The notes under the pieces: model-generated | What the model was told of the DNA's origin: nothing | What the model saw: only the letters and a program-made list of their open reading frames with translations | Database searches by the model: none | Source of the DNA: a virus | Virus genome (UHGV): UHGV-0272730 | Direction: 5' to 3' (one strand) | DNA: 64,000 bases | Made by a program: the position numbers and the translations under genes | Shown here: piece after piece, positions 1 through 64,000 of the stretch | How the letters are laid out: each line of letters begins with the position of its first letter | How positions within the stretch are numbered: the stretch's first letter is position 1

Positions 1-95
1 GGTCTATTATTCTTATCACGAGCTAGTCTGTGACCAATAACATCCACTAAGGTTCTAACTAGACCTTTTTCAAGTTCTGCTGTTTCTAACTGCAT
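1..95 (-). CDS. hypothetical protein, 3' part outside window (likely head/tail structural)
   Basis: Minus-strand ATG at 95..93 opens a frame (MQLETAELEKGLVRTLVDVIGHRLARDKNNR...) running past position 1; overlaps end of upstream ORF. Confidence 0.3.
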   Translation of the reverse strand, partial: MQLETAELEKGLVRTLVDVIGHRLARDKNNR

Positions 96-471
96 TCAGT
101 TTATCCCTTCTAATAATGATATATTCATAATGGGACGTATGGGCTAATTGCTGTGACCAATCCATAGTCATAAATACTTCATACTCATGACCATCAATCA
201 TAACAATATCAGACTCATTCCACTCTACATCATCTGAAGTTCTAAGTTTATATGTGGTATACAGGATTCTTGTATCGGTAAGCCTAATACCTTCCGGTAA
301 AGCAATCTGTGTACCATTCTTTACAGAACCTTTGATATATGGCTGGATATTACCTTTACAGTTAACCTCTACAACATCTTGTGAAGCTACCCAATCACCA
401 TCATCATTATAATAACCGTCTTCAGAGACTTTACGCTTTACTACAAAGCTGTGTCTGTTTAAGAGCCTCAT
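70..471 (-). CDS. hypothetical structural protein (head completion/connector region)
   Basis: 133 aa ORF co-oriented directly downstream of capsid genes; no motif recognised. Confidence 0.4.
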   Translation of the reverse strand: MRLLNRHSFVVKRKVSEDGYYNDDGDWVASQDVVEVNCKGNIQPYIKGSVKNGTQIALPEGIRLTDTRILYTTYKLRTSDDVEWNESDIVMIDGHEYEVFMTMDWSQQLAHTSHYEYIIIRRDKLNAVRNSRT

Positions 472-950
472 TTTTTAATACCCTTCTTAGTAGAAATTTT
501 ATAAGCAAGGTTATCCCTTAAGTCACCTGTCTCAACAAGAGGTGCATTAAAGCCTTTTTTCTTGACTGTGGAAGGTGCGTTAGGAGGGAGAATAGCAGAA
601 TTACCAAAACCTCTTTTAATTGCCTTTTGAGCATTCTTTGCAAATGCTTCTAAGGTATCTGAAGGGTCTGTGTTGAGACTGCTAAGTTGCTTATATAGAT
701 TCTTCTTAGTCTGCTCTAACAAGGTCTGTCTGTTTAGCATCATAGTGATTTCAAACAACCTACGATATACTTTACCAGAAGCTGAAGGAACCCCAATAAC
801 TTCTTGTAAATACATTAAAGCAGGATAAGAAAAACCAGAGCTATGTTGACCTTGTTCTTGAAAATACCCAACTTGAGCATTAGCCGTTTGCAAGTTCTTC
901 ATAGCCCCGACTAATTTTGCTCTAGCGGGGTGAATAACCCTTTTAACCAT
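468..950 (-). CDS. hypothetical structural protein
   Basis: 160 aa ORF, 4 nt overlap with neighbours (operon-like). Confidence 0.4.
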   Translation of the reverse strand: MVKRVIHPARAKLVGAMKNLQTANAQVGYFQEQGQHSSGFSYPALMYLQEVIGVPSASGKVYRRLFEITMMLNRQTLLEQTKKNLYKQLSSLNTDPSDTLEAFAKNAQKAIKRGFGNSAILPPNAPSTVKKKGFNAPLVETGDLRDNLAYKISTKKGIKK

Positions 951-1399
951 TATTCATCTCGCTCGATAATAAATACGCCATTAACACGGTTGCAGTAATC
1001 TCTGCCTTCGTATCTGGCAGCATCACCATATTCTGTGTATTTCTTGACAGAGCAAGGATTCTGACGACGCATGTCAATATCACACTGATTAATACCACCT
1101 GCATAGGGTAGTCCTGAAACAGAGCTTTTAACAAGGTCGTCATAAACAGCTTTCAGAGACTTGAATCTGGAAGAGTTACGTAAATAGACACCACCAACTT
1201 TCTCATCTCCCATCTTGGCTACTTGAAAGAGTAAATATTTAAGAGCTTTGATGGCTGCTTTCTTTTCATCCTTTCCAGATTCTAGATAGAACCACTCTAG
1301 CACAGACTGCTCAATAAGAATTTCATCATTATTGGTGTCTGTGCAGAGGATTCTTACTCTATCAAGAGGGTTATTGGCTGGGTCGCCTGTATAACACAT
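950..1399 (-). CDS. hypothetical structural protein
   Basis: 149 aa ORF between capsid gene and downstream structural ORFs. Confidence 0.4.
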   Translation of the reverse strand: MCYTGDPANNPLDRVRILCTDTNNDEILIEQSVLEWFYLESGKDEKKAAIKALKYLLFQVAKMGDEKVGGVYLRNSSRFKSLKAVYDDLVKSSVSGLPYAGGINQCDIDMRRQNPCSVKKYTEYGDAARYEGRDYCNRVNGVFIIERDE

Positions 1400-1420
1400 T
1401 CATAACCCTCCTTAAGAATA

Positions 1421-2533
1421 TTAGTCTGGTTTAGCGTCAGAACGAACGTCTACCAGCAACTGAGGACGTGTGCAGTATGGCAGCATGTAAGAGTGAGCTT
1501 CAAAGTCAATACCTTCGTCACGGTCTTTTTCGTATTCGAATACGTATAGTTCCTGACCAAGTGTATTCGCATAACCCATCTTAGGACATGGGCCATATGC
1601 CACTTCGAAGATGTTGTTTGCTTCACCCAGCATAGAAACGTTAGGGAAAGCATGTCCTACACCTACAGTTCCATCCTGAGTAACACCATCAATGCTCACC
1701 AGAGTGTGAACCTTACCACGCTTGTCTTTGAACTTACCGTTGTACTGGACAAACTTAACACCACCGTAGTAGAAAGTGTTCATGTGGGCCTGAACGCCGT
1801 CAGTACCACCAGTTCTCAGAGAACCAGTAATCTGCTGCCAAGCCAGTGGAGTCTGCTGTGCAAGATAAGCGTCACGAATCTTAGGATGCTTAACCAGTTT
1901 GCTGAAGAACACACGGTCAACAACTACGTGAATTTCTTCACCGTTGATTACAGTGCCAGTCTTAGCTTCGTCTTCCATGTGCATACGCAGTTCTTCAATA
2001 GAAGCGTCGATGTCAGCATTAGGGTTGTCAAGGTCGAAGTAAACAGTCTTCTTCTCAACGTCGAACTGCTTGTACAGGTCAGCATACAGAGTACCACGAG
2101 CATCAACAACTTTACCCTTCAGAGCTTGCATAAACAAGAACTCACGAGTAATATCGAACTTGGTACGAATCTTCATCAGCTTCTTAGCACGTACTACAGC
2201 TTCAGTAGTCAGTTCGTTTGCAGTGCCTGGCTGACGTACACCCTGAATCTCATCAGGAGTAATGCTTTCAACTTCTTTGAAGTACATCATTGGGAAGCTG
2301 ATTTGACGGACACGCTCAGGTGCGCTAGTCTCTGCTTTACGGCTATCACGGTCTACCGCATCAAGCAAGCTAACATCCCAATCAGTCAAGTCCATAAGGA
2401 AAGTAGTTTGGGTGATTGGTGCTGAACGGAACAGACCTAAGTTGGAAATATACCCATAAGTATTTGGGATAGACTGGACTTCACCAGTCAGGTCAGCAAG
2501 GAAAAATCTGCTTTTTTCAGAATTAGTCAACAT
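1421..2533 (-). CDS. major capsid protein (putative)
   Basis: 370 aa ORF placed after portal, protease-scaffold and decoration-like genes in canonical head-module order; size typical of HK97-fold capsid proteins. Confidence 0.6.
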   Translation of the reverse strand: MLTNSEKSRFFLADLTGEVQSIPNTYGYISNLGLFRSAPITQTTFLMDLTDWDVSLLDAVDRDSRKAETSAPERVRQISFPMMYFKEVESITPDEIQGVRQPGTANELTTEAVVRAKKLMKIRTKFDITREFLFMQALKGKVVDARGTLYADLYKQFDVEKKTVYFDLDNPNADIDASIEELRMHMEDEAKTGTVINGEEIHVVVDRVFFSKLVKHPKIRDAYLAQQTPLAWQQITGSLRTGGTDGVQAHMNTFYYGGVKFVQYNGKFKDKRGKVHTLVSIDGVTQDGTVGVGHAFPNVSMLGEANNIFEVAYGPCPKMGYANTLGQELYVFEYEKDRDEGIDFEAHSYMLPYCTRPQLLVDVRSDAKPD

Positions 2534-2566
2534 TGTAAAATTCTCCAGAATGTCTTATTATTGTTA

Positions 2567-2944
2567 TTACAGGCCAGTTGGTACGAAATCAATACCTTTA
2601 GCAGCCAGAGCTTTCTTGACGTTCTCAGCATTAACACCAGACTCAAGAGTAAGCATGTCTTTCAGTTCTGCGTCGCGGTAAATACCAACGACTTTCAACT
2701 GACCGTGGTAAGACAGTTGCAGGTCTGCATAAAAGTTAACGATACATACAGAATCAGCCTGAGCTTCTTCCCCTGCTGCAACTTTAGTACCATCTGCTTT
2801 CAGGACTTCACCTACACGGTATTCTGTTGAAGCAACTGGAGTGTACTCTTTGCGAGAGTGACCTGTTGGGGTAACCTGTTCCCAAAGAATGATATCATTC
2901 AGAGGTTCTCTTTTACCTAAGTGAGTAAAACCTTCATATGCCAT
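2567..2944 (-). CDS. head decoration-like protein (putative)
   Basis: 125 aa ORF between protease-scaffold and capsid genes, the usual decoration-protein position; beta-rich composition. Confidence 0.4.
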   Translation of the reverse strand: MAYEGFTHLGKREPLNDIILWEQVTPTGHSRKEYTPVASTEYRVGEVLKADGTKVAAGEEAQADSVCIVNFYADLQLSYHGQLKVVGIYRDAELKDMLTLESGVNAENVKKALAAKGIDFVPTGL

Positions 2945-2955
2945 TATTGTGTTCC

Positions 2956-4302
2956 TTATTTGATAAGAGATTTTAGAGCATTCTGGAGAGCCAGTTTGCG
3001 TTGTTCAGCGGTGTCTTCGGAAGCATTCTTAGCTGGTTCTTTTTCTTCTTCAACCAAATCAGCTTCGCCGTCATTACCCATTTCTTCCATAGCATTAGAA
3101 TGTTCAAGAACAGCACCAGCAGTTTCTTTCAGCTTGGTAATTTCTGATTCTTTTTCTTCCATTGCAGAAGCATGGGACGCGATAGTTTCATTAAGTTTCT
3201 GGTTAGCACCTTCCATAGCATTCATAAACAGAACGCTCAGAGGGTTATCAAGACCAGCACCTAAAATAGTCGTTGCAGCTTCTTTTGCATCAAACCCAAA
3301 AGCTTCAGCAGAAGCAGAAATCTTATTAGCCAAATCTGACAAAGCAGCTTCCTGTTCTTTAGCTTTCATTTGAGCAACCTGAAGACGCAAAGCTTCTAGT
3401 TCTTGCTTTTCTTGTTCAGTCATTTCTTCACCTGAATTGTTAACGTTTAAACTTACAGGAGCCTCTTCAGAACCTTGTAAGTAATTTAAGAAATCATCTT
3501 GAGACATGATTGAGTTAATTAAACCAAGTTCAAGAGCTTCCTGAGCAGAATAAACATTCGCCTCAGTATTCTTTACAGCTTCTTCAGAGAGATTACGAGA
3601 TTCAGCTACAAAACCTGTAAAGGTTGCGTAGGTATCATTAATTCTCTTTTGAAGTCTTTCTTTGCTTTCTTCTGAAAGTGCTTGGAATGGTGAACCCATA
3701 CCTTTAAACTCACCAGCTTTGATGACGTTAATTGTTACGCCATTCTTTTCAAATGCCTTAGTTAATTCCTGATGAACCATAATTACACCAATAGAACCAA
3801 CATCTGCATCTGGTGATGCAATAATTTCTTCAGCAGAAGATGCAAGAGCGTATGCAGCGGAACAAGCGAACTCATCTACATAAGCAATAATTTTCTTTTG
3901 GCCTCTTGAAGCCATAATGTGACGTGCTAATTCAAAGCAACCTGAAGCTTCACCACCACCAGAATCAATATGCAGAACGATAGTCTTAATTGACTCATCT
4001 GCTAAAGCTTCGTCAAAGCCTCTACGCAAACCTTCATAAGAGCTTAATCCACCTGTACACATTGCATCAATGAATGTCATACGATGGGTTAAACCACCCA
4101 TAATAGGGATAATAGCAATGTCATCTTTTACTTTTAAAAGACTTCTTGCTTCACCTTTGGGTTTATCAAAGTTTACTGCTGCTTGGACATCACCCAGCAA
4201 TCTGTTATTCACGTAAGTTGCTGCTGAGTGAGCTAATGATTCAGTGGCTAGTAAAGGTTGGTTGAATAATCTATCAGCAAGTCTGAAGATATTCGAACTC
4301 AT
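2956..4302 (-). CDS. prohead protease, S49/ClpP-like, with C-terminal scaffold-like coiled-coil domain
   Basis: 448 aa; N-terminal half resembles SppA/S49 peptidases (IPIMGGL..., IVLHIDSGGGEASG..., FACSAAYALAS); C-terminal half E/K/A-rich coiled coil. Confidence 0.7.
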   Translation of the reverse strand: MSSNIFRLADRLFNQPLLATESLAHSAATYVNNRLLGDVQAAVNFDKPKGEARSLLKVKDDIAIIPIMGGLTHRMTFIDAMCTGGLSSYEGLRRGFDEALADESIKTIVLHIDSGGGEASGCFELARHIMASRGQKKIIAYVDEFACSAAYALASSAEEIIASPDADVGSIGVIMVHQELTKAFEKNGVTINVIKAGEFKGMGSPFQALSEESKERLQKRINDTYATFTGFVAESRNLSEEAVKNTEANVYSAQEALELGLINSIMSQDDFLNYLQGSEEAPVSLNVNNSGEEMTEQEKQELEALRLQVAQMKAKEQEAALSDLANKISASAEAFGFDAKEAATTILGAGLDNPLSVLFMNAMEGANQKLNETIASHASAMEEKESEITKLKETAGAVLEHSNAMEEMGNDGEADLVEEEKEPAKNASEDTAEQRKLALQNALKSLIK

Positions 4303-4313
4303 TTTTACTCACC

Positions 4314-4646
4314 CTATTTGTTTAAATCTACAGAGACTGAAGAGATAACATAGATACCTTCTTCAGCAAAGAATTGAGGTTTGCTAAGAGCACCAGTTGC
4401 CACGCATTTATCGTTAGCATCCCACAAGCTATAGTGTGAGACCGTTGCAGAAGCTGGAACAGTAATGTTAACTGTGTCTTCTGAGGCAATTAAGCCATTA
4501 TCCGGTTCAGAAAAATAAATAGCCACTGGCTGAGTAACCTTATTTGCTGTAGGGTCTGCCGTTGGGTCTACATTGTGTAAAATAATAGTCGTTGGGGTTA
4601 GCGTGGCGAGGATTTTATTCTTACCATCAATAGTTAATGTTCCCAT
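4314..4646 (-). CDS. hypothetical head-module protein
   Basis: 110 aa ORF, start abuts upstream stop. Confidence 0.4.
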   Translation of the reverse strand: MGTLTIDGKNKILATLTPTTIILHNVDPTADPTANKVTQPVAIYFSEPDNGLIASEDTVNITVPASATVSHYSLWDANDKCVATGALSKPQFFAEEGIYVISSVSVDLNK

Positions 4647-5146
4647 TAATTAAACCTTACTTTTTGTTTAAGGACTGTTGAATGGTTACCAGATTCATCT
4701 ACCACATTTACAATCATATCATATACTTTACCTTTGACAAGTACTTTGTAATCATTTTGTGAAAAAATGTATTCAAGTCTGTCTGTTTCTTTATTAACTG
4801 CCATTGGAGATTGAAATGCAGTGTCGAGGGTAATGAAAGCGGCTTCAATGCTATTAACATTGATACGTTTATTCTCGCAGTTATATAACTTTACACCCAA
4901 AAGGCATGAACTGTCAAATGGAATTTTAACAATTTCACTACAATTTCCTAAAATAAACGGTTTTCCACTCATTGGAGCATCAAGTAACCTGCAAATAGTG
5001 AAAACGTCAGAGGCTCCACCATCACTTACATAACCTGAAAGGCTGACCCTTGAGCCAGCCTCTACAGATAATTTGTCAGTGATGATAAGAACACCTCTAT
5101 ACGAATGCACTCGTGTAGCATTTGAAATAGAGATAACTTCAGCCAT
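4646..5146 (-). CDS. hypothetical head-module protein
   Basis: 166 aa ORF between portal and protease genes. Confidence 0.4.
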   Translation of the reverse strand: MAEVISISNATRVHSYRGVLIITDKLSVEAGSRVSLSGYVSDGGASDVFTICRLLDAPMSGKPFILGNCSEIVKIPFDSSCLLGVKLYNCENKRINVNSIEAAFITLDTAFQSPMAVNKETDRLEYIFSQNDYKVLVKGKVYDMIVNVVDESGNHSTVLKQKVRFN

Positions 5147-6621
5147 TATTTATTTGCCTTATTTGCTGTGCTTGGGTCTTTCGCTGAAGGTGTCTTTGCA
5201 GTGCCTTCCCCAGCGGTCTTATAACCATCTCCTGAACGGCTTTGGCTATTTGGAGAAAGCTTTTCAGATACTGGCTGAGACTCATCAGCAGGAGGAAGAC
5301 CAATATGCTCTCTAAGCTTGTTAGATAGCTCTTTGTCAACTTCCAAAGCACCTACTGCAACAGTCTTCTGGATATAAGAACCAATTGCTTCAAGGTCTGG
5401 AGTTTCGATATCATCATATGTGATTTGTACATGTTCTTCATCATCCCACATATTAAGAGCATAAGTCTGTGCAACTAAATCACGGTTAATTACGTTCTTA
5501 ATTTGCTTCAGCAGAATATCTACTGACATTGCTAGTAAGCTTGTCTTAGAATCTGCAAGAGAGAATGAACCATATTTTGACTGACCCATAGCAAGAACAT
5601 CTGACATAAATGCCATCATAATCTGCTTGGAATATCTGTCAATAATAGAACCTGTATCGTATGCTTTAGCACCCTGTCTAGAAACTAATGAGAACTCGAA
5701 AATATCCTCTTTAGTATCTGGGTCGATATATCTAGGCCAGATTAAACCTGCTCTATCGTTAGCAATCATATCGTTAACAACAGTTTTGCAGTATTGTACG
5801 AAAGCTTTCTTTTCAGGTTCTGCATTTTCATCCAGATAATCTGGTGGTAAACCAATTTTTGGCATACCTACCAAGTCTCTTGAAACACCAACAGCTTCGT
5901 ACTCTTCAATCTGAACTTTATACTTCCACGGTACATAGGCATTGAGTAATGGTGAACGACCTTCTGGGTTTCCATATTCATCATCATACTTAAACAGCAT
6001 GAATTTAGCTCGTGGAAGTTTTCTTGTTAATGGTCTCTCTCCAAGATTAATTGCTCCAGCAATATGTGAAACATTTCTCAGATTCTGTCTGACACCAGTA
6101 ACTTTTCTAAAGTCTTCGTCAAAATACCACTTATCAAGTGTTGATTGGTTTCTGATTGGTAATTTAGCCCATCCAATTAGACCATCATCAAATTTTGACT
6201 GGTACTTTCCTTTTTTACCCTGTCGCTTCTTATAAACTTTCTCGTTAACACAGAACCCATAAGTGCAGAATGACATTACAGAATTAATAAAATCTGCCCA
6301 ATCATGCTCCATGTCATCCATTAAAGAATTAAAGAAGTCTGCTCTTTCAAGCATTTTAGGGTCTTGCTCTTTTCCCTTTGGAGGTACGAATCTCCAGTTG
6401 ACTTTTCTGACAAACATCTTAATAATATTTACAGATGCTGCTACAGCAGGGTCACGCATCATTAATTGGAAAGTTTTAATACTTTCAGGGAACCTTAGTG
6501 CCTGACGAGGTTCTTCATAGATTCTTCCATTCTTAACCTTCAGACCCAAAGAACCTACTTCACCCATTCTAAATGGTGGTAAGCTTTCTTGTGTTTCTGT
6601 AATTTCTGCCATTCTTCTCAC
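5146..6621 (-). CDS. portal protein
   Basis: 491 aa ORF immediately downstream of large terminase; size and position typical of portal proteins. Confidence 0.7.
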   Translation of the reverse strand: MRRMAEITETQESLPPFRMGEVGSLGLKVKNGRIYEEPRQALRFPESIKTFQLMMRDPAVAASVNIIKMFVRKVNWRFVPPKGKEQDPKMLERADFFNSLMDDMEHDWADFINSVMSFCTYGFCVNEKVYKKRQGKKGKYQSKFDDGLIGWAKLPIRNQSTLDKWYFDEDFRKVTGVRQNLRNVSHIAGAINLGERPLTRKLPRAKFMLFKYDDEYGNPEGRSPLLNAYVPWKYKVQIEEYEAVGVSRDLVGMPKIGLPPDYLDENAEPEKKAFVQYCKTVVNDMIANDRAGLIWPRYIDPDTKEDIFEFSLVSRQGAKAYDTGSIIDRYSKQIMMAFMSDVLAMGQSKYGSFSLADSKTSLLAMSVDILLKQIKNVINRDLVAQTYALNMWDDEEHVQITYDDIETPDLEAIGSYIQKTVAVGALEVDKELSNKLREHIGLPPADESQPVSEKLSPNSQSRSGDGYKTAGEGTAKTPSAKDPSTANKANK

Positions 6622-6628
6622 CTAGCTA

Positions 6629-8245
6629 TCAACGTCTAAGCCCCTCATATGGGTTTCCTCTCACTAAGTCTGTGTGAGCACCCATTGATGGCGGCTTGAA
6701 TAATTTAACTTCGTTAAGACTGTTGAAAGCATCACTGGTAGCATCCACTTGGTCATCTTTAGTTTTACCATCACCACAAAAGCCTTCAAGCTCTTGGAAG
6801 TAAGCTTCATTCCAACTACCTCTCAAGACTTTTACAAGTCCAGCTTCAGAAGCAGCAGAAAACCCCGCAAATCGGGTAACTTTATCTTTATTTGTTGGTT
6901 TAGCTCTTGCACGATAGCCTTTCTCGGCAAGTTTCCTGATGAGGGATGTCGCGTAGGATTTACCAGCAGCGCCTGGGTCTTGAGGGATAAAAATACCAGT
7001 TCGCTTACCGTCACTTTCAGCAGTCAAATTAATTTGTGTTTCGACTCCAGAGGGTCTATCTCTAAATCTTACTACATCAATGATATAATAGCAACCGTCT
7101 TTTTTAGATTTACCCATCTTAACACCTGCTGTCCAGTCTGGATTAGGGTTAATCTCAGATGGTAAAGTTGCTGCTAAGTCCCATGCTCTAACATCGAATA
7201 CATCTTCTGGGAGTGAATCAACAATCTCACACCATTGTCTTTGCCAATAGTTTGAACCTTCTGCACGAGCCTTCCAGTTACCGAAACGAAGTCTTGCAAC
7301 GTTTACAGGGGTGTTGTTTTCCAACTTACCACGGTACTTAGGCTCTAAGAAGTCAAGGATTGGGTTATCATCAATCGTACCAGAGATAAAGGTGTATGTT
7401 TGAGGAATCTCAAGAGGAAACATTTCAAGAATCTTGTCTCTCTCCCAATCAGAAACCATAACACCATCATTCATTACATACCAACGAATACGACCACACT
7501 TTTCAGGGTCTGGGTAACCTTCTTCATCTAAGAAGGGTTCTACCCAATCATAAATAAAGTGGTCTCTATCTGGGTTCATAGAAATCTTCATGTATGAGTC
7601 ACTTTCAGCACCAGAACGTAGACGAGTCTGTAGGTATGAAATCTGTGAAGCAGAGAAGTGTGTACCTTCGTCAAAGTAGATAGCTGAGTATTCAATACCC
7701 TGATGACCTTCAGCGTGCTTTTCAAGTTCTAGGTAGGTAAACTTGATAGTTGCCCCAGAAGGGAATGTGATAGTCATCTTCTGCTCATGAGGAACCCCAC
7801 CAAACTTACCAAATAGTTTCTTTGCAGCAGGCCATAAACCACCTTGTAACTGTGTTGTATTTTGACGGAAATATACAGCATTATAGTTAGGGTCTTCAAT
7901 AAACCTTAAAGAGTCCATTAATAATGCAGCAGTTTTACCAGCACCAGCAGCACCACCATAGAGAACCAAGTCAGCATTAGTATTTAAAAAGACCTCTTGA
8001 GAACCCGGCTGAGGGGCTACATAGTTCTTATCAGTCATCAATTTGAAGATAAGTCTAACTTGGTCTGGTGTGTATCTTAATAAAGTCAGAATTTGAGTTG
8101 GAAGGAATTTAGAGGGGTCTTTACCGTATGATTTGATAATTTCTTTTACTTCATCAGAAAGCCCCAACTCTCCAGCTAGGACTTTCCTAACATCTTCCAC
8201 TCGCTTCTGCTTAATAGCATTTAAGTCCATTAAGCACCTCCGCAA
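6629..8245 (-). CDS. terL: terminase large subunit
   Basis: 538 aa; N-terminal ATPase with Walker A-like VLYGGAAGAGKT and C-terminal nuclease-like half; directly precedes portal. Confidence 0.8.
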   Translation of the reverse strand: MRRCLMDLNAIKQKRVEDVRKVLAGELGLSDEVKEIIKSYGKDPSKFLPTQILTLLRYTPDQVRLIFKLMTDKNYVAPQPGSQEVFLNTNADLVLYGGAAGAGKTAALLMDSLRFIEDPNYNAVYFRQNTTQLQGGLWPAAKKLFGKFGGVPHEQKMTITFPSGATIKFTYLELEKHAEGHQGIEYSAIYFDEGTHFSASQISYLQTRLRSGAESDSYMKISMNPDRDHFIYDWVEPFLDEEGYPDPEKCGRIRWYVMNDGVMVSDWERDKILEMFPLEIPQTYTFISGTIDDNPILDFLEPKYRGKLENNTPVNVARLRFGNWKARAEGSNYWQRQWCEIVDSLPEDVFDVRAWDLAATLPSEINPNPDWTAGVKMGKSKKDGCYYIIDVVRFRDRPSGVETQINLTAESDGKRTGIFIPQDPGAAGKSYATSLIRKLAEKGYRARAKPTNKDKVTRFAGFSAASEAGLVKVLRGSWNEAYFQELEGFCGDGKTKDDQVDATSDAFNSLNEVKLFKPPSMGAHTDLVRGNPYEGLRR

Positions 8246-8251
8246 ATAGAA

Positions 8252-8452
8252 TTATTCAGAGTCTGTAGCAGTCTCTTCTTTCTTAACTTCGAACTTTGCA
8301 TCAACAGCATCAAGAAGTGCATCCATAGATGCTTCTTTAATATCAATACCTGTTGCTACAGATAGTCTGTCTGCAATTGCCATGATAGTATTCTGCATAA
8401 ACTCTAACTTCTTGTTAGCTTCATAAAGTTCTTTATAAACGTTCTCGCTCAT
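8252..8452 (-). CDS. hypothetical small protein upstream of terminase
   Basis: 66 aa ORF ending 7 nt before terL start; too small to assign as small terminase. Confidence 0.35.
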   Translation of the reverse strand: MSENVYKELYEANKKLEFMQNTIMAIADRLSVATGIDIKEASMDALLDAVDAKFEVKKEETATDSE

Positions 8453-8674
8453 TATGTTTTCTCCAAATAATTAATATTGTTTCCCCTTAAAAAAGACGGC
8501 ACAGAGACCGTCAAGGAGAAACCACAATGTACGTCAGAGACATACTGTATAAGCCTTCTTATAAAGTATAACTCTGTAAAAAAGCCCTGTCTAAAAATAC
8601 TCTTCGGTAGCGAAAGGAAGAATACTTATAGCAGGGCATTATTATTATTTTAATTGAGAGAGAGTAAAATAACT

Positions 8675-8750
8675 TGGAGAATCCGAAGGGACTCGAACCC
8701 TTATAAACCTGTTTTGCAGACAGGCACATAGCCATTTCTGTCACGGATTC
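8675..8750 (-). tRNA. tRNA-Cys (anticodon GCA)
   Basis: Cloverleaf parsed on reverse complement: acceptor GAATCCG/CGGATTC, anticodon arm CCTGT-CTGCAAA-ACAGG, T arm AAGGG-TTCGAGT-CCCTT, CCA encoded. Confidence 0.75.
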
Positions 8751-8754
8751 AAAT

Positions 8755-8847
8755 TGGAGGAAGATACCAGACTTGAACTGGTACACCGATTTCTCAGCTA
8801 CTGGCAGTTTAGCAAACTGCTCCCTTACCTTTTAGGGTTAATCTTCC
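8755..8847 (-). tRNA. tRNA-Ser (anticodon GCT), class II with long variable arm
   Basis: Acceptor GGAAGAT/ATCTTCC, anticodon arm GCAGT-TTGCTAA-ACTGC, about 21 nt variable arm, T arm ACCAG-TTCAAGT-CTGGT. Confidence 0.65.
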
Positions 8848-8848
8848 A

Positions 8849-9646
8849 TTATTTCTGTAATGCGTTCTTCATTTCTGGTGTTGCAATAGTGTCAATCACA
8901 CCAGTTTTACAAGCATCATCAAACCAGTCTGGTAAGATACCTGCTAAGAACCCATTGATATTCGTTTTAAGGTACTCTGCAATAAGAGCAGCTTCTTCTT
9001 CAATCATCTGCACAACTTCATCTGCATAAGCTGTAATTTTTGAAATACCTTCATTAATCTTACTAACAGCTTGCTCAGCTAAATCAGAAATAGTATCAAG
9101 ACCTTTGTCAATAGCATCTTGTAAGTCACTTAACACACCATTAACACTATCTAGTGCACTGTTAATCGTATCAATAGCTTTTTGACCATACTCTGTAGCA
9201 ACACCCATAATACCACTAAATGGTGTACAGCCAACTTGTTCACCTACTGCACCCATAACATTAGAGTAACCTTTTGCTACCTGCATACGTGATGAAAACT
9301 CATCAATGGACTTTTGACCATAGTCTGTTAAGGTCTTAGTAGTCGCTGTAGTGCTTGTAAGGCTTGTTGTAAAGCTGTTTAGAAGGACTGTTGTAAGTCC
9401 AGCAGCAACAAGTTTCTCCTTCATTGTAGGGTCTGTTACAGAGCTAATAGAACTTACAAGTGATGTAGAGGCAGCTACGGTTCCACCGAGAACTGCTGCA
9501 CCAGTAATAAGGGGATTGGAAAACCCTCTACCGGTTTTTAAGAGATTAAAAATCTCCTTACCTTGTTCTGTCATCTCTTTCATTAAGCACCTTTGAAATT
9601 GGTAGTCCAGTGGGATTTGAACCCTCTTCTCATGTTTTTCAGACAC
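8849..9646 (-). CDS. hypothetical protein embedded in tRNA array
   Basis: 265 aa ORF exactly filling the gap between two tRNAs; Ser/Thr/Ala-rich N-terminus and helical C-terminus. Confidence 0.45.
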   Translation of the reverse strand: MSEKHEKRVQIPLDYQFQRCLMKEMTEQGKEIFNLLKTGRGFSNPLITGAAVLGGTVAASTSLVSSISSVTDPTMKEKLVAAGLTTVLLNSFTTSLTSTTATTKTLTDYGQKSIDEFSSRMQVAKGYSNVMGAVGEQVGCTPFSGIMGVATEYGQKAIDTINSALDSVNGVLSDLQDAIDKGLDTISDLAEQAVSKINEGISKITAYADEVVQMIEEEAALIAEYLKTNINGFLAGILPDWFDDACKTGVIDTIATPEMKNALQK

Positions 9647-9676
9647 GCGCTTTAACCATATAAGCTACTTGGACTA
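9600..9676 (-). tRNA. tRNA-Phe (anticodon GAA), tentative
   Basis: Acceptor TAGTCCA/TGGACTA, anticodon arm CGTGT-CTGAAAA-ACATG, T loop TTCAAAT. Confidence 0.6.
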
Positions 9677-9681
9677 TAAAT

Positions 9682-9757
9682 TGGGGTGACCTACGGGATT
9701 TGAACCCGTATAGACCATGTTCACAGCATGGGTCATTACCATTTATGATAAGGCCAC
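9682..9757 (-). tRNA. tRNA-His (anticodon GTG)
   Basis: Anticodon arm CCATG-CTGTGAA-CATGG, T arm ACGGG-TTCAAAT-CCCGT, CCA encoded. Confidence 0.65.
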
Positions 9758-9788
9758 ATTTAAGGACTCTCGTAAGAATCCTTAGAAG

Positions 9789-9864
9789 TGGCAGCGGCAT
9801 AAGGATTTGAACCTTAATAGGACAGCTTCAGAGACTGTTGCATTGCCAGTTATGCTATACCGCT
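9789..9864 (-). tRNA. tRNA with anticodon CTG (Gln-type), tentative
   Basis: Acceptor AGCGGTA/TGCCGCT, anticodon arm ACAGT-CTCTGAA-GCTGT, T arm TAAGG-TTCAAAT-CCTTA, CCA encoded. Confidence 0.55.
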
Positions 9865-9869
9865 AAATT

Positions 9870-9948
9870 TGGTACTCCATATCGGATTCGAACCGATACA
9901 TAACACAGATTTTAAGTCTGGCCTCTCTGCCAATTGGAGTAATGGAGC
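9870..9948 (-). tRNA. tRNA with anticodon loop CTTAAAA (anticodon TAA, Leu-type) but short variable arm
   Basis: Acceptor GCTCCAT/ATGGAGT, T arm ATCGG-TTCGAAT-CCGAT; 79 nt, unusual for tRNA-Leu. Confidence 0.5.
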
Positions 9949-9950
9949 AT

Positions 9951-10026
9951 TGGCGGGGGATGTTGGAATTGAACCAACTTCTTCGATTTCAAAGACCGAG
10001 GTTTTAACCTTGTAAACTAATCCCCT
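9951..10026 (-). tRNA. tRNA-Gln (anticodon TTG), tentative
   Basis: Anticodon arm TCGGT-CTTTGAA-ATCGA, T arm GTTGG-TTCAATT-CCAAC, CCA encoded. Confidence 0.55.
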
Positions 10027-10034
10027 TTAAATCT

Positions 10035-10592
10035 TTACTTTCTCAGTGGATGAATAAAGAATGCCAACATAACTCTTTCCCTTGAGAATGCTCTTTCTTC
10101 TGGGACAACACTTTTTAGTTTCCATCCAATATAAATTCTCCAGTAAAACTGTTTACCAAAGACTTTAATTGATGGGATAAAGGCGAATAATCCCCAAGCA
10201 TTACTGTTCCACATTAGGAGGTAACCAGTCTGATTATCTTCAGGGTCAGAACTTACGTTGATATTACCTTTCCACTTAGTAACATCTTTTACATCTCTTC
10301 CTAATACATGGTAAGAGAAGTTATAAGCTTTGTTTCTCCAGAGCCATCCGACTCTTTGCATGTAGACGCCTAGTTTACCAATCCATCTAATATTAGCCCA
10401 TCTTTTAACGTGACCTTCATCACCATCAATTGGGTTGTCATATGTCTCCATCCATCTGAACCCGAAAGGTAAGTGTCCTTTCTTCTCACTGTAGAATGGA
10501 ACTACAAAAGGTGCTAAGATAACTGCTAAGATTGCTGCAAATGGCTCTAACAAAGCTAAGAAAATCCATGAAGCATACTTTAAGTATCTCAT
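10035..10592 (-). CDS. hypothetical membrane protein inside tRNA array
   Basis: 185 aa ORF with strongly hydrophobic N-terminus (WIFLALLEPFAAILAVILAPFVVPF) and W/R-rich remainder. Confidence 0.4.
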   Translation of the reverse strand: MRYLKYASWIFLALLEPFAAILAVILAPFVVPFYSEKKGHLPFGFRWMETYDNPIDGDEGHVKRWANIRWIGKLGVYMQRVGWLWRNKAYNFSYHVLGRDVKDVTKWKGNINVSSDPEDNQTGYLLMWNSNAWGLFAFIPSIKVFGKQFYWRIYIGWKLKSVVPEERAFSRERVMLAFFIHPLRK

Positions 10593-10831
10593 TGTCTAAT
10601 CCTCGTAAGGAGGTAAATGTTATTATTCGTTTCTAAACCTTCTGGTAAAACTGTCTCAAAAATAACACTCTTCAGATGTCTACCACCAAAACAATCACGT
10701 ATAAATCTTTCTACTCTAGCGGGGTCACATAAGTATCCCACTTTTAAGAAAATGTGGTGTTCAACACCAATGACCCTGACAAACTCAATACTCTCACAGT
10801 TTTCATGTTCAACTACTGTTAATGTTTGCAT
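10589..10831 (-). CDS. hypothetical protein
   Basis: 80 aa ORF overlapping downstream gene start by 4 nt. Confidence 0.35.
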   Translation of the reverse strand: MQTLTVVEHENCESIEFVRVIGVEHHIFLKVGYLCDPARVERFIRDCFGGRHLKSVIFETVLPEGLETNNNIYLLTRIRQ

Positions 10832-10848
10832 AGTATCACCTTTTTATC

Positions 10849-10924
10849 TGGCGCAGGATAAGGGATTCGAACCCCTATTAACAGCTTCGTAGACTGTTGC
10901 TCTTTCCATTTGAACTAATCCTGC
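10849..10924 (-). tRNA. tRNA-Arg (anticodon ACG)
   Basis: Acceptor GCAGGAT/ATCCTGC, D arm GTTC/GAGC, anticodon arm ACAGT-CTACGAA-GCTGT, T arm AGGGG-TTCGAAT-CCCTT, CCA encoded. Confidence 0.65.
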
Positions 10925-10929
10925 AAAAT

Positions 10930-11007
10930 TGGTGTTCCAAGACGGATTCGAACCGTCACTAATACAAGGTTTGAGCTTGCATCCTCTGCCAATTGGGATA
11001 CTGGAAC
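10930..11007 (-). tRNA. tRNA with anticodon loop CTCAAAC (anticodon CAA, Leu-type) but short variable arm
   Basis: Acceptor GTTCCAG/TTGGAAC, T arm GACGG-TTCGAAT-CCGTC; 78 nt. Confidence 0.5.
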
Positions 11008-11011
11008 ATGA

Positions 11012-11083
11012 TACTCACTAAAGGACTTGAACCTTTTTCTTCATCTTGTAAGGGTGATGTTTTACCATATAAACTAAGCGAGT
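11012..11083 (-). tRNA. tRNA-Val (anticodon TAC), tentative; CCA not encoded
   Basis: Acceptor pairs 7/7 with one G-U, anticodon arm TCACC-CTTACAA-GATGA, T arm AAAGG-TTCAAGT-CCTTT. Confidence 0.55.
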
Positions 11084-11179
11084 ATGAAAGAGGTCTGGAG
11101 TTGTGCCGCTAACTCAACTCCGTGGAATTTGTTACGGTCTTCAGTTGACTCAAAGCGGTCTTTCACTTGACCTCTGAAT

Positions 11180-11257
11180 TGGTGCTCCCACAAGGACTCG
11201 AACCCGCATCTCCATCCTTACAAGGGATGTGTAATAGCCAATTATACGAAAGCAGCA
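11180..11257 (-). tRNA. tRNA-like element with perfect Thr-type anticodon arm (TGT) but degenerate T and acceptor stems
   Basis: Anticodon arm CATCC-CTTGTAA-GGATG perfect; T stem GCGGG/CCTTG pairs poorly; 5' acceptor strand not complementary; abuts HNH gene stop at 11258. Confidence 0.3.
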
Positions 11258-11671
11258 TTAAACTTTTATGATACCAGCATGTACTTTTCTGTGACAGTTA
11301 GCGCACAAGACAATGCACTTTCTGATTTCATCTTTTAATCTTTTTGTGGAGTATGAATAAAGTGATGCAGGATTCAAATCTTTCTGGGAAGGGTCTGTAT
11401 GGTGTAAATCCAATGCAACTGGTTCTTTCTCACCACATATATGACATTTGCATAAAGCTTTGTACCTTCTAGCTAGAGTCTTGTTATACTCTCTCTTGAA
11501 GTTACGAGTGCTTTTAATAGCCTCTTTCCTTTTATCATTTGCTTGATAACTCTTTGCATCACGAAGTCTTGCACAGTCTTTGCATTGACTTTGAAGACCA
11601 TCTTTCTTGTTCTTATTCTTATGGAATAAGCTTTCATCTTTTGGTATTCTGCAAGTACTGCATATTTTCAT
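11258..11671 (-). CDS. HNH homing endonuclease
   Basis: 137 aa with Cys clusters and HNH core CHICGE...LDLHH...CANCH. Confidence 0.75.
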   Translation of the reverse strand: MKICSTCRIPKDESLFHKNKNKKDGLQSQCKDCARLRDAKSYQANDKRKEAIKSTRNFKREYNKTLARRYKALCKCHICGEKEPVALDLHHTDPSQKDLNPASLYSYSTKRLKDEIRKCIVLCANCHRKVHAGIIKV

Positions 11672-11685
11672 ATCACACCTTAATT

Positions 11686-11760
11686 TGGAGCATCCAGAGG
11701 GAATCGAACCCTCAACCTCAGTTTGGAAGACTGTAATTTTCCCGTTTAAACTATGGATGC
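11686..11760 (-). tRNA. tRNA-Gly (anticodon TCC)
   Basis: Acceptor TGGATGC/GCATCCA perfect, anticodon loop CTTCCAA, T arm GAGGG-TTCGATT-CCCTC, CCA encoded. Confidence 0.65.
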
Positions 11761-11766
11761 ACTAAT

Positions 11767-11842
11767 TGGTGGAGAAGCAGGGAATTGAACCCTGTACTTA
11801 AGTTTGCAAAACTTATGTTTTAACCATGTAAACTACATCCCC
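11767..11842 (-). tRNA. tRNA-Ala (anticodon TGC)
   Basis: Anticodon arm TAAGT-TTTGCAA-ACTTA perfect; G3-U70 wobble in acceptor stem (Ala identity element); T arm CAGGG-TTCAATT-CCCTG. Confidence 0.65.
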
Positions 11843-11848
11843 AATGTC

Positions 11849-11924
11849 TGGTACAGGTGGAGGGAATTGAACCCATCGTCTTACTGATTAAGAGTCAGCC
11901 GCATAACCATTTTGCTACACCTGC
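11849..11924 (-). tRNA. tRNA-Lys (anticodon CTT), tentative
   Basis: Anticodon arm GCTGA-CTCTTAA-TCAGT; close paralogue of tRNA at 13264-13339. Confidence 0.55.
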
Positions 11925-11931
11925 ATTAATT

Positions 11932-12009
11932 TGGTAGGAGACAAGGGATTCGAACCCTCAAACATCTCGTTCTAAGCGAGATAGGTTTACCAATTACCGT
12001 CAATCTCCC
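11932..12009 (-). tRNA. tRNA with anticodon loop CTTAGAA (anticodon TAG, Leu-type) but short variable arm
   Basis: Anticodon stem TCTCG/CGAGA perfect, T arm GAGGG-TTCGAAT-CCCTT; 78 nt. Confidence 0.5.
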
Positions 12010-12264
12010 ATTAAATCTTTTTAGAGAACTTCTAAGAACCTAAGCAACAAGGCTCCACAACAAGCTGTAATAACCTTAGAAGCCCTCTAAAAAGACCTAA
12101 ATAGGTCTTTGCATAGTCTTGTTTAATCCGGTGACTAGAACCTTTGGAGAGCTTGATATTATCTCTTCTCCGTGACACCTACTAGGTGCTTTGACAGTGT
12201 ACGACAATACACGAGGGATAAACCGACAATGCGAACAAGCATGGACGGAGTAAATCTTATTAGG
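12010..12264 (-). ncRNA. structured non-coding spacer in tRNA array (candidate stable RNA)
   Basis: 255 nt without convincing ORF; about 19 bp imperfect inverted repeat (12017-12036 vs 12074-12093) plus small hairpin AGACCTAAATAGGTCT. Confidence 0.3.
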
Positions 12265-12354
12265 CGGTAAGTAAAGGAGTCGAACCCTCACCGTATCTCT
12301 ACAGTGGCAACTGTTTTCAAGACAGTTTGGCTACCATTAGCCGCTACCTACCCC
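12265..12354 (-). tRNA. tRNA-Ser (anticodon TGA), class II
   Basis: Acceptor GGTAGGT/ACTTACC, anticodon arm ACTGT-CTTGAAA-ACAGT perfect, long variable arm, T loop TTCGACT. Confidence 0.6.
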
Positions 12355-12365
12355 TAATAAGACTT

Positions 12366-12448
12366 TGGCATGGGACGGAGGAGTTGAACCCCTTTGAAAC
12401 GGTTTTGGAGGCCGTTGCTCATGCCTTAGAGTCTTAACATCGTCCCAT
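12366..12448 (-). tRNA. tRNA-Trp (anticodon CCA), tentative, with enlarged D region
   Basis: Acceptor ATGGGAC/GTCCCAT perfect, anticodon arm ACGGC-CTCCAAA-ACCGT; 83 nt. Confidence 0.5.
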
Positions 12449-12460
12449 ATTATAATTCGA

Positions 12461-12489
12461 AGCTTACCCTGTTATCTCAACACTGTCAA
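12461..12489 (-). promoter_or_regulatory. candidate sigma70-like promoter upstream of tRNA at 12366-12448
   Basis: Minus strand TTGACA (12484-12489), 17 bp spacer, TAAGCT (12461-12466). Confidence 0.3.
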
Positions 12490-12590
12490 GCTTCTTCTCA
12501 GATTATTTACATGTTCTGGAAAACATGAGATACAGACCACCTCCTTACACGGAGACCCGATAAGGTCGTCTAAGCAATCTGCTAACTATT

Positions 12591-12667
12591 TGGTACACCC
12601 TACAGGATTCGAACCTGTAACTAACGATTTAGAAGACCGTTGCTCTATCCAATTGAACTAAGGGTGC
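12591..12667 (-). tRNA. tRNA-Arg (anticodon TCT)
   Basis: Acceptor GCACCCT/AGGGTGT, D arm GTTC/GAGC, anticodon arm ACGGT-CTTCTAA-ATCGT, T arm ACAGG-TTCGAAT-CCTGT, CCA encoded. Confidence 0.65.
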
Positions 12668-12987
12668 ATTAACATTTTAAAGGGTACTTATTGCATTTAA
12701 GCCAAGCCCCATAAGGGATACCCTTTAGAATGTTGCCCACCTTATTAATCATACCGTGGGCGAGTACGCCAAATTCTTTGATGAGGGATTGGAAGACCTC
12801 ACTGGTGTTTAGCCTATCAAGCTACTGCCAGAAAAACATTGTCGTTTGCATTTATTTTAAATTTTCAAAATAGACGCTACGCAACGAAAACTATTCAGAA
12901 TATGTACAACAAATTTCCCCACATTGTGTTACGTCTAACGCTCATGTATTGGTGTTTGAATTATACATATTATGAAGTGTTTTAGTT

Positions 12988-13016
12988 ACTATAAAGTAGT
13001 CACATCTCAATGTCAA
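12988..13016 (-). promoter_or_regulatory. candidate sigma70-like promoter within 360 nt tRNA spacer
   Basis: Minus strand TTGACA (13011-13016), 17 bp spacer, TATAGT (12988-12993). Confidence 0.4.
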
Positions 13017-13031
13017 CAACTTTATTGAAAT

Positions 13032-13107
13032 TGGTGCTGGTAGGTGGAATCGAACCACCGATGTTCCCTTATCAGGGGAGTGTTATAACCTTCTTAACTA
13101 TACCAGC
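13032..13107 (-). tRNA. tRNA-Ile (anticodon GAT)
   Basis: Acceptor GCTGGTA/TACCAGC, D arm GTTA/TAAC, anticodon loop CTGATAA, T arm GGTGG-TTCGATT-CCACC, CCA encoded. Confidence 0.65.
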
Positions 13108-13108
13108 T

Positions 13109-13185
13109 TGGAGGTTCAGATGGGAATCGAACCCACATTCATAGGGCTTATGAAACCCCTGCATTACCTTATCTGCGACTGAACC
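13109..13185 (-). tRNA. tRNA with anticodon CAT (Met, fMet or Ile2)
   Basis: Acceptor GGTTCAG/CTGAACC, anticodon arm GGGGT-TTCATAA-GCCCT, T loop TTCGATT, CCA encoded. Confidence 0.55.
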
Positions 13186-13263
13186 AGAATAAGTACCCTA
13201 GTTAGAGAAACTGTTGAGTGGGTGTTTCCAGCCGCGCAGGTGTTTCTCAGTTAAGGGTGAATT

Positions 13264-13339
13264 TGGTAGAAGTGGAGGGATTCGAACCCATCGCCTGTCA
13301 GATTAAAAGTCTGCCGCATCACCATTCTGCTACACTTCC
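13264..13339 (-). tRNA. tRNA-Lys (anticodon TTT)
   Basis: Acceptor GGAAGTG/CACTTCT, anticodon loop CTTTTAA, T loop TTCGAAT, CCA encoded. Confidence 0.6.
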
Positions 13340-13539
13340 ATTAAATTATCTTTGTAGATAAGCTACCCAGACTTGCTTAAGGTCTGTAGCGATGTGCCTT
13401 TTTGGGTTTAAATCTAGAATTTACCCTTTCACCCTTTGTGGTCGCATACTCACAGGTAAGCTTAATAACTTATCTACAAAGATAATTACCAGACCGTTGT
13501 TTATCATCTTAAGTGCTACCATTACACCAACTCGACATC

Positions 13540-13566
13540 TGCCGAGTGAAGGAATCGAACCTTCGC
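13540..13566 (-). other. tRNA-like 3' fragment (T arm plus acceptor strand only)
   Basis: GAAGG-TTCGATT-CCTTC T arm followed by ACTCGGC on the minus strand, but no complementary 5' acceptor strand or anticodon arm within about 100 nt. Confidence 0.3.
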
Positions 13567-13795
13567 CTTTTCTTTACCGAGAAATAGATTGTTTAAGTTT
13601 TGCTGTAAACGGTCTTCTGTAAATTTGTTGAGCCAGACCAAGTTTTAAATTTTTCAAAATTAAATTGGCTTGAAATTTTCATACGTTCTTGCTGTATTTG
13701 GTCTTCTGCTCCTTTAAAGGATACTCGTAAGAACCCTTTAAGGGAGGGGCTAAAATAGCCCTCTCAAACATCATTTTGAAATACTTATTATAATT

Positions 13796-13873
13796 TGGCG
13801 GTTACGAAGGGATTTGAACCCTCATCATCTCCCGTGACAGGGGAGTATTTTAACCAGATTAAACTACATAACC
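13796..13873 (-). tRNA. tRNA-Asp (anticodon GTC)
   Basis: Anticodon arm CTCCC-CTGTCAC-GGGAG perfect, T arm GAGGG-TTCAAAT-CCCTT, CCA encoded. Confidence 0.65.
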
Positions 13874-13879
13874 TTTATT

Positions 13880-13967
13880 TGGTGTGCCGTGTAGGAGTCG
13901 AACCTACCGAGTCTCAATGACAAGGGATTTACAGTCCCCACCGCTACCATCTACGGGATAACGACAC
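13880..13967 (-). tRNA. tRNA-Tyr (anticodon GTA), class II
   Basis: Acceptor GTGTCGT/ACGGCAC (one G-U), 3 bp D stem CCG/CGG, anticodon arm GGGGA-CTGTAAA-TCCCT, about 15 nt variable arm, T arm GTAGG-TTCGACT-CCTAC. Confidence 0.6.
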
Positions 13968-13976
13968 ATTTAAATT

Positions 13977-14053
13977 TGGCGGTTAGTCAGGGATTCGAAC
14001 CCTGTGCCATTCGCTTAACAGGCGACCGCACATACCTTATGTGCTTCCTAACC
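13977..14053 (-). tRNA. tRNA-Asn (anticodon GTT)
   Basis: D arm GCAC/GTGC, anticodon loop CTGTTAA, T arm CAGGG-TTCGAAT-CCCTG, CCA encoded. Confidence 0.6.
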
Positions 14054-14130
14054 TTAATACATTGCCAGACCGTGTTTTTTCTTTTATCCGCAAAAAGTAT
14101 TTTGTTGCTGAATACGGTCTTCTGCAAAAT

Positions 14131-14207
14131 TGGAGGCGGGTGCAGGAGTCGAACCTGCCGATACCATGCTAATGAGACATGTGAGACGCCCTTTCTCTAT
14201 ACCCGCA
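14131..14207 (-). tRNA. tRNA with anticodon CAT (Met-type; 1-72 mismatch hints at initiator)
   Basis: Anticodon arm CATGT-CTCATTA-GCATG, T arm GCAGG-TTCGACT-CCTGC, CCA encoded; first acceptor pair appears unpaired. Confidence 0.5.
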
Positions 14208-14298
14208 ATTCTTAATGACCAGACCAAATCTCTTCTTTGTCCGATTTACCTTCAGATGAATAAGATTAAGTTTGCTGTAATTGGTCTTCTGTCAAAAC

Positions 14299-14376
14299 TG
14301 GCGTTCCAGAAGGGATTTGAACCCTCAGATATCCACTTTGAAAGAGTGGTGACTTTACCATTTTGTCTACTGGAAC
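14299..14376 (-). tRNA. tRNA-Glu (anticodon TTC)
   Basis: Acceptor GTTCCAG/CTGGAAC perfect, anticodon arm CCACT-CTTTCAA-AGTGG perfect, CCA encoded. Confidence 0.65.
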
Positions 14377-14383
14377 ATTAATT

Positions 14384-14460
14384 TGGTCTCTGTTGGAGGA
14401 CTTGAACCTCCGGCCTTACCGCCCCAAACGGAACGCTCTACCAAGCTGAGCTAAACAGAG
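14384..14460 (-). tRNA. tRNA-Pro (anticodon TGG)
   Basis: Acceptor CTCTGTT/AACAGAG perfect, D arm GCTC/GAGC, anticodon loop TTTGGGG, T arm GGAGG-TTCAAGT-CCTCC, CCA encoded. Confidence 0.65.
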
Positions 14461-14486
14461 ATAAACTTTTCAAACTCTATGTAACC

Positions 14487-14516
14487 ACTTTAACATTATT
14501 TTTTAGTGGTTGTCAA
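14487..14516 (-). promoter_or_regulatory. candidate promoter at head of tRNA array
   Basis: Minus strand TTGACA (14511-14516), 18 bp spacer, TGTTAAAGT extended -10-like (14487-14495), about 25 nt upstream of first tRNA 5' end. Confidence 0.35.
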
Positions 14517-14582
14517 GAACTTTTTTAAAATATTTTTCAGTATCTTAGAAAAGCTCTCATTTCGTTTCTATGTAGAACATAT

Positions 14583-14622
14583 TAAAGGGTATTAAACACA
14601 TTGTCAATACCCTTTTTAAAAC
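14583..14622. terminator. hairpin with flanking T/A tracts (possible bidirectional terminator)
   Basis: GGGTATTAAACACATTGTCAATACCC followed by TTTTTTAAAA on plus; lies just downstream of minus gene ending at 14626. Confidence 0.4.
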
Positions 14623-14625
14623 TTT

Positions 14626-16041
14626 TTACCAGATGTAACGGTCAATCATTACTGCTTTGAGCATTACGCTGGTTGGGTCAAACTTCTCACCACCAAGCAG
14701 AGCTTTTAAAGTGGCTGGAGAGAACCCTGATACCATTGCTACACCGTTATCCTTAACAGATACTTCGCAAGTACCACTACGGTTTGCTAAGTACCAGAAT
14801 ACCAGTTGTGGCATTTCGTATCCAGCTTTTTTGTACTTACTACGAATTGCTTCAAAGTTTGTACGACCATTTGCACCGTCAACCTGATTGAACTCCATAT
14901 CAGAGAAGATGATAAGCTTACTTGGCATATCTTTCTGAGTCAAGTTGTTTCTCTTACCTGTCTCAAGAATGCGGTCAAAAGCTGCTTGTAAGTTAGTTGA
15001 ACCGTATTCAACATGACGCATTACCTGACGATGACGGTTTCGTAAATCACCACTCAGTTCAATGAAGTGAGGGTTTGTTGAATAAACCATCAACTCATTC
15101 TTAAAGCAACCTGTATTACGTTCTGCTACATACAATGCAAGTGAAACACCAATATCAAGAGCAGTAATTGAACCAAAATTCACCCAAGACATTGAACTTG
15201 AAACATCAGACATACATAGAATGTTTTCACCCTCTGCCATCCAGTTTGGTAGTGCTTTCCACTGCTCATTAGCAACATCTGCATTACCATACTTAACAGA
15301 TTTAATCACATCGTATGGGTAAACAGCACCAGCATTAATCTTAGTCTTACCCTTTGATAAGGACTCGATGTAAGCTTTGTAGCGCTCTCCATCTTTACGG
15401 TTAAACAGTTTTTGGTAACGTGCAGCAGCAAGTGAAGGAATCTTGCTGTAATCAATCTTACCAAACTCATTAGCAGAGATTTTTTGCTCAACTGTATCAG
15501 ATAGTGCAGACAACAGTGTGCGGTACTCTTTCTCACTCAAGTTGGCAAACTTGCAGAAACGTTTTACAAACTGTTTGTGGCGTGGTTTTACTCGTGGCAA
15601 CCACTTAGCTGCTAAACCTGCTGTTGCAGGGTCTAGTAATGCTGCTTCTAAATGTTTGAAGGCATCTGTCTCGAAACGAGTACCTACGAAGATTTTGAAG
15701 TCATCAAAACGACCAAGTTCTGCAATCTTATCCATAATGCGAAGAACCTGTGTAGGTTCTAAAACTTTATCTTCAATCGCTTGAAGCAAAACAGTTCTGA
15801 AGGCTTTACGCTCACCCATACCTTCTCGTACATCTCGCATATGCAGTAAAATACGAACTGCAACATCAACATCCTCACGCAAAGCTTTGTAGAACAAGTC
15901 TGGTAAGATTTCTACATTGCTACGGCTTGAACCAGCAGCTTTGTAAAAATCTACAAGAGCAGACATTGATGAAGTATGGTTTACAGCACCATTTTCAGTT
16001 CGACCTGCATGAAGGTGCGCATGTTTAAATAACTCGCTCAT
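14626..16041 (-). CDS. vWA-domain protein (MIDAS motif), possibly Ro60/TROVE-like architecture
   Basis: 471 aa; DVSSSMS matches the D-x-S-x-S MIDAS motif of vWA domains; helical N-terminal 250 aa; sits immediately upstream of the tRNA array. Confidence 0.5.
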   Translation of the reverse strand: MSELFKHAHLHAGRTENGAVNHTSSMSALVDFYKAAGSSRSNVEILPDLFYKALREDVDVAVRILLHMRDVREGMGERKAFRTVLLQAIEDKVLEPTQVLRIMDKIAELGRFDDFKIFVGTRFETDAFKHLEAALLDPATAGLAAKWLPRVKPRHKQFVKRFCKFANLSEKEYRTLLSALSDTVEQKISANEFGKIDYSKIPSLAAARYQKLFNRKDGERYKAYIESLSKGKTKINAGAVYPYDVIKSVKYGNADVANEQWKALPNWMAEGENILCMSDVSSSMSWVNFGSITALDIGVSLALYVAERNTGCFKNELMVYSTNPHFIELSGDLRNRHRQVMRHVEYGSTNLQAAFDRILETGKRNNLTQKDMPSKLIIFSDMEFNQVDGANGRTNFEAIRSKYKKAGYEMPQLVFWYLANRSGTCEVSVKDNGVAMVSGFSPATLKALLGGEKFDPTSVMLKAVMIDRYIW

Positions 16042-16122
16042 ATTTTACTCTCTTCTCTCATTTGTTGTTTGATGTGACAGACTTTAGAGCAACTTTGTAG
16101 AGTCTGTCAACACCTTTTAAAA

Positions 16123-16494
16123 TTATTTTTTGAGAGTCGCTACAGCAGAGAACGTTGGTTTGTTATCTGTCTGTGGCTGACCACCATTATCAGGGGTCTT
16201 CTTAGTGTCTGCTGCAATTGCTTTCATCTCACCTGCTGAGTGAGTCATGATAGTTTTACCGACCTCAATCATACTCTTGATGGTTACGTCATCTGTGTTT
16301 AACCCGAACTCTGCAAGCTTAGCAGCATCCCTTGTAACAATCGCCTCAAACAGCTTTGCAGCAAACTCAGCAGAATTATCAATGGTCAGTTGAGCTTTTA
16401 CGAGTGAGCTTTTGTTACGAGAGCCTTTTGGTCTTCCAGATGGGTTTCCAGACTGGCCTTTTTTAAACTGGCCTTTGTTTGTTCTGTTTTTCAT
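16123..16494 (-). CDS. hypothetical protein with basic GNPSGRPKG N-terminus
   Basis: 123 aa ORF; KKGQSGNPSGRPKG motif then helical domain. Confidence 0.45.
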   Translation of the reverse strand: MKNRTNKGQFKKGQSGNPSGRPKGSRNKSSLVKAQLTIDNSAEFAAKLFEAIVTRDAAKLAEFGLNTDDVTIKSMIEVGKTIMTHSAGEMKAIAADTKKTPDNGGQPQTDNKPTFSAVATLKK

Positions 16495-16722
16495 TGGTAT
16501 GCCTCTTATAAGACCTCTTAAAAGGCTTTTAAGATAAAAGATAGATATCCAGAAAGATATCTGTTTAAATAGCCTTTTTAGAGGAACCTTTTAAGTTATC
16601 TTCTAAGTATTTATAAGCCTACACCTTGTCAAGTACTTTGTCAACAACTTTTTTAACTTGCAATAGTTCTTGACTTGTTGTATGGATTACTGTACCATCT
16701 TAGTTAAAGCTGTAGGTCTGCC

Positions 16723-16905
16723 TTGTTCTACAAAGGAGACTTAATGAGAAAATCAAATAAACCGAAGAAAGGTAAGAATACCAATCACTGTAAGGAATCA
16801 AAAAGGGTAGAGTTAATCTACTATTCATCCTCTGAAATTGGTCTGTACCTGTTCTTTCAAAATTACAGAAGACAAGAGGATTATCTATGTGTAGTTCCCA
16901 ATTAG
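16723..16905 (+). CDS. hypothetical small basic protein
   Basis: 60 aa ORF, first on plus strand after divergent intergenic region; AGGAG-like SD upstream. Confidence 0.3.
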   Translation: MFYKGDLMRKSNKPKKGKNTNHCKESKRVELIYYSSSEIGLYLFFQNYRRQEDYLCVVPN

Positions 16906-17120
16906 AAATCGCAGATATTATAGATTTATATCAAACTGCAAAGAGTCATGGCTATATAACCTCAATTGGAAAGAATAGTCACTATGATGCTTTGACTGGA
17001 ATGTATTTCAGGGCAATGGCTCAATCTAGTGAACAACACTTAATGGTTTCTTCCAGTGAGTTTACTTCGTTTCTCTATTGCAGCAAAATTATAAATCGCA
17101 GGAGAACTGAAAAATGTTAA
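16887..17120 (+). CDS. hypothetical protein
   Basis: 77 aa ORF, operon-like overlap with neighbours. Confidence 0.35.
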   Translation: MCSSQLEIADIIDLYQTAKSHGYITSIGKNSHYDALTGMYFRAMAQSSEQHLMVSSSEFTSFLYCSKIINRRRTEKC

Positions 17121-17704
17121 CAGTAAGTTTTAATTACAATAGTGATGGCTCTGTATCAATTAATTCACCATATGCAAATGACCTTCTTAAAGAGCTAGTC
17201 AATCAGTGTGATAGAGGTCTTCACTATGTTCAAAATTCTTTTAAACAGAAGACTATTGCTAATAACTTGATGCGTGTAACAGTGACGGCATCTAATCCAA
17301 ATTATGACTTTGATAGTGAAAGTCCGTATTCATTAGTTGCGCTTGGAGAGAGCAGCCAATTCAAACTTGTTTGCCACGACTCAGAAACATTCCTTAAGGT
17401 ATTTTCCAACCTTATCCATAATAATAAGTACAGCTACGTTGATGGTAGTGTAAATTTCTATCCAGCAAACTATACATGTTTGTTGGTTGATAATATGAGA
17501 AAAAGTAAGCAAGAGCCTACGGAAATTTCATTTGATGTGAACTCTAGTCCAGATGCAGAAACAAGTAAGAACTTTGATATGAGTTACGCATTGTCACTCA
17601 GTAAGAAATCCGAGTTCATTGATTATGTCAATGGATTTGGTTTTAAGTTTGATGAGAGTATGAATCTTAAAAAACTTAAGAACCTACTTAAGACCAAAGC
17701 TTAA
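17114..17704 (+). CDS. hypothetical protein
   Basis: 196 aa ORF. Confidence 0.45.
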   Translation: MLTVSFNYNSDGSVSINSPYANDLLKELVNQCDRGLHYVQNSFKQKTIANNLMRVTVTASNPNYDFDSESPYSLVALGESSQFKLVCHDSETFLKVFSNLIHNNKYSYVDGSVNFYPANYTCLLVDNMRKSKQEPTEISFDVNSSPDAETSKNFDMSYALSLSKKSEFIDYVNGFGFKFDESMNLKKLKNLLKTKA

Positions 17705-17751
17705 GTGTGAATAGGGGCTTATGCCCCTTTAACTATTTATAAGGATATTTA

Positions 17752-18123
17752 ATGAAAGCTAAGAGTGCAAAAGACTTTTATTGCTTCCTACAATCCTATA
17801 TCAATTCCGTGCAAAATGGTGAAAGGTACAACCTTAATGATGTTATCCCAACACCTTTGACATGGAGACTCAGTAAATGGCCTGAAGAAGATATTACACC
17901 AACAATCGAACAGCGTACCTACAAACCTGAAATCAATATTCCAGACTCTGATAATCTATTATACCCAATGTTCCATATTGTTGGTCTTGGAAGATTCCTT
18001 ATGGATATCCAGTATGTAATTGGTAAAGGTTATAAGGTTAAAGGTATTGTCGTTGGTGATGTATCTCCGAATCACAAAGGTTATTTTAGACTAAACGCAC
18101 ATTTAGAGGCTGAAAAGAAATGA
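17752..18123 (+). CDS. hypothetical protein, paralogue of N-terminus of next gene
   Basis: 123 aa; shares RY-(N/D)...W-PE-DI...YKP...LLY...FMD-QY-I motifs with 18120..19004 product. Confidence 0.45.
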   Translation: MKAKSAKDFYCFLQSYINSVQNGERYNLNDVIPTPLTWRLSKWPEEDITPTIEQRTYKPEINIPDSDNLLYPMFHIVGLGRFLMDIQYVIGKGYKVKGIVVGDVSPNHKGYFRLNAHLEAEKK

Positions 18124-19004
18124 TTAAAGCAAAGACTTACCCAGACTTCAAAGAGTTTGTGAAGGGCTTCATTGCAAACGTAAAGGCTGGTAAGAGATAT
18201 GATTTTAGAACATATCAAGAGGCTATTTTACCACTTACCTATAGTTCATATTGGCCTGAAGCTGATATTGCAGAAGTTGAGAAGTTTGACTACAAACCAG
18301 ACTACAAAGTCCCATTTAGTGATGAGTTGCTTTACAGCGTTGGTGCTCAAATGAGAACTTCTGACTTCTTCATGGACTTACAATATGCAATTATCAATGG
18401 TAAAGATGTTGATACAGTTTATTGTGAATGGCTGGCAAGGGTTAAACCATTCTCAATGTTGAATGCTAAGTTGAAGGATGCTATCAAGCCACCAGCAATT
18501 ACTCAGCAGCCAACAGGTCAAACAGTTAATGAGGGTGGCACACTTACTCTAACCATTCTAGCAACTAACGCCACTGGATATCAGTGGAAAAAGGATGGTG
18601 AGGACATCCCTAGTGCCAATTCTGCAACTTACACAAAACAGTCAGTAGCACCTTCTGACGCTGGTTCATACACTTGTGTTGTATCTGGAGAAGGTGGAAC
18701 AAGTGTTACCTCAGATGCAGCAACAGTGACTGTGAACGCACTACCTGTGATTACCAAGCAACCTTCTAACCAGACTATTAATGAAGGTGGAAACATCAAC
18801 TTAGCAGTTACTGCAACAGGTGCAACAGGTTACCAGTGGAAGAAAGGTGAGGAAGATATCCTTGATGCAACCGCTGCAACTTACACTAAAGAAGGTGCAA
18901 CCGCTGCTGATTCAGGAAGCTACACCTGTGTAGTTACTGGTGCAGGTGGCTCTGTAACATCTAATGCAGCAACAGTTACAGTTAACCCAGCAGGGGAGGC
19001 ATAA
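18120..19004 (+). CDS. protein with two tandem Ig-like repeats
   Basis: 294 aa; C-terminal half has two roughly 90 aa repeats (...TGYQWKK(D/G)(G/E)EDI...ATYTK...GSYTCVV(S/T)G...ATVTVN). Confidence 0.5.
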   Translation: MIKAKTYPDFKEFVKGFIANVKAGKRYDFRTYQEAILPLTYSSYWPEADIAEVEKFDYKPDYKVPFSDELLYSVGAQMRTSDFFMDLQYAIINGKDVDTVYCEWLARVKPFSMLNAKLKDAIKPPAITQQPTGQTVNEGGTLTLTILATNATGYQWKKDGEDIPSANSATYTKQSVAPSDAGSYTCVVSGEGGTSVTSDAATVTVNALPVITKQPSNQTINEGGNINLAVTATGATGYQWKKGEEDILDATAATYTKEGATAADSGSYTCVVTGAGGSVTSNAATVTVNPAGEA

Positions 19005-19468
19005 TGCAACTCTCAAGAAAAGGTTTAGAGGCTATTAAGTTCTTTGAAGGTCTGAAGTTAGAGGCTTACGAAGACTCTGCCGGAATCCCAACAATCGGGT
19101 ATGGGACAATCCGTATTGACGGAAAACCTGTTAAGATGGGTATGAAAATTACTGCTGAACAAGCTGAACAGTATCTTCTTGCAGATGTTGAGAAGTTCGT
19201 TGCAGCAGTGAATAAAGCTATCAAGGTTCCAACTTCTCAGAACGAGTTCGATGCACTTGTAAGTGAAACATACAACATCGGTATCACAGCTATGCAGGAT
19301 TCTACATTTATCAAGCGCCACAATGCTGGTAATAAGGTCGGTTGTGCAGAAGCTATGCAGTGGTGGAACAAGGTTACAGTCAAAGGTAAGAAGGTCACTT
19401 CAAACGGCCTGAAAAACAGACGTAGAATGGAAGCTGACATTTATCTTGACAGTGTATATCCAAAGTAA
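19004..19468 (+). CDS. lysozyme (GH24-like endolysin)
   Basis: 154 aa; N-terminal GLEAIKFFEGLKLEAYEDSAGIPTIGYGT matches the catalytic EG...Y.D..G..TIGYG region of phage lysozymes. Confidence 0.8.
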   Translation: MQLSRKGLEAIKFFEGLKLEAYEDSAGIPTIGYGTIRIDGKPVKMGMKITAEQAEQYLLADVEKFVAAVNKAIKVPTSQNEFDALVSETYNIGITAMQDSTFIKRHNAGNKVGCAEAMQWWNKVTVKGKKVTSNGLKNRRRMEADIYLDSVYPK

Positions 19469-19478
19469 TATCTTCATA

Positions 19479-19504
19479 GGCTCCTTCGGGAGCCTTTTTT
19501 ATTT
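19479..19504 (+). terminator. rho-independent terminator after lysozyme
   Basis: GGCTCCTTCGGGAGCC hairpin followed by TTTTTTATTTT. Confidence 0.6.
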
Positions 19505-19519
19505 TCTAAGGAGAAAATT

Positions 19520-19918
19520 ATGAAACTTTGGGCTAGTGACTTTGGAACTTTTAAGTACACTCGTAATGGCTCGCTTGTACGCATTGTCGGGAACAATGTG
19601 GTTTCAAGAGGTGACAAAGTATATACACGGTTTACTGTAGAGCTTGTTGAACTGTCACCTATTGAGTCTGTGAACAATGGCCTGTTCAAGTTTGAGACTT
19701 ACAATGTCAACGAACATGGACAATTCAACCCTCTTGGCGAAAGTGGACTTGATATTATTTCAGAGCACCCATTGACAAAAGAGCAACTCGCAAGTTATTA
19801 TAAAACTGTTCTGGAAAGGCAGTTAGCAACACATGAACAAGAAGCTAACTATCATTTACAACATTGCGAAGCTTTAAGAGCAAAAATAGAACAAGCAGAG
19901 AGAGGTTTTTATGAATAA
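19520..19918 (+). CDS. hypothetical protein
   Basis: 132 aa ORF with GGAG SD upstream. Confidence 0.45.
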   Translation: MKLWASDFGTFKYTRNGSLVRIVGNNVVSRGDKVYTRFTVELVELSPIESVNNGLFKFETYNVNEHGQFNPLGESGLDIISEHPLTKEQLASYYKTVLERQLATHEQEANYHLQHCEALRAKIEQAERGFYE

Positions 19919-20300
19919 AGAGATTCAAGTAAAAGTTGACACCTTTGGCCATGATGGTCGAGAAGATGCTGGACTTGCTGAAGCAGTGATTTTTGAGTGT
20001 AATGGGAATATTAGTCTTCGCTTTACAGGCTCAGGTAGCACCCTTCGCAGAATGCGAGATGATGCAGATGGTTGCCCTGTATTTGGCTGGTATGACATGG
20101 AGTTTCCTCTTTACGCCATCCATTATCCAGATGGTGGAGAAGACTGGACAACTCAATCAATCCGCGATGAGCTTAATGGCATTCCAGTTGAGCAAGAAGA
20201 GCAAGAGCCTGTTGAACTCACCTTCACTTTTATCAAAGAAGAGAAAGTTGGTGATTTGTCTGTAACTGAAGCAATTCAAGTCTCACAGGTTGTTCGTTAA
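19911..20300 (+). CDS. hypothetical protein
   Basis: 129 aa ORF, overlaps neighbour (operon). Confidence 0.45.
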   Translation: MNKEIQVKVDTFGHDGREDAGLAEAVIFECNGNISLRFTGSGSTLRRMRDDADGCPVFGWYDMEFPLYAIHYPDGGEDWTTQSIRDELNGIPVEQEEQEPVELTFTFIKEEKVGDLSVTEAIQVSQVVR

Positions 20301-20593
20301 TGAGTAAAGTACAGGTTGTTTTCCCTATTTGTGACTTCTCACTAGAGCGTGAACTTGACCTGTACGAAGAAATTACTGACGAAATTATCTGGTCTGTTGT
20401 AGAAGAGGCTATCAAGAAGCTGTATGGTGGCCTCTTAAATCCATCAAGTAAGAAGTTAAGCACTAAGCAAGTAGCTGACCCATATGTTTCATACGATGCC
20501 TGCAACAAGCCTTTTGAAAATACCTGCTTTGACCTTATGGTAGGTAATAACAAAGTCAACTATTTCTTCGTCAGAGAGTTTAACGATGAGTAA
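20300..20593 (+). CDS. hypothetical protein
   Basis: 97 aa ORF. Confidence 0.4.
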   Translation: MSKVQVVFPICDFSLERELDLYEEITDEIIWSVVEEAIKKLYGGLLNPSSKKLSTKQVADPYVSYDACNKPFENTCFDLMVGNNKVNYFFVREFNDE

Positions 20594-20930
20594 GCTCCAT
20601 GTCACAGTTTACAAAAACTTCTCAGATATCAAAGAGTCTTTAACAAACAAGCTTGATATGCAACGGAAAAGACTCTTTTTAATGTATGACATAGACAACT
20701 ACAACCATCCTAAAGAGTTTAACTACAAAGATGGTACAAAGGTTGTTGAGTTTGAAGATTCTGTGACGGTGTATGTAAAATATGACTTACCAGCAAAGTA
20801 TATAGGGATGTTAGAGTACTACATATTCAAACATACTGGTATGCGTGGTGAGTCTGTCAAGATATCTTCTATAGAAGTTTTTGAGAAACCTAACACACAA
20901 CTTAAAAAGTATTTAATGAGGAAACTGTAA
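20586..20930 (+). CDS. hypothetical protein
   Basis: 114 aa ORF. Confidence 0.4.
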   Translation: MSKLHVTVYKNFSDIKESLTNKLDMQRKRLFLMYDIDNYNHPKEFNYKDGTKVVEFEDSVTVYVKYDLPAKYIGMLEYYIFKHTGMRGESVKISSIEVFEKPNTQLKKYLMRKL

Positions 20931-21511
20931 TGTCCGAAGAGCAACAGAATATCACGCCACAAGTAACACTGGTACAGCATTTTGGAAATATTGAAGGGTG
21001 TATTGCACTTTTTCAACCAAATATCAACTCTCCTGTAAAAGTTTGTAAGTTGACTATGAATGTTAACAACATCAGTGTTTGCCTTGTTGAAGAAGTTCAA
21101 TATTTCAAGTTCAATGACAGAGAGGTTGATGCCGCACTATTGAAGTATCGAGCAAACCTCGAAAAAGACATTGACCACAAAGAGCTTGTAACACTGTTTG
21201 GTGACCTTCACAAGCTTCTTGAAAAGGTTATGAAGCGCACATACTACATGAACAACGGTTCAATCATCACCACTTTGATTTCACCATGTATTTCAGAGCC
21301 AATTTTAACTGATGACGGTGGATACTACGTGGTAGCATCAGCAGATTCTGATTGGTGGATGAAAAATACAGCACTGAAAACGGTGATTGAAGCCATTCGT
21401 GAGCATATCCCTTCATTCAGCCCGTGGAAAGGTAAAAGTGATGATTTCATTGCACTATTGAGTGAAGAGAGTAACAAGCGCAGTGCATTGCTGCCTAAAA
21501 AATACTCTTGA
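20930..21511 (+). CDS. hypothetical protein
   Basis: 193 aa ORF. Confidence 0.45.
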   Translation: MSEEQQNITPQVTLVQHFGNIEGCIALFQPNINSPVKVCKLTMNVNNISVCLVEEVQYFKFNDREVDAALLKYRANLEKDIDHKELVTLFGDLHKLLEKVMKRTYYMNNGSIITTLISPCISEPILTDDGGYYVVASADSDWWMKNTALKTVIEAIREHIPSFSPWKGKSDDFIALLSEESNKRSALLPKKYS

Positions 21512-21583
21512 CCGAGTATACAATATTGACTATGATGGGAGCTATCGAGAGGTAGTTCCCTTTTTAGTTTCTGGAGAATAGTT

Positions 21584-22129
21584 ATGGCTAAAGTGAAAGA
21601 GCACGATAAAATTATTTTGTATGTTAAACAGAATCCTTCAAAGAGTGTTGAGGCTGTTGTAACACACATCTCACACAATGGTACAGTTTATTTCCGACCA
21701 CTGAAGAACTTAGACTTTGACACAACACCAAACCACACATTCAGTACTTCTGCAAGACTGTGTGCAGGTACTGTATACTCAACTGCTGAGATTGATTCCT
21801 TATCTTTCACAGGTGCTTACAAAAACTTTATAGGGATTGCCCTAAAGGACTCTGAAGAATCTTTTAAATTTTTCATGGAGACTAATAAAGGTTGCTACGC
21901 ACATGTTATGCCAGTCTATAAGAAAGTTGACACAGAGCTTACCAGTAAGTGCGAAGAGATTAGTAGTGACCTGAAGGAGCGCAAAACAGCTATTCAGAAT
22001 GCCATTTACATCATTGAGAGGAACCATTTAGAAGTTCTTTTCAGAGATATGCTAAAAGCAGGGTTTACCCCAAACGAAATTACAAGAGAAACACAACGCC
22101 AGTTCAGAAACGCTATGGTGAAAGAATGA
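21584..22129 (+). CDS. hypothetical protein
   Basis: 181 aa ORF. Confidence 0.45.
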   Translation: MAKVKEHDKIILYVKQNPSKSVEAVVTHISHNGTVYFRPLKNLDFDTTPNHTFSTSARLCAGTVYSTAEIDSLSFTGAYKNFIGIALKDSEESFKFFMETNKGCYAHVMPVYKKVDTELTSKCEEISSDLKERKTAIQNAIYIIERNHLEVLFRDMLKAGFTPNEITRETQRQFRNAMVKE

Positions 22130-22344
22130 AAAAACTAACTACAGTTGAAGACTACTACAAACTGTCCCTGTTAGAGCAGTATCGTAGGAGCCAGAATATC
22201 AGAAAATGCTACGGTAAACACGCTGAAGGTGACTTTTACCGTTGCTACGATGCAGATTTAAAAGGTGTAACACCTAGAGGGAAAGTCCTGCAAAGACTTG
22301 TTGACCTTGAGTGGAACAAACGATTGAGAGGGGTTGGGAAATGA
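22126..22344 (+). CDS. hypothetical protein
   Basis: 72 aa ORF. Confidence 0.35.
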   Translation: MKKLTTVEDYYKLSLLEQYRRSQNIRKCYGKHAEGDFYRCYDADLKGVTPRGKVLQRLVDLEWNKRLRGVGK

Positions 22345-22844
22345 TTTACGAAGAAAGATACAAGATAGATTATCAGAAGACTGGTCATCATACTTCACTA
22401 AGAGTAACCAAACCAAATGGGGATACTGGTATCATAGCACATTTTGGTGGTGATTATTGGTACGGTACAGGTTGCTTTGAAGGCTACACTCAAGAATACT
22501 TAAAAGCTTTCTACAGAGACTTTACAAATGACTACAACAGGGTTGTTGAAGAGAAGAATAAGTGCATTAAGCATGAATACCATGCTAGAGGTTGTCTGAA
22601 TATTGTTATGATACTGGTTTTCTTCTTAGCAACATTACTAGCTGTATCAGCAATCAGCTACATAGCTCAAGACTTGACCATTACACAGATTACTGCAAAG
22701 TTGCATGATGTCTGGTACTTGTATGTTGTTCCTTTAGCTGGTATCATCATCTCACTAATGAGGTTCAGAGTTCATAAGAAACGACTTAAGGATTCTGAGG
22801 TTAAACTTGAAGAGGTAAGTAAAGAATGCAACCTACAATTATAG
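22311..22844 (+). CDS. hypothetical membrane protein (two C-terminal TM helices)
   Basis: 177 aa; IVMILVFFLATLLAVSAISYIA and WYLYVVPLAGIIISLM hydrophobic segments. Confidence 0.45.
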   Translation: MEQTIERGWEMIYEERYKIDYQKTGHHTSLRVTKPNGDTGIIAHFGGDYWYGTGCFEGYTQEYLKAFYRDFTNDYNRVVEEKNKCIKHEYHARGCLNIVMILVFFLATLLAVSAISYIAQDLTITQITAKLHDVWYLYVVPLAGIIISLMRFRVHKKRLKDSEVKLEEVSKECNLQL

Positions 22845-22920
22845 CTGTATGTATTCGTTTTGCAATCGCTGAAATGATTAACAAGGCAATCTTAAAAGAT
22901 GCCTATGGAGAGACTAAGTA

Positions 22921-23145
22921 ATGATTAAGACACCTGTACCAATTTTTGGATTTCCTTCTATAGAAGAGTTCAAAGTTTATCTTGACAAAAACTTCTACAA
23001 CGAGCAGCCTGTTACTTTGCTGAAGAGTGACTTATCAGAGCTTCTTGATATGGTTATCAAGGCAACTTCTGAGAAGGAGCCTGAACAGAAAGCTGAGAAG
23101 AAGACTAGTAAGAAATCCGATAAGAAGACTGAAAAGTCTGAGTAA
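22921..23145 (+). CDS. hypothetical protein with lysine-rich tail
   Basis: 74 aa ORF. Confidence 0.35.
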   Translation: MIKTPVPIFGFPSIEEFKVYLDKNFYNEQPVTLLKSDLSELLDMVIKATSEKEPEQKAEKKTSKKSDKKTEKSE

Positions 23146-23198
23146 TAGCTTGAGGGGTTACTTGATAGCCCCTTTGTAGGAACTTAGAAGGTAGCGAA

Positions 23199-23621
23199 AT
23201 GAAAGAGCTTATTGGTAAAAGATTGACAGTTTACTGCTCTAAAACAAAGAAACCACTTACTTCTGTGAAGGTCTTTGATGTTGACACCACTGGTGTAGAG
23301 TACCCAATCCAATGCACAATAATTACTCCATTCCATGCAGATGATATGGATTTTAAAGAGTGTGAAGTGATATCTTTTAATGCTGATGGGTATTGGAGAG
23401 GTAAGTTAAACAAGCAATCAGAAGATTTTGATATGCAAATCCTTATCAATGAAGGCTATATCGGTGTAAAAGATATCCTCGTAGAAGCCTATGAAGAAGG
23501 TATAATTGATATTGTGCATGATGTTGAAAAAGCTTTAAAGCTTGTTATGCCGCATTTAGAATCTGGAAAGCTGACTTTAGAGATGCTTAATAGGGTTATT
23601 CGGAGAGCTTATGAAAATTAA
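23199..23621 (+). CDS. hypothetical protein
   Basis: 140 aa ORF with GGTAGCGAA SD region. Confidence 0.45.
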   Translation: MKELIGKRLTVYCSKTKKPLTSVKVFDVDTTGVEYPIQCTIITPFHADDMDFKECEVISFNADGYWRGKLNKQSEDFDMQILINEGYIGVKDILVEAYEEGIIDIVHDVEKALKLVMPHLESGKLTLEMLNRVIRRAYEN

Positions 23622-24075
23622 AGAAGTAGTTCAAAGAGCAATGCTTGACAATTCTACTAAAGATGAGATGTACACAGAAATTTGTGATAAGTTGAACTGC
23701 TCAAGACATGCTGCTAAGGTTCTTGTACACTGTTTTATCTGGGAATGCTCAGAAGCTTATATGAAACACGTAGCTTTTGAGAGTTCTCATTTACTCGGTG
23801 ATGCAAAAATAGGTGTAGCACTAAAAGAGCCTGAGATGAAAACAGTACCTAAAGTTGGTAATGTGTATAAACTAAAAAATTTTATTACAGGCGAGATTGT
23901 TGCAGAAGGTGAAGTGCAACAGGTTTATCATGATGGTAAATATCTGTTTAAGATATTCGAGTATGATAGTCGTTACAGACACTTATGTGGTATTACATTT
24001 TTAGTTTCAGAGGATGACCTCATCAAGAACAATAGTAATAAATTCGCAGTACCAGAATATCAAGTTTTACGATAA
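23611..24075 (+). CDS. hypothetical protein
   Basis: 154 aa ORF. Confidence 0.45.
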   Translation: MKIKEVVQRAMLDNSTKDEMYTEICDKLNCSRHAAKVLVHCFIWECSEAYMKHVAFESSHLLGDAKIGVALKEPEMKTVPKVGNVYKLKNFITGEIVAEGEVQQVYHDGKYLFKIFEYDSRYRHLCGITFLVSEDDLIKNNSNKFAVPEYQVLR

Positions 24076-24088
24076 TGGTGTGATAGAT

Positions 24089-24637
24089 ATGGAAAAAGAT
24101 AACTTAAAAGAAGTTGAAGGTAACTACTTAGTACTTGACTGGAAGGATGTTCGGGAAGCACTCTCCGAAGAAAATCTTGACTGGTTCGAACAAATTATCT
24201 TTGCAGTACGGCATAACCGAGAAGTTGAAAATGGTAAAGAGCCACTTGAAGGAATCTTTGTAGAAAGGTCTTATCCGTTCTATGAAGACACTTTGCAGAA
24301 AGTTAAGATGTACTTTAAACAGAAGAACCGTAAAGTGGTCACTATGGTATCTCTTGGTGGACAGAGTATGTCTGTGATGGAAGATATCAACCCTAAGAGA
24401 CCGAGTAAAGGTGTTTGTATAAAAATCACAGGACATGAAGAGTATATCTCAGTGGCTGACTTTAGTGCATTCTGTAGTGGTTCTTGTGTCTTTAATGGTT
24501 TTCACTATGATATCCGAGTGTACCCAATCAAGGGAGATGCTGTTATGATGCAGATATTCGATAACAATAATGGATTTACTCATTTTTATCAGACAACCAA
24601 GTCATCCCTAAAAACAGTTCTGGAAACACTGATTTAA
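24089..24637 (+). CDS. hypothetical protein (start moved to internal ATG)
   Basis: Track ORF 24014..24637 overlaps upstream gene; ATG at 24089 lies 14 nt after upstream stop. Confidence 0.4.
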   Translation: MEKDNLKEVEGNYLVLDWKDVREALSEENLDWFEQIIFAVRHNREVENGKEPLEGIFVERSYPFYEDTLQKVKMYFKQKNRKVVTMVSLGGQSMSVMEDINPKRPSKGVCIKITGHEEYISVADFSAFCSGSCVFNGFHYDIRVYPIKGDAVMMQIFDNNNGFTHFYQTTKSSLKTVLETLI

Positions 24638-24647
24638 AATATCTTAA

Positions 24648-24673
24648 GAGCCTCCTTAATCGGGGGCTTTTTA
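24648..24673 (+). terminator. rho-independent terminator ending plus-strand block
   Basis: GAGCCTCCTTAATCGGGGGCT hairpin followed by TTTTT. Confidence 0.55.
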
Positions 24674-26262
24674 TTGAGTAAAATTTACGAAATTTATATT
24701 TTTTATAAAATTTTATCGGTTGTCCCAACCTCTGGGTCACCATCATATGTGAATAAAATATCTACCCTTCTTAACAACCTTCTTAATCTTACTCTCTATA
24801 TAGTTATATAGTACTATATAGTATCTTAGTAACTATCTAGTGGTCTTAATAGCCCTCTGTATAGCCCTTCTAAATAGCCCTCTAAACACTCTTCTAACAA
24901 GCCTTCTTAACAACCTATACAATCACCTTAACCATCTCTCTACACTCTCTTAGAAGCTCCTATACACCTCTTAATCTCTATGTCAGCTATGATACTCTCT
25001 ATAGGTGTTCACTAGGTGCTACTAAGCCTCTATATAGACTGTTTTAACAAACTTAACAGGAATATCTTTACAGACCTTATCTCACAAGGTCTAACACGGT
25101 ACTAACAAGGTATCTTATAAGCCTGTTATTACCTGTATTTTAGAAAGACTGTATAGGTAATTATTCAGATTTTTAAAATTTTTATAAAATAGGACTATCA
25201 AGTCATTTTTTAGGGTCTTTGAAGGAACTGAAAAATATCTGTAGAAGATGTATATCTGCTTGGTAGCCCTTAACAGCTCCCTTACAAGTACTTTGCAAAA
25301 TTTTAAAATATCCTTAACAATCTCTTAACAGCTCTAACACCTTCTTAACAACTCTTCAAAGGTCTTAACAGATTCTTAACAGAACTAACAAGAGCGTAAC
25401 AGTTTCTTAACAGTTGATACATAGGCTTTACAGAATCTTAACAGATGACTAACAAGAGCTAACAAGTTAATTTTTAAGAGTTATTTTGTTAAGATAATTA
25501 ACAAGTCTCTAACAAGTGTTTAATCTTTTTAACAAGCTATTAACATGGTCACTACTCTTTCTTATCGTTCCCTTTCCCTTCTTAGTGATTCTTTAAACAT
25601 ACCTCTTAAAAGCTCTCTATAGCTCTTTATAGCCTCTTTTAAGCCTCTTCCTAGTAGTTACACCCCAACTGTACAGATACCTCTTTATAGAGCTTTACAG
25701 GAGCTTTTAAGGCTATGTCAAAGACTCTTACAAGGCTTTTACGTGGCCTTAACAGAGATTTAACAAGGGGCTAACAAGTCTCTAACAAGTGCCTTAAAAG
25801 CATAACTATGTAGGGATTGTTAAGAAATTGTTAAGAGAATGTTAAGGGGGCTAGCATTTACGTAACTTTATAGCCCCTTTTACGTAACTTTTAAGCTACT
25901 TCAAAGTAACTTTATAGCCCCTATAACATACTTTTAAGACACTAACAAGCCCTTTTTAGATATTCACAAGAATACTAATGAGATGATAAAGCTTACACCC
26001 TTATAAGATTCTTTTAAGTCTCTGGGAAGCTTTATAAAGGGCTTTTAAGGGTGAGGTAATGCAATCCCTTAAGTTAGGTTGATAAGGCTGTTATAGAGCT
26101 TTATAGAGCGTTTAAATGGGCCATCCCCTTTCTGGGGTTATTGGCTTTTATTTAAGTTGATTTGATAAGAGGTTATAGAGTAGACTATAGAGTTATTGCT
26201 TTTAAGGTCTGATAAGATTCTGGAAAGGTGAGGGAAAGGGATTGTATAAGGATTCGATAGAC
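24674..26262. repeat. ORF-free repeat-rich region with iterated TTAACA(A/G) motifs
   Basis: No ORF of 60 aa or more on either strand; more than 20 copies of CTTAACAG/CTAACAAG, densest 25260-25800 at roughly 10-11 bp spacing; CTATATAG-type palindromes at 24800-25030. Confidence 0.6.
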
Positions 26263-26288
26263 GTAAAAAAGCCCCTTTAAATAGGGGC
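26263..26288 (-). terminator. rho-independent terminator ending minus-strand early block
   Basis: Minus strand hairpin GCCCCTATTTAAAGGGGC followed by TTTTTT. Confidence 0.55.
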
Positions 26289-26327
26289 TGTTCAGGTATC
26301 TGGGGCTATTTAGCCCCGCTGCGTCGA

Positions 26328-26576
26328 TTAGTTATAATCTTGCTTGTTGTAGTACAGGGAGACAATTTTTTCTCCCCAGTAGTGGTAGTGATATTCCTCG
26401 TTTATGGCTTCTTTTACAGCGTCCTTCCAAAAGTCATCGGTAGGGTTATAATCTGGTAGCACCTGCTGAATCAGCATTTTGATAAGGTCAAAGGTGTTAT
26501 TTGTTCCACCGATATCGAATTTTGCATCAAGTTCGTGGCAGCCATAAGCATTAACAGTTACGCGGATAGTTGACAT
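26328..26576 (-). CDS. hypothetical early protein
   Basis: 82 aa ORF preceded by conserved intergenic cassette with GGAG SD. Confidence 0.45.
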   Translation of the reverse strand: MSTIRVTVNAYGCHELDAKFDIGGTNNTFDLIKMLIQQVLPDYNPTDDFWKDAVKEAINEEYHYHYWGEKIVSLYYNKQDYN

Positions 26577-26640
26577 AATTTAGATTCTCCAGTTTAGGAC
26601 TTTACTTAGTGGGGGAGGTCATCCCCCGTTAATTAGTAAT

Positions 26641-26904
26641 TTACTGCATATTGGCGTATGTTGCAAGCCTTTTTTCGTTGTATTTTGTAAGAATCTCACA
26701 AGATACAACATCATACTTTGTGACAGCGTTGCCTTTATCGAGGTCAAAAAAGCCAAACGCTTTACCATCTTTGAATCCGACAACTTCGTAAGATTCTTTG
26801 ATGATTTCACCATTGAACAAATCACTTTCGATACGGTGAAATAATGCTACATCTTCTTTGTCGGTTGCAATTTGTAAAAGTGTGGTTAATTCTACGTTTT
26901 CCAT
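26641..26904 (-). CDS. hypothetical early protein
   Basis: 87 aa ORF preceded by cassette. Confidence 0.45.
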   Translation of the reverse strand: MENVELTTLLQIATDKEDVALFHRIESDLFNGEIIKESYEVVGFKDGKAFGFFDLDKGNAVTKYDVVSCEILTKYNEKRLATYANMQ

Positions 26905-26970
26905 CTTGATAACTCCAGTTTAGGATTTTATTTAGTGGGGAAGGCCATTCCCTCCCCGTTGATTGACAAT

Positions 26971-27501
26971 TTACAGACTTTTAATTGTCTCGTCAATATC
27001 TTTTTCAATGTCTTTTAAAGTTTTTTCTAAGTTCTTGATATTAAAGGATAAACCTTCACCAAGAGTCTTAGAGTAACCACTAGGACGTAAATTATACAGT
27101 TTAATTTCTTCCACTTTAAAGAGACTAACTAACTCACCGTTTACATCATAAGCCATTGAAACAGTATTTGCAGGTGCATTGTAAAACTTGTTTAAGGACT
27201 TGATAGAACGTTCATAAGCCATTTTATAACCATTTAAAAGGTTTTTAACGTGATTGTGAACGTTTTTACACTCATCTAAGTAAAGACCTAAAAACATCGG
27301 GAGAAGTTCCGCGACAGCTTGCATAAAGTGAGAAACTACAACAGTAGAAACATTACGACGATGGACGTAATAAGCTCCGTTTTCTGATTTAGTGATGGTT
27401 GCAAAGTGTACACCATTGCAACGAAATTCATAGGTATCTTTAACAGGCTTTGACATTACAGCATTTGAACGAATGAAGTTGATAGCTTGAAATTTGTTCA
27501 T
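26971..27501 (-). CDS. hypothetical early protein
   Basis: 176 aa ORF preceded by cassette. Confidence 0.45.
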   Translation of the reverse strand: MNKFQAINFIRSNAVMSKPVKDTYEFRCNGVHFATITKSENGAYYVHRRNVSTVVVSHFMQAVAELLPMFLGLYLDECKNVHNHVKNLLNGYKMAYERSIKSLNKFYNAPANTVSMAYDVNGELVSLFKVEEIKLYNLRPSGYSKTLGEGLSFNIKNLEKTLKDIEKDIDETIKSL

Positions 27502-27727
27502 TTTAGAATCTCCAGTTTAGGATTTTATTTAGTGGGGAAGGCCATTCCCTCCCGTTGATTAGTAATTTACTTGTTTTGATTTCTGATTGCAAGTAATTTT
27601 TTTTTTTTAAGTTTATCTATAAAGAATCTTTTAAGTTAATCCCTTTAAGATAAACCCCCTCGAACAAAGTTACCAATGTCAATGGGTATTGTCAACACTT
27701 TTTTGAAAGTTTTTTGTAAGTTATTGA

Positions 27728-28069
27728 TTAACTGATGAATATTTTTTCAGGTTTTACATAGCTGATACGCTGACTTTTTAGCAGGTCATCCCAGATTAAC
27801 GCGGCGATATGGGCATAACCGGATTCACGTAAAAGTTTCATTGTTTTACTTCTCGTTTCAAAACGGCTTGCATAGTACTCACTATTCAGCGTCGTTTTAT
27901 TCCCTTCGTTGTCTACATGGATAATCTGCATCACTTGAAAGGGGCTTGTGTCCTCGCCTTTATTCCACTGTTCAAAGTATTTTAGGCACTGCATAGGTGA
28001 CATCTTATCACTGACCTGAGTTGACCATGATGCGCCAGCTTTATCGGTAATTACGGTTACATAAGCCAT
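27728..28069 (-). CDS. hypothetical early protein
   Basis: 113 aa ORF preceded by cassette. Confidence 0.45.
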   Translation of the reverse strand: MAYVTVITDKAGASWSTQVSDKMSPMQCLKYFEQWNKGEDTSPFQVMQIIHVDNEGNKTTLNSEYYASRFETRSKTMKLLRESGYAHIAALIWDDLLKSQRISYVKPEKIFIS

Positions 28070-28159
28070 TTTTAGATTCTCCAGTTTAGGATTTTATTTA
28101 GTGGGGAAGGTCATTCCCTCCCCGTTGATTGACAATTTACAGATTTTTATCAGGCTTGT

Positions 28160-28393
28160 CTAGTCTTTTTCAATGATAATTTCATACTGGCCATCTACGC
28201 TGTCAAAATAGACACCGTCTTCATCTTCTGTCTTAAAGTAGCATTGAATATCATCACTGGCGGGATAGTCTTGCCTTGCTATCTGGCAAACTTGAATAGC
28301 ATTTTCTTTACTTCCTGTAAACTCTTCAAGCCCTTTAAAGTCACATGAATGGCCATTACAGATGGAAAGGATGAGGTAAATGGTTGTAAGCAT
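28160..28393 (-). CDS. hypothetical small secreted or lipoprotein-like protein
   Basis: 77 aa; hydrophobic N-terminus MLTTIYLILSICNG with Cys near predicted cleavage site. Confidence 0.4.
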   Translation of the reverse strand: MLTTIYLILSICNGHSCDFKGLEEFTGSKENAIQVCQIARQDYPASDDIQCYFKTEDEDGVYFDSVDGQYEIIIEKD

Positions 28394-28459
28394 GATTTAA
28401 GCCCTCTAAAAGCCCCTACAAGGGGCTGATTAGTGTTTATAAGGTGATTGCATAGGTTT

Positions 28460-29002
28460 TTAGAAAAAGCTCTTTAAATCCTCTTCTGCAATGTTTCCTG
28501 TCAGTGTATCCATGATGTCACAAAAAACCTGAATACTGTCCGACTGTTGAACACTTTTAGCAAGAAGCTCCAGAGACTCATCAAGATAGTTTAAATTTGG
28601 GTTATCCAATGAAGGAAGACAAAAAGGTGAATACATAGCGTTAAACTCTGTTGTATAGACCTTTTTAATCCAATTTACATCAAAGTACTCTGTAAAACTT
28701 GCTACACTCGACATATTATCACAAGAATAATCATCGTTTAGCTCATCCTCTGGAATATCGAGTTCTAAGATAACAATATTTTGAGTCTTCATCTGAAAAG
28801 CTGCGGTGATAGTGGCATTGCCTAGAGCTTGCTGAATACCTTCCGATGTTATCTCTTCATCATCGTCGCCATAGATTTTATTTTCTGGATACACGTAAAA
28901 ATTGCCGTCCATATCCGAACAATTCCATGCGCCTGATGGTTTATCACCGTTATTAATCAGGTTGAGGAAATTTTCTTGAGTAGTTCCGTGATAGCATTTC
29001 AT
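28460..29002 (-). CDS. hypothetical early protein (acidic)
   Basis: 180 aa ORF preceded by cassette. Confidence 0.45.
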   Translation of the reverse strand: MKCYHGTTQENFLNLINNGDKPSGAWNCSDMDGNFYVYPENKIYGDDDEEITSEGIQQALGNATITAAFQMKTQNIVILELDIPEDELNDDYSCDNMSSVASFTEYFDVNWIKKVYTTEFNAMYSPFCLPSLDNPNLNYLDESLELLAKSVQQSDSIQVFCDIMDTLTGNIAEEDLKSFF

Positions 29003-29089
29003 TTTTGAATCTCCTAGTTTAAGGATTGAGTGGTAAAGCTCTTTATCTGGGGCTTACTTTATCGAACTATAAGCCCCTTGTAAAGTGCT

Positions 29090-29338
29090 TTATTTAACTT
29101 TCTTTGAGAAAACTAGTTTGACTGCAACTGTAGGAATCTCGCCAGCAGTTGTAACCAGCATTACTTTTTGAGTAACCAACCTATAGCCGTTCTTTGCAGC
29201 GTATGCGGTGAAACGGTTAACATTGTAACTATAAGTTTTTGCCGTGTTATCTGGCATGTGGTAAATGAAAGGTTTACCCAAATTTTCTTCTTGTGTCAAT
29301 AATCTACAGGTATCGGGAATGTTAAAGTAGTTCATCAT
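29090..29338 (-). CDS. hypothetical early protein
   Basis: 82 aa ORF preceded by cassette. Confidence 0.45.
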   Translation of the reverse strand: MMNYFNIPDTCRLLTQEENLGKPFIYHMPDNTAKTYSYNVNRFTAYAAKNGYRLVTQKVMLVTTAGEIPTVAVKLVFSKKVK

Positions 29339-29424
29339 TTTTAGAATCTCCAGTTTAGGATTTAGTGGTAAAGCTCTTTATCTGGGGCTTAAGTTATCAA
29401 CTTTTAAGCCCCTTGTAAAGTACT

Positions 29425-29628
29425 TTATTTGTTATTTTTGACAACTTTTAAAACTGCAAGATAGCCTAAGCAATAAGAATCACCGAAGAGAGTCCTACCC
29501 ATGAAAGAATCCTCTTTGATATCCTTTGCAGTGACAGTTTTTTCTACGCCGTGGGAAAGGACTATATCGCCAACTTTGATATCTTTGATGTGTGTAGTTT
29601 CAATGGTTAAATCATTAATAATAGCCAT
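29425..29628 (-). CDS. hypothetical early protein
   Basis: 67 aa ORF preceded by cassette. Confidence 0.4.
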   Translation of the reverse strand: MAIINDLTIETTHIKDIKVGDIVLSHGVEKTVTAKDIKEDSFMGRTLFGDSYCLGYLAVLKVVKNNK

Positions 29629-29732
29629 TTTTTGAATCTCCTAGTTTAAGGACTTTACTTAGTGGGGAAGGTCATTCCCTCCCCGTTGATGTGTAATTTA
29701 ATCTATCTAAAAACCAGTGTCAACAAAATTTT

Positions 29733-30137
29733 TTAGAGTTCTGCATAAATTGCATCACAGATATCGCGGAAGTCATGATTAGTCAAATTACGCTGCAACC
29801 AAGTGGCGAAAAAGTCAGCGATTGCAAAGTTAGCATCATACTCGACAGATAGCCACACTTTAACAGCAAATCGGAACATTTTCAAATCTAACTCTTTATT
29901 CATTACCTTAGATTTGCCTAACATGTCGGACATTTCATATTGCGCACCGTCTAGTGTGATACCTGCTGCAACGTCAGCCAATGAATTTTTTACGCTTTCA
30001 ACGTCTAAGATAACACTTTGAATCTTCCCAATAATGTTTTGCAGTGTTTCATCTGGTGCTGATGACGTGATAACATTAATCCGGTTAACGGTCAAACGTG
30101 CTTTTAAAATTGATAATTCACGGTTATTAATAGCCAT
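29733..30137 (-). CDS. hypothetical early protein (start set to ATG; track used upstream TTG)
   Basis: Cassette GGAG sits 9 nt upstream of ATG at 30137..30135. Confidence 0.45.
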   Translation of the reverse strand: MAINNRELSILKARLTVNRINVITSSAPDETLQNIIGKIQSVILDVESVKNSLADVAAGITLDGAQYEMSDMLGKSKVMNKELDLKMFRFAVKVWLSVEYDANFAIADFFATWLQRNLTNHDFRDICDAIYAEL

Positions 30138-30223
30138 TTTTAAGTTCTCCAATTTAGGATTTAGTGGTAAAGCTCTTTATCTGGGGCTTACTTTATCGAA
30201 CTATAAGCCCCTTGTAAAGTACT

Positions 30224-30496
30224 TTACATTAAATGCAGTTTTTTGCCTTTTACTATAATGTAACTCGATGTGCTATTGCTTTGCACATCTTGATAAATTC
30301 TGCGCAAACGGCCTTCATAGTGTACTTTCCAGCTAGTTGGAATCTTTTTCCCGTATCCGGTAGCAGTTTTTTGGAGTCCTGCTACTTGCCAATCTAAGAT
30401 GTGTTGCTCAGCTTGTAAATCATCAAAGCACATTACACCATCAACATAGTGACGTAGAGTGACATTTAAAGTACGACCGTTGTTAGTAGTATACAT
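30224..30496 (-). CDS. hypothetical early protein
   Basis: 90 aa ORF preceded by cassette. Confidence 0.45.
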   Translation of the reverse strand: MYTTNNGRTLNVTLRHYVDGVMCFDDLQAEQHILDWQVAGLQKTATGYGKKIPTSWKVHYEGRLRRIYQDVQSNSTSSYIIVKGKKLHLM

Positions 30497-30585
30497 TTTT
30501 GAATCTCCTAGTTTAAGGACTTTATTTAGTAGGGAGGTTATTGCCTCCCCGTTGATGTGTAATTTAATCTATCTAAAAATCAGTG

Positions 30586-30918
30586 TCAACAGTTTTGTTT
30601 TCGTTTGCTCAATTCTTGAACAATTACAGCGTGATAATCTTTTAAGTCACTAATATTTAAAGCATTTATCAGAGAATTATAATCATCGACTAATTGAAAA
30701 TTATCTTTGAAAATGTCACTGATTTGATAAGTTCTCGCCCTGAATCTAAAGCTCATTTCTAGCCGTTTTAATTGTTCATCACTTAAACGCTCTAGAAAGC
30801 TCATTACAAGGTTATTATTAACCTGCTGTGTGATTGCCTTATTTGCTAGATTATAGGCTTTATATGCCTTATATAGCGCGAAAATGGCAATGATTGCAGT
30901 GATACCAGTCATTAACAT
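30586..30918 (-). CDS. hypothetical membrane-anchored early protein
   Basis: 110 aa; N-terminal TM helix GITAIIAIFALYKAY. Confidence 0.4.
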   Translation of the reverse strand: MLMTGITAIIAIFALYKAYKAYNLANKAITQQVNNNLVMSFLERLSDEQLKRLEMSFRFRARTYQISDIFKDNFQLVDDYNSLINALNISDLKDYHAVIVQELSKRKQNC

Positions 30919-31208
30919 GGTGTTTCCTCTTTACGTGATACTTTGCCATTTACAGTTATCTCATAGGATTCTAATAAATCGCTTTTAGACTTTACAGGAC
31001 TTTTAAAAGTATCATCATAAATATTGACTTGCAATACAGGTTTTTTATACTCCCTGTAACTGTTCCATAAGCAAATCACTACACGACGGCCTTTGATTTT
31101 TCCGTGTAACCATTCCATAACATCATGACTATTCCTTGATGTTTCAATGAAATCAATTTTATTAAGTAACTTGCTTAAATTTTCACGGACTTTATTTGAT
31201 AATTTCAT
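30912..31208 (-). CDS. hypothetical early protein
   Basis: 98 aa ORF preceded by cassette. Confidence 0.45.
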   Translation of the reverse strand: MKLSNKVRENLSKLLNKIDFIETSRNSHDVMEWLHGKIKGRRVVICLWNSYREYKKPVLQVNIYDDTFKSPVKSKSDLLESYEITVNGKVSRKEETPC

Positions 31209-31300
31209 TTTAGAATCTCCTAGTTTAAGGGTTGATTTGAATAAAGCTCTTTATCTGGGGCTATCTTATCAGTCTGATAACCCCGTGTAAAGAAATCTAT

Positions 31301-31813
31301 TTAGTTCTTAAAGATATTCATCACTGAGTCTTTCAACGATTCCAAACGTTCTAATACTTCAGATTCTGCGTCTGCGTTGTTCACCTCTTCTTTTAGTCTA
31401 TCCTCTAAATCATCGCCGTCACGATAGCACCAATCGAAAGCATAACCAAGATAAAAACTTTCTAAAACCGTGCTACCGTTTGCATCCACAACTTTCGCGG
31501 CAAGGTTATACTCTGAAGCCTCTAAATCTCTTTCTAGTTCTTTCTGTAAGCTCGTGTAAGCCTCTTTCGATGGATTCTCACGGCCTTGTTTTGCATAGTC
31601 ACTTGAAAGCTGTTTAAGGCTGTAATGTAAAGGGATTGCATATTTAAATTCATTACGCTGACAGTTAGGATTTTTAATCGTCACACCGCCTCGATGGTCA
31701 TCTGTAAACTTCCAATTATCAAGATTATGGCTTGCTTCAAAGCAATTTACCGCTTCGTAGATAATAGTGAATTTTTCTTTTACAACTTCAAAGGTAGCGT
31801 CTACAGTTTTCAT
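31301..31813 (-). CDS. hypothetical early protein
   Basis: 170 aa ORF preceded by cassette. Confidence 0.45.
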   Translation of the reverse strand: MKTVDATFEVVKEKFTIIYEAVNCFEASHNLDNWKFTDDHRGGVTIKNPNCQRNEFKYAIPLHYSLKQLSSDYAKQGRENPSKEAYTSLQKELERDLEASEYNLAAKVVDANGSTVLESFYLGYAFDWCYRDGDDLEDRLKEEVNNADAESEVLERLESLKDSVMNIFKN

Positions 31814-31898
31814 TTTTGAATCTCCAGTTTAGGATTGAGTGGTAAAGCTCTTTATCTGGGGCTTAAGATATCAACTTTTAAGCCCCCTGTAAAGTACT

Positions 31899-32192
31899 TT
31901 ATTTGTTAATTTTCAGCTTTGCATAACTTCTCATTGTACGAATGGGGGATGTTAATGCTACGCGTCTAATATATGCCTTTTTCGTGTATACACTTGTCTT
32001 CCCGATAGTGTTTACACATGTAAAAAGGTTTATCGGTGAATTTTTTAACTTCAACTGCTTATCAACCTTCACGCCCCACCTTACAGCAGATTGTTTTCCG
32101 TTGTCAACCACTTTCCCGCATAACTTTTTAGCCATGATACGAGCGTCATCACGAGTCTTTGCGGTAATTACAACGTTTTTGATAATAGCCAT
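31899..32192 (-). CDS. hypothetical early protein (start set to ATG)
   Basis: Same cassette/start arrangement as 29733..30137. Confidence 0.45.
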   Translation of the reverse strand: MAIIKNVVITAKTRDDARIMAKKLCGKVVDNGKQSAVRWGVKVDKQLKLKNSPINLFTCVNTIGKTSVYTKKAYIRRVALTSPIRTMRSYAKLKINK

Positions 32193-32278
32193 TTTTAAGT
32201 TCTCCAATTTAGGATTTAGTGGTAAAGCTCTTTATCTGGGGCTTACTTTATCGAACTATAAGCCCCTTGTAAAGTACT

Positions 32279-32662
32279 TTATTTGTTAATTTTGAAGATA
32301 GTTACATAACCATCACTACCGATTATTTGAGACACTCCAGCTTTTTCTACTTTATAGCCCATATTTTCAAGATGATAAACAGCATCATCATAACCATATG
32401 CGCCACCCTGATAACGTCTCTTATCACATTTTATCAGGTTTTTACCACGTCCAGCAAGTGCATGTAAAATGGCTTTTTCACTTGAAAGAGTACCATCTAA
32501 CATGGTTGCCGTGTAATGGTTGATTCTATTCCCGTTTACATCATACTTAAAATTGAATGCGTGAACAATGATAATGTTACCTTTAAAATTTTCATCAAGT
32601 GACTTCTCCAGTGCGTTGCGAAAGTTGTCCTTGTTGATGAATTTAGGTGCACGATAAGCCAT
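32279..32662 (-). CDS. hypothetical early protein (first gene of early block)
   Basis: 127 aa ORF; preceded by cassette and candidate promoter. Confidence 0.45.
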   Translation of the reverse strand: MAYRAPKFINKDNFRNALEKSLDENFKGNIIIVHAFNFKYDVNGNRINHYTATMLDGTLSSEKAILHALAGRGKNLIKCDKRRYQGGAYGYDDAVYHLENMGYKVEKAGVSQIIGSDGYVTIFKINK

Positions 32663-32725
32663 TTTTGAATCTCCAGTTTAGGACTTTATTTAGTGGGGAA
32701 GGTCATTCCCTCCCCGTTGATGCAA

Positions 32726-32754
32726 ATATTAGATAACCACACTCAAAGAGTCAA
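32726..32754 (-). promoter_or_regulatory. candidate strong sigma70-type promoter for early gene block
   Basis: Minus strand TTGACT (32749-32754), 17 bp spacer, TAATAT (32726-32731). Confidence 0.45.
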
Positions 32755-32920
32755 GAAAAATTTTAAAAATATTTTTGGCAAAACTGTAATGAAACGGGCG
32801 CACACGACTACCACAAAACAGAACACAAATCAAGAATTATTTTTCAATCCGCTACAAATTTTTCTCTTGACTTTTAGGGAGAGGGGGAGAGGGGTTGGTC
32901 TGGCTCTCTATAAAAACCTA

Positions 32921-33065
32921 CCTGCACAATTCTAAAATGATTTTTCTTGCCCGACCTGAGCGGGGTCTGCACGTTTTGAAAATGATTTTTCTATCCGGCT
33001 ATGAGATTTTTTGGGATATCTGTACAGACCCCTACAGATACCTGCACAAATTGAAAATGAAAAAG
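32921..33065. repeat. three direct repeats of a roughly 27 bp element
   Basis: CCTGCACAATTCTAAAATGATTTTTCT (32921-32947), TCTGCACGTTTTGAAAATGATTTTTCT (32967-32993), CCTGCACAAATTGAAAATGAAAAAG (33041-33065). Confidence 0.55.
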
Positions 33066-33138
33066 GCCGCCTTACCTTAAATTTTTCAATGGGTTAGGCA
33101 GCCTTCTTAGATGATTTGTAGATACTATGAAGTGCTAA

Positions 33139-33918
33139 TCAGCTTATGAATTTGAACTTTTTAGAATACAGCAAGTAGTGAACTTCATCCTGATTTGTTG
33201 TGTAGATGTATGCTGCTGGGTAGTTATCAAAGAACACCCCTTCATATCTTCCAAACGGGTCAACTGGGAACATTTCACTGTTACACATACCCATCTCACT
33301 AACCAGAGGGTAACTAACCTCAACCTTGCCATCAACAAGCTGATAGAGGGTAACTTGATTAGTCTTCCCGTCACTTAGCACGACACCATCATAGAATTGT
33401 GGTGCTGAGGTAGCATACTTAGGGGTAACTACACTTGCCATTGCTTCATCATAGACGTAGAGGTACACATCAACGTTATACATAACACTATTAATGAGGC
33501 TTTTCACAGCTTGTGCATCTAAACCGCCTATACCTGCCCCAATCATGGGTAAACCAATCTTACGAATGTTGTGCAGCCAGCAAAATTTACGGAGTTTTTC
33601 TAGTGACTCCACTAAGTATCGGTATGATGCACACTTCCCAACATCCAACTGTGTATATAGGTTAAAAATGTAACCATACTCCGTTCGAGCATGTGACACC
33701 TCACCAACCATCTGGTATCCGATATCATGAGCACTGTAGCCAAACTTTTTATGGAATTTCCGGTCAGCTTCTTCAGCTTTTGGGAAAATCTTAGCAATTT
33801 TTTGAGCGATTCCAGCACCCATGAGGTTACGACAGTTGCAACCATGAGCAATTAACTCAATATCTGTGTTTTTGAAGGCAGCCAGTAAGTTACCTTTTAC
33901 AACTTTTACAATACCCAT
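33139..33918 (-). CDS. macrodomain protein (TARG1/DarG-like ADP-ribosyl hydrolase fold) with C-terminal domain of unknown function
   Basis: 259 aa; N-terminal 150 aa carries IAHGCNCRNLMGAGIAQKIAKIFP and GLPMIGAGIGGLD, matching TARG1/OARD1-type macrodomain signatures as I recall them; C-terminal 110 aa unassigned. Confidence 0.55.
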   Translation of the reverse strand: MGIVKVVKGNLLAAFKNTDIELIAHGCNCRNLMGAGIAQKIAKIFPKAEEADRKFHKKFGYSAHDIGYQMVGEVSHARTEYGYIFNLYTQLDVGKCASYRYLVESLEKLRKFCWLHNIRKIGLPMIGAGIGGLDAQAVKSLINSVMYNVDVYLYVYDEAMASVVTPKYATSAPQFYDGVVLSDGKTNQVTLYQLVDGKVEVSYPLVSEMGMCNSEMFPVDPFGRYEGVFFDNYPAAYIYTTNQDEVHYLLYSKKFKFIS

Positions 33919-34119
33919 TTAACATCTCTCCCAAGATTCTTTATCTTCTGAAGGTTTTACACGTTGTCCTTCGTGGTCTACCCAGATACACCCGCAACCT
34001 TCACAGATTACTGGCATTGCATAGCCAGCTTTAAAGTCATCTTCAGTGATAAGACCTTTTAAGTCACCTGTATCACGTCCGAACATTTCGATAGAACAGT
34101 CTTTGCAGAAGTCAGCCAT
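33919..34119 (-). CDS. small Cys-rich (zinc-ribbon-like) protein
   Basis: 66 aa with CKDC...CEGCGC; start abuts macrodomain gene. Confidence 0.4.
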   Translation of the reverse strand: MADFCKDCSIEMFGRDTGDLKGLITEDDFKAGYAMPVICEGCGCIWVDHEGQRVKPSEDKESWERC

Positions 34120-34131
34120 ATAATATACACC

Positions 34132-34359
34132 TTATAGTTCAGTTTCTCGTAATTCTTTGCCTTCATCATAGAAGCATTTATAAAATGTATCTATAGAAAT
34201 TCTGGCAAAGGTGAGGTCTTCAAAGTATTCTTCTGGAGTTATCCCTGTGAAACTAAAGTTATCGAGATTGTAAAACGGTATCACTGTGTCGTCACTAACG
34301 AAAACACATGCTGATGTAACTTCTCCAGTGTCTTTATCAATTACCTCTAGAGCTTTCAT
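34132..34359 (-). CDS. hypothetical protein
   Basis: 75 aa ORF. Confidence 0.35.
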   Translation of the reverse strand: MKALEVIDKDTGEVTSACVFVSDDTVIPFYNLDNFSFTGITPEEYFEDLTFARISIDTFYKCFYDEGKELRETEL

Positions 34360-34666
34360 AGTTTACCTTCTCAGTTAGCTCATATAAATCAACATGCTCA
34401 ATACTGTCAATGTTGATATCAATCTTTTTGAAACGTTCTATCACTTCGTTGTCAGTCATCCATATCAGACACCAATGATTCTGGATGGATTCTTCAAGAA
34501 GGTCAACACAATCTTTAAAAGTTTTTGTATCACTTCTTGTTCCAACTACTGCGATTGTCCCATACAACCACTTACCATTGCCATAAGATACTTGTGCTAC
34601 GCCAACTTCTTTATCTTTCTCGTAGTAAACGGCTACAAAGTCTCTTCCATTAATCTGCATAGTCAC
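34337..34666 (-). CDS. hypothetical protein
   Basis: 109 aa ORF. Confidence 0.4.
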   Translation of the reverse strand: MTMQINGRDFVAVYYEKDKEVGVAQVSYGNGKWLYGTIAVVGTRSDTKTFKDCVDLLEESIQNHWCLIWMTDNEVIERFKKIDINIDSIEHVDLYELTEKVNYESSRGN

Positions 34667-34935
34667 TTCCTCGTTTTAAGAACTGCTAAGATTTCTTTAG
34701 AGTCTGGTAAGAACCATGTGTAGTGATTCTCTTTGATTTCTGGATGAGTGTCAACCTTTATTTTGCACTCTTTACCAACATGCTTAAGCTGTGCTGTGAT
34801 ACCTTGCATAAAGATGTGACACATTACATTATCCATAATCGTAGGTAAGAAATCAATCCTCATGTAAGTATCTTTCGGTCTCGGTAGAAGTAAGTAACCT
34901 TCTGTGTAGAAAGTTTCATCATTACTTTGTGTCAT
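34663..34935 (-). CDS. hypothetical protein
   Basis: 90 aa ORF. Confidence 0.4.
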   Translation of the reverse strand: MTQSNDETFYTEGYLLLPRPKDTYMRIDFLPTIMDNVMCHIFMQGITAQLKHVGKECKIKVDTHPEIKENHYTWFLPDSKEILAVLKTRK

Positions 34936-35201
34936 TACTGCTTATTCCCTAATAAAATCATATCAATAAGGTTATTAGCTTTGATTGTGCACTGGTAAAA
35001 TCCATCACGATAGAACTCAAGGGCTGCTGCCACATCACTACCAGTATTACCTTTGATAGTAAATCTTGAATCTTCTTGAGTGTACTTATCACCCTCACTT
35101 ACTTGGGAGTTTTTGAATGTACTGTTCACTTTGTTCGTTGAACACCCTGACATAATTATCAGTAACACAAACATTATAAAACTCTGGCTTAGTTTTTTCA
35201 T
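34935..35201 (-). CDS. outer-membrane spanin (o-spanin, Rz1-like lipoprotein), putative
   Basis: 88 aa; signal peptide with lipobox-like IIMSGC; gene starts inside the upstream i-spanin-like gene in another frame. Confidence 0.5.
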   Translation of the reverse strand: MKKLSQSFIMFVLLIIMSGCSTNKVNSTFKNSQVSEGDKYTQEDSRFTIKGNTGSDVAAALEFYRDGFYQCTIKANNLIDMILLGNKQ

Positions 35202-35442
35202 ACGTTAGTACCTCTTTTGTGTGCTTATTCTTAGCAAGCACATCTTTCAAATCATTTTTGTAATTAGTGCTCAGTGTAGCTAATCCTTCCTGATAAGCAT
35301 CTTTAGCAACACTTATCAGCTTCTCATTATTTAGCTCAGTTTCAGCAACTTGGTAGTCTCTGTAAGAGTATCCTCCCCAGACACCTGCCCCAACTAAGAA
35401 AACAATTATGAAAGTAGCTTGACAGAACTCTTTAAATGTCAT
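35095..35442 (-). CDS. inner-membrane spanin (i-spanin, Rz-like), putative
   Basis: 115 aa; N-terminal TM helix FIIVFLVGAGVWGGY then helical periplasmic domain; overlaps o-spanin gene. Confidence 0.5.
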   Translation of the reverse strand: MTFKEFCQATFIIVFLVGAGVWGGYSYRDYQVAETELNNEKLISVAKDAYQEGLATLSTNYKNDLKDVLAKNKHTKEVLTYEKTKPEFYNVCVTDNYVRVFNEQSEQYIQKLPSK

Positions 35443-35460
35443 TTAACAATCTCCTAAAAT

Positions 35461-35482
35461 GAAAAAGGCTCCCGAAGGAGCC
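35461..35482 (-). terminator. rho-independent terminator
   Basis: Minus strand hairpin GGCTCCTTCGGGAGCC followed by TTTTT. Confidence 0.55.
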
Positions 35483-35494
35483 TGTATCTTAACC

Positions 35495-35959
35495 TTAACC
35501 GAGGACTTTAGCAAGGATATTCGCAGCCATCGAAGAAGCTTTTGCAGCAGCAACTACGCCAGCTTTGACAGTGCTATCCTTAATAGCAGATACCGTTGCA
35601 GCATCAGTAAAGAGATAAGTGATTGTTTTGGAACCACTTGTAAAGGAAAGCATAAGGGTAGTTTCCAGATTGAAAGAGCGATACGGAGCACCTTCTTTAA
35701 CGATACCTTCAGCACCTAACTCTGAAGCCTTACCCATATCATAGATAGTCATCAGGTTTTCTTTGTGTGCAGTCGTTGAACCAACACCTTTTACGTGCTT
35801 CTTAACGTTCAACAATGCACGATATTCACGAATGCTGCCATCAGCTTTTACATTAACAGCACGGAAAATTTTACCTTCAAAGTTACCTTGAATCATTTTA
35901 CGAACTACTTCAGATTTGTTTGCCGTATCGTCCAGTGCTACCGTAATGATATTGTTCAT
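35495..35959 (-). CDS. hypothetical protein
   Basis: 154 aa ORF. Confidence 0.45.
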   Translation of the reverse strand: MNNIITVALDDTANKSEVVRKMIQGNFEGKIFRAVNVKADGSIREYRALLNVKKHVKGVGSTTAHKENLMTIYDMGKASELGAEGIVKEGAPYRSFNLETTLMLSFTSGSKTITYLFTDAATVSAIKDSTVKAGVVAAAKASSMAANILAKVLG

Positions 35960-35969
35960 AAGTTTTCTC

Positions 35970-36665
35970 TCAATGTTTAACTAACATGGTTTTAATGTGT
36001 GGAAGGATTCTGTTCACCTTCTGCACATTCTTCTCTGTATCTTCTATAAAACATACTATATTAAAGTAAGGAAGAATGCAAGACTGAATCATCCTCACTT
36101 TCAAACTTTCTGCATTTATAGAGTTAGTTCCAAAACCACGCATAAAAAGCATGTAATCATGCTCTATGTAATGCCTTAAAAACATCTCAGTAGGGATTCT
36201 CTGAGATTCACCTCTAGCTGTCAAGAGTCCAATGGCAGCATGATTAGCAATTGCATCAATGATATTGAAAACATACGTCGGCTTTGCACTTACAGAGTCA
36301 AGCAAATTAGTGTACTGTGAAAATGACCCATCAATCAATTCCGTTGAGTAATCTTCGTGATTAAAATTTGTAAGAACACCATCAATGTCTGCTAAGATAA
36401 GGTTACCTTTTTCTACAAGGTCTTTATTGACTATGACTAAGCTGTCACGCCTTACACCTACAGTTTGTCCAGTCTCTTTGTCCACAACGCTCACAATTGG
36501 TTCTGATGTGTGGAACTCTTCAAGTGAACATACAACTTCTCTTGCAGTATCTTCAAAATCCCTGCACTGTTCTGGAGTCCATACACAGGAATCAAGACCT
36601 AACTCATGAGGGTGCAAGTTGTAAGCATGGCACAGTACTTCATCAGACTTTCTTAATTTTTTCAT
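35970..36665 (-). CDS. HAD-superfamily phosphatase (possibly nucleotidase)
   Basis: 231 aa; LILADIDGVLTNF matches HAD motif I (DxDG[TV]). Confidence 0.5.
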   Translation of the reverse strand: MKKLRKSDEVLCHAYNLHPHELGLDSCVWTPEQCRDFEDTAREVVCSLEEFHTSEPIVSVVDKETGQTVGVRRDSLVIVNKDLVEKGNLILADIDGVLTNFNHEDYSTELIDGSFSQYTNLLDSVSAKPTYVFNIIDAIANHAAIGLLTARGESQRIPTEMFLRHYIEHDYMLFMRGFGTNSINAESLKVRMIQSCILPYFNIVCFIEDTEKNVQKVNRILPHIKTMLVKH

Positions 36666-37191
36666 GGTTTACCTTAGAAATGTTTGTTGCAAATTCACAT
36701 TGAGCGATAACTTTCATATTGTTATAGACATCTTGAGAGTATTTCTTAGCTTTAGGGATTCTATACGAATACCCAGCATTATATGATGCTAAAACTTTTT
36801 GTAAAGTCTTCTTTGACTTTGGGTGACCATGTACCTTCGTCCAAAACTCAAGCTCTTTATGTGTTTCTTTTGCGGCATAGTCAAAATCTTTTAAGAGTTT
36901 CTTTTTAGCAACATTAGGACTAATTTTGTTACGCTTTACAACAGTCTTCAAGTGATTCTGGAAGATACCATAGTCATGGGTCTTTTTATTTTCTACCTTC
37001 AGACCTAACTCTGACTCTTGTAAGGCTATAGCTGCTAGAGTGATACCCCAACCTTTACCCATGTTGTTCTCACCATACTGGTAAGCTTTTAACATGTTTA
37101 CTTTTTGGCTAATTGATAGCTCTGGGCAGTCAACTGCATAAGATAATTGTGCTGTAAACATTAAGCACAAACCTAGAATCAATTTCTTCAT
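36643..37191 (-). CDS. secreted lytic transglycosylase (SLT domain), putative
   Basis: 182 aa; signal peptide MKKLILGLCLMFTAQLSYA; SLT-like motifs ALQESELG, YGIFQ, SYNAGYSY. Confidence 0.55.
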   Translation of the reverse strand: MKKLILGLCLMFTAQLSYAVDCPELSISQKVNMLKAYQYGENNMGKGWGITLAAIALQESELGLKVENKKTHDYGIFQNHLKTVVKRNKISPNVAKKKLLKDFDYAAKETHKELEFWTKVHGHPKSKKTLQKVLASYNAGYSYRIPKAKKYSQDVYNNMKVIAQCEFATNISKVNHEKIKKV

Positions 37192-37250
37192 TGGTTCTCC
37201 TGTTTAGTTTATCGTGACAACAATTATACAGCACTCTGCACAAAATACAA

Positions 37251-37276
37251 ATAAAAAAGGCCGCCGGAGCAGCCTT
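37251..37276 (-). terminator. rho-independent terminator (flanking tracts on both strands)
   Basis: GGCCGCCGGAGCAGCC hairpin with AAAAAA before and TTTT after on plus. Confidence 0.5.
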
Positions 37277-37291
37277 TTAAGGAATTACTTA

Positions 37292-38401
37292 TTAGATTTC
37301 ACGTTTACGTTGAGAGATGAGTTCACCAGCAGTGCCAACGATGACATGCAAAGCTTCAGTCTTACCATCCCACGCTTTCAGCACTTTACGCTGATTATCA
37401 ACGATTGCTGCAACTTCATAACGGGATGAACGCATCTTCATATCGTTGTAATCAGTTGGAACAGATACAACATCTCGTGGATGGACACGAACCTTCAGGA
37501 TTGTATCACCTGAGAAGCAACGAACGTAATCCCAAGCACCAACATGAAGACCTTGAGAACAAGTTACGTTGCGGTTGTTATCAACCATCCAACGTGGCAT
37601 TTCTACAATGTTACCCAAATCATTAGGCACTTTGTAGGTGTGGGAGTCAACCAGCTTGCCTTCACGAGTAGAGACTTTCTTCCAACCAATGATGTAGCCT
37701 TCCTCATCAATTTCGACATCAAGGTGAGATACGAAGCCCCAAAGTTGTTCTACAGAGTCTTTAGATGGGTTTTCCATCAGTTTTTCGAAGAACATCACAA
37801 GCCGTTCAAAACCTTTATCACCAGTCTTCATCATGTGAAGAATACGGTCAACCAGAGTAGAACGCATCTCAACAGCACCGTAGAATAGCTTGTCACCTTT
37901 GATTGTGATAGCGCCCTGAGTGAAGTTTTCGATAGACTTACGAATGTTCATCAGTTCAAAGGCTTTCTTAAACTCACCTTTCACAACATGAACTACAATC
38001 TCTTGATAGTTCGGATGAGTAGATTCAACAATTTCAGACTCTGAACCGTAAGTCATAATTACAGAGTCACCAGTAATCATGTACTCAATCTTGTCATCTT
38101 TCTGCATAGCTTCATGCAGTTTATTTACTGGAGCTTTCTGTACAGCCTCTTTAACAACCTTTTCAACTGGTTTGCCAGTTTTCTTTTTAACTGACTTAGC
38201 AACTTGCTTTAGGGTCTTCTTAGCTGGCTTAGAAGTTGCCTTTTTCTTACCTTTTAAGGTTGCTTCATGACGCTCTACAGCACGACCAACTGAACGGGTT
38301 GAAGTATTGAACTTCTGTGCGATAGCTGTTTTAGTCAGCTTACCTTCTTTAACCAGTTTGTAAATTTCTGCGTCAATCTGTGCTTTAGTTTTAGTAGTCA
38401 T
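37292..38401 (-). CDS. rIIB-like protein (putative)
   Basis: 369 aa directly downstream of rIIA-like gene; lysine-rich N-terminus with HTH-like segment. Confidence 0.4.
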   Translation of the reverse strand: MTTKTKAQIDAEIYKLVKEGKLTKTAIAQKFNTSTRSVGRAVERHEATLKGKKKATSKPAKKTLKQVAKSVKKKTGKPVEKVVKEAVQKAPVNKLHEAMQKDDKIEYMITGDSVIMTYGSESEIVESTHPNYQEIVVHVVKGEFKKAFELMNIRKSIENFTQGAITIKGDKLFYGAVEMRSTLVDRILHMMKTGDKGFERLVMFFEKLMENPSKDSVEQLWGFVSHLDVEIDEEGYIIGWKKVSTREGKLVDSHTYKVPNDLGNIVEMPRWMVDNNRNVTCSQGLHVGAWDYVRCFSGDTILKVRVHPRDVVSVPTDYNDMKMRSSRYEVAAIVDNQRKVLKAWDGKTEALHVIVGTAGELISQRKREI

Positions 38402-38480
38402 CTTATTACTCTCTCTTGTTAGTTAATAAATCATTTTGTGATGCTATTTTAAGGGGCTTTGAAGCCCCTTGTCAAACACT

Positions 38481-40847
38481 TTAATCGTAAATTGTAGTCC
38501 CTTCTGGAACACACTTCACATCAAAGCCTAAGAACTTACTCACTTCGATGGGTGACACTTTATTCCAATCTAAATGAGAAAGCAAGAAGTTTTCTTGTTT
38601 TCTTTTTGAAAGGTAGTTTGTCACCTTAATGACCATACGGTCACCAGCTTTCTTAATTTTCTTGTACAGCTTTGTATCATTGTCAAGGCAGTCTTTCAAA
38701 GTTTGCAACCTACTAATAGTGTAAGTATATGCAAACGGTGCAGCAACGTATTGGATTTTACCAAACATTGCCTCTACAGCATCTTCATTGCCTTCTAAGA
38801 AGATAGTTTTGTTTGTATCCCGTGAATAACAATAGCCACGAGAAATCTTCCTGTTATTGAACGTAAAGTTTCTGGCAATAATCCAACTGCTTGTAAGGTC
38901 GAGGACACCATTCATATAGATACGTGTCATATACCTGTTATGATTAATCCAATGAACATCAGTTAAGCTGTCGTTCAAGAGCTTCTCATCTACTTCAATC
39001 CAGTCTTCTGGTATCTTTTTCCAATTTGCTTTTCGGAAAACATAGACTGTCTTTCCAATAACATTAGCAACTGACTTAGCTACATCTTCTGGGGATGAGC
39101 AAAAACATTCACCATCAACTGTGTCACCAATTGCCTTAATGTAAAGCTGAGGTTCTTCAATTGTGTCTAAGTCCTCTGACACCTCTTTGTAGGAGGCTAC
39201 ACCTTCTGCTGGAACAGCTTTCCAGAGTTTTACAACACCTCTTACAGCTTCTTTACGCTGGTAATGGTGTTCCTTATCAGACATTTTCACAATCTTTAAC
39301 AAGCTTTTATCAAGTTTGTGCAGATTGATTAAGTCATCTAACTCTTTTTCAGTCGAGAATACAAAGACAATACCATTGTATCTGTGAAACAGACTTGACT
39401 CACTGGCATAGTCTCGACATGCACCACGCAAGATTTGGTTGCGTCCTACAGTCTTCTCAGTACCATTTTTATTGTGACGGTCATTTATAACAAACAAAAA
39501 CTGTTCAATTTGGCTTTTACGCATTGCGCCAAAGATATTGAACATACTTGCCTCTTGAGTGTAGGAAAGTGCTGTTGCACGAATCTTACTCTCTAAAGAG
39601 TTGAACTTGACATAAGCAACTGGGTCATAAAGATAATCTACTTTAGGGATGTTGTTTCCGTTCCTATCAACCTTAATATTACCTTTACCGTCACGTTCAT
39701 AAATGACTGAGCCGTCTTCTGCGTAGATAATTCCACGACGAATGTTTAGTAATTCTTCTTCCAGAGAATCAAGCTTAACGCCTCCCCACTCTAACTTTGG
39801 ACACACAGCATTAAACATCTCTCGTGAGTTCAAACGTAACTCAGCATAAGCCTGTGCAGCATCCATGAGTGTAGGTTGACTGTTAACTTTCTTGATAACA
39901 TCCTTTGTAATTGCTTCAGTTATCTTTTTAGTAGCCTCAATGATAACATTTTTTGTCGTGTCATTCATCTGCAATGCTTCACGAGAAGCTGCAATAGCGA
40001 CTGAACCAATAGGCATGTAGATGTTTACAAGGTCTACGCTCCTACGGAAAAATTCTGGTAATACTTTGAAGAAATCATCACCAAGTAATGCTTCCATGTT
40101 AACAGGGTAGGCAATGTTACCCATCACCACATTAAACTCTGTCCTGTTATCACTAGAACGCCAGCTGTGCTTATGAATCATGGCATCATAAACACCTTCT
40201 TCACGGGCAATGACGTTCATATCTGCTAATACATCGTCGTACTCAATATTACTTTCTGGTTTTACAGTGAAGTATGAGTACACATTCCCAGCTTCTTCAA
40301 AGAACTTTGAGATACGGTGGTCAGCAACCGCCACACGTACAGCTAAACCATTAGGTTCTTTTGTTGGGTTAGTTGTCAGCTTAGTTACTTGAGGGATACC
40401 ATTCTCAAGATAAACAGAGTACTTATTAACAACACCATCAACATAGCTAGATACTGTGAATGACTGAGCAATTGCAAATGGTGACTTTGAGCCGATACCC
40501 ATTGCACCAATGTAGTCATTAGAGTCATTCTTCGTAGAAGCTCCATAGTTTAGGTACAAACTCATAACTTTATCATGAGTCAATCCAGTTCCAAAATCAC
40601 GAACTTCGAAGTAAGGCTCAAAACGAGTAGGTAAATGCACATGGAATGGGATGTTCTCTTTTCCAGCTTCTTTCTGAGCATCTACTGCGTTACATGACAG
40701 TTCACGAATCACTGCCCTTTCTTTAAAGGTATATACACCAGAACTCAAAAGGCTGAACATCTCAGGTGTCATTGTAATCTGTGCTTGAGACGTCTCTAAA
40801 GAAGTTGAACTCTTAATCACTTCTGCGTGGTCATTTACCATGCGCAT
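38481..40847 (-). CDS. rIIA-like protein with N-terminal GHKL-type ATPase motifs
   Basis: 788 aa; RELSCNAVDAQ (N box), VRDFGTGLTHD (DxGxG), GAMGIGSKS (G2 box); size matches phage rIIA. Confidence 0.55.
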   Translation of the reverse strand: MRMVNDHAEVIKSSTSLETSQAQITMTPEMFSLLSSGVYTFKERAVIRELSCNAVDAQKEAGKENIPFHVHLPTRFEPYFEVRDFGTGLTHDKVMSLYLNYGASTKNDSNDYIGAMGIGSKSPFAIAQSFTVSSYVDGVVNKYSVYLENGIPQVTKLTTNPTKEPNGLAVRVAVADHRISKFFEEAGNVYSYFTVKPESNIEYDDVLADMNVIAREEGVYDAMIHKHSWRSSDNRTEFNVVMGNIAYPVNMEALLGDDFFKVLPEFFRRSVDLVNIYMPIGSVAIAASREALQMNDTTKNVIIEATKKITEAITKDVIKKVNSQPTLMDAAQAYAELRLNSREMFNAVCPKLEWGGVKLDSLEEELLNIRRGIIYAEDGSVIYERDGKGNIKVDRNGNNIPKVDYLYDPVAYVKFNSLESKIRATALSYTQEASMFNIFGAMRKSQIEQFLFVINDRHNKNGTEKTVGRNQILRGACRDYASESSLFHRYNGIVFVFSTEKELDDLINLHKLDKSLLKIVKMSDKEHHYQRKEAVRGVVKLWKAVPAEGVASYKEVSEDLDTIEEPQLYIKAIGDTVDGECFCSSPEDVAKSVANVIGKTVYVFRKANWKKIPEDWIEVDEKLLNDSLTDVHWINHNRYMTRIYMNGVLDLTSSWIIARNFTFNNRKISRGYCYSRDTNKTIFLEGNEDAVEAMFGKIQYVAAPFAYTYTISRLQTLKDCLDNDTKLYKKIKKAGDRMVIKVTNYLSKRKQENFLLSHLDWNKVSPIEVSKFLGFDVKCVPEGTTIYD

Positions 40848-40875
40848 AATACTTTCCTCTTAGTTTACTGTTAAA

Positions 40876-41052
40876 TTACTTATTAAACATTTTACCAGAA
40901 CCACCACAAATAGGGCAACAACCTGCTCTTGTATACCCTTCTCCGTTACAGTAGTCACACTTTTTGTGTTCTGCAAAGTACTTACAAAGAAGGCAAACAA
41001 ATATTGCTACACTACCAAGTGACAGTAAAATTTCTATCCAATATGCTTGCAT
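40876..41052 (-). CDS. small membrane protein with C-terminal zinc ribbon (not in ORF track, under 60 aa)
   Basis: 58 aa frame from ATG at 41052: MQAYWIEILLSLGSVAIFVCLLCKYFAEHKKCDYCNGEGYTRAGCCPICGGSGKMFNK. Confidence 0.3.
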   Translation of the reverse strand: MQAYWIEILLSLGSVAIFVCLLCKYFAEHKKCDYCNGEGYTRAGCCPICGGSGKMFNK

Positions 41053-41369
41053 GACTCACCTCTCATGTTTTTGTAAAGGATAAAGCTTCTGTCATGAACG
41101 ATACTTGTAGATACTGCAAAGTTACTTTCAAGCATCTGTTTGTTTGGATTGTAGAAGCTTTTTTTAAACTCGTCAAGCGCAAACTGGTGATGTTGTGGAA
41201 GACCTTTTACACAAACCTTTATTGTGATTGCTGCTGCAACCTTTCCAGTCAGTTCTTCTTTAGCTGCTACTAAAATTTTGTTGAGGAACTTATGACCATC
41301 TTCAGTCTTCTTGATGTTCTCCCAACGTTCTTCTAAGACAATGTTGATGTTCATTTCTTTGATTTTCAT
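41034..41369 (-). CDS. hypothetical protein
   Basis: 111 aa ORF. Confidence 0.4.
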   Translation of the reverse strand: MKIKEMNINIVLEERWENIKKTEDGHKFLNKILVAAKEELTGKVAAAITIKVCVKGLPQHHQFALDEFKKSFYNPNKQMLESNFAVSTSIVHDRSFILYKNMRGESCKHIG

Positions 41370-41383
41370 AGTCTTCTCCAGAA

Positions 41384-41406
41384 ATTAAAAAGGCTCCCGT
41401 AGGAGC
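41384..41406 (-). terminator. rho-independent terminator downstream of NAMPT-like gene
   Basis: Minus strand hairpin GGCTCCTACGGGAGCC followed by TTTTTAATTT. Confidence 0.55.
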
Positions 41407-41422
41407 CTCTTATCATATACTT

Positions 41423-43204
41423 TTAAAGCTGCTTGTCAATATTATTTCGAATATCACCAAGAGTTGTGTAACCAAACTGCTCAGAGTCACTAAAGACTAA
41501 ACGTAAAGCACAAGCTGGGTGGTCAAGTACATCTGCAAAACTCTGGAATCCATAGCCATCTACAGCTTTCAGCTTATCACCATCCCACATAGGTGCTACA
41601 CCACCAAAGGCAGATTTCTTAACACCACTATCTGTTTTAGGGTCTTTTGCAAGCATAATCTCTTTACCACCAATGCTTGCAAGAGTTGCTTTGACAGCAA
41701 ATGCAAAGGTGTCACGAGTCATGTACTGGTAAGTGTAAGAGCCTACACCAAACACTACGTTAGAGCTTGCAAAACCCATTTCATACAGACGCTTCAGGAT
41801 TTCGTTTGCACGTTCCAGAGTGATAGAGTCACCATAGATAAGGCCGATATGCTCATCCAGTACCTTAAACCCTTTAGAGTTAATAGTTCCACCAAAGATG
41901 TTGTACAGTGTCTTAATAGCTCCATCAATCTCAGCTACAGGACGTGTTACAACGTTTGCAGAACCAACCATATAAGCATTTTTCAACATCACTGTATCAG
42001 CAACTTCAAAGTCTTCTCTGTCAACAACCATTTCGTAGCCTTCTGACAGTAGCCATCCAGCAATACCATAGTTGATGTTCTCAAGCTTCATGTTCAGAAC
42101 AGCATTCAACATTGTGTCACTGGCTTCCAGCTTGCTTAGGTGCTCGTAATAAGCCTTCTTAGCACATTCTAAGTGGATTGCTTTATAACCTGTGACAATA
42201 TGTACAGGGTCTCCAGAGTCAGGGCGAATTACCAGTTTGCCATCACGTTCCATAATTTCTTTACGAAGTGCTGGTAAGATTTCTGACACAGTTCTCCAGA
42301 AGTTATAAGTATCTGAAACAATGCTTGCAATACCTGTTGGGTAAGTTTCTGTTAAGAAACGACGGAAGGTTTGTAACTCACCTTTAAAGCGTCTTTCTTC
42401 TTCAATCAACTCATTACCACCTTCCCAAGCAATGTTTGCACACATTACAGAGTGCTCAGTGGCTGGTACAGAACTACCAATATCAGAGATTGGGTAGGAC
42501 TGTCCATAGATTCGTTTAGCCGTGTATACAGCAGGGAAGCTATCAGTCCCTTTAAAGCTGGTTAAGTGACCTACAGCGTTAAATGCGTCATCAGTAAAGC
42601 CGGACATACCACGCATAGCAAAATCATGGCACTGATAAGGTAAATGTAAGTCATTGTCACAAGTAAGGTCAGCCCACTTCTTACAGATGCGTTTGTAATG
42701 CAATGCAATAGTTGCAATGGTGCAAGCCTTCCAAATTTCAGCAGAGAAAGCATCTTCCAGATAACCTGCTACCCAATGAAAACCTGAAACAGTGTTCTGA
42801 AAGACAATCATCGGGACACGCATTGGAACAACTGTGCCTTCTTCTACAGCGTATACTTCAACTGGTAGATAACCTAAGTCGTGAAGTGCTTCCCAATGCT
42901 CTCGACCGATAGCATCTTTACCCAGAACACCATTCATGACTTCTAAGATTTCATCAATGGCTTCTTTTTTATCACGTTCAAAGAAAGTGGCATTCCAGTG
43001 GTCTATCAAGTAATCTTTAACAAAACGTTGAATACCAAAAGCCACTACACCGTCAATTGCTAAGGGGCTGTTAAACCATTTATCACTGCGTGGTGTCAGG
43101 TTCAACATAAGATATTGCGTAGCATCTGGATACTGATATATATGTGATGCCTTGTAAGCATCTGCATTAAGACCTGCTGTTACTGCGTAAAGTGACTTAC
43201 TCAT
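41423..43204 (-). CDS. nicotinamide phosphoribosyltransferase-like (NAMPT/NadV family) enzyme
   Basis: 593 aa; NAPRTase-family motifs SFKGTDS, VIRPDSGDP, IYGDSIT; longer than typical NAMPT. Confidence 0.65.
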   Translation of the reverse strand: MSKSLYAVTAGLNADAYKASHIYQYPDATQYLMLNLTPRSDKWFNSPLAIDGVVAFGIQRFVKDYLIDHWNATFFERDKKEAIDEILEVMNGVLGKDAIGREHWEALHDLGYLPVEVYAVEEGTVVPMRVPMIVFQNTVSGFHWVAGYLEDAFSAEIWKACTIATIALHYKRICKKWADLTCDNDLHLPYQCHDFAMRGMSGFTDDAFNAVGHLTSFKGTDSFPAVYTAKRIYGQSYPISDIGSSVPATEHSVMCANIAWEGGNELIEEERRFKGELQTFRRFLTETYPTGIASIVSDTYNFWRTVSEILPALRKEIMERDGKLVIRPDSGDPVHIVTGYKAIHLECAKKAYYEHLSKLEASDTMLNAVLNMKLENINYGIAGWLLSEGYEMVVDREDFEVADTVMLKNAYMVGSANVVTRPVAEIDGAIKTLYNIFGGTINSKGFKVLDEHIGLIYGDSITLERANEILKRLYEMGFASSNVVFGVGSYTYQYMTRDTFAFAVKATLASIGGKEIMLAKDPKTDSGVKKSAFGGVAPMWDGDKLKAVDGYGFQSFADVLDHPACALRLVFSDSEQFGYTTLGDIRNNIDKQL

Positions 43205-43220
43205 ATTTTATCTCTCTCTC

Positions 43221-43712
43221 TTAGTTATGTCTTGCAAACTCACCATGAAGTTCTATTCGCTTTTTAATTACAGCTTCTTTTGCTTCTTCTACCGTTTTAA
43301 ATCTTCCACAAAAGTATTCTTTATGGTAAAGCATGACTCTTGCTTTGTAAAGACCTGTTTGTTTACAAAAACTTACACCCTTCACACCAGTTTTATTATT
43401 CTTGTATATACCCCTATTCCTCTGATTTTGTGACTTTGTGCTAAGTCTTAAATTATCCAACTTATTATTAGATTTATCAAGGTCTATGTGGTCTATCTCA
43501 TATCCACTTGGTATCTCACCTCCAGACATAATCCATGCAATATTATGTGCATAGTACCTCTTCTTATTTATCTGGACTTGGATATAACCCTTCTTAGACC
43601 TTGTGCCAGCCACATTACCAGCAATAGCGGTACTGCAAAGGGTTACTCTCCAAATTAATAAACCTGTATCTGGTTCATATATTAGGTATCTTTCAAAATA
43701 ACCCTTATTCAT
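43221..43712 (-). CDS. HNH homing endonuclease with AP2 DNA-binding domain
   Basis: 163 aa; IDHIDLDKSNNKLDNLRLSTKSQNQRN (HNH) and GVKGVSFCKQTGLYKARV (AP2-like). Confidence 0.65.
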   Translation of the reverse strand: MNKGYFERYLIYEPDTGLLIWRVTLCSTAIAGNVAGTRSKKGYIQVQINKKRYYAHNIAWIMSGGEIPSGYEIDHIDLDKSNNKLDNLRLSTKSQNQRNRGIYKNNKTGVKGVSFCKQTGLYKARVMLYHKEYFCGRFKTVEEAKEAVIKKRIELHGEFARHN

Positions 43713-43720
43713 ACTGTTAC

Positions 43721-44623
43721 CTAATCAATGGTTGCTACAGTCACTTGACCGTAATGTGTTAAGCCACGGTCTTTAGCTTCACCTAAAGTGTTTGTAGTGT
43801 AGATATGGTCAATACCATTGTCAAGTAAGCTTTCAACACCTTTAGAGAAAATGCCATGAGTTACATAGAGTTCCACACGTTTTGCACCTGCTTCACGAAG
43901 ATGTTTAGCTGCTTCTATGAAGGTTCGACCGCCATCACAGATATCGTCGAGAATCATAACAGTTTTATCGGTCAAATCAACATCATCAAGGATTCGCATA
44001 CCAGTAATTTCACCAGTCTTAAGGTTACGCATTTTAGACATTGTGATATATGGTTTATCCACCTCTTTAGCAGTCTCTTCAGTCTTCTTAGCTGCACCTG
44101 CATCTGGGGCTACCAAGAAATCAATGCGTGGGTCACTTGCAAAGTGTGCTGCTACATCTTTTTGCTTCATGCCCTGAAAGCACTTAAATAAGTTTTCTGC
44201 AACATTGCTGTGAGGGTCAAGAGCACATACTGCATCAAAGCCCATTGCATTAACGAGGTTGGCAAAAGCTTTCAGTGCTGCTGAATCACCTTTGAACATA
44301 TGTCGGTCATATCGAGCATTCGGTAAGAACCCGAAAACAACGGTTTTCATCGCTGATTTATGTGGAACAAGACTGTCAACGGCATCCTTAGCCAAAGCTA
44401 ATGCAAACAGTGTATCTTTATCATATCCCTGCACAGTAAGTATAACATTGTCAATCTTACCAGCATTACGCTCAGTAAACTTAACAAAATCTTCAGAGAA
44501 GTTTCCACCAATTTCTCCAGATGGGAATTGGATGATATTAAATTTTTCTGTGTGGAAGAATTTCTCTTGTGCGGTGACAACGACTTCAATAACAGTTTTC
44601 ATAGTTTTCTCTCTCTCAATCAA
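43721..44623 (-). CDS. ribose-phosphate pyrophosphokinase-like (PRPP synthetase family) enzyme
   Basis: 300 aa; NARYDR (Prs YARQDR-like) and PRTase motif ILDDICDGGRT. Confidence 0.65.
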   Translation of the reverse strand: MIEREKTMKTVIEVVVTAQEKFFHTEKFNIIQFPSGEIGGNFSEDFVKFTERNAGKIDNVILTVQGYDKDTLFALALAKDAVDSLVPHKSAMKTVVFGFLPNARYDRHMFKGDSAALKAFANLVNAMGFDAVCALDPHSNVAENLFKCFQGMKQKDVAAHFASDPRIDFLVAPDAGAAKKTEETAKEVDKPYITMSKMRNLKTGEITGMRILDDVDLTDKTVMILDDICDGGRTFIEAAKHLREAGAKRVELYVTHGIFSKGVESLLDNGIDHIYTTNTLGEAKDRGLTHYGQVTVATID

Positions 44624-44894
44624 AGGTTATGTTTGTTACTGCCATTGCAGATTTGCATTTTGCAGGGTCTACAACGTGATAAAGTACACTACAGTTACCT
44701 GTGCTGTCTGGTACAGGTTTAACCCATTGTTGCTTGACAGTTGGTTCGCCTAAGTCTTTGTAAGAACCATCTGTAAAGTTGTTTACCATCTCAAGTGCAA
44801 TTGGCTCTGGAACATGACCACGTATCATGTACATTTCACAACCATTACCTCCTTCACTGACTAATGGTAAAATCTCCCACTTTTCTTTAGCCAT
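44616..44894 (-). CDS. hypothetical protein
   Basis: 92 aa ORF overlapping downstream gene start. Confidence 0.4.
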   Translation of the reverse strand: MAKEKWEILPLVSEGGNGCEMYMIRGHVPEPIALEMVNNFTDGSYKDLGEPTVKQQWVKPVPDSTGNCSVLYHVVDPAKCKSAMAVTNITFD

Positions 44895-45402
44895 TATAAG
44901 TTGCCCTATAAACTGTCTCGAACTTCAACAGGAGAGATATTGCCAAATCTGTATAGTTGTTGTCAAGCACATCTGGCATATTATTTTTGATATATTTCTC
45001 TTGCTCTTCATAGGTCATCTTAGGGATACTTAGGAGGCTATCTCCTTGCTTCTGGTTATCAGTTTTAGTTTGGATAAACCAGTTTGCACAGTGATATTCA
45101 CCACCTTTTGTAACAGGTTTGTGATGACCTAATGTAAATGTTTGCTTACCCGTATACCTGCAAAGATTGTTCAGTGTTGCAATGGTGTTCTTCACAACAC
45201 ACCATTCATACAGGTTATCTATTGTGTAGTGTGGGTAATAACGGACAAGTGCTCTTTCACGGAAGTTATCACGATTCCAAAGAACCATGTGATTAGAATT
45301 TGAAGGGTCATATTTGTGGGAGTCTATAAACTCTTGACGCTCATCAAAGCTGAGTCTTAGAACTGACATTGCAACCGAACGTTTCAGGTTTGACAGATAC
45401 AT
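44887..45402 (-). CDS. possible HNH-family endonuclease
   Basis: 171 aa; GHHKPVTKGGEYHCANWF segment. Confidence 0.35.
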   Translation of the reverse strand: MYLSNLKRSVAMSVLRLSFDERQEFIDSHKYDPSNSNHMVLWNRDNFRERALVRYYPHYTIDNLYEWCVVKNTIATLNNLCRYTGKQTFTLGHHKPVTKGGEYHCANWFIQTKTDNQKQGDSLLSIPKMTYEEQEKYIKNNMPDVLDNNYTDLAISLLLKFETVYRATYNG

Positions 45403-45453
45403 TTTACCTCCAAAATAAAAAGGGAACCTTTACAGTCCCCTTATAGTATCTGT

Positions 45454-45774
45454 TTACTGAGCTACTTTCAAGATGCTTGTGAATGAAATATCACTCTCAT
45501 CCATAAACTCTTTTGCTTCTCCAGTAACTTTCACAAAGTTATCTAGGCAGATAATCTTCTTATCTTTCTTGCTGTAGGTTAGCTTAACCTTTTCAATATC
45601 TTTCTTAGAGCTTTTCTCTTCATTAAAGAGTTTTACAGCTTCTTTGAATGGGAGGTATGAGCCATCATCATCGCTAATAAAACCTGTACCACAATAGTAG
45701 AAGTTGTATTCTTTAGCCATAAACTGGCACAGTACGAAAATCTGTAATTTACGAGTGTTATAAACTTTGCTCAT
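45454..45774 (-). CDS. hypothetical protein
   Basis: 106 aa ORF. Confidence 0.4.
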   Translation of the reverse strand: MSKVYNTRKLQIFVLCQFMAKEYNFYYCGTGFISDDDGSYLPFKEAVKLFNEEKSSKKDIEKVKLTYSKKDKKIICLDNFVKVTGEAKEFMDESDISFTSILKVAQ

Positions 45775-45776
45775 GG

Positions 45777-46043
45777 TTATTTAACCTTCTTGTTACGTTT
45801 ACGGTTACGAGCTTTCTTAGCTGCTCGTTTAATAGCTGCTGCACCAGATTGGCGGTGGGCTTGTTTCTTACCACCTTTACCACGTCCTACGTAGATGTAA
45901 GGCTGCTGTTCAATTTGGCTTGCAAGAACCTGTGCAACCGCTGAAGCATCTACACCGACCTGCTTTCCAGTCATAGAAACAATTGCTGCTGCTTTTTCCA
46001 GTGCCTTCAAGAATCCAGCTTTCATATTACCTAAAATTCCCAT
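45777..46043 (-). CDS. hypothetical basic protein
   Basis: 88 aa; Lys/Arg-rich C-terminal tail. Confidence 0.4.
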   Translation of the reverse strand: MGILGNMKAGFLKALEKAAAIVSMTGKQVGVDASAVAQVLASQIEQQPYIYVGRGKGGKKQAHRQSGAAAIKRAAKKARNRKRNKKVK

Positions 46044-46139
46044 TTTTAGTCTCTCTCATTAAAGTTTAATACAGAACTTATGAAGTTCTTCTTCAGTGAT
46101 ACCAATTGGAGTTATACCTTAGTCCATTTGCCAGAATAA

Positions 46140-46625
46140 TCACTCTGCTCTCCACTGACAATCACCTTGCCATCCGTACTCTTTTCTCCAGAGGTTTTGG
46201 TTATCTGAACCACGATACGGTTTAACTGTTGGTTTAGATGAATCATACTTACCATCAATCACCACGTCAACATATTTCATCACATCAAGGTGAATTTTTT
46301 CATGTAACTGAAAACCTGTCCAGAGCCAGATAGATTTTTCTGGGTAAACGGTTTTAATACGTTTGCATATGTTGGTAACCTCTTGAATGTTTCTATCATC
46401 CAGAGGTTCTCCACCAAGTATTGACAGCCCACTGATGGCATTATCATCCATTAACTTAATGATGCCATAAAGGTTTGCATAAGTGAACTCTTTACCAGCA
46501 TTAAACTTCCAAGATTCCTTATTAAAGCAACCTTCACAGTGATGCTTACAACCAGCTACGAATAGGCTTACACGAACCCCTTCACCATTAGCTGTGTCAA
46601 ATGGTCGAATCTCCATGTAATTCAT
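46140..46625 (-). CDS. nrdG: anaerobic ribonucleotide reductase activating protein
   Basis: 161 aa; radical-SAM CxxxCxxC (CKHHCEGC) near N-terminus; adjacent to nrdD. Confidence 0.75.
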   Translation of the reverse strand: MNYMEIRPFDTANGEGVRVSLFVAGCKHHCEGCFNKESWKFNAGKEFTYANLYGIIKLMDDNAISGLSILGGEPLDDRNIQEVTNICKRIKTVYPEKSIWLWTGFQLHEKIHLDVMKYVDVVIDGKYDSSKPTVKPYRGSDNQNLWRKEYGWQGDCQWRAE

Positions 46626-46634
46626 CTAGTTACC

Positions 46635-46934
46635 TCACCAATACATATAAGTGTTCTTAGCGGCTTTCTTTGGAGACTTGCTATCAATATCAAAATCTTC
46701 ATCTAAGAAGGATGTCTTAGAAAGCTGCCTTATTTGTGTTCTTGTAAGACGTTTAGTGGCCTTCTTAATCTCTCTACAAGGCTGGCTTGTGAAGTCGTAA
46801 GAGCCACCTTTTCTGGACATCATATCAGAATGGAAGTAGACATCTGAAGCATTTTCTCTGTTACGTACCTCATTTCTCCACTCATAGAGTCCATGAACGT
46901 TCTTTAAACCTTTTCTTCGAATTGTTTTACTCAT
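46635..46934 (-). CDS. hypothetical protein
   Basis: 99 aa ORF. Confidence 0.4.
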   Translation of the reverse strand: MSKTIRRKGLKNVHGLYEWRNEVRNRENASDVYFHSDMMSRKGGSYDFTSQPCREIKKATKRLTRTQIRQLSKTSFLDEDFDIDSKSPKKAAKNTYMYW

Positions 46935-47326
46935 TCAAACACCACCTGACAAGGAACCTGTTTAGTAATAAATTCTTCGCAGTGTTCTTTAATGAAGTTT
47001 TGTAATGGCACACAATCTTGTGCACAAGTCATTAGTATAATGTACTCTGGATTCATAATGTTTTCAAGAGTGTAGAAGACAACATCGTTAGATAATTCAT
47101 GACCGTCTTCTTCAGACCAAGTTCCAGAGACTACAGCTAATTTGTCAAGCAATTCATTAGGTAACGCTACACCATCTTCTACGGAATCACTTAGAACGTT
47201 GTCGCTGAGGTACAATGTGAAGGTCGTATGGAATGTTGAATATCTTACGTGATTCTTTTCGCAAGAGCCACACTCTGAGGCATAATCTTTAATCCACTCT
47301 AACTGTTTTTTGTTCAACTTAATCAT
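46931..47326 (-). CDS. hypothetical Cys-containing protein
   Basis: 131 aa ORF. Confidence 0.4.
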   Translation of the reverse strand: MIKLNKKQLEWIKDYASECGSCEKNHVRYSTFHTTFTLYLSDNVLSDSVEDGVALPNELLDKLAVVSGTWSEEDGHELSNDVVFYTLENIMNPEYIILMTCAQDCVPLQNFIKEHCEEFITKQVPCQVVFE

Positions 47327-47523
47327 AATTTCACCTTAGTTGGCAATGCACTGAATGCTATAGCTAACCCTAAAAATGGTTTGAAGCATGACCATAAATC
47401 CATCTGACCATGATATGAGAAACTCCATTGTGGGTCTGAAAAACCCCATACCATAACACTAACCCCAAAGAAGAAGACTAGAATATGGAGTATGTATATC
47501 AACGCTTTTGATATCTTAAACAT
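47323..47523 (-). CDS. hypothetical small membrane protein
   Basis: 66 aa with two hydrophobic segments. Confidence 0.35.
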   Translation of the reverse strand: MFKISKALIYILHILVFFFGVSVMVWGFSDPQWSFSYHGQMDLWSCFKPFLGLAIAFSALPTKVKL

Positions 47524-47677
47524 TTTAACTTACCTTTCAATTCACAATAAGAGAGCCCTAAAAAGAACCCTAGTAAGACAGAACCTATGAACAACCCAAT
47601 AATACTCTCTGCCATATCTAACATCCAATAAAAAAGGTGATGTAAGCCTATCAAGACTCACACCACCTTGTCAAGTT

Positions 47678-49822
47678 TTACATAGAAACTCTGTCACGAA
47701 TCTCAGCAATTTTTGCATCGTTCATTCGGGATTCACCTTTAATCTTAGTCCATCCAAGATACCCGCACACCCTGTTAATCACAGAGATATCGTGTGAATG
47801 GCAAACCTCACATTCTTCAACATCAGCCTTTGGTCTGTTACCACAATGTTCACAGATTGCTAAGTCAAAGTTAAGTCCCTGATAGAAACCTTTCAACATC
47901 CCTCTGGTAATACAACTTTTAAGTGCTGATAAGTTTTCTGGGTTAGCTACTCTTACATACTGGATTCTACCGCCTCTACAGATATGGAAGAATGGTTCTT
48001 CTAAGTCCTGCTTCTCAAATGGTGAGATGTCTGCTGCAACATTCATATGGAAACTGTTTGTAAAGTATTCCTTGTCAGAAACGCCTTTGATAACGCCAAA
48101 CATATCTCTGAACTGTTTCAACTGAGTTCCACAAAGTGATTCCGCTGGAGTGCCATATACCGCATACAGGAAGCCATCTTCATTCTTAAACTCTTCAGTT
48201 TTCATGTTAATGTATGCCAGAACATCGTATGCAAAACTAGAACTTCCAACTTCATGAAGTCGTTTACCTTCAGCAAGAACAGATAGTTCATCAAGCGCAG
48301 TAACACCAAAAGAAGCTGTGAAGGACTTCACAATATCCCAACCAACCTTGTCAGTAGGTTTCTTAGTTCCTTTGTACAGACCACCTTGTGTGAACGCAAG
48401 AGGGTTAGAACTTGCTGGCATATTAGCAATCATTTCGTAGCGTTTCTTGTGGAAGTTGCGAATCATCTCTAGGTACTTATCAAGCTCTTTCCAGAAATCT
48501 AAACCATTCTCTTTAGAGTACTGGTAAATCATTGGCAAGTTCAAAGATACAGCACCAATGTTAGCACGACCAACGTAAAACTCTTCCCCATACTCGTTAA
48601 AATATGGAGATAAGAAGGCTCTGCAACCCATCGGTGAAATTACCTTGCCAGAACGCTCAAAAGCCTCTGCTACAGCACCATGACCAGATACGCTTAAGAA
48701 ATCTGGATACATTGCTTTAGAGCAACACTCAATAGCTTTACTGTACAGGTGACCTTGACAGATATTCTCATCATGTCTCTTCTGGTCATAAATATAAACC
48801 AGTTTAGGGAATACAACAGGTTTTTTGCTCTTGCCTTGTCCATTCATACGAACATCTAGGAGAGTACTTGCAATCATGTATTGTAGTCGATTATCCTCAT
48901 TAGACATATCTGAGTCAAGTAAACCAAATGTTAAAGTTGTGAATGCAAAATCACCACGGCTACAAGGTACGGTATTTAGTTTCATCTCAAGTGACTGAAA
49001 ACCTTGAGTCAGTTCAATTTGTAACTGCTCCATTACATAATTGTGGTAATGCTCTTTAGGAATACCATAAGATGATGCTTTCTCAGCATGATAGCGTAGA
49101 GACTTCTTAGCATACGGTACAAGTACCTTATCAATCTCTGCTAAAGTAAAACCACCAAATTGCTGTGCAGTTGCTGAAAGTACTACGTCACCAATAACCT
49201 GCAACGCTGACAGTACAGATTTAGGTTCACAGTACTCAATGCCGGACATTTCAAAGCCACCTTTCAGGACTTTACCAATGTCAAACAGGCAACAGTTAAT
49301 ACCACCAAAAATCAGGTCTCTTAAATCATGGATATAGATAAAGCCTTTCTCAATGGCTTCAAGTTCCTCTGGTGTTAGATGGTATTGTTTAAAGATTTCT
49401 TTAGTCAGATAGCCACGAATAATTGAACCTTTTGTAGAAATTAAACTGCTGTCAAAGTTAGCATTTTCACGGTCACCTAAGAAGAGTGTATCTTTAGTCT
49501 TCTGGTAGAGTTCATCCCAATTTTGAGCAACCTCTTTACGGTAATTTCTATATGTTGAGTAAGACTCATAAATCTCGTGATTGACTTCTGCCAAAGCACC
49601 CTCAACAATACTGTGAATATCATTTACCGAAATTAGCAAATTATTCTGCTTAGTGGACTTTACCAGAATCCTCATAAATGCTGACTCAAGAGCTTGAGTA
49701 ACATCTGGTGGAAGCTCTTTATAACCAACTCTGTTAGCTGACTTTGTGACTGCTGCTAAAACTTTTTTGATATCAGGTTCTTCAAGTGAGCCATTCTTTT
49801 TAATAATCTGTACTTTGTTCAT
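47678..49822 (-). CDS. nrdD: anaerobic ribonucleoside-triphosphate reductase
   Basis: 714 aa; C-terminal Cys cluster and glycyl-radical motif RVCGYLG. Confidence 0.8.
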   Translation of the reverse strand: MNKVQIIKKNGSLEEPDIKKVLAAVTKSANRVGYKELPPDVTQALESAFMRILVKSTKQNNLLISVNDIHSIVEGALAEVNHEIYESYSTYRNYRKEVAQNWDELYQKTKDTLFLGDRENANFDSSLISTKGSIIRGYLTKEIFKQYHLTPEELEAIEKGFIYIHDLRDLIFGGINCCLFDIGKVLKGGFEMSGIEYCEPKSVLSALQVIGDVVLSATAQQFGGFTLAEIDKVLVPYAKKSLRYHAEKASSYGIPKEHYHNYVMEQLQIELTQGFQSLEMKLNTVPCSRGDFAFTTLTFGLLDSDMSNEDNRLQYMIASTLLDVRMNGQGKSKKPVVFPKLVYIYDQKRHDENICQGHLYSKAIECCSKAMYPDFLSVSGHGAVAEAFERSGKVISPMGCRAFLSPYFNEYGEEFYVGRANIGAVSLNLPMIYQYSKENGLDFWKELDKYLEMIRNFHKKRYEMIANMPASSNPLAFTQGGLYKGTKKPTDKVGWDIVKSFTASFGVTALDELSVLAEGKRLHEVGSSSFAYDVLAYINMKTEEFKNEDGFLYAVYGTPAESLCGTQLKQFRDMFGVIKGVSDKEYFTNSFHMNVAADISPFEKQDLEEPFFHICRGGRIQYVRVANPENLSALKSCITRGMLKGFYQGLNFDLAICEHCGNRPKADVEECEVCHSHDISVINRVCGYLGWTKIKGESRMNDAKIAEIRDRVSM

Positions 49823-49840
49823 TATTGCCCCTTTACATGC

Positions 49841-49862
49841 TAAAAAGGTCTCCGAGGAGACC
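49841..49862 (-). terminator. rho-independent terminator just upstream of nrdD
   Basis: Minus strand hairpin GGTCTCCTCGGAGACC followed by TTTTT. Confidence 0.5.
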
Positions 49863-49870
49863 CTTTCATT

Positions 49871-50077
49871 TTAAATCTTTTTAGAAAACTTAGAAACGAG
49901 TTTTCTCAGTTTTTCAGTGATGCCTAGCTGTATCTCTAATATTTCAAAGATAACCCATAGTAACATGGCCCCAAACAATGAACCTTGTTCAAAATCAGTA
50001 AATAGGTTAACAATCAGCATACCAATCACAATAGCTGGTGCATCGACAACCAAACCTTCCCAAATGCGTTTAAGCAT
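49871..50077 (-). CDS. hypothetical small membrane protein
   Basis: 68 aa, hydrophobic. Confidence 0.35.
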   Translation of the reverse strand: MLKRIWEGLVVDAPAIVIGMLIVNLFTDFEQGSLFGAMLLWVIFEILEIQLGITEKLRKLVSKFSKKI

Positions 50078-50312
50078 TATTCACCTCTGCCATAAAATTC
50101 TGTAGCGTCCCAACAGGTTTTAGGTTTTGTCCATCAGTTTTCATGATGAATGGCATCTGACGAACTGGCATCTGTGCAATATCCATCAGGTCTGACAGTT
50201 CATAGTCCTGCCCTAACATTCTCACAACATGGTCAATACCACGAGCTTTTGCAAAATTCTTTGCAGTCTCACACTGAGGGCATCCAGTTTTGGAGTAAAT
50301 CACATAAGTCAT
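50070..50312 (-). CDS. glutaredoxin/NrdH-like redoxin
   Basis: 80 aa; CPQC active site at residues 11-14. Confidence 0.7.
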   Translation of the reverse strand: MTYVIYSKTGCPQCETAKNFAKARGIDHVVRMLGQDYELSDLMDIAQMPVRQMPFIMKTDGQNLKPVGTLQNFMAEVNNA

Positions 50313-51385
50313 TAAGGAACCTCTAAAAATCCACTATTCAAATCATCTACAACAGTATTCAACAGGTACGCACCGTTCTGTTGCTCCTGATTAGCATTCT
50401 GCTCTTTATCAATTTCCATCTTCTTAATCATATACTTCAAAGGTGGTTCTTTAGGAGCTACAAAATCTCTGGGAATGCCAAACATATCATACAGTGGGGC
50501 AGCATTATAGTAAACCCACTCATGAAGAAGTTTTGTATTTAAGCCAACTACAGCACGTCCTTCGGAGAAGATATAATACGACCATTTCTCTTCACTTTCA
50601 ACTACTTCATCTAAGATTACTTTAATCTCTGGAAGAATTTGTTGAAAAGCTTTCTGCCACTCATCATCTCTTAAAGTTTCTTTTAAAACTTCAATATCAA
50701 TCTTGGTGTGAAGGATTTCATCAAGCATAATTTTCTGGACAGCTTGAGCAATACCCTGAAATTTATCCTGAGCATCAAGTGCAAAGGTACATGCAAAGGA
50801 TGCCATGAAGGAAATACCTTCAAGTGCAGTCACTGCAAACAGCCCTTTCAGAATCACTTTATGGAAGTGCAAAGGGTCTTTATCCAGAAGTGAGTCACGG
50901 ACATAACTCAGTCGATAGTTTATACCTTCATCCAGTAATTCTTCAAGAACACGATTCACAGTTTTTAATCGGTCTTGTACAGCAATGTTCTGGTTAATCT
51001 CATCTAAGATTGTTTCAGGATTTTTAATACACTGTCTTACAATCTCCGAGTAAGTAAGAGCATGTAGGTTTTCAATCTCAGACTGCTTCATAATTGCAGT
51101 TGCATAAATGTCATCAGAGATGAATGGTGCAAAAGCAAACGCTAAACTCTTAGCAACTTGGGTATCTGCTTCCCACTGCCACTTAAGAATCTCAAGCATT
51201 ACACCTGACATTGATGCTGGTACACTCTCAAAATCAAGACGTGATTGTTCAAAAGGGAACTCATCTTCTGACCAGTCTTGTGCTTTTTGTTGTTTATAGA
51301 GTTCAAAGATTTTTGGGTAGTGCTTGTTAAGTGAGTCAAATGTCTTTCTCTCACCACCTAAAAAGATTGGGTGTTGGTTAATCAT
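50312..51385 (-). CDS. nrdB: ribonucleotide reductase small (beta) subunit
   Basis: Ferritin-like diiron protein; start set to ATG at 51385 (MINQHPIF...) preceded by AGGAGA SD; track start 51445 overlaps upstream ORF. Confidence 0.8.
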   Translation of the reverse strand: MINQHPIFLGGERKTFDSLNKHYPKIFELYKQQKAQDWSEDEFPFEQSRLDFESVPASMSGVMLEILKWQWEADTQVAKSLAFAFAPFISDDIYATAIMKQSEIENLHALTYSEIVRQCIKNPETILDEINQNIAVQDRLKTVNRVLEELLDEGINYRLSYVRDSLLDKDPLHFHKVILKGLFAVTALEGISFMASFACTFALDAQDKFQGIAQAVQKIMLDEILHTKIDIEVLKETLRDDEWQKAFQQILPEIKVILDEVVESEEKWSYYIFSEGRAVVGLNTKLLHEWVYYNAAPLYDMFGIPRDFVAPKEPPLKYMIKKMEIDKEQNANQEQQNGAYLLNTVVDDLNSGFLEVP

Positions 51386-51723
51386 AGCGTGATTTCTCCT
51401 TTCTTTATCATCTCTAAGGCTTGTTTTCTGTCTAAAACTTCCCAATTTTCTTTGTTAAACATGTCATAAGGTCTTGCATAGATTTTACCATCTGCTGTAG
51501 AGATGTAAGAGACACCATCGACCCATGAGTCATCATTTTGTTTTATCATCATGTCTGTGCTACTCACATAGTACATCGTTTTCCGAGGTTTGTGGAACAA
51601 GTATATGGGCCATTCGTGATTTGCTATTAAGTCTTTCATAGTCTCTCCAAAGTTAATTTTAGAGGGTCTTTTACGACCCTCATAGTTATTAAAACTAAAC
51701 ACCACAACCCTCGCAATAAGCAT
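51382..51723 (-). CDS. hypothetical protein between nrdA and nrdB
   Basis: 113 aa ORF; ATGA stop-start overlap with nrdB. Confidence 0.4.
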   Translation of the reverse strand: MLIARVVVFSFNNYEGRKRPSKINFGETMKDLIANHEWPIYLFHKPRKTMYYVSSTDMMIKQNDDSWVDGVSYISTADGKIYARPYDMFNKENWEVLDRKQALEMIKKGEITL

Positions 51724-53929
51724 CTTGCAGTGCAGATTTACCTACACCAATGCGACTGTTAAGGTAGTACATAGTTTTCATACCTACTGAGTTAGCATAA
51801 ATCATGTACTTCAAAGCTTGAGCCAATGATACCTTCTTAGCTTTTGCGTAGTCAACATAGAAATCTGAAGAGATAGCTTGACCAGTGAACTTTTGAACAA
51901 TTGCATAACAATCAATCAGGTCAAAGGTGTCAATATCCCAAGCAATTTCATAGACATACTTCAACTCTTCGTAATCTGGAACAATAAACAGTACGTTACC
52001 AGTTGCAGACTTTTTAGTTAAAATAAAGTCACGAATTGGGTACAAGCCGTTTGTCGTATTAGTTGCCAGTGAAGAACTCTCATTAGGCATGTAAGCCTCT
52101 AATACAGAGTTACGGATTCCACCATTTTCTTTAATACGTTGTGCTAAGTCATCCCAATCATAACGAAGTTTTGCATCATGCTTCTCATCAATCTTCTTGT
52201 TAGCTGTCTTTGGAGGAACCCAGCCTTCAGGATACTTAGTGAACTGCATATACTCAGGTACACCACGTTCTTTAGCAAGTCTTAAAGAAGCTTCGTGTAA
52301 GTAGTAAGAGTGCATTTCAGCAAGCTCATGAAGCTTCGTCTTACCTGCTCTTGAAGAGTAGTTCACGTAGTTTTTTGCAAGGTAATGAGCCACATTTGTA
52401 AGGCCAATACCAACAGAACGACGCTTCTGAACATGGTTACGCATCGACGGATACGGATAATCCATAAGGTCAATAACGGAGTCAACCATTGCAAGAGCAT
52501 AATAAGCAACGTCAGCGTATTCATCTTCTGAAATTCTCCCTGCAACCAAACTAGCTAGGAAGCAAAGAGCTACCTCACCATCCTCTTTCACAGCATCATC
52601 TCTGTAAAGGTCTGTCTCTTTCTCAAAGCCGTACACTGGCAACACAATTTCCATACAAAGATTTGACATCTTCAAAGGTTCTTTAAATGGCGTATGTGTG
52701 TTTGCATTATTCGTGAAGAATGGGTACACACGGCCTGTTGCATAACGCTGCTGGATAAACAGTTTAGCAATTTCACGAGCCTTTACTCGTCTGTGCTTAA
52801 CACCTGAATGGACTGCGTGACCAACTGCCATAGCAAACTCATCAGCAGATGCTGTGTAGAACATGTCATAGAGTTTTGGTGCATCCTTGTAAGAGAATAG
52901 CAACCAGTCTGTATCATATTGAACACACTGCCAGAAATAATCATTTGTACCAAATGAGTAGTCCATCTCGTTAATACGTTTCGAAGGAACCGTTGTAGGG
53001 TGCTTCAAACGCAGTAAATCTTCAATCTGCGGGTCTAGAGCAGTATAGAAGTTGTTAGCTGAACCACCACGACTCTTCTGTTTGTTTGCCTCTACAGATG
53101 AACGTACAAGCTTGTAATAAGGTAGCTTACCCATGTGTTCAATAGTATTTTGACGGATACCATCACCAATAGTGCGAGTCTCCATCAGCATCCCGATACC
53201 AGCTTGCTTTGTAGTCATATCATAAGCAACCTTTGCAGCAATACCGAGAGATTCAGCGGTATCATTCGCCTTAATCAAACAGCATGACGCATAACCTGAT
53301 TTAGTGGCTCTTAAACCATTCAGGTAAGGAGTAGGAGCGTTAATCTTCAGGTCAGATAGGTAAGTGTACAGCTTGATAACATCTTGCAGTCTACGGTGCT
53401 TTGGTTGCTTCTCAAAGGCTTTCATAGCCATACCCATAAACATAAATTGTGGTGACTCAAAAAGTCTTCCCGTTTTAATATCACGGATACCATACTTGTC
53501 TCTGAACTGTTTCAGGACTGCATAACCATAAGAGATATCTTTTGAGTGCACAATGTACCCTTGCAGGTATTCAAGCTCTTCCTGAGAATAGTCCATCTTC
53601 TCCCAAAGTCCTGCTCTCTCCATATTTTTAACGAAGGTAACCAGCGTAGGAACCTTAGTAAAACCTCCAAAGGCTTCTTTGTAGATAATTCCCAGAAGTA
53701 GCCGTCCAGCCATATCTGAGTACTCTTGAGTTTGTTTATCAACACAAACATCAATCATGGCTTGGTGCATCTCTTTTGTAGTGCAACCTTCATAGACACG
53801 TTTCATGGCTTCCATAGTGACTTCTGACCAGATGATTCCGCGCTTATCTGCCCATGATGCCCACTTATTCAGTCTTTCTGGGTCAAAGCTTACTACTGTA
53901 CCGTTTGATTTTTTAATTGTCTTAATCAT
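51695..53929 (-). CDS. nrdA: ribonucleotide reductase large (alpha) subunit
   Basis: 744 aa; N-terminal ATP-cone-like region, active-site NLCMEI, C-terminal Cys pair CEGCG. Confidence 0.8.
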   Translation of the reverse strand: MIKTIKKSNGTVVSFDPERLNKWASWADKRGIIWSEVTMEAMKRVYEGCTTKEMHQAMIDVCVDKQTQEYSDMAGRLLLGIIYKEAFGGFTKVPTLVTFVKNMERAGLWEKMDYSQEELEYLQGYIVHSKDISYGYAVLKQFRDKYGIRDIKTGRLFESPQFMFMGMAMKAFEKQPKHRRLQDVIKLYTYLSDLKINAPTPYLNGLRATKSGYASCCLIKANDTAESLGIAAKVAYDMTTKQAGIGMLMETRTIGDGIRQNTIEHMGKLPYYKLVRSSVEANKQKSRGGSANNFYTALDPQIEDLLRLKHPTTVPSKRINEMDYSFGTNDYFWQCVQYDTDWLLFSYKDAPKLYDMFYTASADEFAMAVGHAVHSGVKHRRVKAREIAKLFIQQRYATGRVYPFFTNNANTHTPFKEPLKMSNLCMEIVLPVYGFEKETDLYRDDAVKEDGEVALCFLASLVAGRISEDEYADVAYYALAMVDSVIDLMDYPYPSMRNHVQKRRSVGIGLTNVAHYLAKNYVNYSSRAGKTKLHELAEMHSYYLHEASLRLAKERGVPEYMQFTKYPEGWVPPKTANKKIDEKHDAKLRYDWDDLAQRIKENGGIRNSVLEAYMPNESSSLATNTTNGLYPIRDFILTKKSATGNVLFIVPDYEELKYVYEIAWDIDTFDLIDCYAIVQKFTGQAISSDFYVDYAKAKKVSLAQALKYMIYANSVGMKTMYYLNSRIGVGKSALQDAYCEGCGV

Positions 53930-53946
53930 TTTTGAATCCTACAGAT

Positions 53947-53969
53947 GAAAAGAGCCTCCGAAGAGGCTC
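53947..53969 (-). terminator. rho-independent terminator just upstream of nrdA
   Basis: Minus strand hairpin GAGCCTCTTCGGAGGCTC followed by TTTTC. Confidence 0.5.
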
Positions 53970-53975
53970 CCTAGT

Positions 53976-54311
53976 TTAAATCTTGAAAATTTGCTCATTC
54001 TGCCACATATCGTAAAACTTATCACTTACTTTTGTGACTGAAGAGGCGTGCATACAATTTAGGAACCATGACGGTGTACTAGCATCCATAATTGTTTCAA
54101 GTTTTTGTGTGACATTCACATCCATGTCTGCAACAACGTAATTGCCTCGCATCTTGCAAACAATTCTTCCAAACAAGATTGCACTTCTGCCTCTTCTGTC
54201 GTCACAGTACATAACTGTGTCTCCGTGCTTAACATCTTGTCCGATACTATCAACACCTAATTTAGCACCTGAGATAATGTCATCATAAGATAGCTTTTTT
54301 GCTTTAGACAC
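53976..54311 (-). CDS. hypothetical protein
   Basis: 111 aa ORF. Confidence 0.4.
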   Translation of the reverse strand: MSKAKKLSYDDIISGAKLGVDSIGQDVKHGDTVMYCDDRRGRSAILFGRIVCKMRGNYVVADMDVNVTQKLETIMDASTPSWFLNCMHASSVTKVSDKFYDMWQNEQIFKI

Positions 54312-54636
54312 GGTATTTCTCCAAGTTTCTTTTTAGATATAACCAACCATAGTCAGTTCTTTCTACACCCATGAAGAGTGGAGCCATTACAACTTTACCA
54401 AAAGTATTCCTGTGTTGACAGATTTCAAAAGAATACTCTTTCTCAATATCAATCCCGTATTTGTACAGGACTGCTTTTAAAACTTGTTCATTATCCAGAA
54501 GTGTATCTGGAGTCTCACCATACTTCTCAAGTAACGGGTCATTCATAAACACCGTCATAGAGATATTGTAGTTTGAGAAGTGGCTCTTCTGAGCCACACC
54601 TTCTTTATTAATGTTCTGTGAATCCATTATAACCAA
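54304..54636 (-). CDS. hypothetical protein
   Basis: 110 aa ORF. Confidence 0.4.
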   Translation of the reverse strand: MVIMDSQNINKEGVAQKSHFSNYNISMTVFMNDPLLEKYGETPDTLLDNEQVLKAVLYKYGIDIEKEYSFEICQHRNTFGKVVMAPLFMGVERTDYGWLYLKRNLEKYRV

Positions 54637-55363
54637 CCCCTTTTAACCAGCACTTCAGGTTATTAGCATCATAATTCAGTTTCGGGTATGAGGTTACATG
54701 GAACTGCTCACCATCATAGTAGACAATATCTGCAATCCATAGTCCATTCTCTTTACAGAAGTCTTTATCTGCTTTAGAGGTAATTGGATTAACTTCTACA
54801 AAACCATCTACACCCAAATCCTTTAAGCTACATACAATACCTTTGCAGATAACGCATGTGTCAGATACTACCACAAAAAGTTCTTGGCTTTCAAGTTCTA
54901 CAATGTATTCACCAAGCTGAACTTTAGGGAGATTAGATTGCTTCATAACCTTCCCATCGGCTGCGCGAACAATTGCATACCACTCTTTACCATCAACTAC
55001 TGACATTCTGATGATACACTCTTGACCAGTACGCTTCTCAATATCTGCAAGACGTTTTAAAGCTTCTTCATAGTCGTCTGTGTACTTCAGGTCATTATTA
55101 TGGCAAACAGCTTTCATAGCACCGTTATGGTCATGTTGTGACAGGTAAATCAAACCGTCAAGAACATATTGCAAATCTGCCTGAGCATCCAGTGTTTCAA
55201 TGGGGTCTTTCTCTTCAATTGCTTTTACAAGCTCTTTTGCTTCTTCAAGCATACACAGAGATTGAGATTTCAAAGATTCCCAATACTCATTACTGTAAGG
55301 TTGTTTTTGAGTGTTTCCACAACGAAGATTCCAGTTTTTTACTGATTCTCTTGAGTTAAACAT
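54608..55363 (-). CDS. hypothetical protein, possible MazG-like NTP pyrophosphohydrolase N-terminal domain
   Basis: 251 aa; LEEAKELVKAIEEKDPIETLDAQADLQYVLDGL resembles MazG-type helical motifs (weak). Confidence 0.35.
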   Translation of the reverse strand: MFNSRESVKNWNLRCGNTQKQPYSNEYWESLKSQSLCMLEEAKELVKAIEEKDPIETLDAQADLQYVLDGLIYLSQHDHNGAMKAVCHNNDLKYTDDYEEALKRLADIEKRTGQECIIRMSVVDGKEWYAIVRAADGKVMKQSNLPKVQLGEYIVELESQELFVVVSDTCVICKGIVCSLKDLGVDGFVEVNPITSKADKDFCKENGLWIADIVYYDGEQFHVTSYPKLNYDANNLKCWLKGVGYNGFTEH

Positions 55364-55602
55364 TTTGGCTCCTTAAAATATCTGTTAACCTTTAGCTCTC
55401 GTGTTTCGATATATTCTAGATGCTCACGTAGCTCTTGACGTTTAAGCATTAGGTGTTGCATTTGAGATTCAACAGCTTCAACTTCTTTAATTATTGACTC
55501 TCTAGCATTTGCAAGAATGCGCTCAAGTTCTTCAATCTTGCTGTCAACTTTTGCTACATGACTCACAGCTTTGCTTTTGTTAAACATTTTATTCTCTCTC
55601 AA
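55339..55602 (-). CDS. hypothetical coiled-coil protein
   Basis: 87 aa ORF. Confidence 0.4.
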   Translation of the reverse strand: MRENKMFNKSKAVSHVAKVDSKIEELERILANARESIIKEVEAVESQMQHLMLKRQELREHLEYIETRELKVNRYFKEPKCLTQENQ

Positions 55603-55608
55603 TAGTTA

Positions 55609-56106
55609 TCAAGCATAATTTGCTTTCATTACCTTATGGATTCTTTTTTCAGCATCTTCATAAGTTTCTTTAGTAATAAACTTAATTGCTGCAATATTGG
55701 CATTGTAGAAGAGCCTGAGCTTCGAGTCAATCCTTTTTGTCATTACATCGAATTTATGTTGAAGGTTTGCTTCACCATAGACTAGACCACCTTTTGTGTA
55801 GTAGGTTTGAATAATGTAAAAATCAAAAGATTCTTTTCCAAAGCTTTCAATATCTTTTTTAATATACTCAGAAGAGGTTTCGTAAGTCACCCAATCACTC
55901 TCCTTAGTGACTACCTTCTTCCGAGTCTTCCCAGCAACTTTTCTTTTTGTCACACTGTTAAGCTGTTTCTTTCCGATATAATATTGTCCAGTCTTCTTAC
56001 AGTGCACTAAATAGACAAAGCCAAAATGTTTAGTGGGGTCAACTTCCCCACATAAAGATACCCAATGACCGTAGGTAGGGCAATTGCCAAATCCTTTAAT
56101 CTTCAT
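55609..56106 (-). CDS. GIY-YIG-type homing endonuclease (putative)
   Basis: 165 aa; FVYLVHCKKTGQYYIGKK resembles the GIY-(10)-YIG motif. Confidence 0.45.
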   Translation of the reverse strand: MKIKGFGNCPTYGHWVSLCGEVDPTKHFGFVYLVHCKKTGQYYIGKKQLNSVTKRKVAGKTRKKVVTKESDWVTYETSSEYIKKDIESFGKESFDFYIIQTYYTKGGLVYGEANLQHKFDVMTKRIDSKLRLFYNANIAAIKFITKETYEDAEKRIHKVMKANYA

Positions 56107-56627
56107 TCATAAGCTTCTCCGTGATTTGAAAACTCTTTATGTAGTTCTTCTCTTTTCTTTTTGACAACTGATTCAGCCTCAGTGATAGAGTCAAATAAAC
56201 CTAGATGGTAGCATACTTTATTATGCTTGACTTGTGCAGCCCATCTACCTCTTTGCTTGTGGTAATATACACCCTTCACACCAGACTTATTATCTTTTCT
56301 TTTGACTGCATTGCAGTTGTTGTCTGACCTGCTACACTCTCTCAAATTGTCGAACCAGTTGTCGTGCCTGATACCATTCTTGTGGTCAACAAATTTTGGG
56401 AGGTAGCCTTTCATATACAAGAATGCCAGTCTGTGTGCTGCATATCTTTTTCCGAAGAGTTTTATATAGATATAACCACTATGGTGTTTAAGACCTGCTA
56501 CTGAGCCAGCTTTGGCCTTACCTCTTCTACCAACTAACCAAGTAAAGACCCCTGTTTCGGGGTCATAGTGCAGGTATTCTTTAAGAGTTTGTTGAGTTAA
56601 CATTTGGTGTCCACCCATACTTATCAA
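56103..56627 (-). CDS. HNH homing endonuclease with AP2 domain
   Basis: 174 aa; VDHKNGIRHDNWFDNLRECSRSDNNCN and GVKGVYYHKQRGRWAAQV; paralogue of 43221..43712. Confidence 0.6.
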   Translation of the reverse strand: MISMGGHQMLTQQTLKEYLHYDPETGVFTWLVGRRGKAKAGSVAGLKHHSGYIYIKLFGKRYAAHRLAFLYMKGYLPKFVDHKNGIRHDNWFDNLRECSRSDNNCNAVKRKDNKSGVKGVYYHKQRGRWAAQVKHNKVCYHLGLFDSITEAESVVKKKREELHKEFSNHGEAYE

Positions 56628-57627
56628 AAGTGAAATCGTCTTTCTTGTTTCTTTCCTGATAAGCTAAGAAAAAGTGTTGCTGCATTAACTCTAAAGGTGT
56701 TCTGGTAATTGTTTGACCATCCCATGATACATAAGTGTATGACTCTTTCTTAGCATAAAGTTCATAGATAGCATCAAGACACTCTTTATAAGTATTTTTA
56801 CCTTCAAGGGCTTTCATTACAGTAGCCTTACCAACACCCTTTAAACCAAAATAATTATCAGCATTGTCACCAGCCACAGCTTGATAACAAAGGAATTTAA
56901 AACCTACACCAACTGTCTTCTTAGCTTTTGGTGTTGATTTTATTGGGCAATCCCAAATTTCACCTACGTTGTTGTCAGCAATGAAAATCAAAGGCGACTT
57001 TTCATAGGTCATATCAATGCAGTAAGTCCCTTCAGCTTGGCGAAGGTCTTTATCAATACTCATCAAGGCAGCCTTTTTACCCATCTTTTCAGCTTTAGCA
57101 ATAACGATAGAATCGGCTTCAAATCCATCAAGAATTAGTTTGAACTCTGGTCTTGACAGAAGATACTCACGACAAGCAACTAAGTGTGTTGGTGTGACAG
57201 CATCTTTACGGTTACCTTGATATTGGTGCTCAAGACCTTTAATGTCTTTATGTTTATGTACACCTTTCTCTGTTAAATAGCCTACCCAAGTTCTCTCTTT
57301 CCCAACAACCTTAAGCCATTCCTGAAGCACCTGTTGAGTAGCCATGATAGCTTCTTTTTCACTCTTAGCTTCTTTCCAAGTCTGTCTTTCCCATTCATCT
57401 TCATCAAATGTCAGGCCAAGCTCTTCCACAAGGATTCTCTGGTCTGCTAACCATCTTGCAGCATCTTTCGCATTATCAAATGGTTCAGATTCTTCTGCTG
57501 TGAGTTTATTAACGTATTTATATTTTGCTTTCTCAACTACACAAGCACCTTTATAGGCAATGCTGTCAGAGTCAATAAAGACATGTGTAACTGAATCGGG
57601 AAGCTTTGTTAATGTGTACTTCTCCAT
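56581..57627 (-). CDS. 5'-3' exonuclease / RNase H (FEN-like)
   Basis: 348 aa; N-terminal VFIDSDSIAYKGA and central ALMSIDKDLRQA resemble FEN/T4 RNase H motifs. Confidence 0.55.
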   Translation of the reverse strand: MEKYTLTKLPDSVTHVFIDSDSIAYKGACVVEKAKYKYVNKLTAEESEPFDNAKDAARWLADQRILVEELGLTFDEDEWERQTWKEAKSEKEAIMATQQVLQEWLKVVGKERTWVGYLTEKGVHKHKDIKGLEHQYQGNRKDAVTPTHLVACREYLLSRPEFKLILDGFEADSIVIAKAEKMGKKAALMSIDKDLRQAEGTYCIDMTYEKSPLIFIADNNVGEIWDCPIKSTPKAKKTVGVGFKFLCYQAVAGDNADNYFGLKGVGKATVMKALEGKNTYKECLDAIYELYAKKESYTYVSWDGQTITRTPLELMQQHFFLAYQERNKKDDFTFDKYGWTPNVNSTNS

Positions 57628-57689
57628 TATGGCTCTCCATATGAAAAAGCCCCATACTAAGTACAGGGCTTTAAAGTAACTTTTAGAGA

Positions 57690-58547
57690 TTAATCTTCTG
57701 TATCGAAGTCTTCATCTTCTTCGTCATCTGGGTCTGGCAAGTCTTCATCATCACCATCATCAGAATCATTCGAAGGTTTATGGTCTGTTGCGTCTTCTTC
57801 AGTGATTTCACCGTTATCTTCAACACCATCAAGACCAAGCATAGCCAGTTCATCTTCATCCAGTTCAGGTTCACCATTAGCACCGTTACCACCAGTGTAA
57901 GGTACAAGAGTATCAATGATAAACTGTTCCTGAATAGGTTTTGTCAGAACATTGTTCTCAAAAGTGTAGAAGTGAGTAGAAAGAATCACACTACCAAAAG
58001 AGCCGTTACCAACTGCAATATCTGGATGAATTACATCATAGTTCTTATCATCTTCATGTTTGTCAGATGCTTGAGCTTTGATTTTCTTCATCGGCTGCTT
58101 AACAGCTACACGCTTACCATTTACTTCTTCAATCAGCATCACAGGGAATGACTGTTTAGCTGTCCATACAGCACCGTCTTTATAAGCTGCTGCACGACTT
58201 ACTTTCAAGATGTAGTAAGTGTCTGCTTCAAAAGGTGGTTTACAACCAAACTTCTCTTCGAAGTCGTCTGCATCAACTGCTTCAGTAGTAACTTTATCCC
58301 ATCCTTCTGGATTTTTCTTAGACTTAGTAAACTCTTTAAACAGTTTGTTACCGTCTTCTGCCAGAATTGATACGCTGTAGTTACAATCTTTTCCTGGGAA
58401 TTTCTTATCAATAGACTTACCTTTTCCCGGACGTGGTGAAGTATTCAGGTAATAAAACCAGACATCTTTCAGCAGGTAACGCAGAGTTTGACGTTCAGTA
58501 CCGTTGTACTTCTCTACCGGAGCTTTCATTTTAACAACTTTAGACAT
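57690..58547 (-). CDS. acidic-tailed protein, possible ssDNA-binding protein
   Basis: 285 aa; extreme acidic C-terminus (DDGDDEDLPDPDDEEDEDFDTED); lies in replication block. Confidence 0.3.
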   Translation of the reverse strand: MSKVVKMKAPVEKYNGTERQTLRYLLKDVWFYYLNTSPRPGKGKSIDKKFPGKDCNYSVSILAEDGNKLFKEFTKSKKNPEGWDKVTTEAVDADDFEEKFGCKPPFEADTYYILKVSRAAAYKDGAVWTAKQSFPVMLIEEVNGKRVAVKQPMKKIKAQASDKHEDDKNYDVIHPDIAVGNGSFGSVILSTHFYTFENNVLTKPIQEQFIIDTLVPYTGGNGANGEPELDEDELAMLGLDGVEDNGEITEEDATDHKPSNDSDDGDDEDLPDPDDEEDEDFDTED

Positions 58548-58765
58548 TATTTAAACCTCTATCTCAATTTATGAAGAGTACCAATTCTAATTTGTTGATA
58601 CTCTATTGTCAAACATTAATTACTGGAAGTTGTGCTTATCTTTAGAAGCTGCTTTACGTGCAGTTTTTCCAGTTCTTACACGTTTTTCTTCATAGTATTT
58701 TGCTGGTTTTCCAGCAGTGGCTTTTAAAGAGTCCCCAAAAACTTTTTCAAATGCTTTAGAGTGTT

Positions 58766-59059
58766 TCATGATATTCTCCGATATACTTGATATTCAAACA
58801 CATTTTCTTTCATTATAAACAGCCAACCAATATTATGCTGAGGCAGTGTAATGATGACTGTAATCATACTTTGATGGAACTGTTGTTCTATTTCAACTTC
58901 TCCATCGCATTTCATGTGGAGCATTCTATAGAACCTATCAATCTTTGTCAAACACTCTTCATGAAATTTATTTAAACTTTTTTCTTCAAAGAAGGGTGTG
59001 AACCCCTCTCTTTTATAGCTATCACTCAGTTTCGAACGGGCAGTCATCTGCATCCTCAC
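58766..59059 (-). CDS. hypothetical protein
   Basis: 97 aa ORF overlapping primase-helicase 3' end. Confidence 0.35.
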   Translation of the reverse strand: MRMQMTARSKLSDSYKREGFTPFFEEKSLNKFHEECLTKIDRFYRMLHMKCDGEVEIEQQFHQSMITVIITLPQHNIGWLFIMKENVFEYQVYRRIS

Positions 59060-61013
59060 TTAATACAGGTGGAATCGTTGAGCTTTGACGCTGCTCTTCA
59101 GTATAGACTTCACCAGTCTCACGGTCAAACACTTCATCCTCATAATGTGGCAAAGAGTCATCGTAATGGTCTTCAGCTTCACCAATACCAAACTGCTGGC
59201 GAATGTTTTCTGCTGCACCATCAATGTCAACTCCACAACCAGAGGCTTTAATGAGACGTCCTGTATCTGGATTGTACCAAGTATGACCAGCAATACCTGT
59301 CGACTTACCGTGACGACGGCATTTAGTTAACTTGATTTTTGTCAAGTTTTTCTTAACAGGGTCTGGGTCAACCTTGTTACGCATTAACAGAATGTTATTC
59401 ATAGAAATCTGAAAATACGCACCAGAACCTTTGATATCCTCTTCAGAGATATCTCCACCTTCAGAGTTAGCTTTCTGACCACCTGCACTCTTACGAACAT
59501 GACATACGTTTACCTGCGCATACTGGTAGCGTTTGCAACGACGCAATAGCTCAGACAAAACTTCCTCTTCATCCGTATCTGAACGTGACAGAGCCAACGT
59601 AATAGGGTCAAGAATAATAATCTTACAGTCTAAGCTGTTAACAAGATAGTCAACAAACTCCAGCAAGTTATCTTGGTCAATTGCCCCTTGATGGTCAACG
59701 ATGTGGATACGACGACCTTTAGACAGTTCTGCGTGTGCCTTCTTCAATTCATCCCAATCACGTTCGTCATAAGGAATCTCAGAAATCTGCTTGCTCAGGT
59801 GGATTGCACAGAGCATCTCCATCAACTCTTCATAGGTATCTTCTACAGGAATTACACCAATATTGTAATCGGTATCTTTCCAAGCAGTATAAATCATTTC
59901 ACGAGTGTATGCAGATTTACCCACTGAAGATGGTGCTGCCAGAGTTGTAATCTCACCTAAACCGTAACCACCATAAGTCAGTCTGTTCAAATCTCCGAAA
60001 GATTCTGGGAAAGGAATCAATGGAATCTGACCACGATTCTTCATTGCCTCAAAACCATCTGCGAAGTTCTTGATACCAGCAGGGCAGTAACGAGGTGCGT
60101 TGTAGATACGCTGCTTAAATCCTTCCAGAACTGTGTCTTTCTCTTTATAGAACTTTGTCCACCATTCGTTAAGGTCTTTTACACCCTCTGGATACTGGAA
60201 TAAACGAACCTTCTCAATAGGTAAGATACCAGCAGCCTCTTTGGTAGCTTTAGCACCTGCTTCATCGTTATCAAAGCACAAGTAAATTTCATCAAATGAT
60301 GTGATGTACTGATAGTTATCTTTGATAGACTTGATGTTTGCACCTGACGGAACAGATACATGACAGTAATTCTTACGACGAGATTTGTCCTTAATCGCAA
60401 GAGAAGTCATATAGATTGCTGTCGCACATTCCATCTCACCTTCCCAGATGAATAGACGGTTACCACCTTCTGGAGCAATCCATGAACCGAACATTGCCAG
60501 TTCACCTTTAATGTCTCCAACACCACCAGAAAAGTCTTTTAACTTACCTCGTAGGTGCTCTTTTGGATGGTCTTCTGGGTAACGGTGACGAACACGGTAG
60601 CCAACATGCTCTAGCTTGCCATCTTCATTGCGTTTGTAAGTTGGGTAGAAATGCGCGTCAATTTCACCATCACTGTCAATGTCAACCTTGATACCCAAAC
60701 GCTCAAGAACTTTTGCAGGAATCTTCCTGTCCTTTAAGTCCATTGCTTCAAGGTTTTCTTTCACATCGTCTAAATCCATTCCACGGAAAGTACGGTTTTT
60801 ATTGTCTGAACCAGTAGAATAAGTGCTCACGATTTGTCCTTTATCAAAATCCCACTCTGGGAAACCTTTGTTACAACTAAAGCAAGTCATTGAATAAGAA
60901 CCATCGTCATGATGATAGATTGAACCAGCATCTGATGAACCACAACGTGGACATGCGCAATGACCAACAAACTGACCAGCCTCTTTCAATTTACGACCCT
61001 TAGACATTAGCAC
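59022..61013 (-). CDS. DNA primase-helicase (T7 gp4-like bifunctional)
   Basis: 663 aa; N-terminal zinc finger CACPRCGS...CFSCNKG; C-terminal helicase Walker A AAPSSVGKS. Confidence 0.7.
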   Translation of the reverse strand: MLMSKGRKLKEAGQFVGHCACPRCGSSDAGSIYHHDDGSYSMTCFSCNKGFPEWDFDKGQIVSTYSTGSDNKNRTFRGMDLDDVKENLEAMDLKDRKIPAKVLERLGIKVDIDSDGEIDAHFYPTYKRNEDGKLEHVGYRVRHRYPEDHPKEHLRGKLKDFSGGVGDIKGELAMFGSWIAPEGGNRLFIWEGEMECATAIYMTSLAIKDKSRRKNYCHVSVPSGANIKSIKDNYQYITSFDEIYLCFDNDEAGAKATKEAAGILPIEKVRLFQYPEGVKDLNEWWTKFYKEKDTVLEGFKQRIYNAPRYCPAGIKNFADGFEAMKNRGQIPLIPFPESFGDLNRLTYGGYGLGEITTLAAPSSVGKSAYTREMIYTAWKDTDYNIGVIPVEDTYEELMEMLCAIHLSKQISEIPYDERDWDELKKAHAELSKGRRIHIVDHQGAIDQDNLLEFVDYLVNSLDCKIIILDPITLALSRSDTDEEEVLSELLRRCKRYQYAQVNVCHVRKSAGGQKANSEGGDISEEDIKGSGAYFQISMNNILLMRNKVDPDPVKKNLTKIKLTKCRRHGKSTGIAGHTWYNPDTGRLIKASGCGVDIDGAAENIRQQFGIGEAEDHYDDSLPHYEDEVFDRETGEVYTEEQRQSSTIPPVLSEDADDCPFETE

Positions 61014-61200
61014 CTCTTCGTTGTAGTTCTGCCTTCAATCCATTTTCAATCTTGTCCAGTTCATGAATTTCATCTGCAATCTCTTTCCTTCTTGATTCAA
61101 CTCTCTTAAGACGTTCAATCATTACCTCATTGGAAAGAGATGAGAGTTCCACTAAACGGTGGTCAATAACTTTAAAATTGTCTTTTACTCTCATCTTCAT
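61000..61200 (-). CDS. hypothetical coiled-coil protein
   Basis: 66 aa ORF. Confidence 0.35.
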   Translation of the reverse strand: MKMRVKDNFKVIDHRLVELSSLSNEVMIERLKRVESRRKEIADEIHELDKIENGLKAELQRRGANV

Positions 61201-61208
61201 TCTCTCTT

Positions 61209-61952
61209 TTAAACTTTAATGATGGCTCTTAGCTTGTTCTCAAGGTCTGCAAGAGTACCATTATTATGAATAATGTCACGCTCATATTTTGTAGAAATCC
61301 CATTTTCTGAAACATGTGATGAAACTTTGTCCACATTGTCTCTTTTTACTTCAATAGTTTGGTGTGCAAATCTACTCAGCCATTCAGCTTCAGAGTCAAA
61401 TCTTAAATCACTGATTAAGACAAAACCATATTGATTTCTAAGTGAGCACATTTCATGGAATCTAACCATTCTTTTTTCAAGGTCTTTAGACCAGAACTTG
61501 TCGCCCATTACTTTACGGACAACTTCAGTACCCCAAATCTGTTGAATTTGTCTTGATGAGAATTTATACTTTTTACTAAATCCCAGACGTGTTAATAGGG
61601 TAGGTTTAGCAACCTTCTTAAGCTCCATGATTAATCGTCCGGTTAACTCTGACATAAGCTTGAAGTCCATATGGTAACGTTCATCTCTGAAGGTGAACTC
61701 CATAGCTTCCGTAACTTTAAACATCAGTTCAGGATATGATAAGTCAAATACCTGTGGAGTCTCTTTAGTTTCACCACACAGGTCATTCCAAGTCAGGTCA
61801 AATATCTTTGATGCAGACAGTTTAAGGTTGTCTGCAAAGGCCATTACAGCAACATTGTAGCCGTACTCATCCTCTAAGATGTTCTTCACAATAGAACATG
61901 AGGTGTCTTTTCCAGAGCGTGCCTTTCCAGTAAATGCGATAATATTACTCAT
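61209..61952 (-). CDS. deoxynucleoside monophosphate kinase (putative)
   Basis: 247 aa; N-terminal P-loop FTGKARSGKDT. Confidence 0.5.
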   Translation of the reverse strand: MSNIIAFTGKARSGKDTSCSIVKNILEDEYGYNVAVMAFADNLKLSASKIFDLTWNDLCGETKETPQVFDLSYPELMFKVTEAMEFTFRDERYHMDFKLMSELTGRLIMELKKVAKPTLLTRLGFSKKYKFSSRQIQQIWGTEVVRKVMGDKFWSKDLEKRMVRFHEMCSLRNQYGFVLISDLRFDSEAEWLSRFAHQTIEVKRDNVDKVSSHVSENGISTKYERDIIHNNGTLADLENKLRAIIKV

Positions 61953-62013
61953 TTTATCTCCCTTAATTACTAAAAAGCCCCCAACTAAGGAGGCTTGTAA
62001 GATTTATAAAGAC

Positions 62014-62814
62014 TTAGTGCAGTTGCTCAGCAGACTCTTTTTCAGCCATAGCTGAGATTTGCTTCACAAAATCATCACCAAAGTTAATGCGAAGCTTCTC
62101 TTCAATGATTGAAGCACCAATGCTCACCAGAACATCATTGATTGCTTGCATACTAACACCACCAGTCATACTCTCAATGAACTCAATGCTTGTGCCCATC
62201 ATCTGTGAAAGCTGGATTAGTGCAACGATATTCATCATCGTAGAGATGGCTGGAATCATCAATGCAACTTTCACCTGAAGTGGTTCTATGTCAGCTACAG
62301 AATCATTTTTTACAGCTTCTTCCAAAGAATCTTTGGTTTGCTGGATAATCTCTTTGATTCGTGGGTTTAATTCCTCTACACCCCAATCAAGCTTTTCATA
62401 TCGTGACAGCTTCTCTTCCATTCGCTTCTCAAGAGCAGCCATAACAGCACTCGTTGATGAGATAAGCGTATCAATAATGAAATCTGTGTCCTTAGTCAGC
62501 AACAGTTCCTTATCTTCGTCTGACATCCTGATATAGTCATTCTTTTGCATTTCATAAAAAATGAACTCAGCAAGTGCATCAACACCAACCGCAATAGATG
62601 CCAGAGCAAGTGTAGTGTCTGTCAACATCATATTAACCTGTTCTGCAAAAGCACCGTTATCAGACTTGTATTCAGGCAAGTTATAGCTTGCAGGCATAAA
62701 CTGTTCTGTGTAGTTATTACCACGAAGAATCATAGCCATGCTTTCTACGGCATTGATTAAGAATGCTTCATCAACACCTTTCTCTTCAAGCATCTTTTCT
62801 ACATCGATATTCAT
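62014..62814 (-). CDS. hypothetical protein
   Basis: 266 aa ORF. Confidence 0.45.
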   Translation of the reverse strand: MNIDVEKMLEEKGVDEAFLINAVESMAMILRGNNYTEQFMPASYNLPEYKSDNGAFAEQVNMMLTDTTLALASIAVGVDALAEFIFYEMQKNDYIRMSDEDKELLLTKDTDFIIDTLISSTSAVMAALEKRMEEKLSRYEKLDWGVEELNPRIKEIIQQTKDSLEEAVKNDSVADIEPLQVKVALMIPAISTMMNIVALIQLSQMMGTSIEFIESMTGGVSMQAINDVLVSIGASIIEEKLRINFGDDFVKQISAMAEKESAEQLH

Positions 62815-62815
62815 A

Positions 62816-63238
62816 TTATTTCTCTCTCAGTTGGTTAAGTTTCTTTCTAGAACATTTTAAGTTTTCAGATGAAGAAAAGTCAAGTGTCTTTTCAGAACGT
62901 GGATAATAGTGCCTATCCCAAGAAGTTTCAACATCGTTAATCAGTGATGCTAGATTACACAGGTCTGTACCACTTTGCAACCTCTTTTTAAGAGAATCTA
63001 GTAAAGCAACTGTGTCTTTAGCTTTACGTCTCGCTGTAGCAACATCTTTCATATGCTCAAATACAGAGCATTTTAAGTCATCTTCATAGTCTTCAGACAA
63101 CTCTATTTCATGTTGTATATCAACCATTCTCCTGTGATGGTGAGCATATTCCCGTTGAGCAGCAATGTCAAGTTCTTCCAACTTCTGCAAAGCTCTAACA
63201 AAGTCAGCTATGTCTGGGTGAACAAACATTTTCTGCAT
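62816..63238 (-). CDS. hypothetical protein
   Basis: 140 aa ORF. Confidence 0.45.
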   Translation of the reverse strand: MQKMFVHPDIADFVRALQKLEELDIAAQREYAHHHRRMVDIQHEIELSEDYEDDLKCSVFEHMKDVATARRKAKDTVALLDSLKKRLQSGTDLCNLASLINDVETSWDRHYYPRSEKTLDFSSSENLKCSRKKLNQLREK

Positions 63239-63495
63239 GTAAGCCTCTTTTAAGTAGCTATTAAGTTTTAATCTTTTATCTTAACGTATTCTATACGTTA
63301 TACTTTAAAGCTTTTTAAAAGCTATTAAATAATCTTTTAAGAGTTTTAAAGTATCTGTATAGTTAAACTGTTAAGTAACCTTTTAAGTAAAAACCCACTT
63401 CGCAAAGATTAACACCTTGTCAAGTGCATTGTCAACTTGCTTTTTATAATTTTTTGCAGTAATGTATGAGGTTAATGATTTTAGAGGGAGTAAAA

Positions 63496-64000
63496 ATGGA
63501 AAACGTAGATTTTAAAAACTTACATTTAGTTGGTGATACAGAAACTGATGGTTTACTCCTTGAGTTCACTAAAGTGCACGTAATGGCTTTCGCAGACTAT
63601 AAATCTGACGATGAAGAGCCACCTGTATGGGTCTTTACAGATGAGCCTATCCTCGGTCACAAGTACACTAAGTACATCAAGGGTGGTTTACGTGAAGGTG
63701 TTGAGTTTGCGTTAAAGGCAAAACGACTTTGCATCCATAACGGCCTCGGTTATGACTGGTGGGTTTTCAATCACATTGCACCTGATTTATGGAACTTTGA
63801 TAATCCAAAGTGTAAACCGTGGAGTAATTTCTTTCAGGATTCTCTTATCCAGTCTCGTGTTCAGTGGATGGATAGACCAACTCCAAAGGGTTATAAAGGT
63901 GCTCATGGTTTGGCTGCATGGGGTGCTCGTGTTGGTGTTCGTAAACCAGAGATTGAACATTGGGGTGTGTGGAATGCAGAAATCTTCACTCGTGTTGTAG
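63496..64000 (+). CDS. DNA polymerase, N-terminal 3'-5' exonuclease domain (runs past window end)
   Basis: ATG at 63496 with GAGGGAG SD; open to window end; Exo I-like DTETDG and Exo II-like HNGLGYDWWVF (DnaQ-like); not in ORF track because no stop in window. Confidence 0.55.
   Translation, partial: MENVDFKNLHLVGDTETDGLLLEFTKVHVMAFADYKSDDEEPPVWVFTDEPILGHKYTKYIKGGLREGVEFALKAKRLCIHNGLGYDWWVFNHIAPDLWNFDNPKCKPWSNFFQDSLIQSRVQWMDRPTPKGYKGAHGLAAWGARVGVRKPEIEHWGVWNAEIFTRVV

What the first reader, a model, noticed from the sequence alone, without database searches (positions are those of the whole stretch)
12010..12264. Structured 255 nt spacer with a 19 bp inverted repeat inside the tRNA array
Arms TTTTTAGAGAACTTCTAAG (12017-12036) and CTTAGAAGCCCTCTAAAAA (12074-12093) can form a long stem with a 37 nt loop, followed by a second hairpin AGACCTAAATAGGTCT. 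T4 encodes stable non-tRNA RNAs within its tRNA region; this could be an analogous small RNA or a processing element.
Basis: inference. Interest (0 to 1): 0.45.

Follow-up and report, generated by a model that had tools for sequence, protein, structure and literature searches.

The report
Conserved non-tRNA RNA in phage tRNA operon
The 253-base gap between two tRNA genes of this Felix O1-like phage holds a conserved, folded, non-coding RNA of unknown function that no database lists, and it lies downstream of a Ro60-like RNA-binding protein gene.

Summary
The inverted repeat and the small hairpin are present, with coordinates off by one. The tRNAs are on the minus strand. On that strand the repeat forms an uninterrupted 27-bp helix with five G·U pairs, which are C·A mismatches on the plus strand.

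The window is a Felixounavirus. The spacer lies between tRNA-Ser(UGA) and tRNA-Leu(UAG). It matched in 254 phage records. In the 45 loci I examined (41 distinct sequences) it sits at this position, across Felixounavirus, Mooglevirus, Suspvirus and two deeper metagenomic lineages.

It forms seven hairpins. A roughly 105-nt core is as conserved as the neighbouring tRNAs. One hairpin varies widely in sequence but always folds. Several pairs in the long helix show compensatory changes. The region shows no coding signature, no Rfam match and no host match. Homing-endonuclease genes insert exactly at its borders in relatives.

I read it as a discrete non-coding RNA gene released by tRNA processing. 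This is a new RNA family of the kind known from the T4 and T5 tRNA clusters. No transcript has been shown.

The gene upstream of the array has a Ro60 fold. A different spacer (13491-13615) holds a well-supported YrlA-type permuted tRNA-like RNA, which is the better Y-RNA candidate. The finding's RNA may be a second partner (about 0.2).

The parts
12010..12262 (-). The whole element: a 253-nt non-tRNA RNA between tRNA-Ser(UGA) and tRNA-Leu(UAG). RNA position p corresponds to window coordinate 12263-p.
   Evidence: tRNA boundaries. The same spacer position and a length of 241-258 nt hold in 45 loci. The covariance model finds a single copy in the window at 289.9 bits.
12252..12258 (-). 5' motif AAGAUUU (RNA 5-11). 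It is invariant, lies in an A/U-rich single-stranded stretch, and is the presumed 5' processing region.
   Evidence: The motif is invariant in 41 of 41 sequences. It stays with the element when a 351-352-nt endonuclease gene separates it from tRNA-Ser in L009 and L010. RNase E cleavage here is an inference.
12223..12248 (-). P1: a hairpin that varies widely in sequence (RNA 15-40).
   Evidence: There are 23 distinct sequence versions, and each folds on its own into a two-part hairpin of -6.8 to -14.6 kcal/mol.
12197..12212 (-). P2 hairpin GUGUAU-UGUC-GUACAC (RNA 51-66).
   Evidence: RNAalifold predicts it. It is 100% paired in 41 sequences, with only one-sided changes.
12175..12189 (-). P3 hairpin GCACCU-AGU-AGGUGU (RNA 74-88), part of the nearly invariant core.
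12146..12171 (-). P4 hairpin GGAGA...UCUCC with an inner GAU/AUC helix (RNA 92-117). Its loop is almost invariant.
12114..12137 (-). P5 hairpin UAGUC-(14-nt loop ACCGGAUUAAACAA)-GACUA (RNA 126-149).
   Evidence: A U-A to C-G compensatory change occurs in L043 and L044. RNAalifold predicts this helix. The competing GGU/ACC helix of the single-sequence fold has no such support.
12085..12192 (-). The nearly invariant core spanning P3-P6 (RNA about 71-178). The identity figures were measured on RNA 71-175 (window 12088-12192).
   Evidence: It is 93-98% identical between the window and nine relatives: three other Felixounavirus or unclassified phages and six Mooglevirus or Suspvirus phages. This matches the tRNAs (91-100%), while P1 is 24-79%. 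The core alone is not unusually stable (z = -0.7).
12091..12110 (-). P6: AAAGACC-UAUUUA-GGUCUUU followed by a run of U (RNA 153-172). It resembles a terminator. Its 3' strand is shared with the base of P7.
   Evidence: I4; -8.1 kcal/mol, z = -3.5. Variants keep the pairing. The terminator scan did not call it.
12011..12100 (-). P7: the long hairpin, 27 uninterrupted base pairs (RNA 163-189 with 226-252) including 5 G·U, plus an apical domain.
   Evidence: In 41 sequences it is 98% paired, and 5 pairs show double changes (U-A to G-C, G-C to U-A, U-A to A-U and others).
12043..12050 (-). Invariant apical motif UUGUUGCU in the P7 loop (RNA 213-220).
   Evidence: It is invariant in 41 of 41 sequences, including L043 and L044, whose P7 stem sequence has been rewritten.
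14626..16041 (-). Context: a 471-aa gene with a Ro60 fold (Pfam DUF2828 + DUF7788), same strand, ending 2.4 kb upstream of the element.
   Evidence: Pfam hits. The AlphaFold2 model has pLDDT 89.3. The top 12 Foldseek hits in PDB are all Ro60 structures, E 8e-8 to 3e-6, TM 0.42-0.66, aligned over the full length.
13491..13615 (-). Context: a YrlA-type circularly permuted tRNA-like RNA in the Asp-Lys spacer. This is the better Y-RNA candidate for the Ro60-like protein.
   Evidence: Of 26 predicted pairs, 15 show compensatory double changes, and the RNA is also present in the P778-like lineage.

Best explanation
The spacer is a gene for a discrete, structured, non-coding RNA of about 250 nt. It is carried inside the tRNA operon of Felix O1-like phages and transcribed on the tRNA strand.

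Shown by these analyses:
- It forms seven hairpins, P1 to P7.
- A roughly 105-nt core (P3-P6) is held as constant as the tRNAs, in its loops as well as its stems.
- P1 changes sequence freely but always folds.
- P7 is a 27-bp helix maintained by compensatory and G·U-mediated changes that only make sense on the tRNA strand.
- The unit has fixed borders, marked by homing-endonuclease insertions in relatives.

Inferred from established tRNA processing:
- The RNA is co-transcribed with the tRNAs. A sigma-70-like promoter site lies at 13016-12988.
- RNase P cleavage at the 5' end of tRNA-Leu creates its 3' end.
- Endonucleolytic cleavage in the A/U-rich UAAUAAG/AUUU stretch after tRNA-Ser, probably by RNase E, creates its 5' end.
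- The released 3' end then folds into the base of P7, displacing P6, which would protect it from 3' exonucleases.
- The 27-bp helix is also long enough to be an RNase III substrate.

Best guess on function: the invariant core and the invariant UUGUUGCU loop are recognition surfaces for a protein or RNA partner. The RNA would then act in trans as a small ribonucleoprotein component. Its most plausible setting is the RNA-surveillance and tRNA-maintenance module encoded around it, namely the Ro60-fold protein and the YrlA-type RNA.
For: - Strand: all 26 tRNAs are on the minus strand. The two plus-strand mismatches are G·U on the minus strand, and the hairpin folds at -36.9 versus -23.3 kcal/mol.
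- Distribution: 254 phage records match. In the 45 examined loci the element lies in the Ser(tga)-Leu(tag) spacer, including L043 and L044, whose Ro-like protein is only 62-64% identical.
- Conservation pattern: core 93-98%, tRNAs 91-100%, P1 24-79%.
- Structure: 99% of cells are paired, 6 pairs have double changes, 0 of 500 shuffles reach this, and slid controls give 36-52%. P1 has 23 sequence versions that all form hairpins.
- Not coding: 24 of 29 variant codons are nonsynonymous, two are stop codons, and changes fall 14/11/10 across codon positions. There is no conserved start codon, and loop indels of 1-2 nt occur.
- Not a known RNA: no Rfam family reaches significance, even with lax filters.
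- Borders: a PD-(D/E)xK-like ORF is inserted between tRNA-Ser and AAGAUUU in L009 and L010. An HNH ORF is inserted just after GAUUUAAU in L002, and a second GAUUUAAU sits just before tRNA-Leu there.
- Context: the upstream gene has a Ro60 fold. DUF2828 genes lie near tRNA genes on the same strand in the Campylobacter, Listeria, Mycobacterium and Aeromonas phages sampled. Lolly9 has a YrlA hit (below the gathering score) and List-36 a ROOL hit.
Against: - No RNA-seq or Northern evidence was found for any Felixounavirus. A discrete stable transcript is therefore unproven.
- The core alone is not thermodynamically unusual (z = -0.7). P2-P4 never vary enough to test their pairing, so those helices rest on prediction.
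- Most covariation in P5 and the lower part of P7 comes from two related sequences (L043, L044), which amounts to few independent events.
- The element is absent, by nhmmer and by covariance model, from the P778-like lineage. That lineage keeps the Ro60-like gene and the YrlA-type RNA. The element is therefore not an obligatory partner of that pair.
- PhageMaP reports that most Bas63 tRNA-region genes are dispensable in the laboratory (PMC11482910).
Confidence: 0.55

Rival explanations
1. The element is purely cis-acting. P7 would be an RNase III cleavage site, or a folding insulator, that separates tRNA sub-clusters. P6 with its U-run would be a weak terminator or attenuator that sets the dose of the downstream tRNAs. 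The excised RNA would have no function of its own.
For: - P7 is a 27-bp uninterrupted duplex, longer than the roughly two helical turns RNase III needs (the RNase III requirement is from general knowledge).
- A second long perfect hairpin (18-24 bp) with a similar ...ACAAAGAUAAUUUAAU tail lies directly before tRNA-Lys in the Asp-Lys spacer.
- P6 is followed by UUUUU.
- From memory, not checked here: Pragai and Apirion (1981) reported that RNase III takes part in T4 tRNA-cluster processing.
Against: - This does not explain why about 105 nt upstream of the hairpins, loops included, are as invariant as the tRNAs.
- It does not explain why the apical UUGUUGCU is invariant while the P7 stem is rewritten.
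- The terminator scan does not call P6.
- Most tRNAs in the array are separated by 6-8 nt with no such element.
Confidence: 0.2
2. The element is a second Y RNA, analogous to YrlB, bound by the phage Ro60-fold protein alongside the YrlA-type RNA at 13491-13615.
For: - It is on the same strand and 2.4 kb from the Ro60-fold gene. Chen et al. 2014 found YrlA RNAs within 4 kb on the same strand (PMC4201824).
- Ro60 proteins usually have several Y RNAs: YrlA/YrlB, Yrn1/Yrn2, and phiLo Yrl1/Yrl2.
- It has a long stem with a conserved apical module.
- The P6 helix AAGACC/GGUCU has the same sequence as the closing stem of the YrlA-type RNA (AAGACCGU/ACGGUCU).
- Many P1 loops carry UCG(G/A)A, which resembles the CGAA motif.
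- The PhageMaP authors speculated that Y RNAs hide in this tRNA array.
Against: - The Rfam YrlA and Y_RNA models do not match, even with lax filters.
- The GNCGAAN0-1G motif is not conserved and is absent from several P1 versions, including the window's.
- The long stem is a local hairpin, not a pairing of the 5' and 3' ends. The predicted terminal AGAUUU/AGAUUU pairing gains mismatches in variants.
- The P778-like lineage keeps the Ro60-like gene and the YrlA-type RNA but lacks this element.
- The shared 6-bp helix could be chance (roughly 6% for one hexamer in 253 nt).
Confidence: 0.2
3. The region is a small protein-coding gene of 30-55 aa, as some GenBank records annotate.
For: One sense frame stays open through the core in all homologues (...KAPSRCHGEEIISSSPKVLVTGLNKTMQR...). 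Several records annotate hypothetical proteins here, for example JLBYU28_127 and the ESh22 PHANOTATE calls.
Against: - There is no conserved start codon or ribosome-binding site. The window's only in-frame start lies inside tRNA-Ser.
- 24 of 29 variant codons are nonsynonymous, 2 are stop codons, and the third position shows no excess.
- The other annotated frame is broken by 1-2-nt indels and stop codons.
- The open frame follows trivially from the near-invariance of the sequence.
Confidence: 0.04
4. The region is a decayed tRNA gene, a neutral spacer, or a DNA-level element such as a cruciform, a recombination site or an endonuclease target.
For: The array contains tRNA-derived relics and tRNA-like elements elsewhere (12365-12446 and 13491-13615). 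Homing endonuclease genes cluster nearby.
Against: - The tRNA covariance model does not hit the spacer at E <= 1.
- Conservation equals that of functional tRNAs.
- G·U pairs and G·U-mediated substitutions are strand-specific, which indicates selection on RNA rather than on duplex DNA.
- 105 invariant nt is far longer than an endonuclease target, and the endonuclease genes insert at the borders, not inside.
Confidence: 0.03

Closest known systems
Stable non-tRNA RNAs of phage tRNA clusters (T4 species 1/rnaC and species 2/rnaD; T5 stable RNAs). These are cited from general knowledge.
   Same: It is a non-tRNA RNA lying between tRNA genes on the tRNA strand, presumably cut out by the tRNA-processing enzymes. 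It is conserved within a phage group, and its function is unknown.
   Different: There is no detectable sequence relationship: blastn over 50,697 phage records finds essentially only Ounavirinae. It is larger (about 250 nt against about 120-140 nt). Its existence as a stable species has not been shown.
Bacterial and phage Y RNAs (YrlA RF02553, YrlB, phiLo Yrl1/2)
   Same: It is encoded on the same strand within 4 kb of a Ro60-fold gene. It has a long helix and conserved loops. Several Y RNAs per Ro60 is the norm.
   Different: No covariance-model match, no conserved GNCGAA motif, no tRNA-like domain, and a helix that is a local hairpin. A true YrlA-architecture RNA lies elsewhere in the same array.
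Large ornate phage RNAs found near tRNA genes (ROOL RF03087, GOLLD)
   Same: It is a structured non-coding RNA of unknown function embedded in a phage tRNA array. ROOL sits in the tRNA array next to the DUF2828 gene of Listeria phage List-36 (91.5 bits).
   Different: No model match in the window. It is half the size or less, and its architecture is a string of local hairpins rather than a large multi-domain fold.
RNase III processing hairpins (phage T7 early-region sites, rRNA operon stems)
   Same: It contains a long, nearly perfect RNA duplex between functional RNAs in a polycistronic transcript. Mooglevirus versions have a single internal U·C mismatch, as many T7 sites have internal loops.
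   Different: Cleavage is untested. The element carries a large conserved core that a cleavage site does not need.

Membership tests
YrlA / Y RNA | Match to the Rfam covariance models (YrlA RF02553, Y_RNA RF00019) | tested here: not met
   There is no hit at E <= 1 in 8000-15500 and none at E <= 10 on the spacer alone with lax filters. As a positive control, the same library finds YrlA next to the DUF2828 gene of phage Lolly9 (37.7 bits, E 8e-5, below the family's gathering score of 69).
YrlA / Y RNA | Encoded near (<4 kb) a Ro60 gene and on the same strand | tested here: met
   The Ro60-fold ORF at 14626-16041(-) ends 2,364 nt upstream of the element. The criterion is from PMC4201824.
YrlA / Y RNA | GNCGAAN0-1G (or GGUCCGA) Ro-binding motif near the 5' end, within a stem formed by the 5' and 3' ends | tested here: not met
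   P1 loops often contain UCG(G/A)A, but the motif is not conserved; it is absent in the L035, L030 and L006 types, and the window has UUCGCA. The predicted terminal pairing AGAUUU/AGAUUU is weak and gains an A·C mismatch in variants.
YrlA / Y RNA | tRNA-like domain (T arm, acceptor-like stem-loop, D arm) | tested here: not met
   There is no tRNA model hit in the spacer. GGUUCUAGUC does not form a T arm, and it mutates to GGUACUAGCC.
YrlA / Y RNA | Bound by the Ro60 protein | not testable with these tools
   This needs RIP, CLIP or a gel shift.
Phage tRNA-cluster stable RNA (T4 species 1/2 type) | Lies inside the tRNA transcription unit on the tRNA strand and is bounded by tRNA processing sites | tested here: met
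   tRNA-Ser lies immediately 5' and tRNA-Leu immediately 3' on the same strand. The scan did not call a terminator between them.
Phage tRNA-cluster stable RNA (T4 species 1/2 type) | Accumulates as a discrete stable RNA in infected cells | not testable with these tools
   No transcript data were found.
Phage tRNA-cluster stable RNA (T4 species 1/2 type) | Sequence homology to T4 or T5 RNAs | tested here: not met
   Sensitive blastn over all phage records returns essentially only Ounavirinae-type phages.
tRNA / tRNA pseudogene | Cloverleaf detectable by ARAGORN or the Rfam tRNA model | tested here: not met
Intrinsic terminator (P6) | G+C-rich stem of at least 5 bp followed directly by a U-run | tested here: inconclusive
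   P6 has 7 bp but only 3 G-C pairs. Its U-run is partly inside the stem and also forms the P7 5' strand. The consensus scan does not call it, and its energy is -8.1 kcal/mol.
RNase III site (P7) | About 20 bp or more of continuous double-stranded RNA | tested here: met
   The window has 27 bp, and the helix is 98% paired across 41 sequences. Cleavage itself cannot be tested here.
ROOL / GOLLD | Match to the Rfam model | tested here: not met
Small protein gene | Conserved start codon, intact frame and an excess of synonymous changes | tested here: not met

The most novel reading that the evidence does not exclude
The element is the second RNA subunit of a phage Ro60 particle encoded inside a tRNA operon. 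In this reading the DUF2828-type Ro60 protein binds both the YrlA-type permuted tRNA-like RNA (13491-13615) and this 250-nt RNA. Binding would go through the shared AAGACC/GGUCU helix. The invariant core would tether a host nuclease or a defence factor, which would explain why the Ro60-like gene counters a host defence system in the PhageMaP screen.
Probability: 0.2. Interest if true: 0.75.

Novelty: new member of a known kind. Interest (0 to 1): 0.5.

Why it matters
Felix O1-like phages are widely used for Salmonella and E. coli typing, diagnostics and therapy. Even so, their tRNA region is annotated only as tRNAs plus scattered hypothetical ORFs.

This analysis indicates that at least one spacer is an unrecognised RNA gene, with tRNA-level conservation and covariation-supported structure. 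It also shows that this gene lies in an operon headed by a Ro60-fold protein and containing a YrlA-architecture RNA.

That gives concrete candidates, with coordinates, for the Y RNAs that the PhageMaP authors could only guess at. It also makes the function of phage Ro60 particles testable in a tractable E. coli phage (Bas63), including their reported anti-defence role.

Finally, it adds a case to the long-unexplained class of non-tRNA RNAs in phage tRNA clusters. It also warns against annotating the PHANOTATE-style small ORFs in this spacer.

Tried and rejected
- Rfam, in both evalue and lax modes on the spacer and the whole array, gave only tRNAs and chance hairpin or miRNA hits (MIR473, 29.9 bits).
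- A single-sequence AlphaFold model of the upstream ORF was unusable (pLDDT 44.7). It was redone with a 40-sequence alignment.
- Sequence searches of PDB gave only a non-significant Ro60 hit (E 0.95).
- nhmmer and a 255-position covariance model found no copy of the element in P778-like phages or in Campylobacter, Listeria, Aeromonas or Mycobacterium phages that carry DUF2828 genes.
- No similarity was found in 5,426 E. coli genomes.
- A search of the 64-kb window for targets complementary to the RNA gave only chance 11-mers. The one 15-mer is a coding 'Lys-Ile-stop' context before a terminator.
- The motif AAGATTTAA is not enriched or specific.
- A long-range pairing between GGUUUAUCC and GGAUUAAAC, seen in the single-sequence fold, is rejected. 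L044 breaks two of its pairs without compensation.
- A pseudoknot between the P5 loop AACAAG and the P7 loop CUUGUU is rejected. C-to-G changes in the P5 loop are not compensated.
- Readings as a CRISPR-repeat mimic or an anticodon-stem-loop decoy were considered by eye and dropped for lack of any match.
- The PhageMaP supplements are not held, so no intergenic fitness data could be read.
- Literature searches found no Felixounavirus transcriptome.

Full report
**What is there**

The window is a Felix O1-like phage. A 1.1-kb query around the finding matches Felixounavirus genomes at 90-99% identity. ARAGORN finds 26 tRNA genes, all on the minus strand, between 8675 and 14460. The finding is the 253-nt gap (12010-12262) between tRNA-Ser(UGA) at 12263-12352 and tRNA-Leu(UAG) at 11932-12009.

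On that strand the two A·C mismatches of the 19-bp repeat become G·U pairs. The helix then extends to 27 uninterrupted base pairs (RNA positions 163-189 with 226-252, where position p is window coordinate 12263-p).

The hairpin folds at -36.9 kcal/mol (z = -6.6) on the minus strand, against -23.3 kcal/mol on the plus strand. The whole spacer gives z = -3.3, with 0 of 200 shuffles as good.

**Conservation**

Sensitive blastn with the spacer alone finds 254 phage records, 253 of them covering at least 80% of it. They are almost all Escherichia, Salmonella, Shigella and Citrobacter phages of Felixounavirus, Mooglevirus and Suspvirus.

I collected 45 copies, 41 of them distinct:
- 14 GenBank loci;
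- 27 IMG/VR loci found with an invariant 24-mer;
- three contigs reached through the neighbouring protein;
- the window itself.

In every one the element lies in the Ser(UGA)-Leu(UAG) spacer and is 241-258 nt long.

Two contigs, L043 and L044, have a neighbouring Ro-like protein only 62-64% identical to the window's. They carry clearly diverged copies (173-186 bits against 233-284 for the rest).

The next lineage out is the Yersinia phage P778 type, with a Ro-like protein 52-56% identical. It has the same gene order but no copy, by nhmmer or by a covariance model.

**Pattern of constraint**

I compared the window with nine relatives: three Felixounavirus or unclassified phages and six Mooglevirus or Suspvirus phages. 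A 105-nt core (RNA 71-175) is 93-98% identical, which matches the neighbouring tRNAs (91-100%). The 5' 70 nt are 24-79% identical, and only about 46-49% of the 3' hairpin still aligns in the more distant relatives.

The core is invariant in its loops as well as its stems. On its own it is not unusually stable (z = -0.7). The constraint is therefore on sequence and not only on fold stability, as expected for a surface recognised by a protein or another RNA.

**Structure**

RNAalifold and inspection give seven local hairpins (parts list).

- **P1** exists in 23 different sequence versions, and each folds on its own into a two-part hairpin.
- **P5** (UAGUC/GACUA) shows a U-A to C-G compensatory change in L043 and L044.
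- **P7** shows double changes at five pairs: U-A to G-C, G-C to U-A, U-A to A-U, and others. It also shows many G·U to A-U or G-C steps.

On the 41-sequence alignment the specified structure is 99% paired, with six pairs carrying double changes. None of 500 shuffles reaches any measure, and sliding the partners by 1-3 columns drops pairing to 36-52%.

Three caveats apply. P2-P4 never vary, so they are predicted helices only. Several of the double changes come from the two related contigs. The alignment is of related sequences.

P6 (AAAGACC-UAUUUA-GGUCUUU, then a run of U) and the lowest 7-10 pairs of P7 use the same nucleotides, so they are alternative structures. One-sided variants at positions 247 and 248 keep the extended P7 paired. 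An 8-nt motif, UUGUUGCU, in the apical part of P7 is invariant even where the stem below it has been rewritten.

**It is not coding, not a tRNA and not a known RNA**

One sense frame stays open through the core, but this follows from the near-invariance of the sequence. Of 29 distinct variant codons, 24 are nonsynonymous and two are stops. The changes fall 14/11/10 over the three codon positions. There is no conserved start codon, and the window's only in-frame start lies inside tRNA-Ser.

The other frame, which some GenBank records annotate, is broken by 1-2-nt indels and stops. Rfam gives nothing beyond chance hairpin hits, even with lax filters on the spacer alone. There is no match in 5,426 E. 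coli genomes.

**Natural insertions mark the borders**

In NJ12 and Tribble (L009, L010) a 351-352-nt segment sits between tRNA-Ser and the invariant AAGAUUU. It encodes a protein that looks like a PD-(D/E)xK endonuclease; I judged this from its sequence motifs and did not scan it against a domain library.

In EcSzw-2 (L002) an HNH endonuclease gene sits directly after the element's last bases, GAUUUAAU. A second GAUUUAAU then sits immediately before tRNA-Leu. Mobile genes therefore land at the edges and leave the unit whole.

**Context**

The gene just upstream of the array (14626-16041, same strand) matches Pfam DUF2828 and DUF7788. With a 40-sequence alignment AlphaFold2 gives pLDDT 89.3. 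The twelve best Foldseek hits in PDB are all Ro60 proteins: frog, human, Deinococcus Rsr and Thermus phage phiLo. They have E 8e-8 to 3e-6 and TM 0.42-0.66 over the full length.

A PhageMaP preprint reports the same resemblance for gp130 of the Felixounavirus Bas63. The authors link gp130 to countering the ppl defence system, and they guess that some 'tRNA genes' downstream are Y RNAs (PMC11482910).

DUF2828 genes occur in 710 phage records. In the four distant examples I opened they lie near tRNA genes on the same strand:
- Lolly9 has a YrlA hit 140 nt downstream (37.7 bits, below the family's gathering score of 69);
- List-36 has a ROOL RNA in the adjacent tRNA array and RtcB downstream.

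**A better Y-RNA candidate elsewhere in the array**

The 456-nt Asp-Lys spacer (z = -4.6) contains, in this order:
- a small hairpin;
- a canonical T arm (GAAGG-UUCGAUU-CCUUC; local tRNA-model hit);
- a 7-bp acceptor-like stem closed by a tetraloop;
- U-G;
- a D arm (GUGU-AAUGGUA-GCAC).

A long stem encloses all of this (13491-13615). This is the circularly permuted tRNA-like layout that defines YrlA (PMC4201824), although the Rfam YrlA model does not hit it.

The RNA is conserved in Felixounavirus, Mooglevirus and Suspvirus, and also in three P778-like contigs. RNAalifold recovers the five helices with no prior input, and 15 of 26 pairs carry compensatory double changes. It tracks the Ro60-like gene more widely than the finding's element does.

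**Interpretation**

The comparative evidence supports a discrete non-coding RNA gene on the tRNA strand. How it matures is inferred from ordinary tRNA processing:
- RNase P cleavage at tRNA-Leu would make its 3' end.
- A cut in the A/U-rich UAAUAAG/AUUU stretch after tRNA-Ser would make its 5' end.
- The freed 3' end could then zip into the base of P7 and be protected.
- The 27-bp duplex could also be an RNase III site.

What the RNA does is not shown. The invariant loops point to a trans-acting partner. I place about 0.55 on 'discrete functional ncRNA'. Within that, about 0.2 goes to it being a second Y RNA for the Ro60-like protein. The points against the Y-RNA reading are:
- no covariance-model match;
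- no conserved CGAA motif;
- a helix that is a local hairpin;
- absence from the P778-like lineage.

A purely cis-acting role in processing or termination (0.2) does not explain the core. Coding and relic explanations are unlikely.

**Novelty and score**

This is a new RNA family with no Rfam model and no annotation in the fetched records. It belongs to a known kind: non-tRNA RNAs embedded in phage tRNA clusters, as in T4 and T5, and ROOL or GOLLD near phage tRNAs. Interest is moderate (0.5). The link to a phage Ro60 module raises it, and the lack of any transcript or functional evidence holds it back.

Noticed in passing
window 13491-13615 (minus strand), in the tRNA-Asp/tRNA-Lys spacer 13340-13795: A circularly permuted tRNA-like RNA with YrlA architecture: small hairpin, T arm GAAGG-UUCGAUU-CCUUC, 7-bp acceptor-like stem-loop, U-G, D arm GUGU-AAUGGUA-GCAC, all closed by the stem AGACCG.../...CGGUCU. 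It is conserved in Felixounavirus, Mooglevirus, Suspvirus and P778-like contigs. 15 of 26 predicted pairs show compensatory changes. The Rfam YrlA model does not detect it. It is probably the Y RNA of the adjacent Ro60-fold protein. I saw no annotation of it in the records fetched.
   Followed up: yes
window 14626-16041 (minus strand): A 471-aa DUF2828/DUF7788 protein with a full-length Ro60 (TROVE + vWA) fold. The top 12 PDB matches are all Ro60. It has a DxSxS MIDAS-like motif (SDVSSSM). Homologues occur in 710 phage records. In the four distant examples opened, the gene lies near tRNA genes on the same strand.
   Followed up: yes
window 13622-13710 (minus strand) and matching second hits in L035, L040, L042, L033, L034: The 5' part of the YrlA-type RNA (CAGAAGACC-NNN-UACAGCAA) occurs twice in the Asp-Lys spacer. 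nhmmer finds a second partial copy about 450-650 nt upstream in several relatives. This may be a tandem second Y-like RNA.
   Followed up: no
window 12365-12446 (minus strand), in the tRNA-Arg/tRNA-Ser spacer: A tRNA-like sequence that ARAGORN does not call. It has an 8-bp acceptor stem (AUGGGACG/CGUCCCAU), a T loop UUCAACU, an encoded G-CCA end, and a 9-nt 'anticodon' loop CCUCCAAAA. Only a weak tRNA-Sec model hit was obtained (23 bits). The spacer holding it is 89-94% conserved in Mooglevirus, Suspvirus and two unclassified contigs, and 71-78% in L043/L044.
   Followed up: partly
window 12252-12264 and 12353-12365: The sequences flanking tRNA-Ser(UGA) are complementary (AAGUCUUAUUAGG ... CCUAAUAAGAUUU; 13 nt, 92%). 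In the precursor the acceptor stem could therefore be extended by about 11-13 bp, which would involve the first bases of the finding's RNA (I2).
   Followed up: no
window 13340-13490 (minus strand): A second long, nearly perfect hairpin (18-24 bp) encloses a branched domain and ends in ...CUACAAAGAUAAUUUAAU directly before tRNA-Lys. This is the same design as P7 before tRNA-Leu.
   Followed up: partly
window 13016-12988, 14607-14579 and 14516-14487 (minus strand): Strong sigma-70-like promoter matches: TTGACA-17-TATAGT (11 of 12) inside the Ile-Arg spacer, and two TTGACA sites just upstream of the first tRNA. They suggest at least two transcription units in the array.
   Followed up: no
L002 821-1273; L009 and L010, between tRNA-Ser and the element: Homing-endonuclease-type genes are inserted exactly at the element's borders in relatives. 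These are an HNH gene in EcSzw-2 and a roughly 113-aa ORF in NJ12 and Tribble that looks PD-(D/E)xK-like by motif (not domain-scanned). NJ12 and Tribble also carry a different tRNA-Ser allele that ends in an encoded CCA.
   Followed up: partly
L053 3426-3977 (Listeria phage List-36) and L050 6560-6631 (Mycobacterium phage Lolly9): A ROOL RNA (91.5 bits, just under the gathering score) lies in the tRNA array next to the List-36 DUF2828 gene, with RtcB and RNA ligase genes downstream. A YrlA hit (37.7 bits, E 8e-5, below the gathering score of 69) lies 140 nt downstream of the Lolly9 DUF2828 'Ro-like' gene.
   Followed up: partly
window 12817-13090 (minus strand): A weak match to the permuted-tmRNA model (24.5 bits, E 0.02-0.06) and a tmRNA fragment hit at 12797-12858, both in the Ile-Arg spacer (364 nt, z about -4.8 by mononucleotide shuffles). 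This is probably chance, but the spacer is structured.
   Followed up: no
window 16123-16494 (minus strand) and loci L043-L049: A DUF5681 gene always lies immediately upstream of the Ro60-like gene. The order DUF5681, Ro60-like, tRNA array, DUF7217, terminase is conserved out to the P778-like lineage.
   Followed up: no
L051 9184-9305 (Aeromonas phage Aeh1): An annotated 122-nt 'tRNA-Val' lies 2.8 kb downstream of the Aeh1 DUF2828 gene on the same strand. The tRNA model spans it with a large insertion (53 bits). It may be an intron-containing tRNA or a tRNA-like RNA.
   Followed up: no
one search hit list: One record labelled Campylobacter and one labelled Staphylococcus carry the element. These are probably mislabelled or contaminated records. 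I did not open them.
   Followed up: no

What the first reader, a model, noticed from the sequence alone, without database searches (positions are those of the whole stretch)
24674..26262. 1.6 kb ORF-free region with iterated TTAACA(A/G) motifs between convergent terminators
No ORF of 60 codons or more on either strand. The plus strand is pyrimidine-rich and carries more than 20 CTTAACAG/CTAACAAG repeats at roughly helical phasing (25260-25800), plus CTATATAG-type palindromes (24800-25030) and short direct repeats (25800-25930). Plus-strand and minus-strand gene blocks both terminate at its borders. This is the architecture expected for a replication origin with iterons, a protein-binding array, or a genome terminus/packaging region.
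Basis: seen in the sequence. Interest (0 to 1): 0.6.

Follow-up and report, generated by a model that had tools for sequence, protein, structure and literature searches.

The report
Phage genome ends: direct terminal repeat
The repeat-filled gene-free stretch holds the ~590-bp sequence (25262-25851) that sits at both ends of the packaged DNA of this Felix O1-like phage, a feature already known for the genus, though its phased TTAACA array has not been described in the papers I could search.

Summary
Window 24674-26262 has no ORF above 56 codons. It lies between two intrinsic terminators and carries 26 plus-strand TAACA(A/G) copies, against 1.8 expected from shuffles. The copies are phased at 10.4 bp.

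The window is a Felixounavirus (Felix O1-like myovirus). The core of the region, 25262-25851 (590 bp), is the direct terminal repeat (DTR) of the virion DNA:
- Two GenBank relatives carry exact 591-bp and 581-bp duplicates at both record ends. Both map to exactly these coordinates.
- At least five other records open at or near one of the two borders.
- The homologous interval in UAB_Phi87 is 614 bp, against the 608-bp DTR measured there.
- Both borders are invariant across two genera and are inverted copies of one motif, TAGCCC(CC)TTAACA.

"Protein-binding array" is plausible but unproven. "Replication origin" has no support.

My inference is that the array is the docking platform for the packaging recognition protein. 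A candidate small terminase is the DUF5681 protein at 16123-16494, which has an AT-hook-like arm. The repeat unit also resembles host ArcA sites.

This is a known kind of feature in a genus where it is already known. Interest is low to moderate.

The parts
24652..24673 (+). Intrinsic terminator that closes the + strand gene block (last gene 24014-24637)
   Evidence: Hairpin CTCCTTAATCGGGGG followed by CTTTTTATTG. Annotated as a rho-independent terminator at the same place in KhF2.
24674..25261 (.). Left unique non-coding flank. In the virion this is the last unique sequence before the right-hand DTR copy. It contains CTATATAG repeats (24796-24841), three ATAGCCC(T)TCTAAA units (24850, 24862, 24875), 6 TAACAR copies and two copies of a 34-nt A/T-rich element (24678-24711, 25157-25190).
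   Evidence: Column identity across 9 phages of two genera is 0.9-0.98 for 24920-25240, higher than in the ends of the flanking genes (about 0.73). The first A/T-rich element is deleted in three relatives.
25262..25851 (.). Direct terminal repeat (DTR) of the virion DNA, 590 bp. It is present once in this collapsed or permuted sequence and twice (one copy at each end) in packaged DNA.
   Evidence: ZX4221 record: bases 1-591 equal bases 88668-89258, and they map to window 25851..25262. vB_EcoM_D4 record: an exact 581-bp duplicate at both ends with the same mapping; PhageTerm reported a DTR for this phage. pEP20 starts at 25262. Seyj1-1 ends at 25831 and restarts at about 25854. UAB_Phi87's homologous interval is 614 bp against the measured 608 bp. 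The DTR is single-copy in the window.
25262..25276 (+). Left DTR border motif GG-TAGCCC-TTAACAG (presumed terminase cut or nick site)
   Evidence: GTGTATATCTGCTT|GGTAGCCCTTAACA is invariant in 9 of 9 phages, including Mooglevirus Sf13/Sf17. Erwinia phage Prophecy's record starts AGCCACTTTTACA.
25271..25546 (+). Main head-to-tail array of 17 TAACA units with spacings of 9-11, 20, 31, 39 and 44 bp. Read on the - strand the unit is yTGTTAaGA.
   Evidence: A subset of 15 copies (25315-25530) gives period 10.25 bp with R=0.91.
25750..25789 (+). Four TAACA(A/G) units at exact 11-bp spacing, in helical register with the main array 209 bp upstream
25816..25855 (-). Three inverted units (TTGTTAAGA, 11-bp spacing) that run into the right DTR border ATGTTAAGGGGGC|TAGC. 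The reverse complement CTA|GCCCCCTTAACA mirrors the left border.
   Evidence: Nearly invariant in 9 phages. GCTAGC occurs only here in the 64 kb.
25852..26262 (.). Right unique non-coding flank (the first unique sequence after the left-hand DTR copy). It holds 22-bp repeats x3 (25857-25922), each carrying TAGCCCC, and is an indel hotspot in relatives.
26270..26289 (-). Intrinsic terminator that closes the - strand gene block (last gene 26328-26576)
   Evidence: AGCCCCTATTTAAAGGGGCT followed by TTTTTACGTC
6629..8245 (-). Large terminase (TerL), the enzyme expected to cut at the DTR borders
   Evidence: TIGR01630 psiM2_ORF9 terminase large subunit, E=6e-24. The window aligns at 96.8% DNA identity over a 4-kb stretch of UAB_Phi87 (record 83604-87603) that includes its annotated terminase large subunit gene.
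16123..16494 (-). Candidate small terminase / DTR-recognition protein: 123 aa, DUF5681, with an N-terminal FKKGQSGNPSGRPKGSRNK AT-hook-like arm followed by a helical core
   Evidence: PF18932, 54 bits against a cut-off of 27.5. The motif is invariant or nearly so in 24 homologues. In unrelated phage contigs the DUF5681 gene lies directly upstream of, and overlaps, a Terminase_6N/Terminase_3 gene. The role here is inferred, not shown. The AF2 model is poor and has no fold matches.

Best explanation
The region is the concatemer junction / terminal region of a Felixounavirus that packages DNA with short, exact, non-permuted direct terminal repeats. Window 25262-25851 is the DTR itself. 24674-25261 and 25852-26262 are the unique non-coding sequences next to the right and left genome ends. 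The two border terminators stop the converging transcription units before they enter the junction.

Mechanism:
1. In replicating concatemers one DTR copy separates genome units (general knowledge for DTR phages, restated in PMC10438801).
2. The terminase (TerL, 6629-8245) cuts at the two conserved border sites. These are inverted copies of TAGCCC(CC)TTAACA, so the same recognition element is read on opposite strands at the two borders. The DTR is duplicated so that every virion carries it at both ends. This step is inferred by analogy with T7-type phages.
3. The 19-22 helically phased yTGTTAaGA units inside the DTR most likely form a one-sided cooperative docking surface for the DNA-recognition component of the packaging machinery. 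My candidate is the DUF5681 protein at 16123-16494. Its AT-hook-like arm could read the TTAA minor groove of each unit. This step is inference only.

Sub-probabilities: region contains the DTR at these coordinates, about 0.93. Array is a packaging-recognition platform, about 0.45. DUF5681 protein is the binder, about 0.3.
For: Taxon: 256 phage records match at up to 95% identity, mostly named Felixounavirus members with Mooglevirus at 60-80%.

DTR evidence:
- An exact 591-bp terminal duplicate in ZX4221 and an exact 581-bp one in vB_EcoM_D4 both map to 25262..25851. PhageTerm reported a DTR for D4.
- 279 places in 253 records for the 590-bp query, so up to about 26 records hold a second copy.
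- Records of pEP20, GE_vB_B1, Seyj1-1, humlepung and ECOH1 open at or within about 20 bp of one of the two borders.
- Published DTR sizes are 608 bp (UAB_Phi87, by Bal31 plus run-off sequencing) and 581 bp (Pr103Blw). Border-motif-delimited lengths in 9 phages are 569-614 bp.
- In UAB_Phi87 the only SpeI sites within record 5000-26000 (13014 and 19582) bracket the homologous interval 15152-15765. They predict end fragments of 4431 and 2751 bp, against the published Bal31-sensitive fragments of 4322 and 2819 bp.

Borders and array:
- The borders are invariant across two genera.
- Array statistics and 10.4-bp phasing are conserved in all 9 phages.
- The same motif array sits at the start of the Erwinia phage Prophecy record, although the DNA is otherwise unalignable.

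Other:
- DUF5681 lies next to TerL in unrelated phages.
- Promoter-like sites are not above chance and there is no Rfam match.
Against: No reads or virion DNA of this particular phage were available, so the DTR is assigned by homology (92-95% identity, borders identical).

The SpeI fragment sizes predicted for UAB_Phi87 differ from the published ones by +109 and -68 bp. The mirror placement of the ends in that fragment is excluded only by the GenBank terminal duplicates.

Exact ends may be off by 1-4 nt. Prophecy starts 3 nt inside the equivalent left border.

Nothing shows what binds the array. The central part of the DTR (25440-25560) is the least conserved part. No small terminase is annotated in the genus. 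The DUF5681 model is low-confidence with no structural match.
Confidence: 0.85

Rival explanations
1. Iteron-type replication origin. The phased TTAACA units bind an initiator, and the A/T-rich tracts (24678-24711, 25157-25190) melt to start replication. This could be instead of, or in addition to, the terminal-repeat role.
For: Many same-orientation short repeats at helical phasing. Two A/T-rich 34-nt elements sit nearby. The non-coding DNA is highly conserved. DTRs of other phages are said to take part in replication and concatenation.
Against: The array is bounded exactly by the DTR borders. One A/T-rich element is deleted in Felix O1, nataliec and UAB_Phi87. Flanking genes show no initiator or helicase-loader signature. 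GC skew tracks transcription direction and shows no separate origin signal. No literature evidence for an origin here.
Confidence: 0.12
2. Host response-regulator platform. The units, read as TGTTA(A) direct repeats at 11-bp spacing, are binding sites for phosphorylated ArcA (or another OmpR/PhoB-family winged-helix protein). The protein coats each genome end, or the array titrates the regulator.
For: ArcA-P recognises 10-bp direct repeats ATGTTAAAAA with a TGTTA core at 11-bp centre-to-centre spacing, with extra repeats at 11 or 22 bp (PMC4173790). The phage unit is yTGTTAaGA at 11, 20-22 and 31 bp. The motif is conserved in phages of E. coli, Salmonella, Shigella and Erwinia.
Against: The 3' flank differs from the ArcA unit: G in 103 of 219 units where ArcA prefers A. 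The 5' base is T or C rather than A. Host promoters carry 2-5 repeats, not about 20. No link between ArcA and Felix O1-type phages was found. A phage-encoded binder explains the conservation equally well.
Confidence: 0.07
3. A non-coding RNA gene or RNA-level element (for example a protein sponge) transcribed from the ORF-free region.
For: 1.6 kb of conserved non-coding DNA with a strand-biased motif.
Against: Sigma-70-like sites are not above chance (10 found against 6.8 +/- 2.6). Terminators at both borders face inward. No Rfam family matches. The unit phasing equals the DNA helical repeat, which is a DNA-level property. The Felix O1 paper found no promoters here.
Confidence: 0.03
4. The terminal duplicates in the GenBank records are assembly artefacts caused by the internal repeats, and the real ends lie elsewhere.
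For: Some relatives do carry artefactual overlaps: 542 bp in UAB_Phi87 (window 9826-10367) and 427 bp in Sf17 (window about 26592-27017).
Against: Two independent assemblies give the same two borders to the base. The size matches wet-lab and PhageTerm values. The Bal31-sensitive SpeI fragment brackets this locus. UAB_Phi87's arithmetic (87,603 - 542 + 608 = 87,669, the published size) shows its record overlap is not its DTR.
Confidence: 0.03

Closest known systems
Direct terminal repeats of Felixounavirus phages (UAB_Phi87, 608 bp, by Bal31 plus run-off sequencing; Pr103Blw, 581 bp, by PhageTerm; Felix O1 'short terminal repeats')
   Same: Same genus, homologous sequence, same length class, same borders. 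The window's element is a member of this set.
   Different: The papers I could read give only the size. None gives the location between the converging gene blocks, the inverted border motif or the phased TTAACA array.
T7/T3-type concatemer junction. From my own knowledge: a short DTR, duplicated at packaging, with arrays of short repeats (SRL/SRR in T7, Dunn & Studier 1983) next to the terminal repeat. The general mechanism is restated in PMC10438801.
   Same: Short exact DTR, one copy per concatemer junction, non-coding surroundings rich in short iterated motifs, sequence-specific ends.
   Different: Myovirus with a Mu-like portal and an archaeal-type TerL. The DTR is 3-4 times longer. The repeats lie inside the DTR and are in helical register. 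Genes converge on the junction instead of reading away from the left end. No phage RNA polymerase promoter is involved.
Multi-site small-terminase recognition regions (lambda cosB R sites, SPP1 pacL/pacR boxes). From my own knowledge.
   Same: Several short protein-binding repeats next to the terminase cut site, thought to wrap DNA on an oligomeric recognition protein.
   Different: Those have 3-7 sites. This region has about 20 sites spanning about 590 bp and contains two cut sites. The binder is unidentified.
ArcA-P / OmpR-PhoB family direct-repeat sites (PMC4173790)
   Same: TGTTA core, head-to-tail orientation, 11-bp spacing with further units at one or two more helical turns.
   Different: The flanking bases differ. 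Copy number is four to ten times higher. The location is in phage genome ends, not at a promoter. Binding is untested.
Plasmid R1 parC centromere: ten 11-bp iterons bound by ParR. From my own knowledge.
   Same: Tandem 11-bp iterons that form a one-sided protein-DNA superstructure.
   Different: No ParM/ParR-like genes were recognised among the ten ORFs next to the region that I screened. Lytic phage. The array coincides with the packaging ends.

Membership tests
Short exact direct terminal repeat of a DTR-packaging phage | The same sequence is present at both ends of the linear virion DNA | tested here: met
   Met for close relatives: exact 591-bp (ZX4221) and 581-bp (vB_EcoM_D4) duplicates at record ends, homologous to 25262-25851. 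Not directly testable for this isolate because no reads are available.
Short exact direct terminal repeat of a DTR-packaging phage | Fixed, non-permuted ends at conserved sequence positions | tested here: met
   Identical borders in two independent records. Five more records open at or near a border. Border sequences are invariant in 9 phages.
Short exact direct terminal repeat of a DTR-packaging phage | Length agrees with measured DTRs of the genus | tested here: met
   590 bp here. 569-614 bp between border motifs in 9 phages. Published values are 608 and 581 bp.
Short exact direct terminal repeat of a DTR-packaging phage | Exonuclease (Bal31) sensitivity of the restriction fragments that contain the locus | tested here: inconclusive
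   The in-silico SpeI map of UAB_Phi87 puts the locus in the 6568-bp fragment, giving arms of 4431 and 2751 bp against the published 4322 and 2819 bp. The location agrees; the sizes are off by about 70-110 bp.
Short exact direct terminal repeat of a DTR-packaging phage | Two-fold read coverage and read-start peaks at the borders in this phage | not testable with these tools
   No sequencing reads are available.
Iteron-type replication origin | Iterons next to an essential A/T-rich unwinding element and a cognate initiator gene | tested here: not met
   Iteron-like units are present. However, one A/T-rich element is deleted in three relatives, and the neighbouring ORFs have no initiator signature.
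Iteron-type replication origin | Replication initiates at the site | not testable with these tools
   Needs marker-frequency or 2D-gel data.
ArcA-P (OmpR/PhoB-type) binding site | At least two head-to-tail TGTTA cores at 11-bp centre-to-centre spacing | tested here: met
   21 direct and 4 inverted TGTTA cores; most neighbours are 11 bp apart. Definition taken from PMC4173790.
ArcA-P (OmpR/PhoB-type) binding site | Full 10-bp unit ATGTTAAAAA (A-rich 3' flank, A at -1) | tested here: not met
   The logo of 219 units gives T or C at -1 (185 of 219). After TGTTA the bases are A (149), then G (103) against A (49), then A (115).
ArcA-P (OmpR/PhoB-type) binding site | Binding by phosphorylated ArcA | not testable with these tools
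   Needs a gel shift, footprint or ChIP.
Small terminase (for the DUF5681 protein at 16123-16494) | Gene adjacent to the large terminase gene | tested here: inconclusive
   In this phage it is 8 kb upstream of TerL in the same leftward gene block, separated by the tRNA block. In two unrelated phage contigs DUF5681 overlaps the start of a Terminase_6N/Terminase_3 gene.
Small terminase (for the DUF5681 protein at 16123-16494) | Small-terminase fold or oligomeric ring | tested here: inconclusive
   AF2 pLDDT 65.7. No Foldseek match with E<1. No PDB sequence match.

The most novel reading that the evidence does not exclude
Each end of the packaged genome carries about 20 helically phased TGTTA(A) direct repeats that are read by a host OmpR/PhoB-type response regulator (ArcA-P) rather than, or as well as, by a phage protein. 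Under this reading, end protection, circularisation or concatemer formation, or packaging of a virulent myovirus would be coupled to the host's redox state, or the infecting DNA would titrate ArcA. A less radical variant is that the array is the wrapping track for a new class of small terminase (DUF5681) that reads DNA through AT-hook-like arms in the minor groove.
Probability: 0.07. Interest if true: 0.75.

Novelty: already known. Interest (0 to 1): 0.3.

Why it matters
Practical value. The window's genome is a collapsed or permuted representation. Its true ends are at 25262 and 25851, and the physical genome is 590 bp longer than a single-copy assembly. Many Felixounavirus records are opened arbitrarily, and at least two (UAB_Phi87, Sf17) carry terminal overlaps that are not the DTR. 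The border motif TAGCCC(CC)TTAACA gives a simple way to place the ends in the roughly 250 related records and in engineering or therapy constructs.

Biological value. The anatomy of the ends gives testable handles on how a phage group described as having 'no small terminase' recognises its DNA. Those handles are the inverted border sites, a 10.4-bp phased array conserved as a motif even where the DNA no longer aligns, and a DUF5681 protein with an AT-hook-like arm.

None of this changes the classification. It is an ordinary feature of a known kind.

Tried and rejected
1. I first took the identical 542 bp at both ends of the UAB_Phi87 GenBank record (window 9826-10367, inside the tRNA block) to be its DTR. 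I rejected this because 87,603 - 542 + 608 = 87,669, the published size. The record overlap is therefore an assembly artefact and the 608-bp DTR lies elsewhere.
2. The LF82P9 record ends were uninformative. The record is opened at the terminase gene.
3. Sf17's 427-bp terminal overlap maps to about 26592-27017 and duplicates a gene. It is an assembly overlap, not the DTR.
4. The non-coding RNA reading failed: no Rfam match below E=0.7 and promoter-like sites at chance level.
5. The ten genes flanking the region all fall in PHROG families of unknown function and have no useful Pfam hits.
6. The 66-aa ORF just upstream of TerL (8252-8452) matched no family and was not pursued.
7. Structure prediction and fold search of the DUF5681 protein gave a low-confidence model and no significant matches. 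It also has no PDB sequence relative.
8. The IMG/VR scan for three TTAACA at 11-bp spacing mostly returned chance matches. Among the returned contigs, dense arrays (13 or more per 400 bp) occur only in relatives of this phage.
9. Literature searches found no description of the array, an origin, or ArcA involvement for Felix O1-type phages.
10. The mirror placement of the ends within the UAB_Phi87 SpeI fragment (record about 16764-17336, inside ORFs) was considered. I rejected it because the GenBank terminal duplicates fix the other placement.
Full report
**1. What the sequence shows**

Window 24674-26262 has no ORF longer than 56 codons on either strand. It lies between a + strand gene block (17114-24637) and a long - strand block (26328 to beyond 63 kb). 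Each block ends in an intrinsic-terminator hairpin with a T-tail, at 24652-24666 (+) and 26289-26270 (-).

The + strand carries 26 TAACA(A/G) copies in 1589 bp. That is 16.4 per kb against 0.75 per kb elsewhere in the window. Dinucleotide-preserving shuffles of the region give 1.8 on average and at most 7 in 2000 trials.

The 21 TAACA copies between 25262 and 25851 share one period of 10.4 bp (R=0.79). None of 2000 random placements reached this value. The register is kept across a 209-bp gap.

- CTATATAG-type repeats at 24796-24841
- 11-bp units x3 at 25816-25846
- 22-bp units x3 at 25857-25922

Only 'pyrimidine-rich' is overstated. The + strand is 53% pyrimidine.

**2. What organism and locus**

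The region matches 256 phage records at up to 95% identity. Most are named Felixounavirus members or coliphages and Salmonella phages of that group, and Mooglevirus matches at about 75%. The rest of the window fits this assignment. It holds 26 tRNA genes, a TerL, and rIIA/B-type early genes.

In every relative the stretch is a gene-free gap between the same converging genes. Only short, probably spurious ORFs are annotated there in some records.

**3. The key result: the array is the direct terminal repeat**

A sensitive search showed that several GenBank records of relatives begin or end inside the region, at two recurrent positions.

| Record | What it shows |
|---|---|
| ZX4221 (OR498728) | Exact 591-bp duplicate at its two ends; maps to window 25851..25262 |
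| vB_EcoM_D4 (PP886228) | Exact 581-bp duplicate at its two ends, same borders. Its authors ran PhageTerm and reported direct terminal repeats. |
| pEP20 | Starts exactly at 25262 |
| Seyj1-1 | Ends at 25831, restarts at about 25854 |
| GE_vB_B1, humlepung, ECOH1 | Open within about 20 bp of one of the borders |

A search with the 590-bp segment alone finds 279 places in 253 records. Up to about 26 records therefore hold a second copy.

Published measurements for the genus agree with this size:
- 608 bp in UAB_Phi87, by Bal31 digestion and run-off sequencing
- 581 bp in Pr103Blw
- 'short terminal repeats' in Felix O1

The interval of UAB_Phi87 homologous to 25262-25851 is 614 bp. The border-to-border length in nine phages is 569-614 bp.

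In UAB_Phi87 the only SpeI sites between record positions 5000 and 26000 bracket this interval. They predict terminal fragments of 4431 and 2751 bp. The published Bal31-sensitive fragments are 4322 and 2819 bp. The location agrees, but the sizes differ by about 70-110 bp. I record that test as consistent rather than exact.

An early false lead was the 542-bp identity between the two ends of the UAB_Phi87 record, which maps to the tRNA block. The arithmetic 87,603 - 542 + 608 = 87,669 (the published genome size) shows this is an assembly overlap and not the DTR.

**4. Anatomy of the ends**

The two borders are conserved to the base in nine phages of two genera:
- Left border: ...GTGTATATCTGCTT|GGTAGCCCTTAACAG...
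- Right border: ...ATGTTAAGGGGGC|TAGC...

The reverse complement of the right border (CTA|GCCCCCTTAACA) is a near copy of the left border. The DTR is therefore bounded by inverted copies of TAGCCC(CC)TTAACA, each ending in one unit of the array that points inward.

TAGCCC is itself enriched. Seven of its 13 plus-strand occurrences in 64 kb lie within 24674-26330.

Inside the DTR there are three groups of units:
- 17 head-to-tail units at 25271-25546
- 4 more at exact 11-bp spacing at 25750-25789
- 3 inverted units at 25816-25846

A logo of 219 units from nine phages reads yTGTTAaGA on the - strand.

Conservation is uneven:
- The left flank (24920-25240) and most of the DTR show 0.9-0.98 column identity. 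The ends of the flanking genes show about 0.73.
- The middle of the DTR (25440-25560) and the first 100 bp of the right flank are variable. They carry copy-number changes of the 22-bp repeat and small palindromic insertions.

The Erwinia phage Prophecy shares almost no alignable DNA here. Its record nevertheless starts AGCCACTTTTACA... and continues with about 11 direct TTAACA-type units and then about 15 inverted TGTTAAG units.

I scanned IMG/VR for three TTAACA at 11-bp spacing. Among the contigs it returned, dense arrays were found only in relatives of this phage. The motif array, not the exact sequence, is what the subfamily conserves.

**5. How it most likely works**

Shown here, by homology with explicit records and with wet-lab data on a relative: 25262-25851 is the terminal repeat, and the region as a whole is the concatemer junction.

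Established knowledge for DTR phages, restated in PMC10438801: concatemers contain one repeat copy per junction, and the second copy is synthesised during packaging.

My inferences:
- The large terminase (6629-8245) cuts or nicks at the two inverted border sites, reading the same element on opposite strands.
- The phased array is a one-sided, cooperative docking surface for the recognition component of the packaging machinery.
- The inward-facing terminators keep transcription out of the junction.

Felix O1-type phages are described as lacking a small terminase. While looking for a candidate binder I found that the 123-aa protein at 16123-16494 is a DUF5681 protein. It is the first gene of the leftward gene block that also contains the tRNA genes, TerL and the head genes.

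Its N-terminal motif, FKKGQSGNPSGRPKGSRNK, is invariant or nearly so in 24 homologues. From my own knowledge, this motif closely resembles the second AT-hook of HMGA1 (RGRPKGSKNK), a minor-groove binder of A/T tracts.

In two unrelated metagenomic phage contigs the DUF5681 gene lies immediately upstream of, and overlaps, a Terminase_6N/Terminase_3 gene. That is the classic small-terminase position.

The structure model is poor (pLDDT 66: a disordered arm followed by a helical core) and has no significant fold match. This assignment therefore remains a hypothesis.

**6. Rivals**

- **Iteron origin.** Not excluded as a second function, but it has no positive support. The array stops at the DTR borders. 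One of the two A/T-rich elements is deleted in three relatives. No initiator-like gene is nearby.
- **Host-regulator reading.** This is the most interesting alternative. ArcA-P binds TGTTA-core direct repeats at 11-bp spacing, with extra repeats one or two turns away (PMC4173790). That is the architecture seen here. However, the flanking bases differ from the ArcA unit, and I found no link between ArcA and these phages.
- **Non-coding RNA.** Unlikely.
- **Assembly artefact.** Contradicted by two independent assemblies, PhageTerm results and the Bal31 data.

**7. Comparison with what is known, and novelty**

The element is a member of the known set of Felixounavirus DTRs. It works like the T7/T3-type concatemer junction. 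I compare it with T7's SRL/SRR repeat arrays, with lambda cosB and SPP1 pac multi-site recognition, and with R1 parC iterons from memory only.

The papers I could search give the existence and size of the DTR in this genus. They do not give its position between the converging gene blocks, the inverted border motif or the phased array.

I therefore rate the feature 'already known', with modest added anatomical detail and one testable lead (DUF5681 as the missing small terminase). Overall interest is 0.3.

Noticed in passing
window 1-64000: GATC does not occur once on either strand in the 64 kb. Dinucleotide-preserving shuffles give 185 +/- 13. This is complete avoidance of the Dam / MboI-type site.
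   Followed up: partly
window 16123-16494 (-): A 123-aa DUF5681 protein with an AT-hook-like N-terminal motif (GNPSGRPKGSRNK). In unrelated phage contigs DUF5681 genes overlap the start of the large terminase gene. It is a candidate for the small terminase that Felix O1-type phages are said to lack.
   Followed up: partly
window 26579-26645, 27480-27570, 28065-28174, 29618-29700, 30490-30566, 32658-32721: A family of 60-110-bp repeated intergenic elements between the small genes of the - strand block next to the genome end. They are probably the repeated promoter-containing direct repeats that the Felix O1 paper mentions between genes 15-21.
   Followed up: no
JN225449 (L003/L004) record ends = window 9826-10367; MF327004 (L015/L016) record ends = window about 26592-27017: The GenBank records of UAB_Phi87 and Sf17 carry identical sequence at both ends (542 bp and 427 bp). 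This lies inside the tRNA block and inside a gene respectively. Both are assembly overlaps that could be mistaken for the DTR.
   Followed up: yes
window about 25247 and about 25948 (insertions present in relatives L021, L001, L008, L022): Small palindromic insertions sit just outside both DTR borders in some relatives: TTGATTCGGTAGAATCTACCTCAT in SP116, and TAGGATTCGATAGATTCCTATCTCA in nataliec, UAB_Phi87 and REP9. Both contain GATTC...GAATC arms. A related GGATTCGATAG lies at window about 26250.
   Followed up: no
window 24678-24711 and 25157-25190: Two copies of a 34-nt A/T-rich element ending in TTTTTATAAAAT. That 11-mer occurs nowhere else in the window. The first copy is deleted in Felix O1, nataliec and UAB_Phi87. 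The second is conserved in all nine phages.
   Followed up: partly
window 8675-16041: 26 tRNA genes on the - strand are interleaved with ORFs (one HNH-like). They are preceded by a 471-aa protein annotated as vWFA or RNA-binding in relatives and described as Ro60-like for Bas63 gp130. This block separates the DUF5681 gene from TerL.
   Followed up: no
window 8849-9646 (-): A 265-aa DUF7217 protein embedded in the tRNA block has weak similarity to tape-measure and GTP-binding-domain PHROG families.
   Followed up: no
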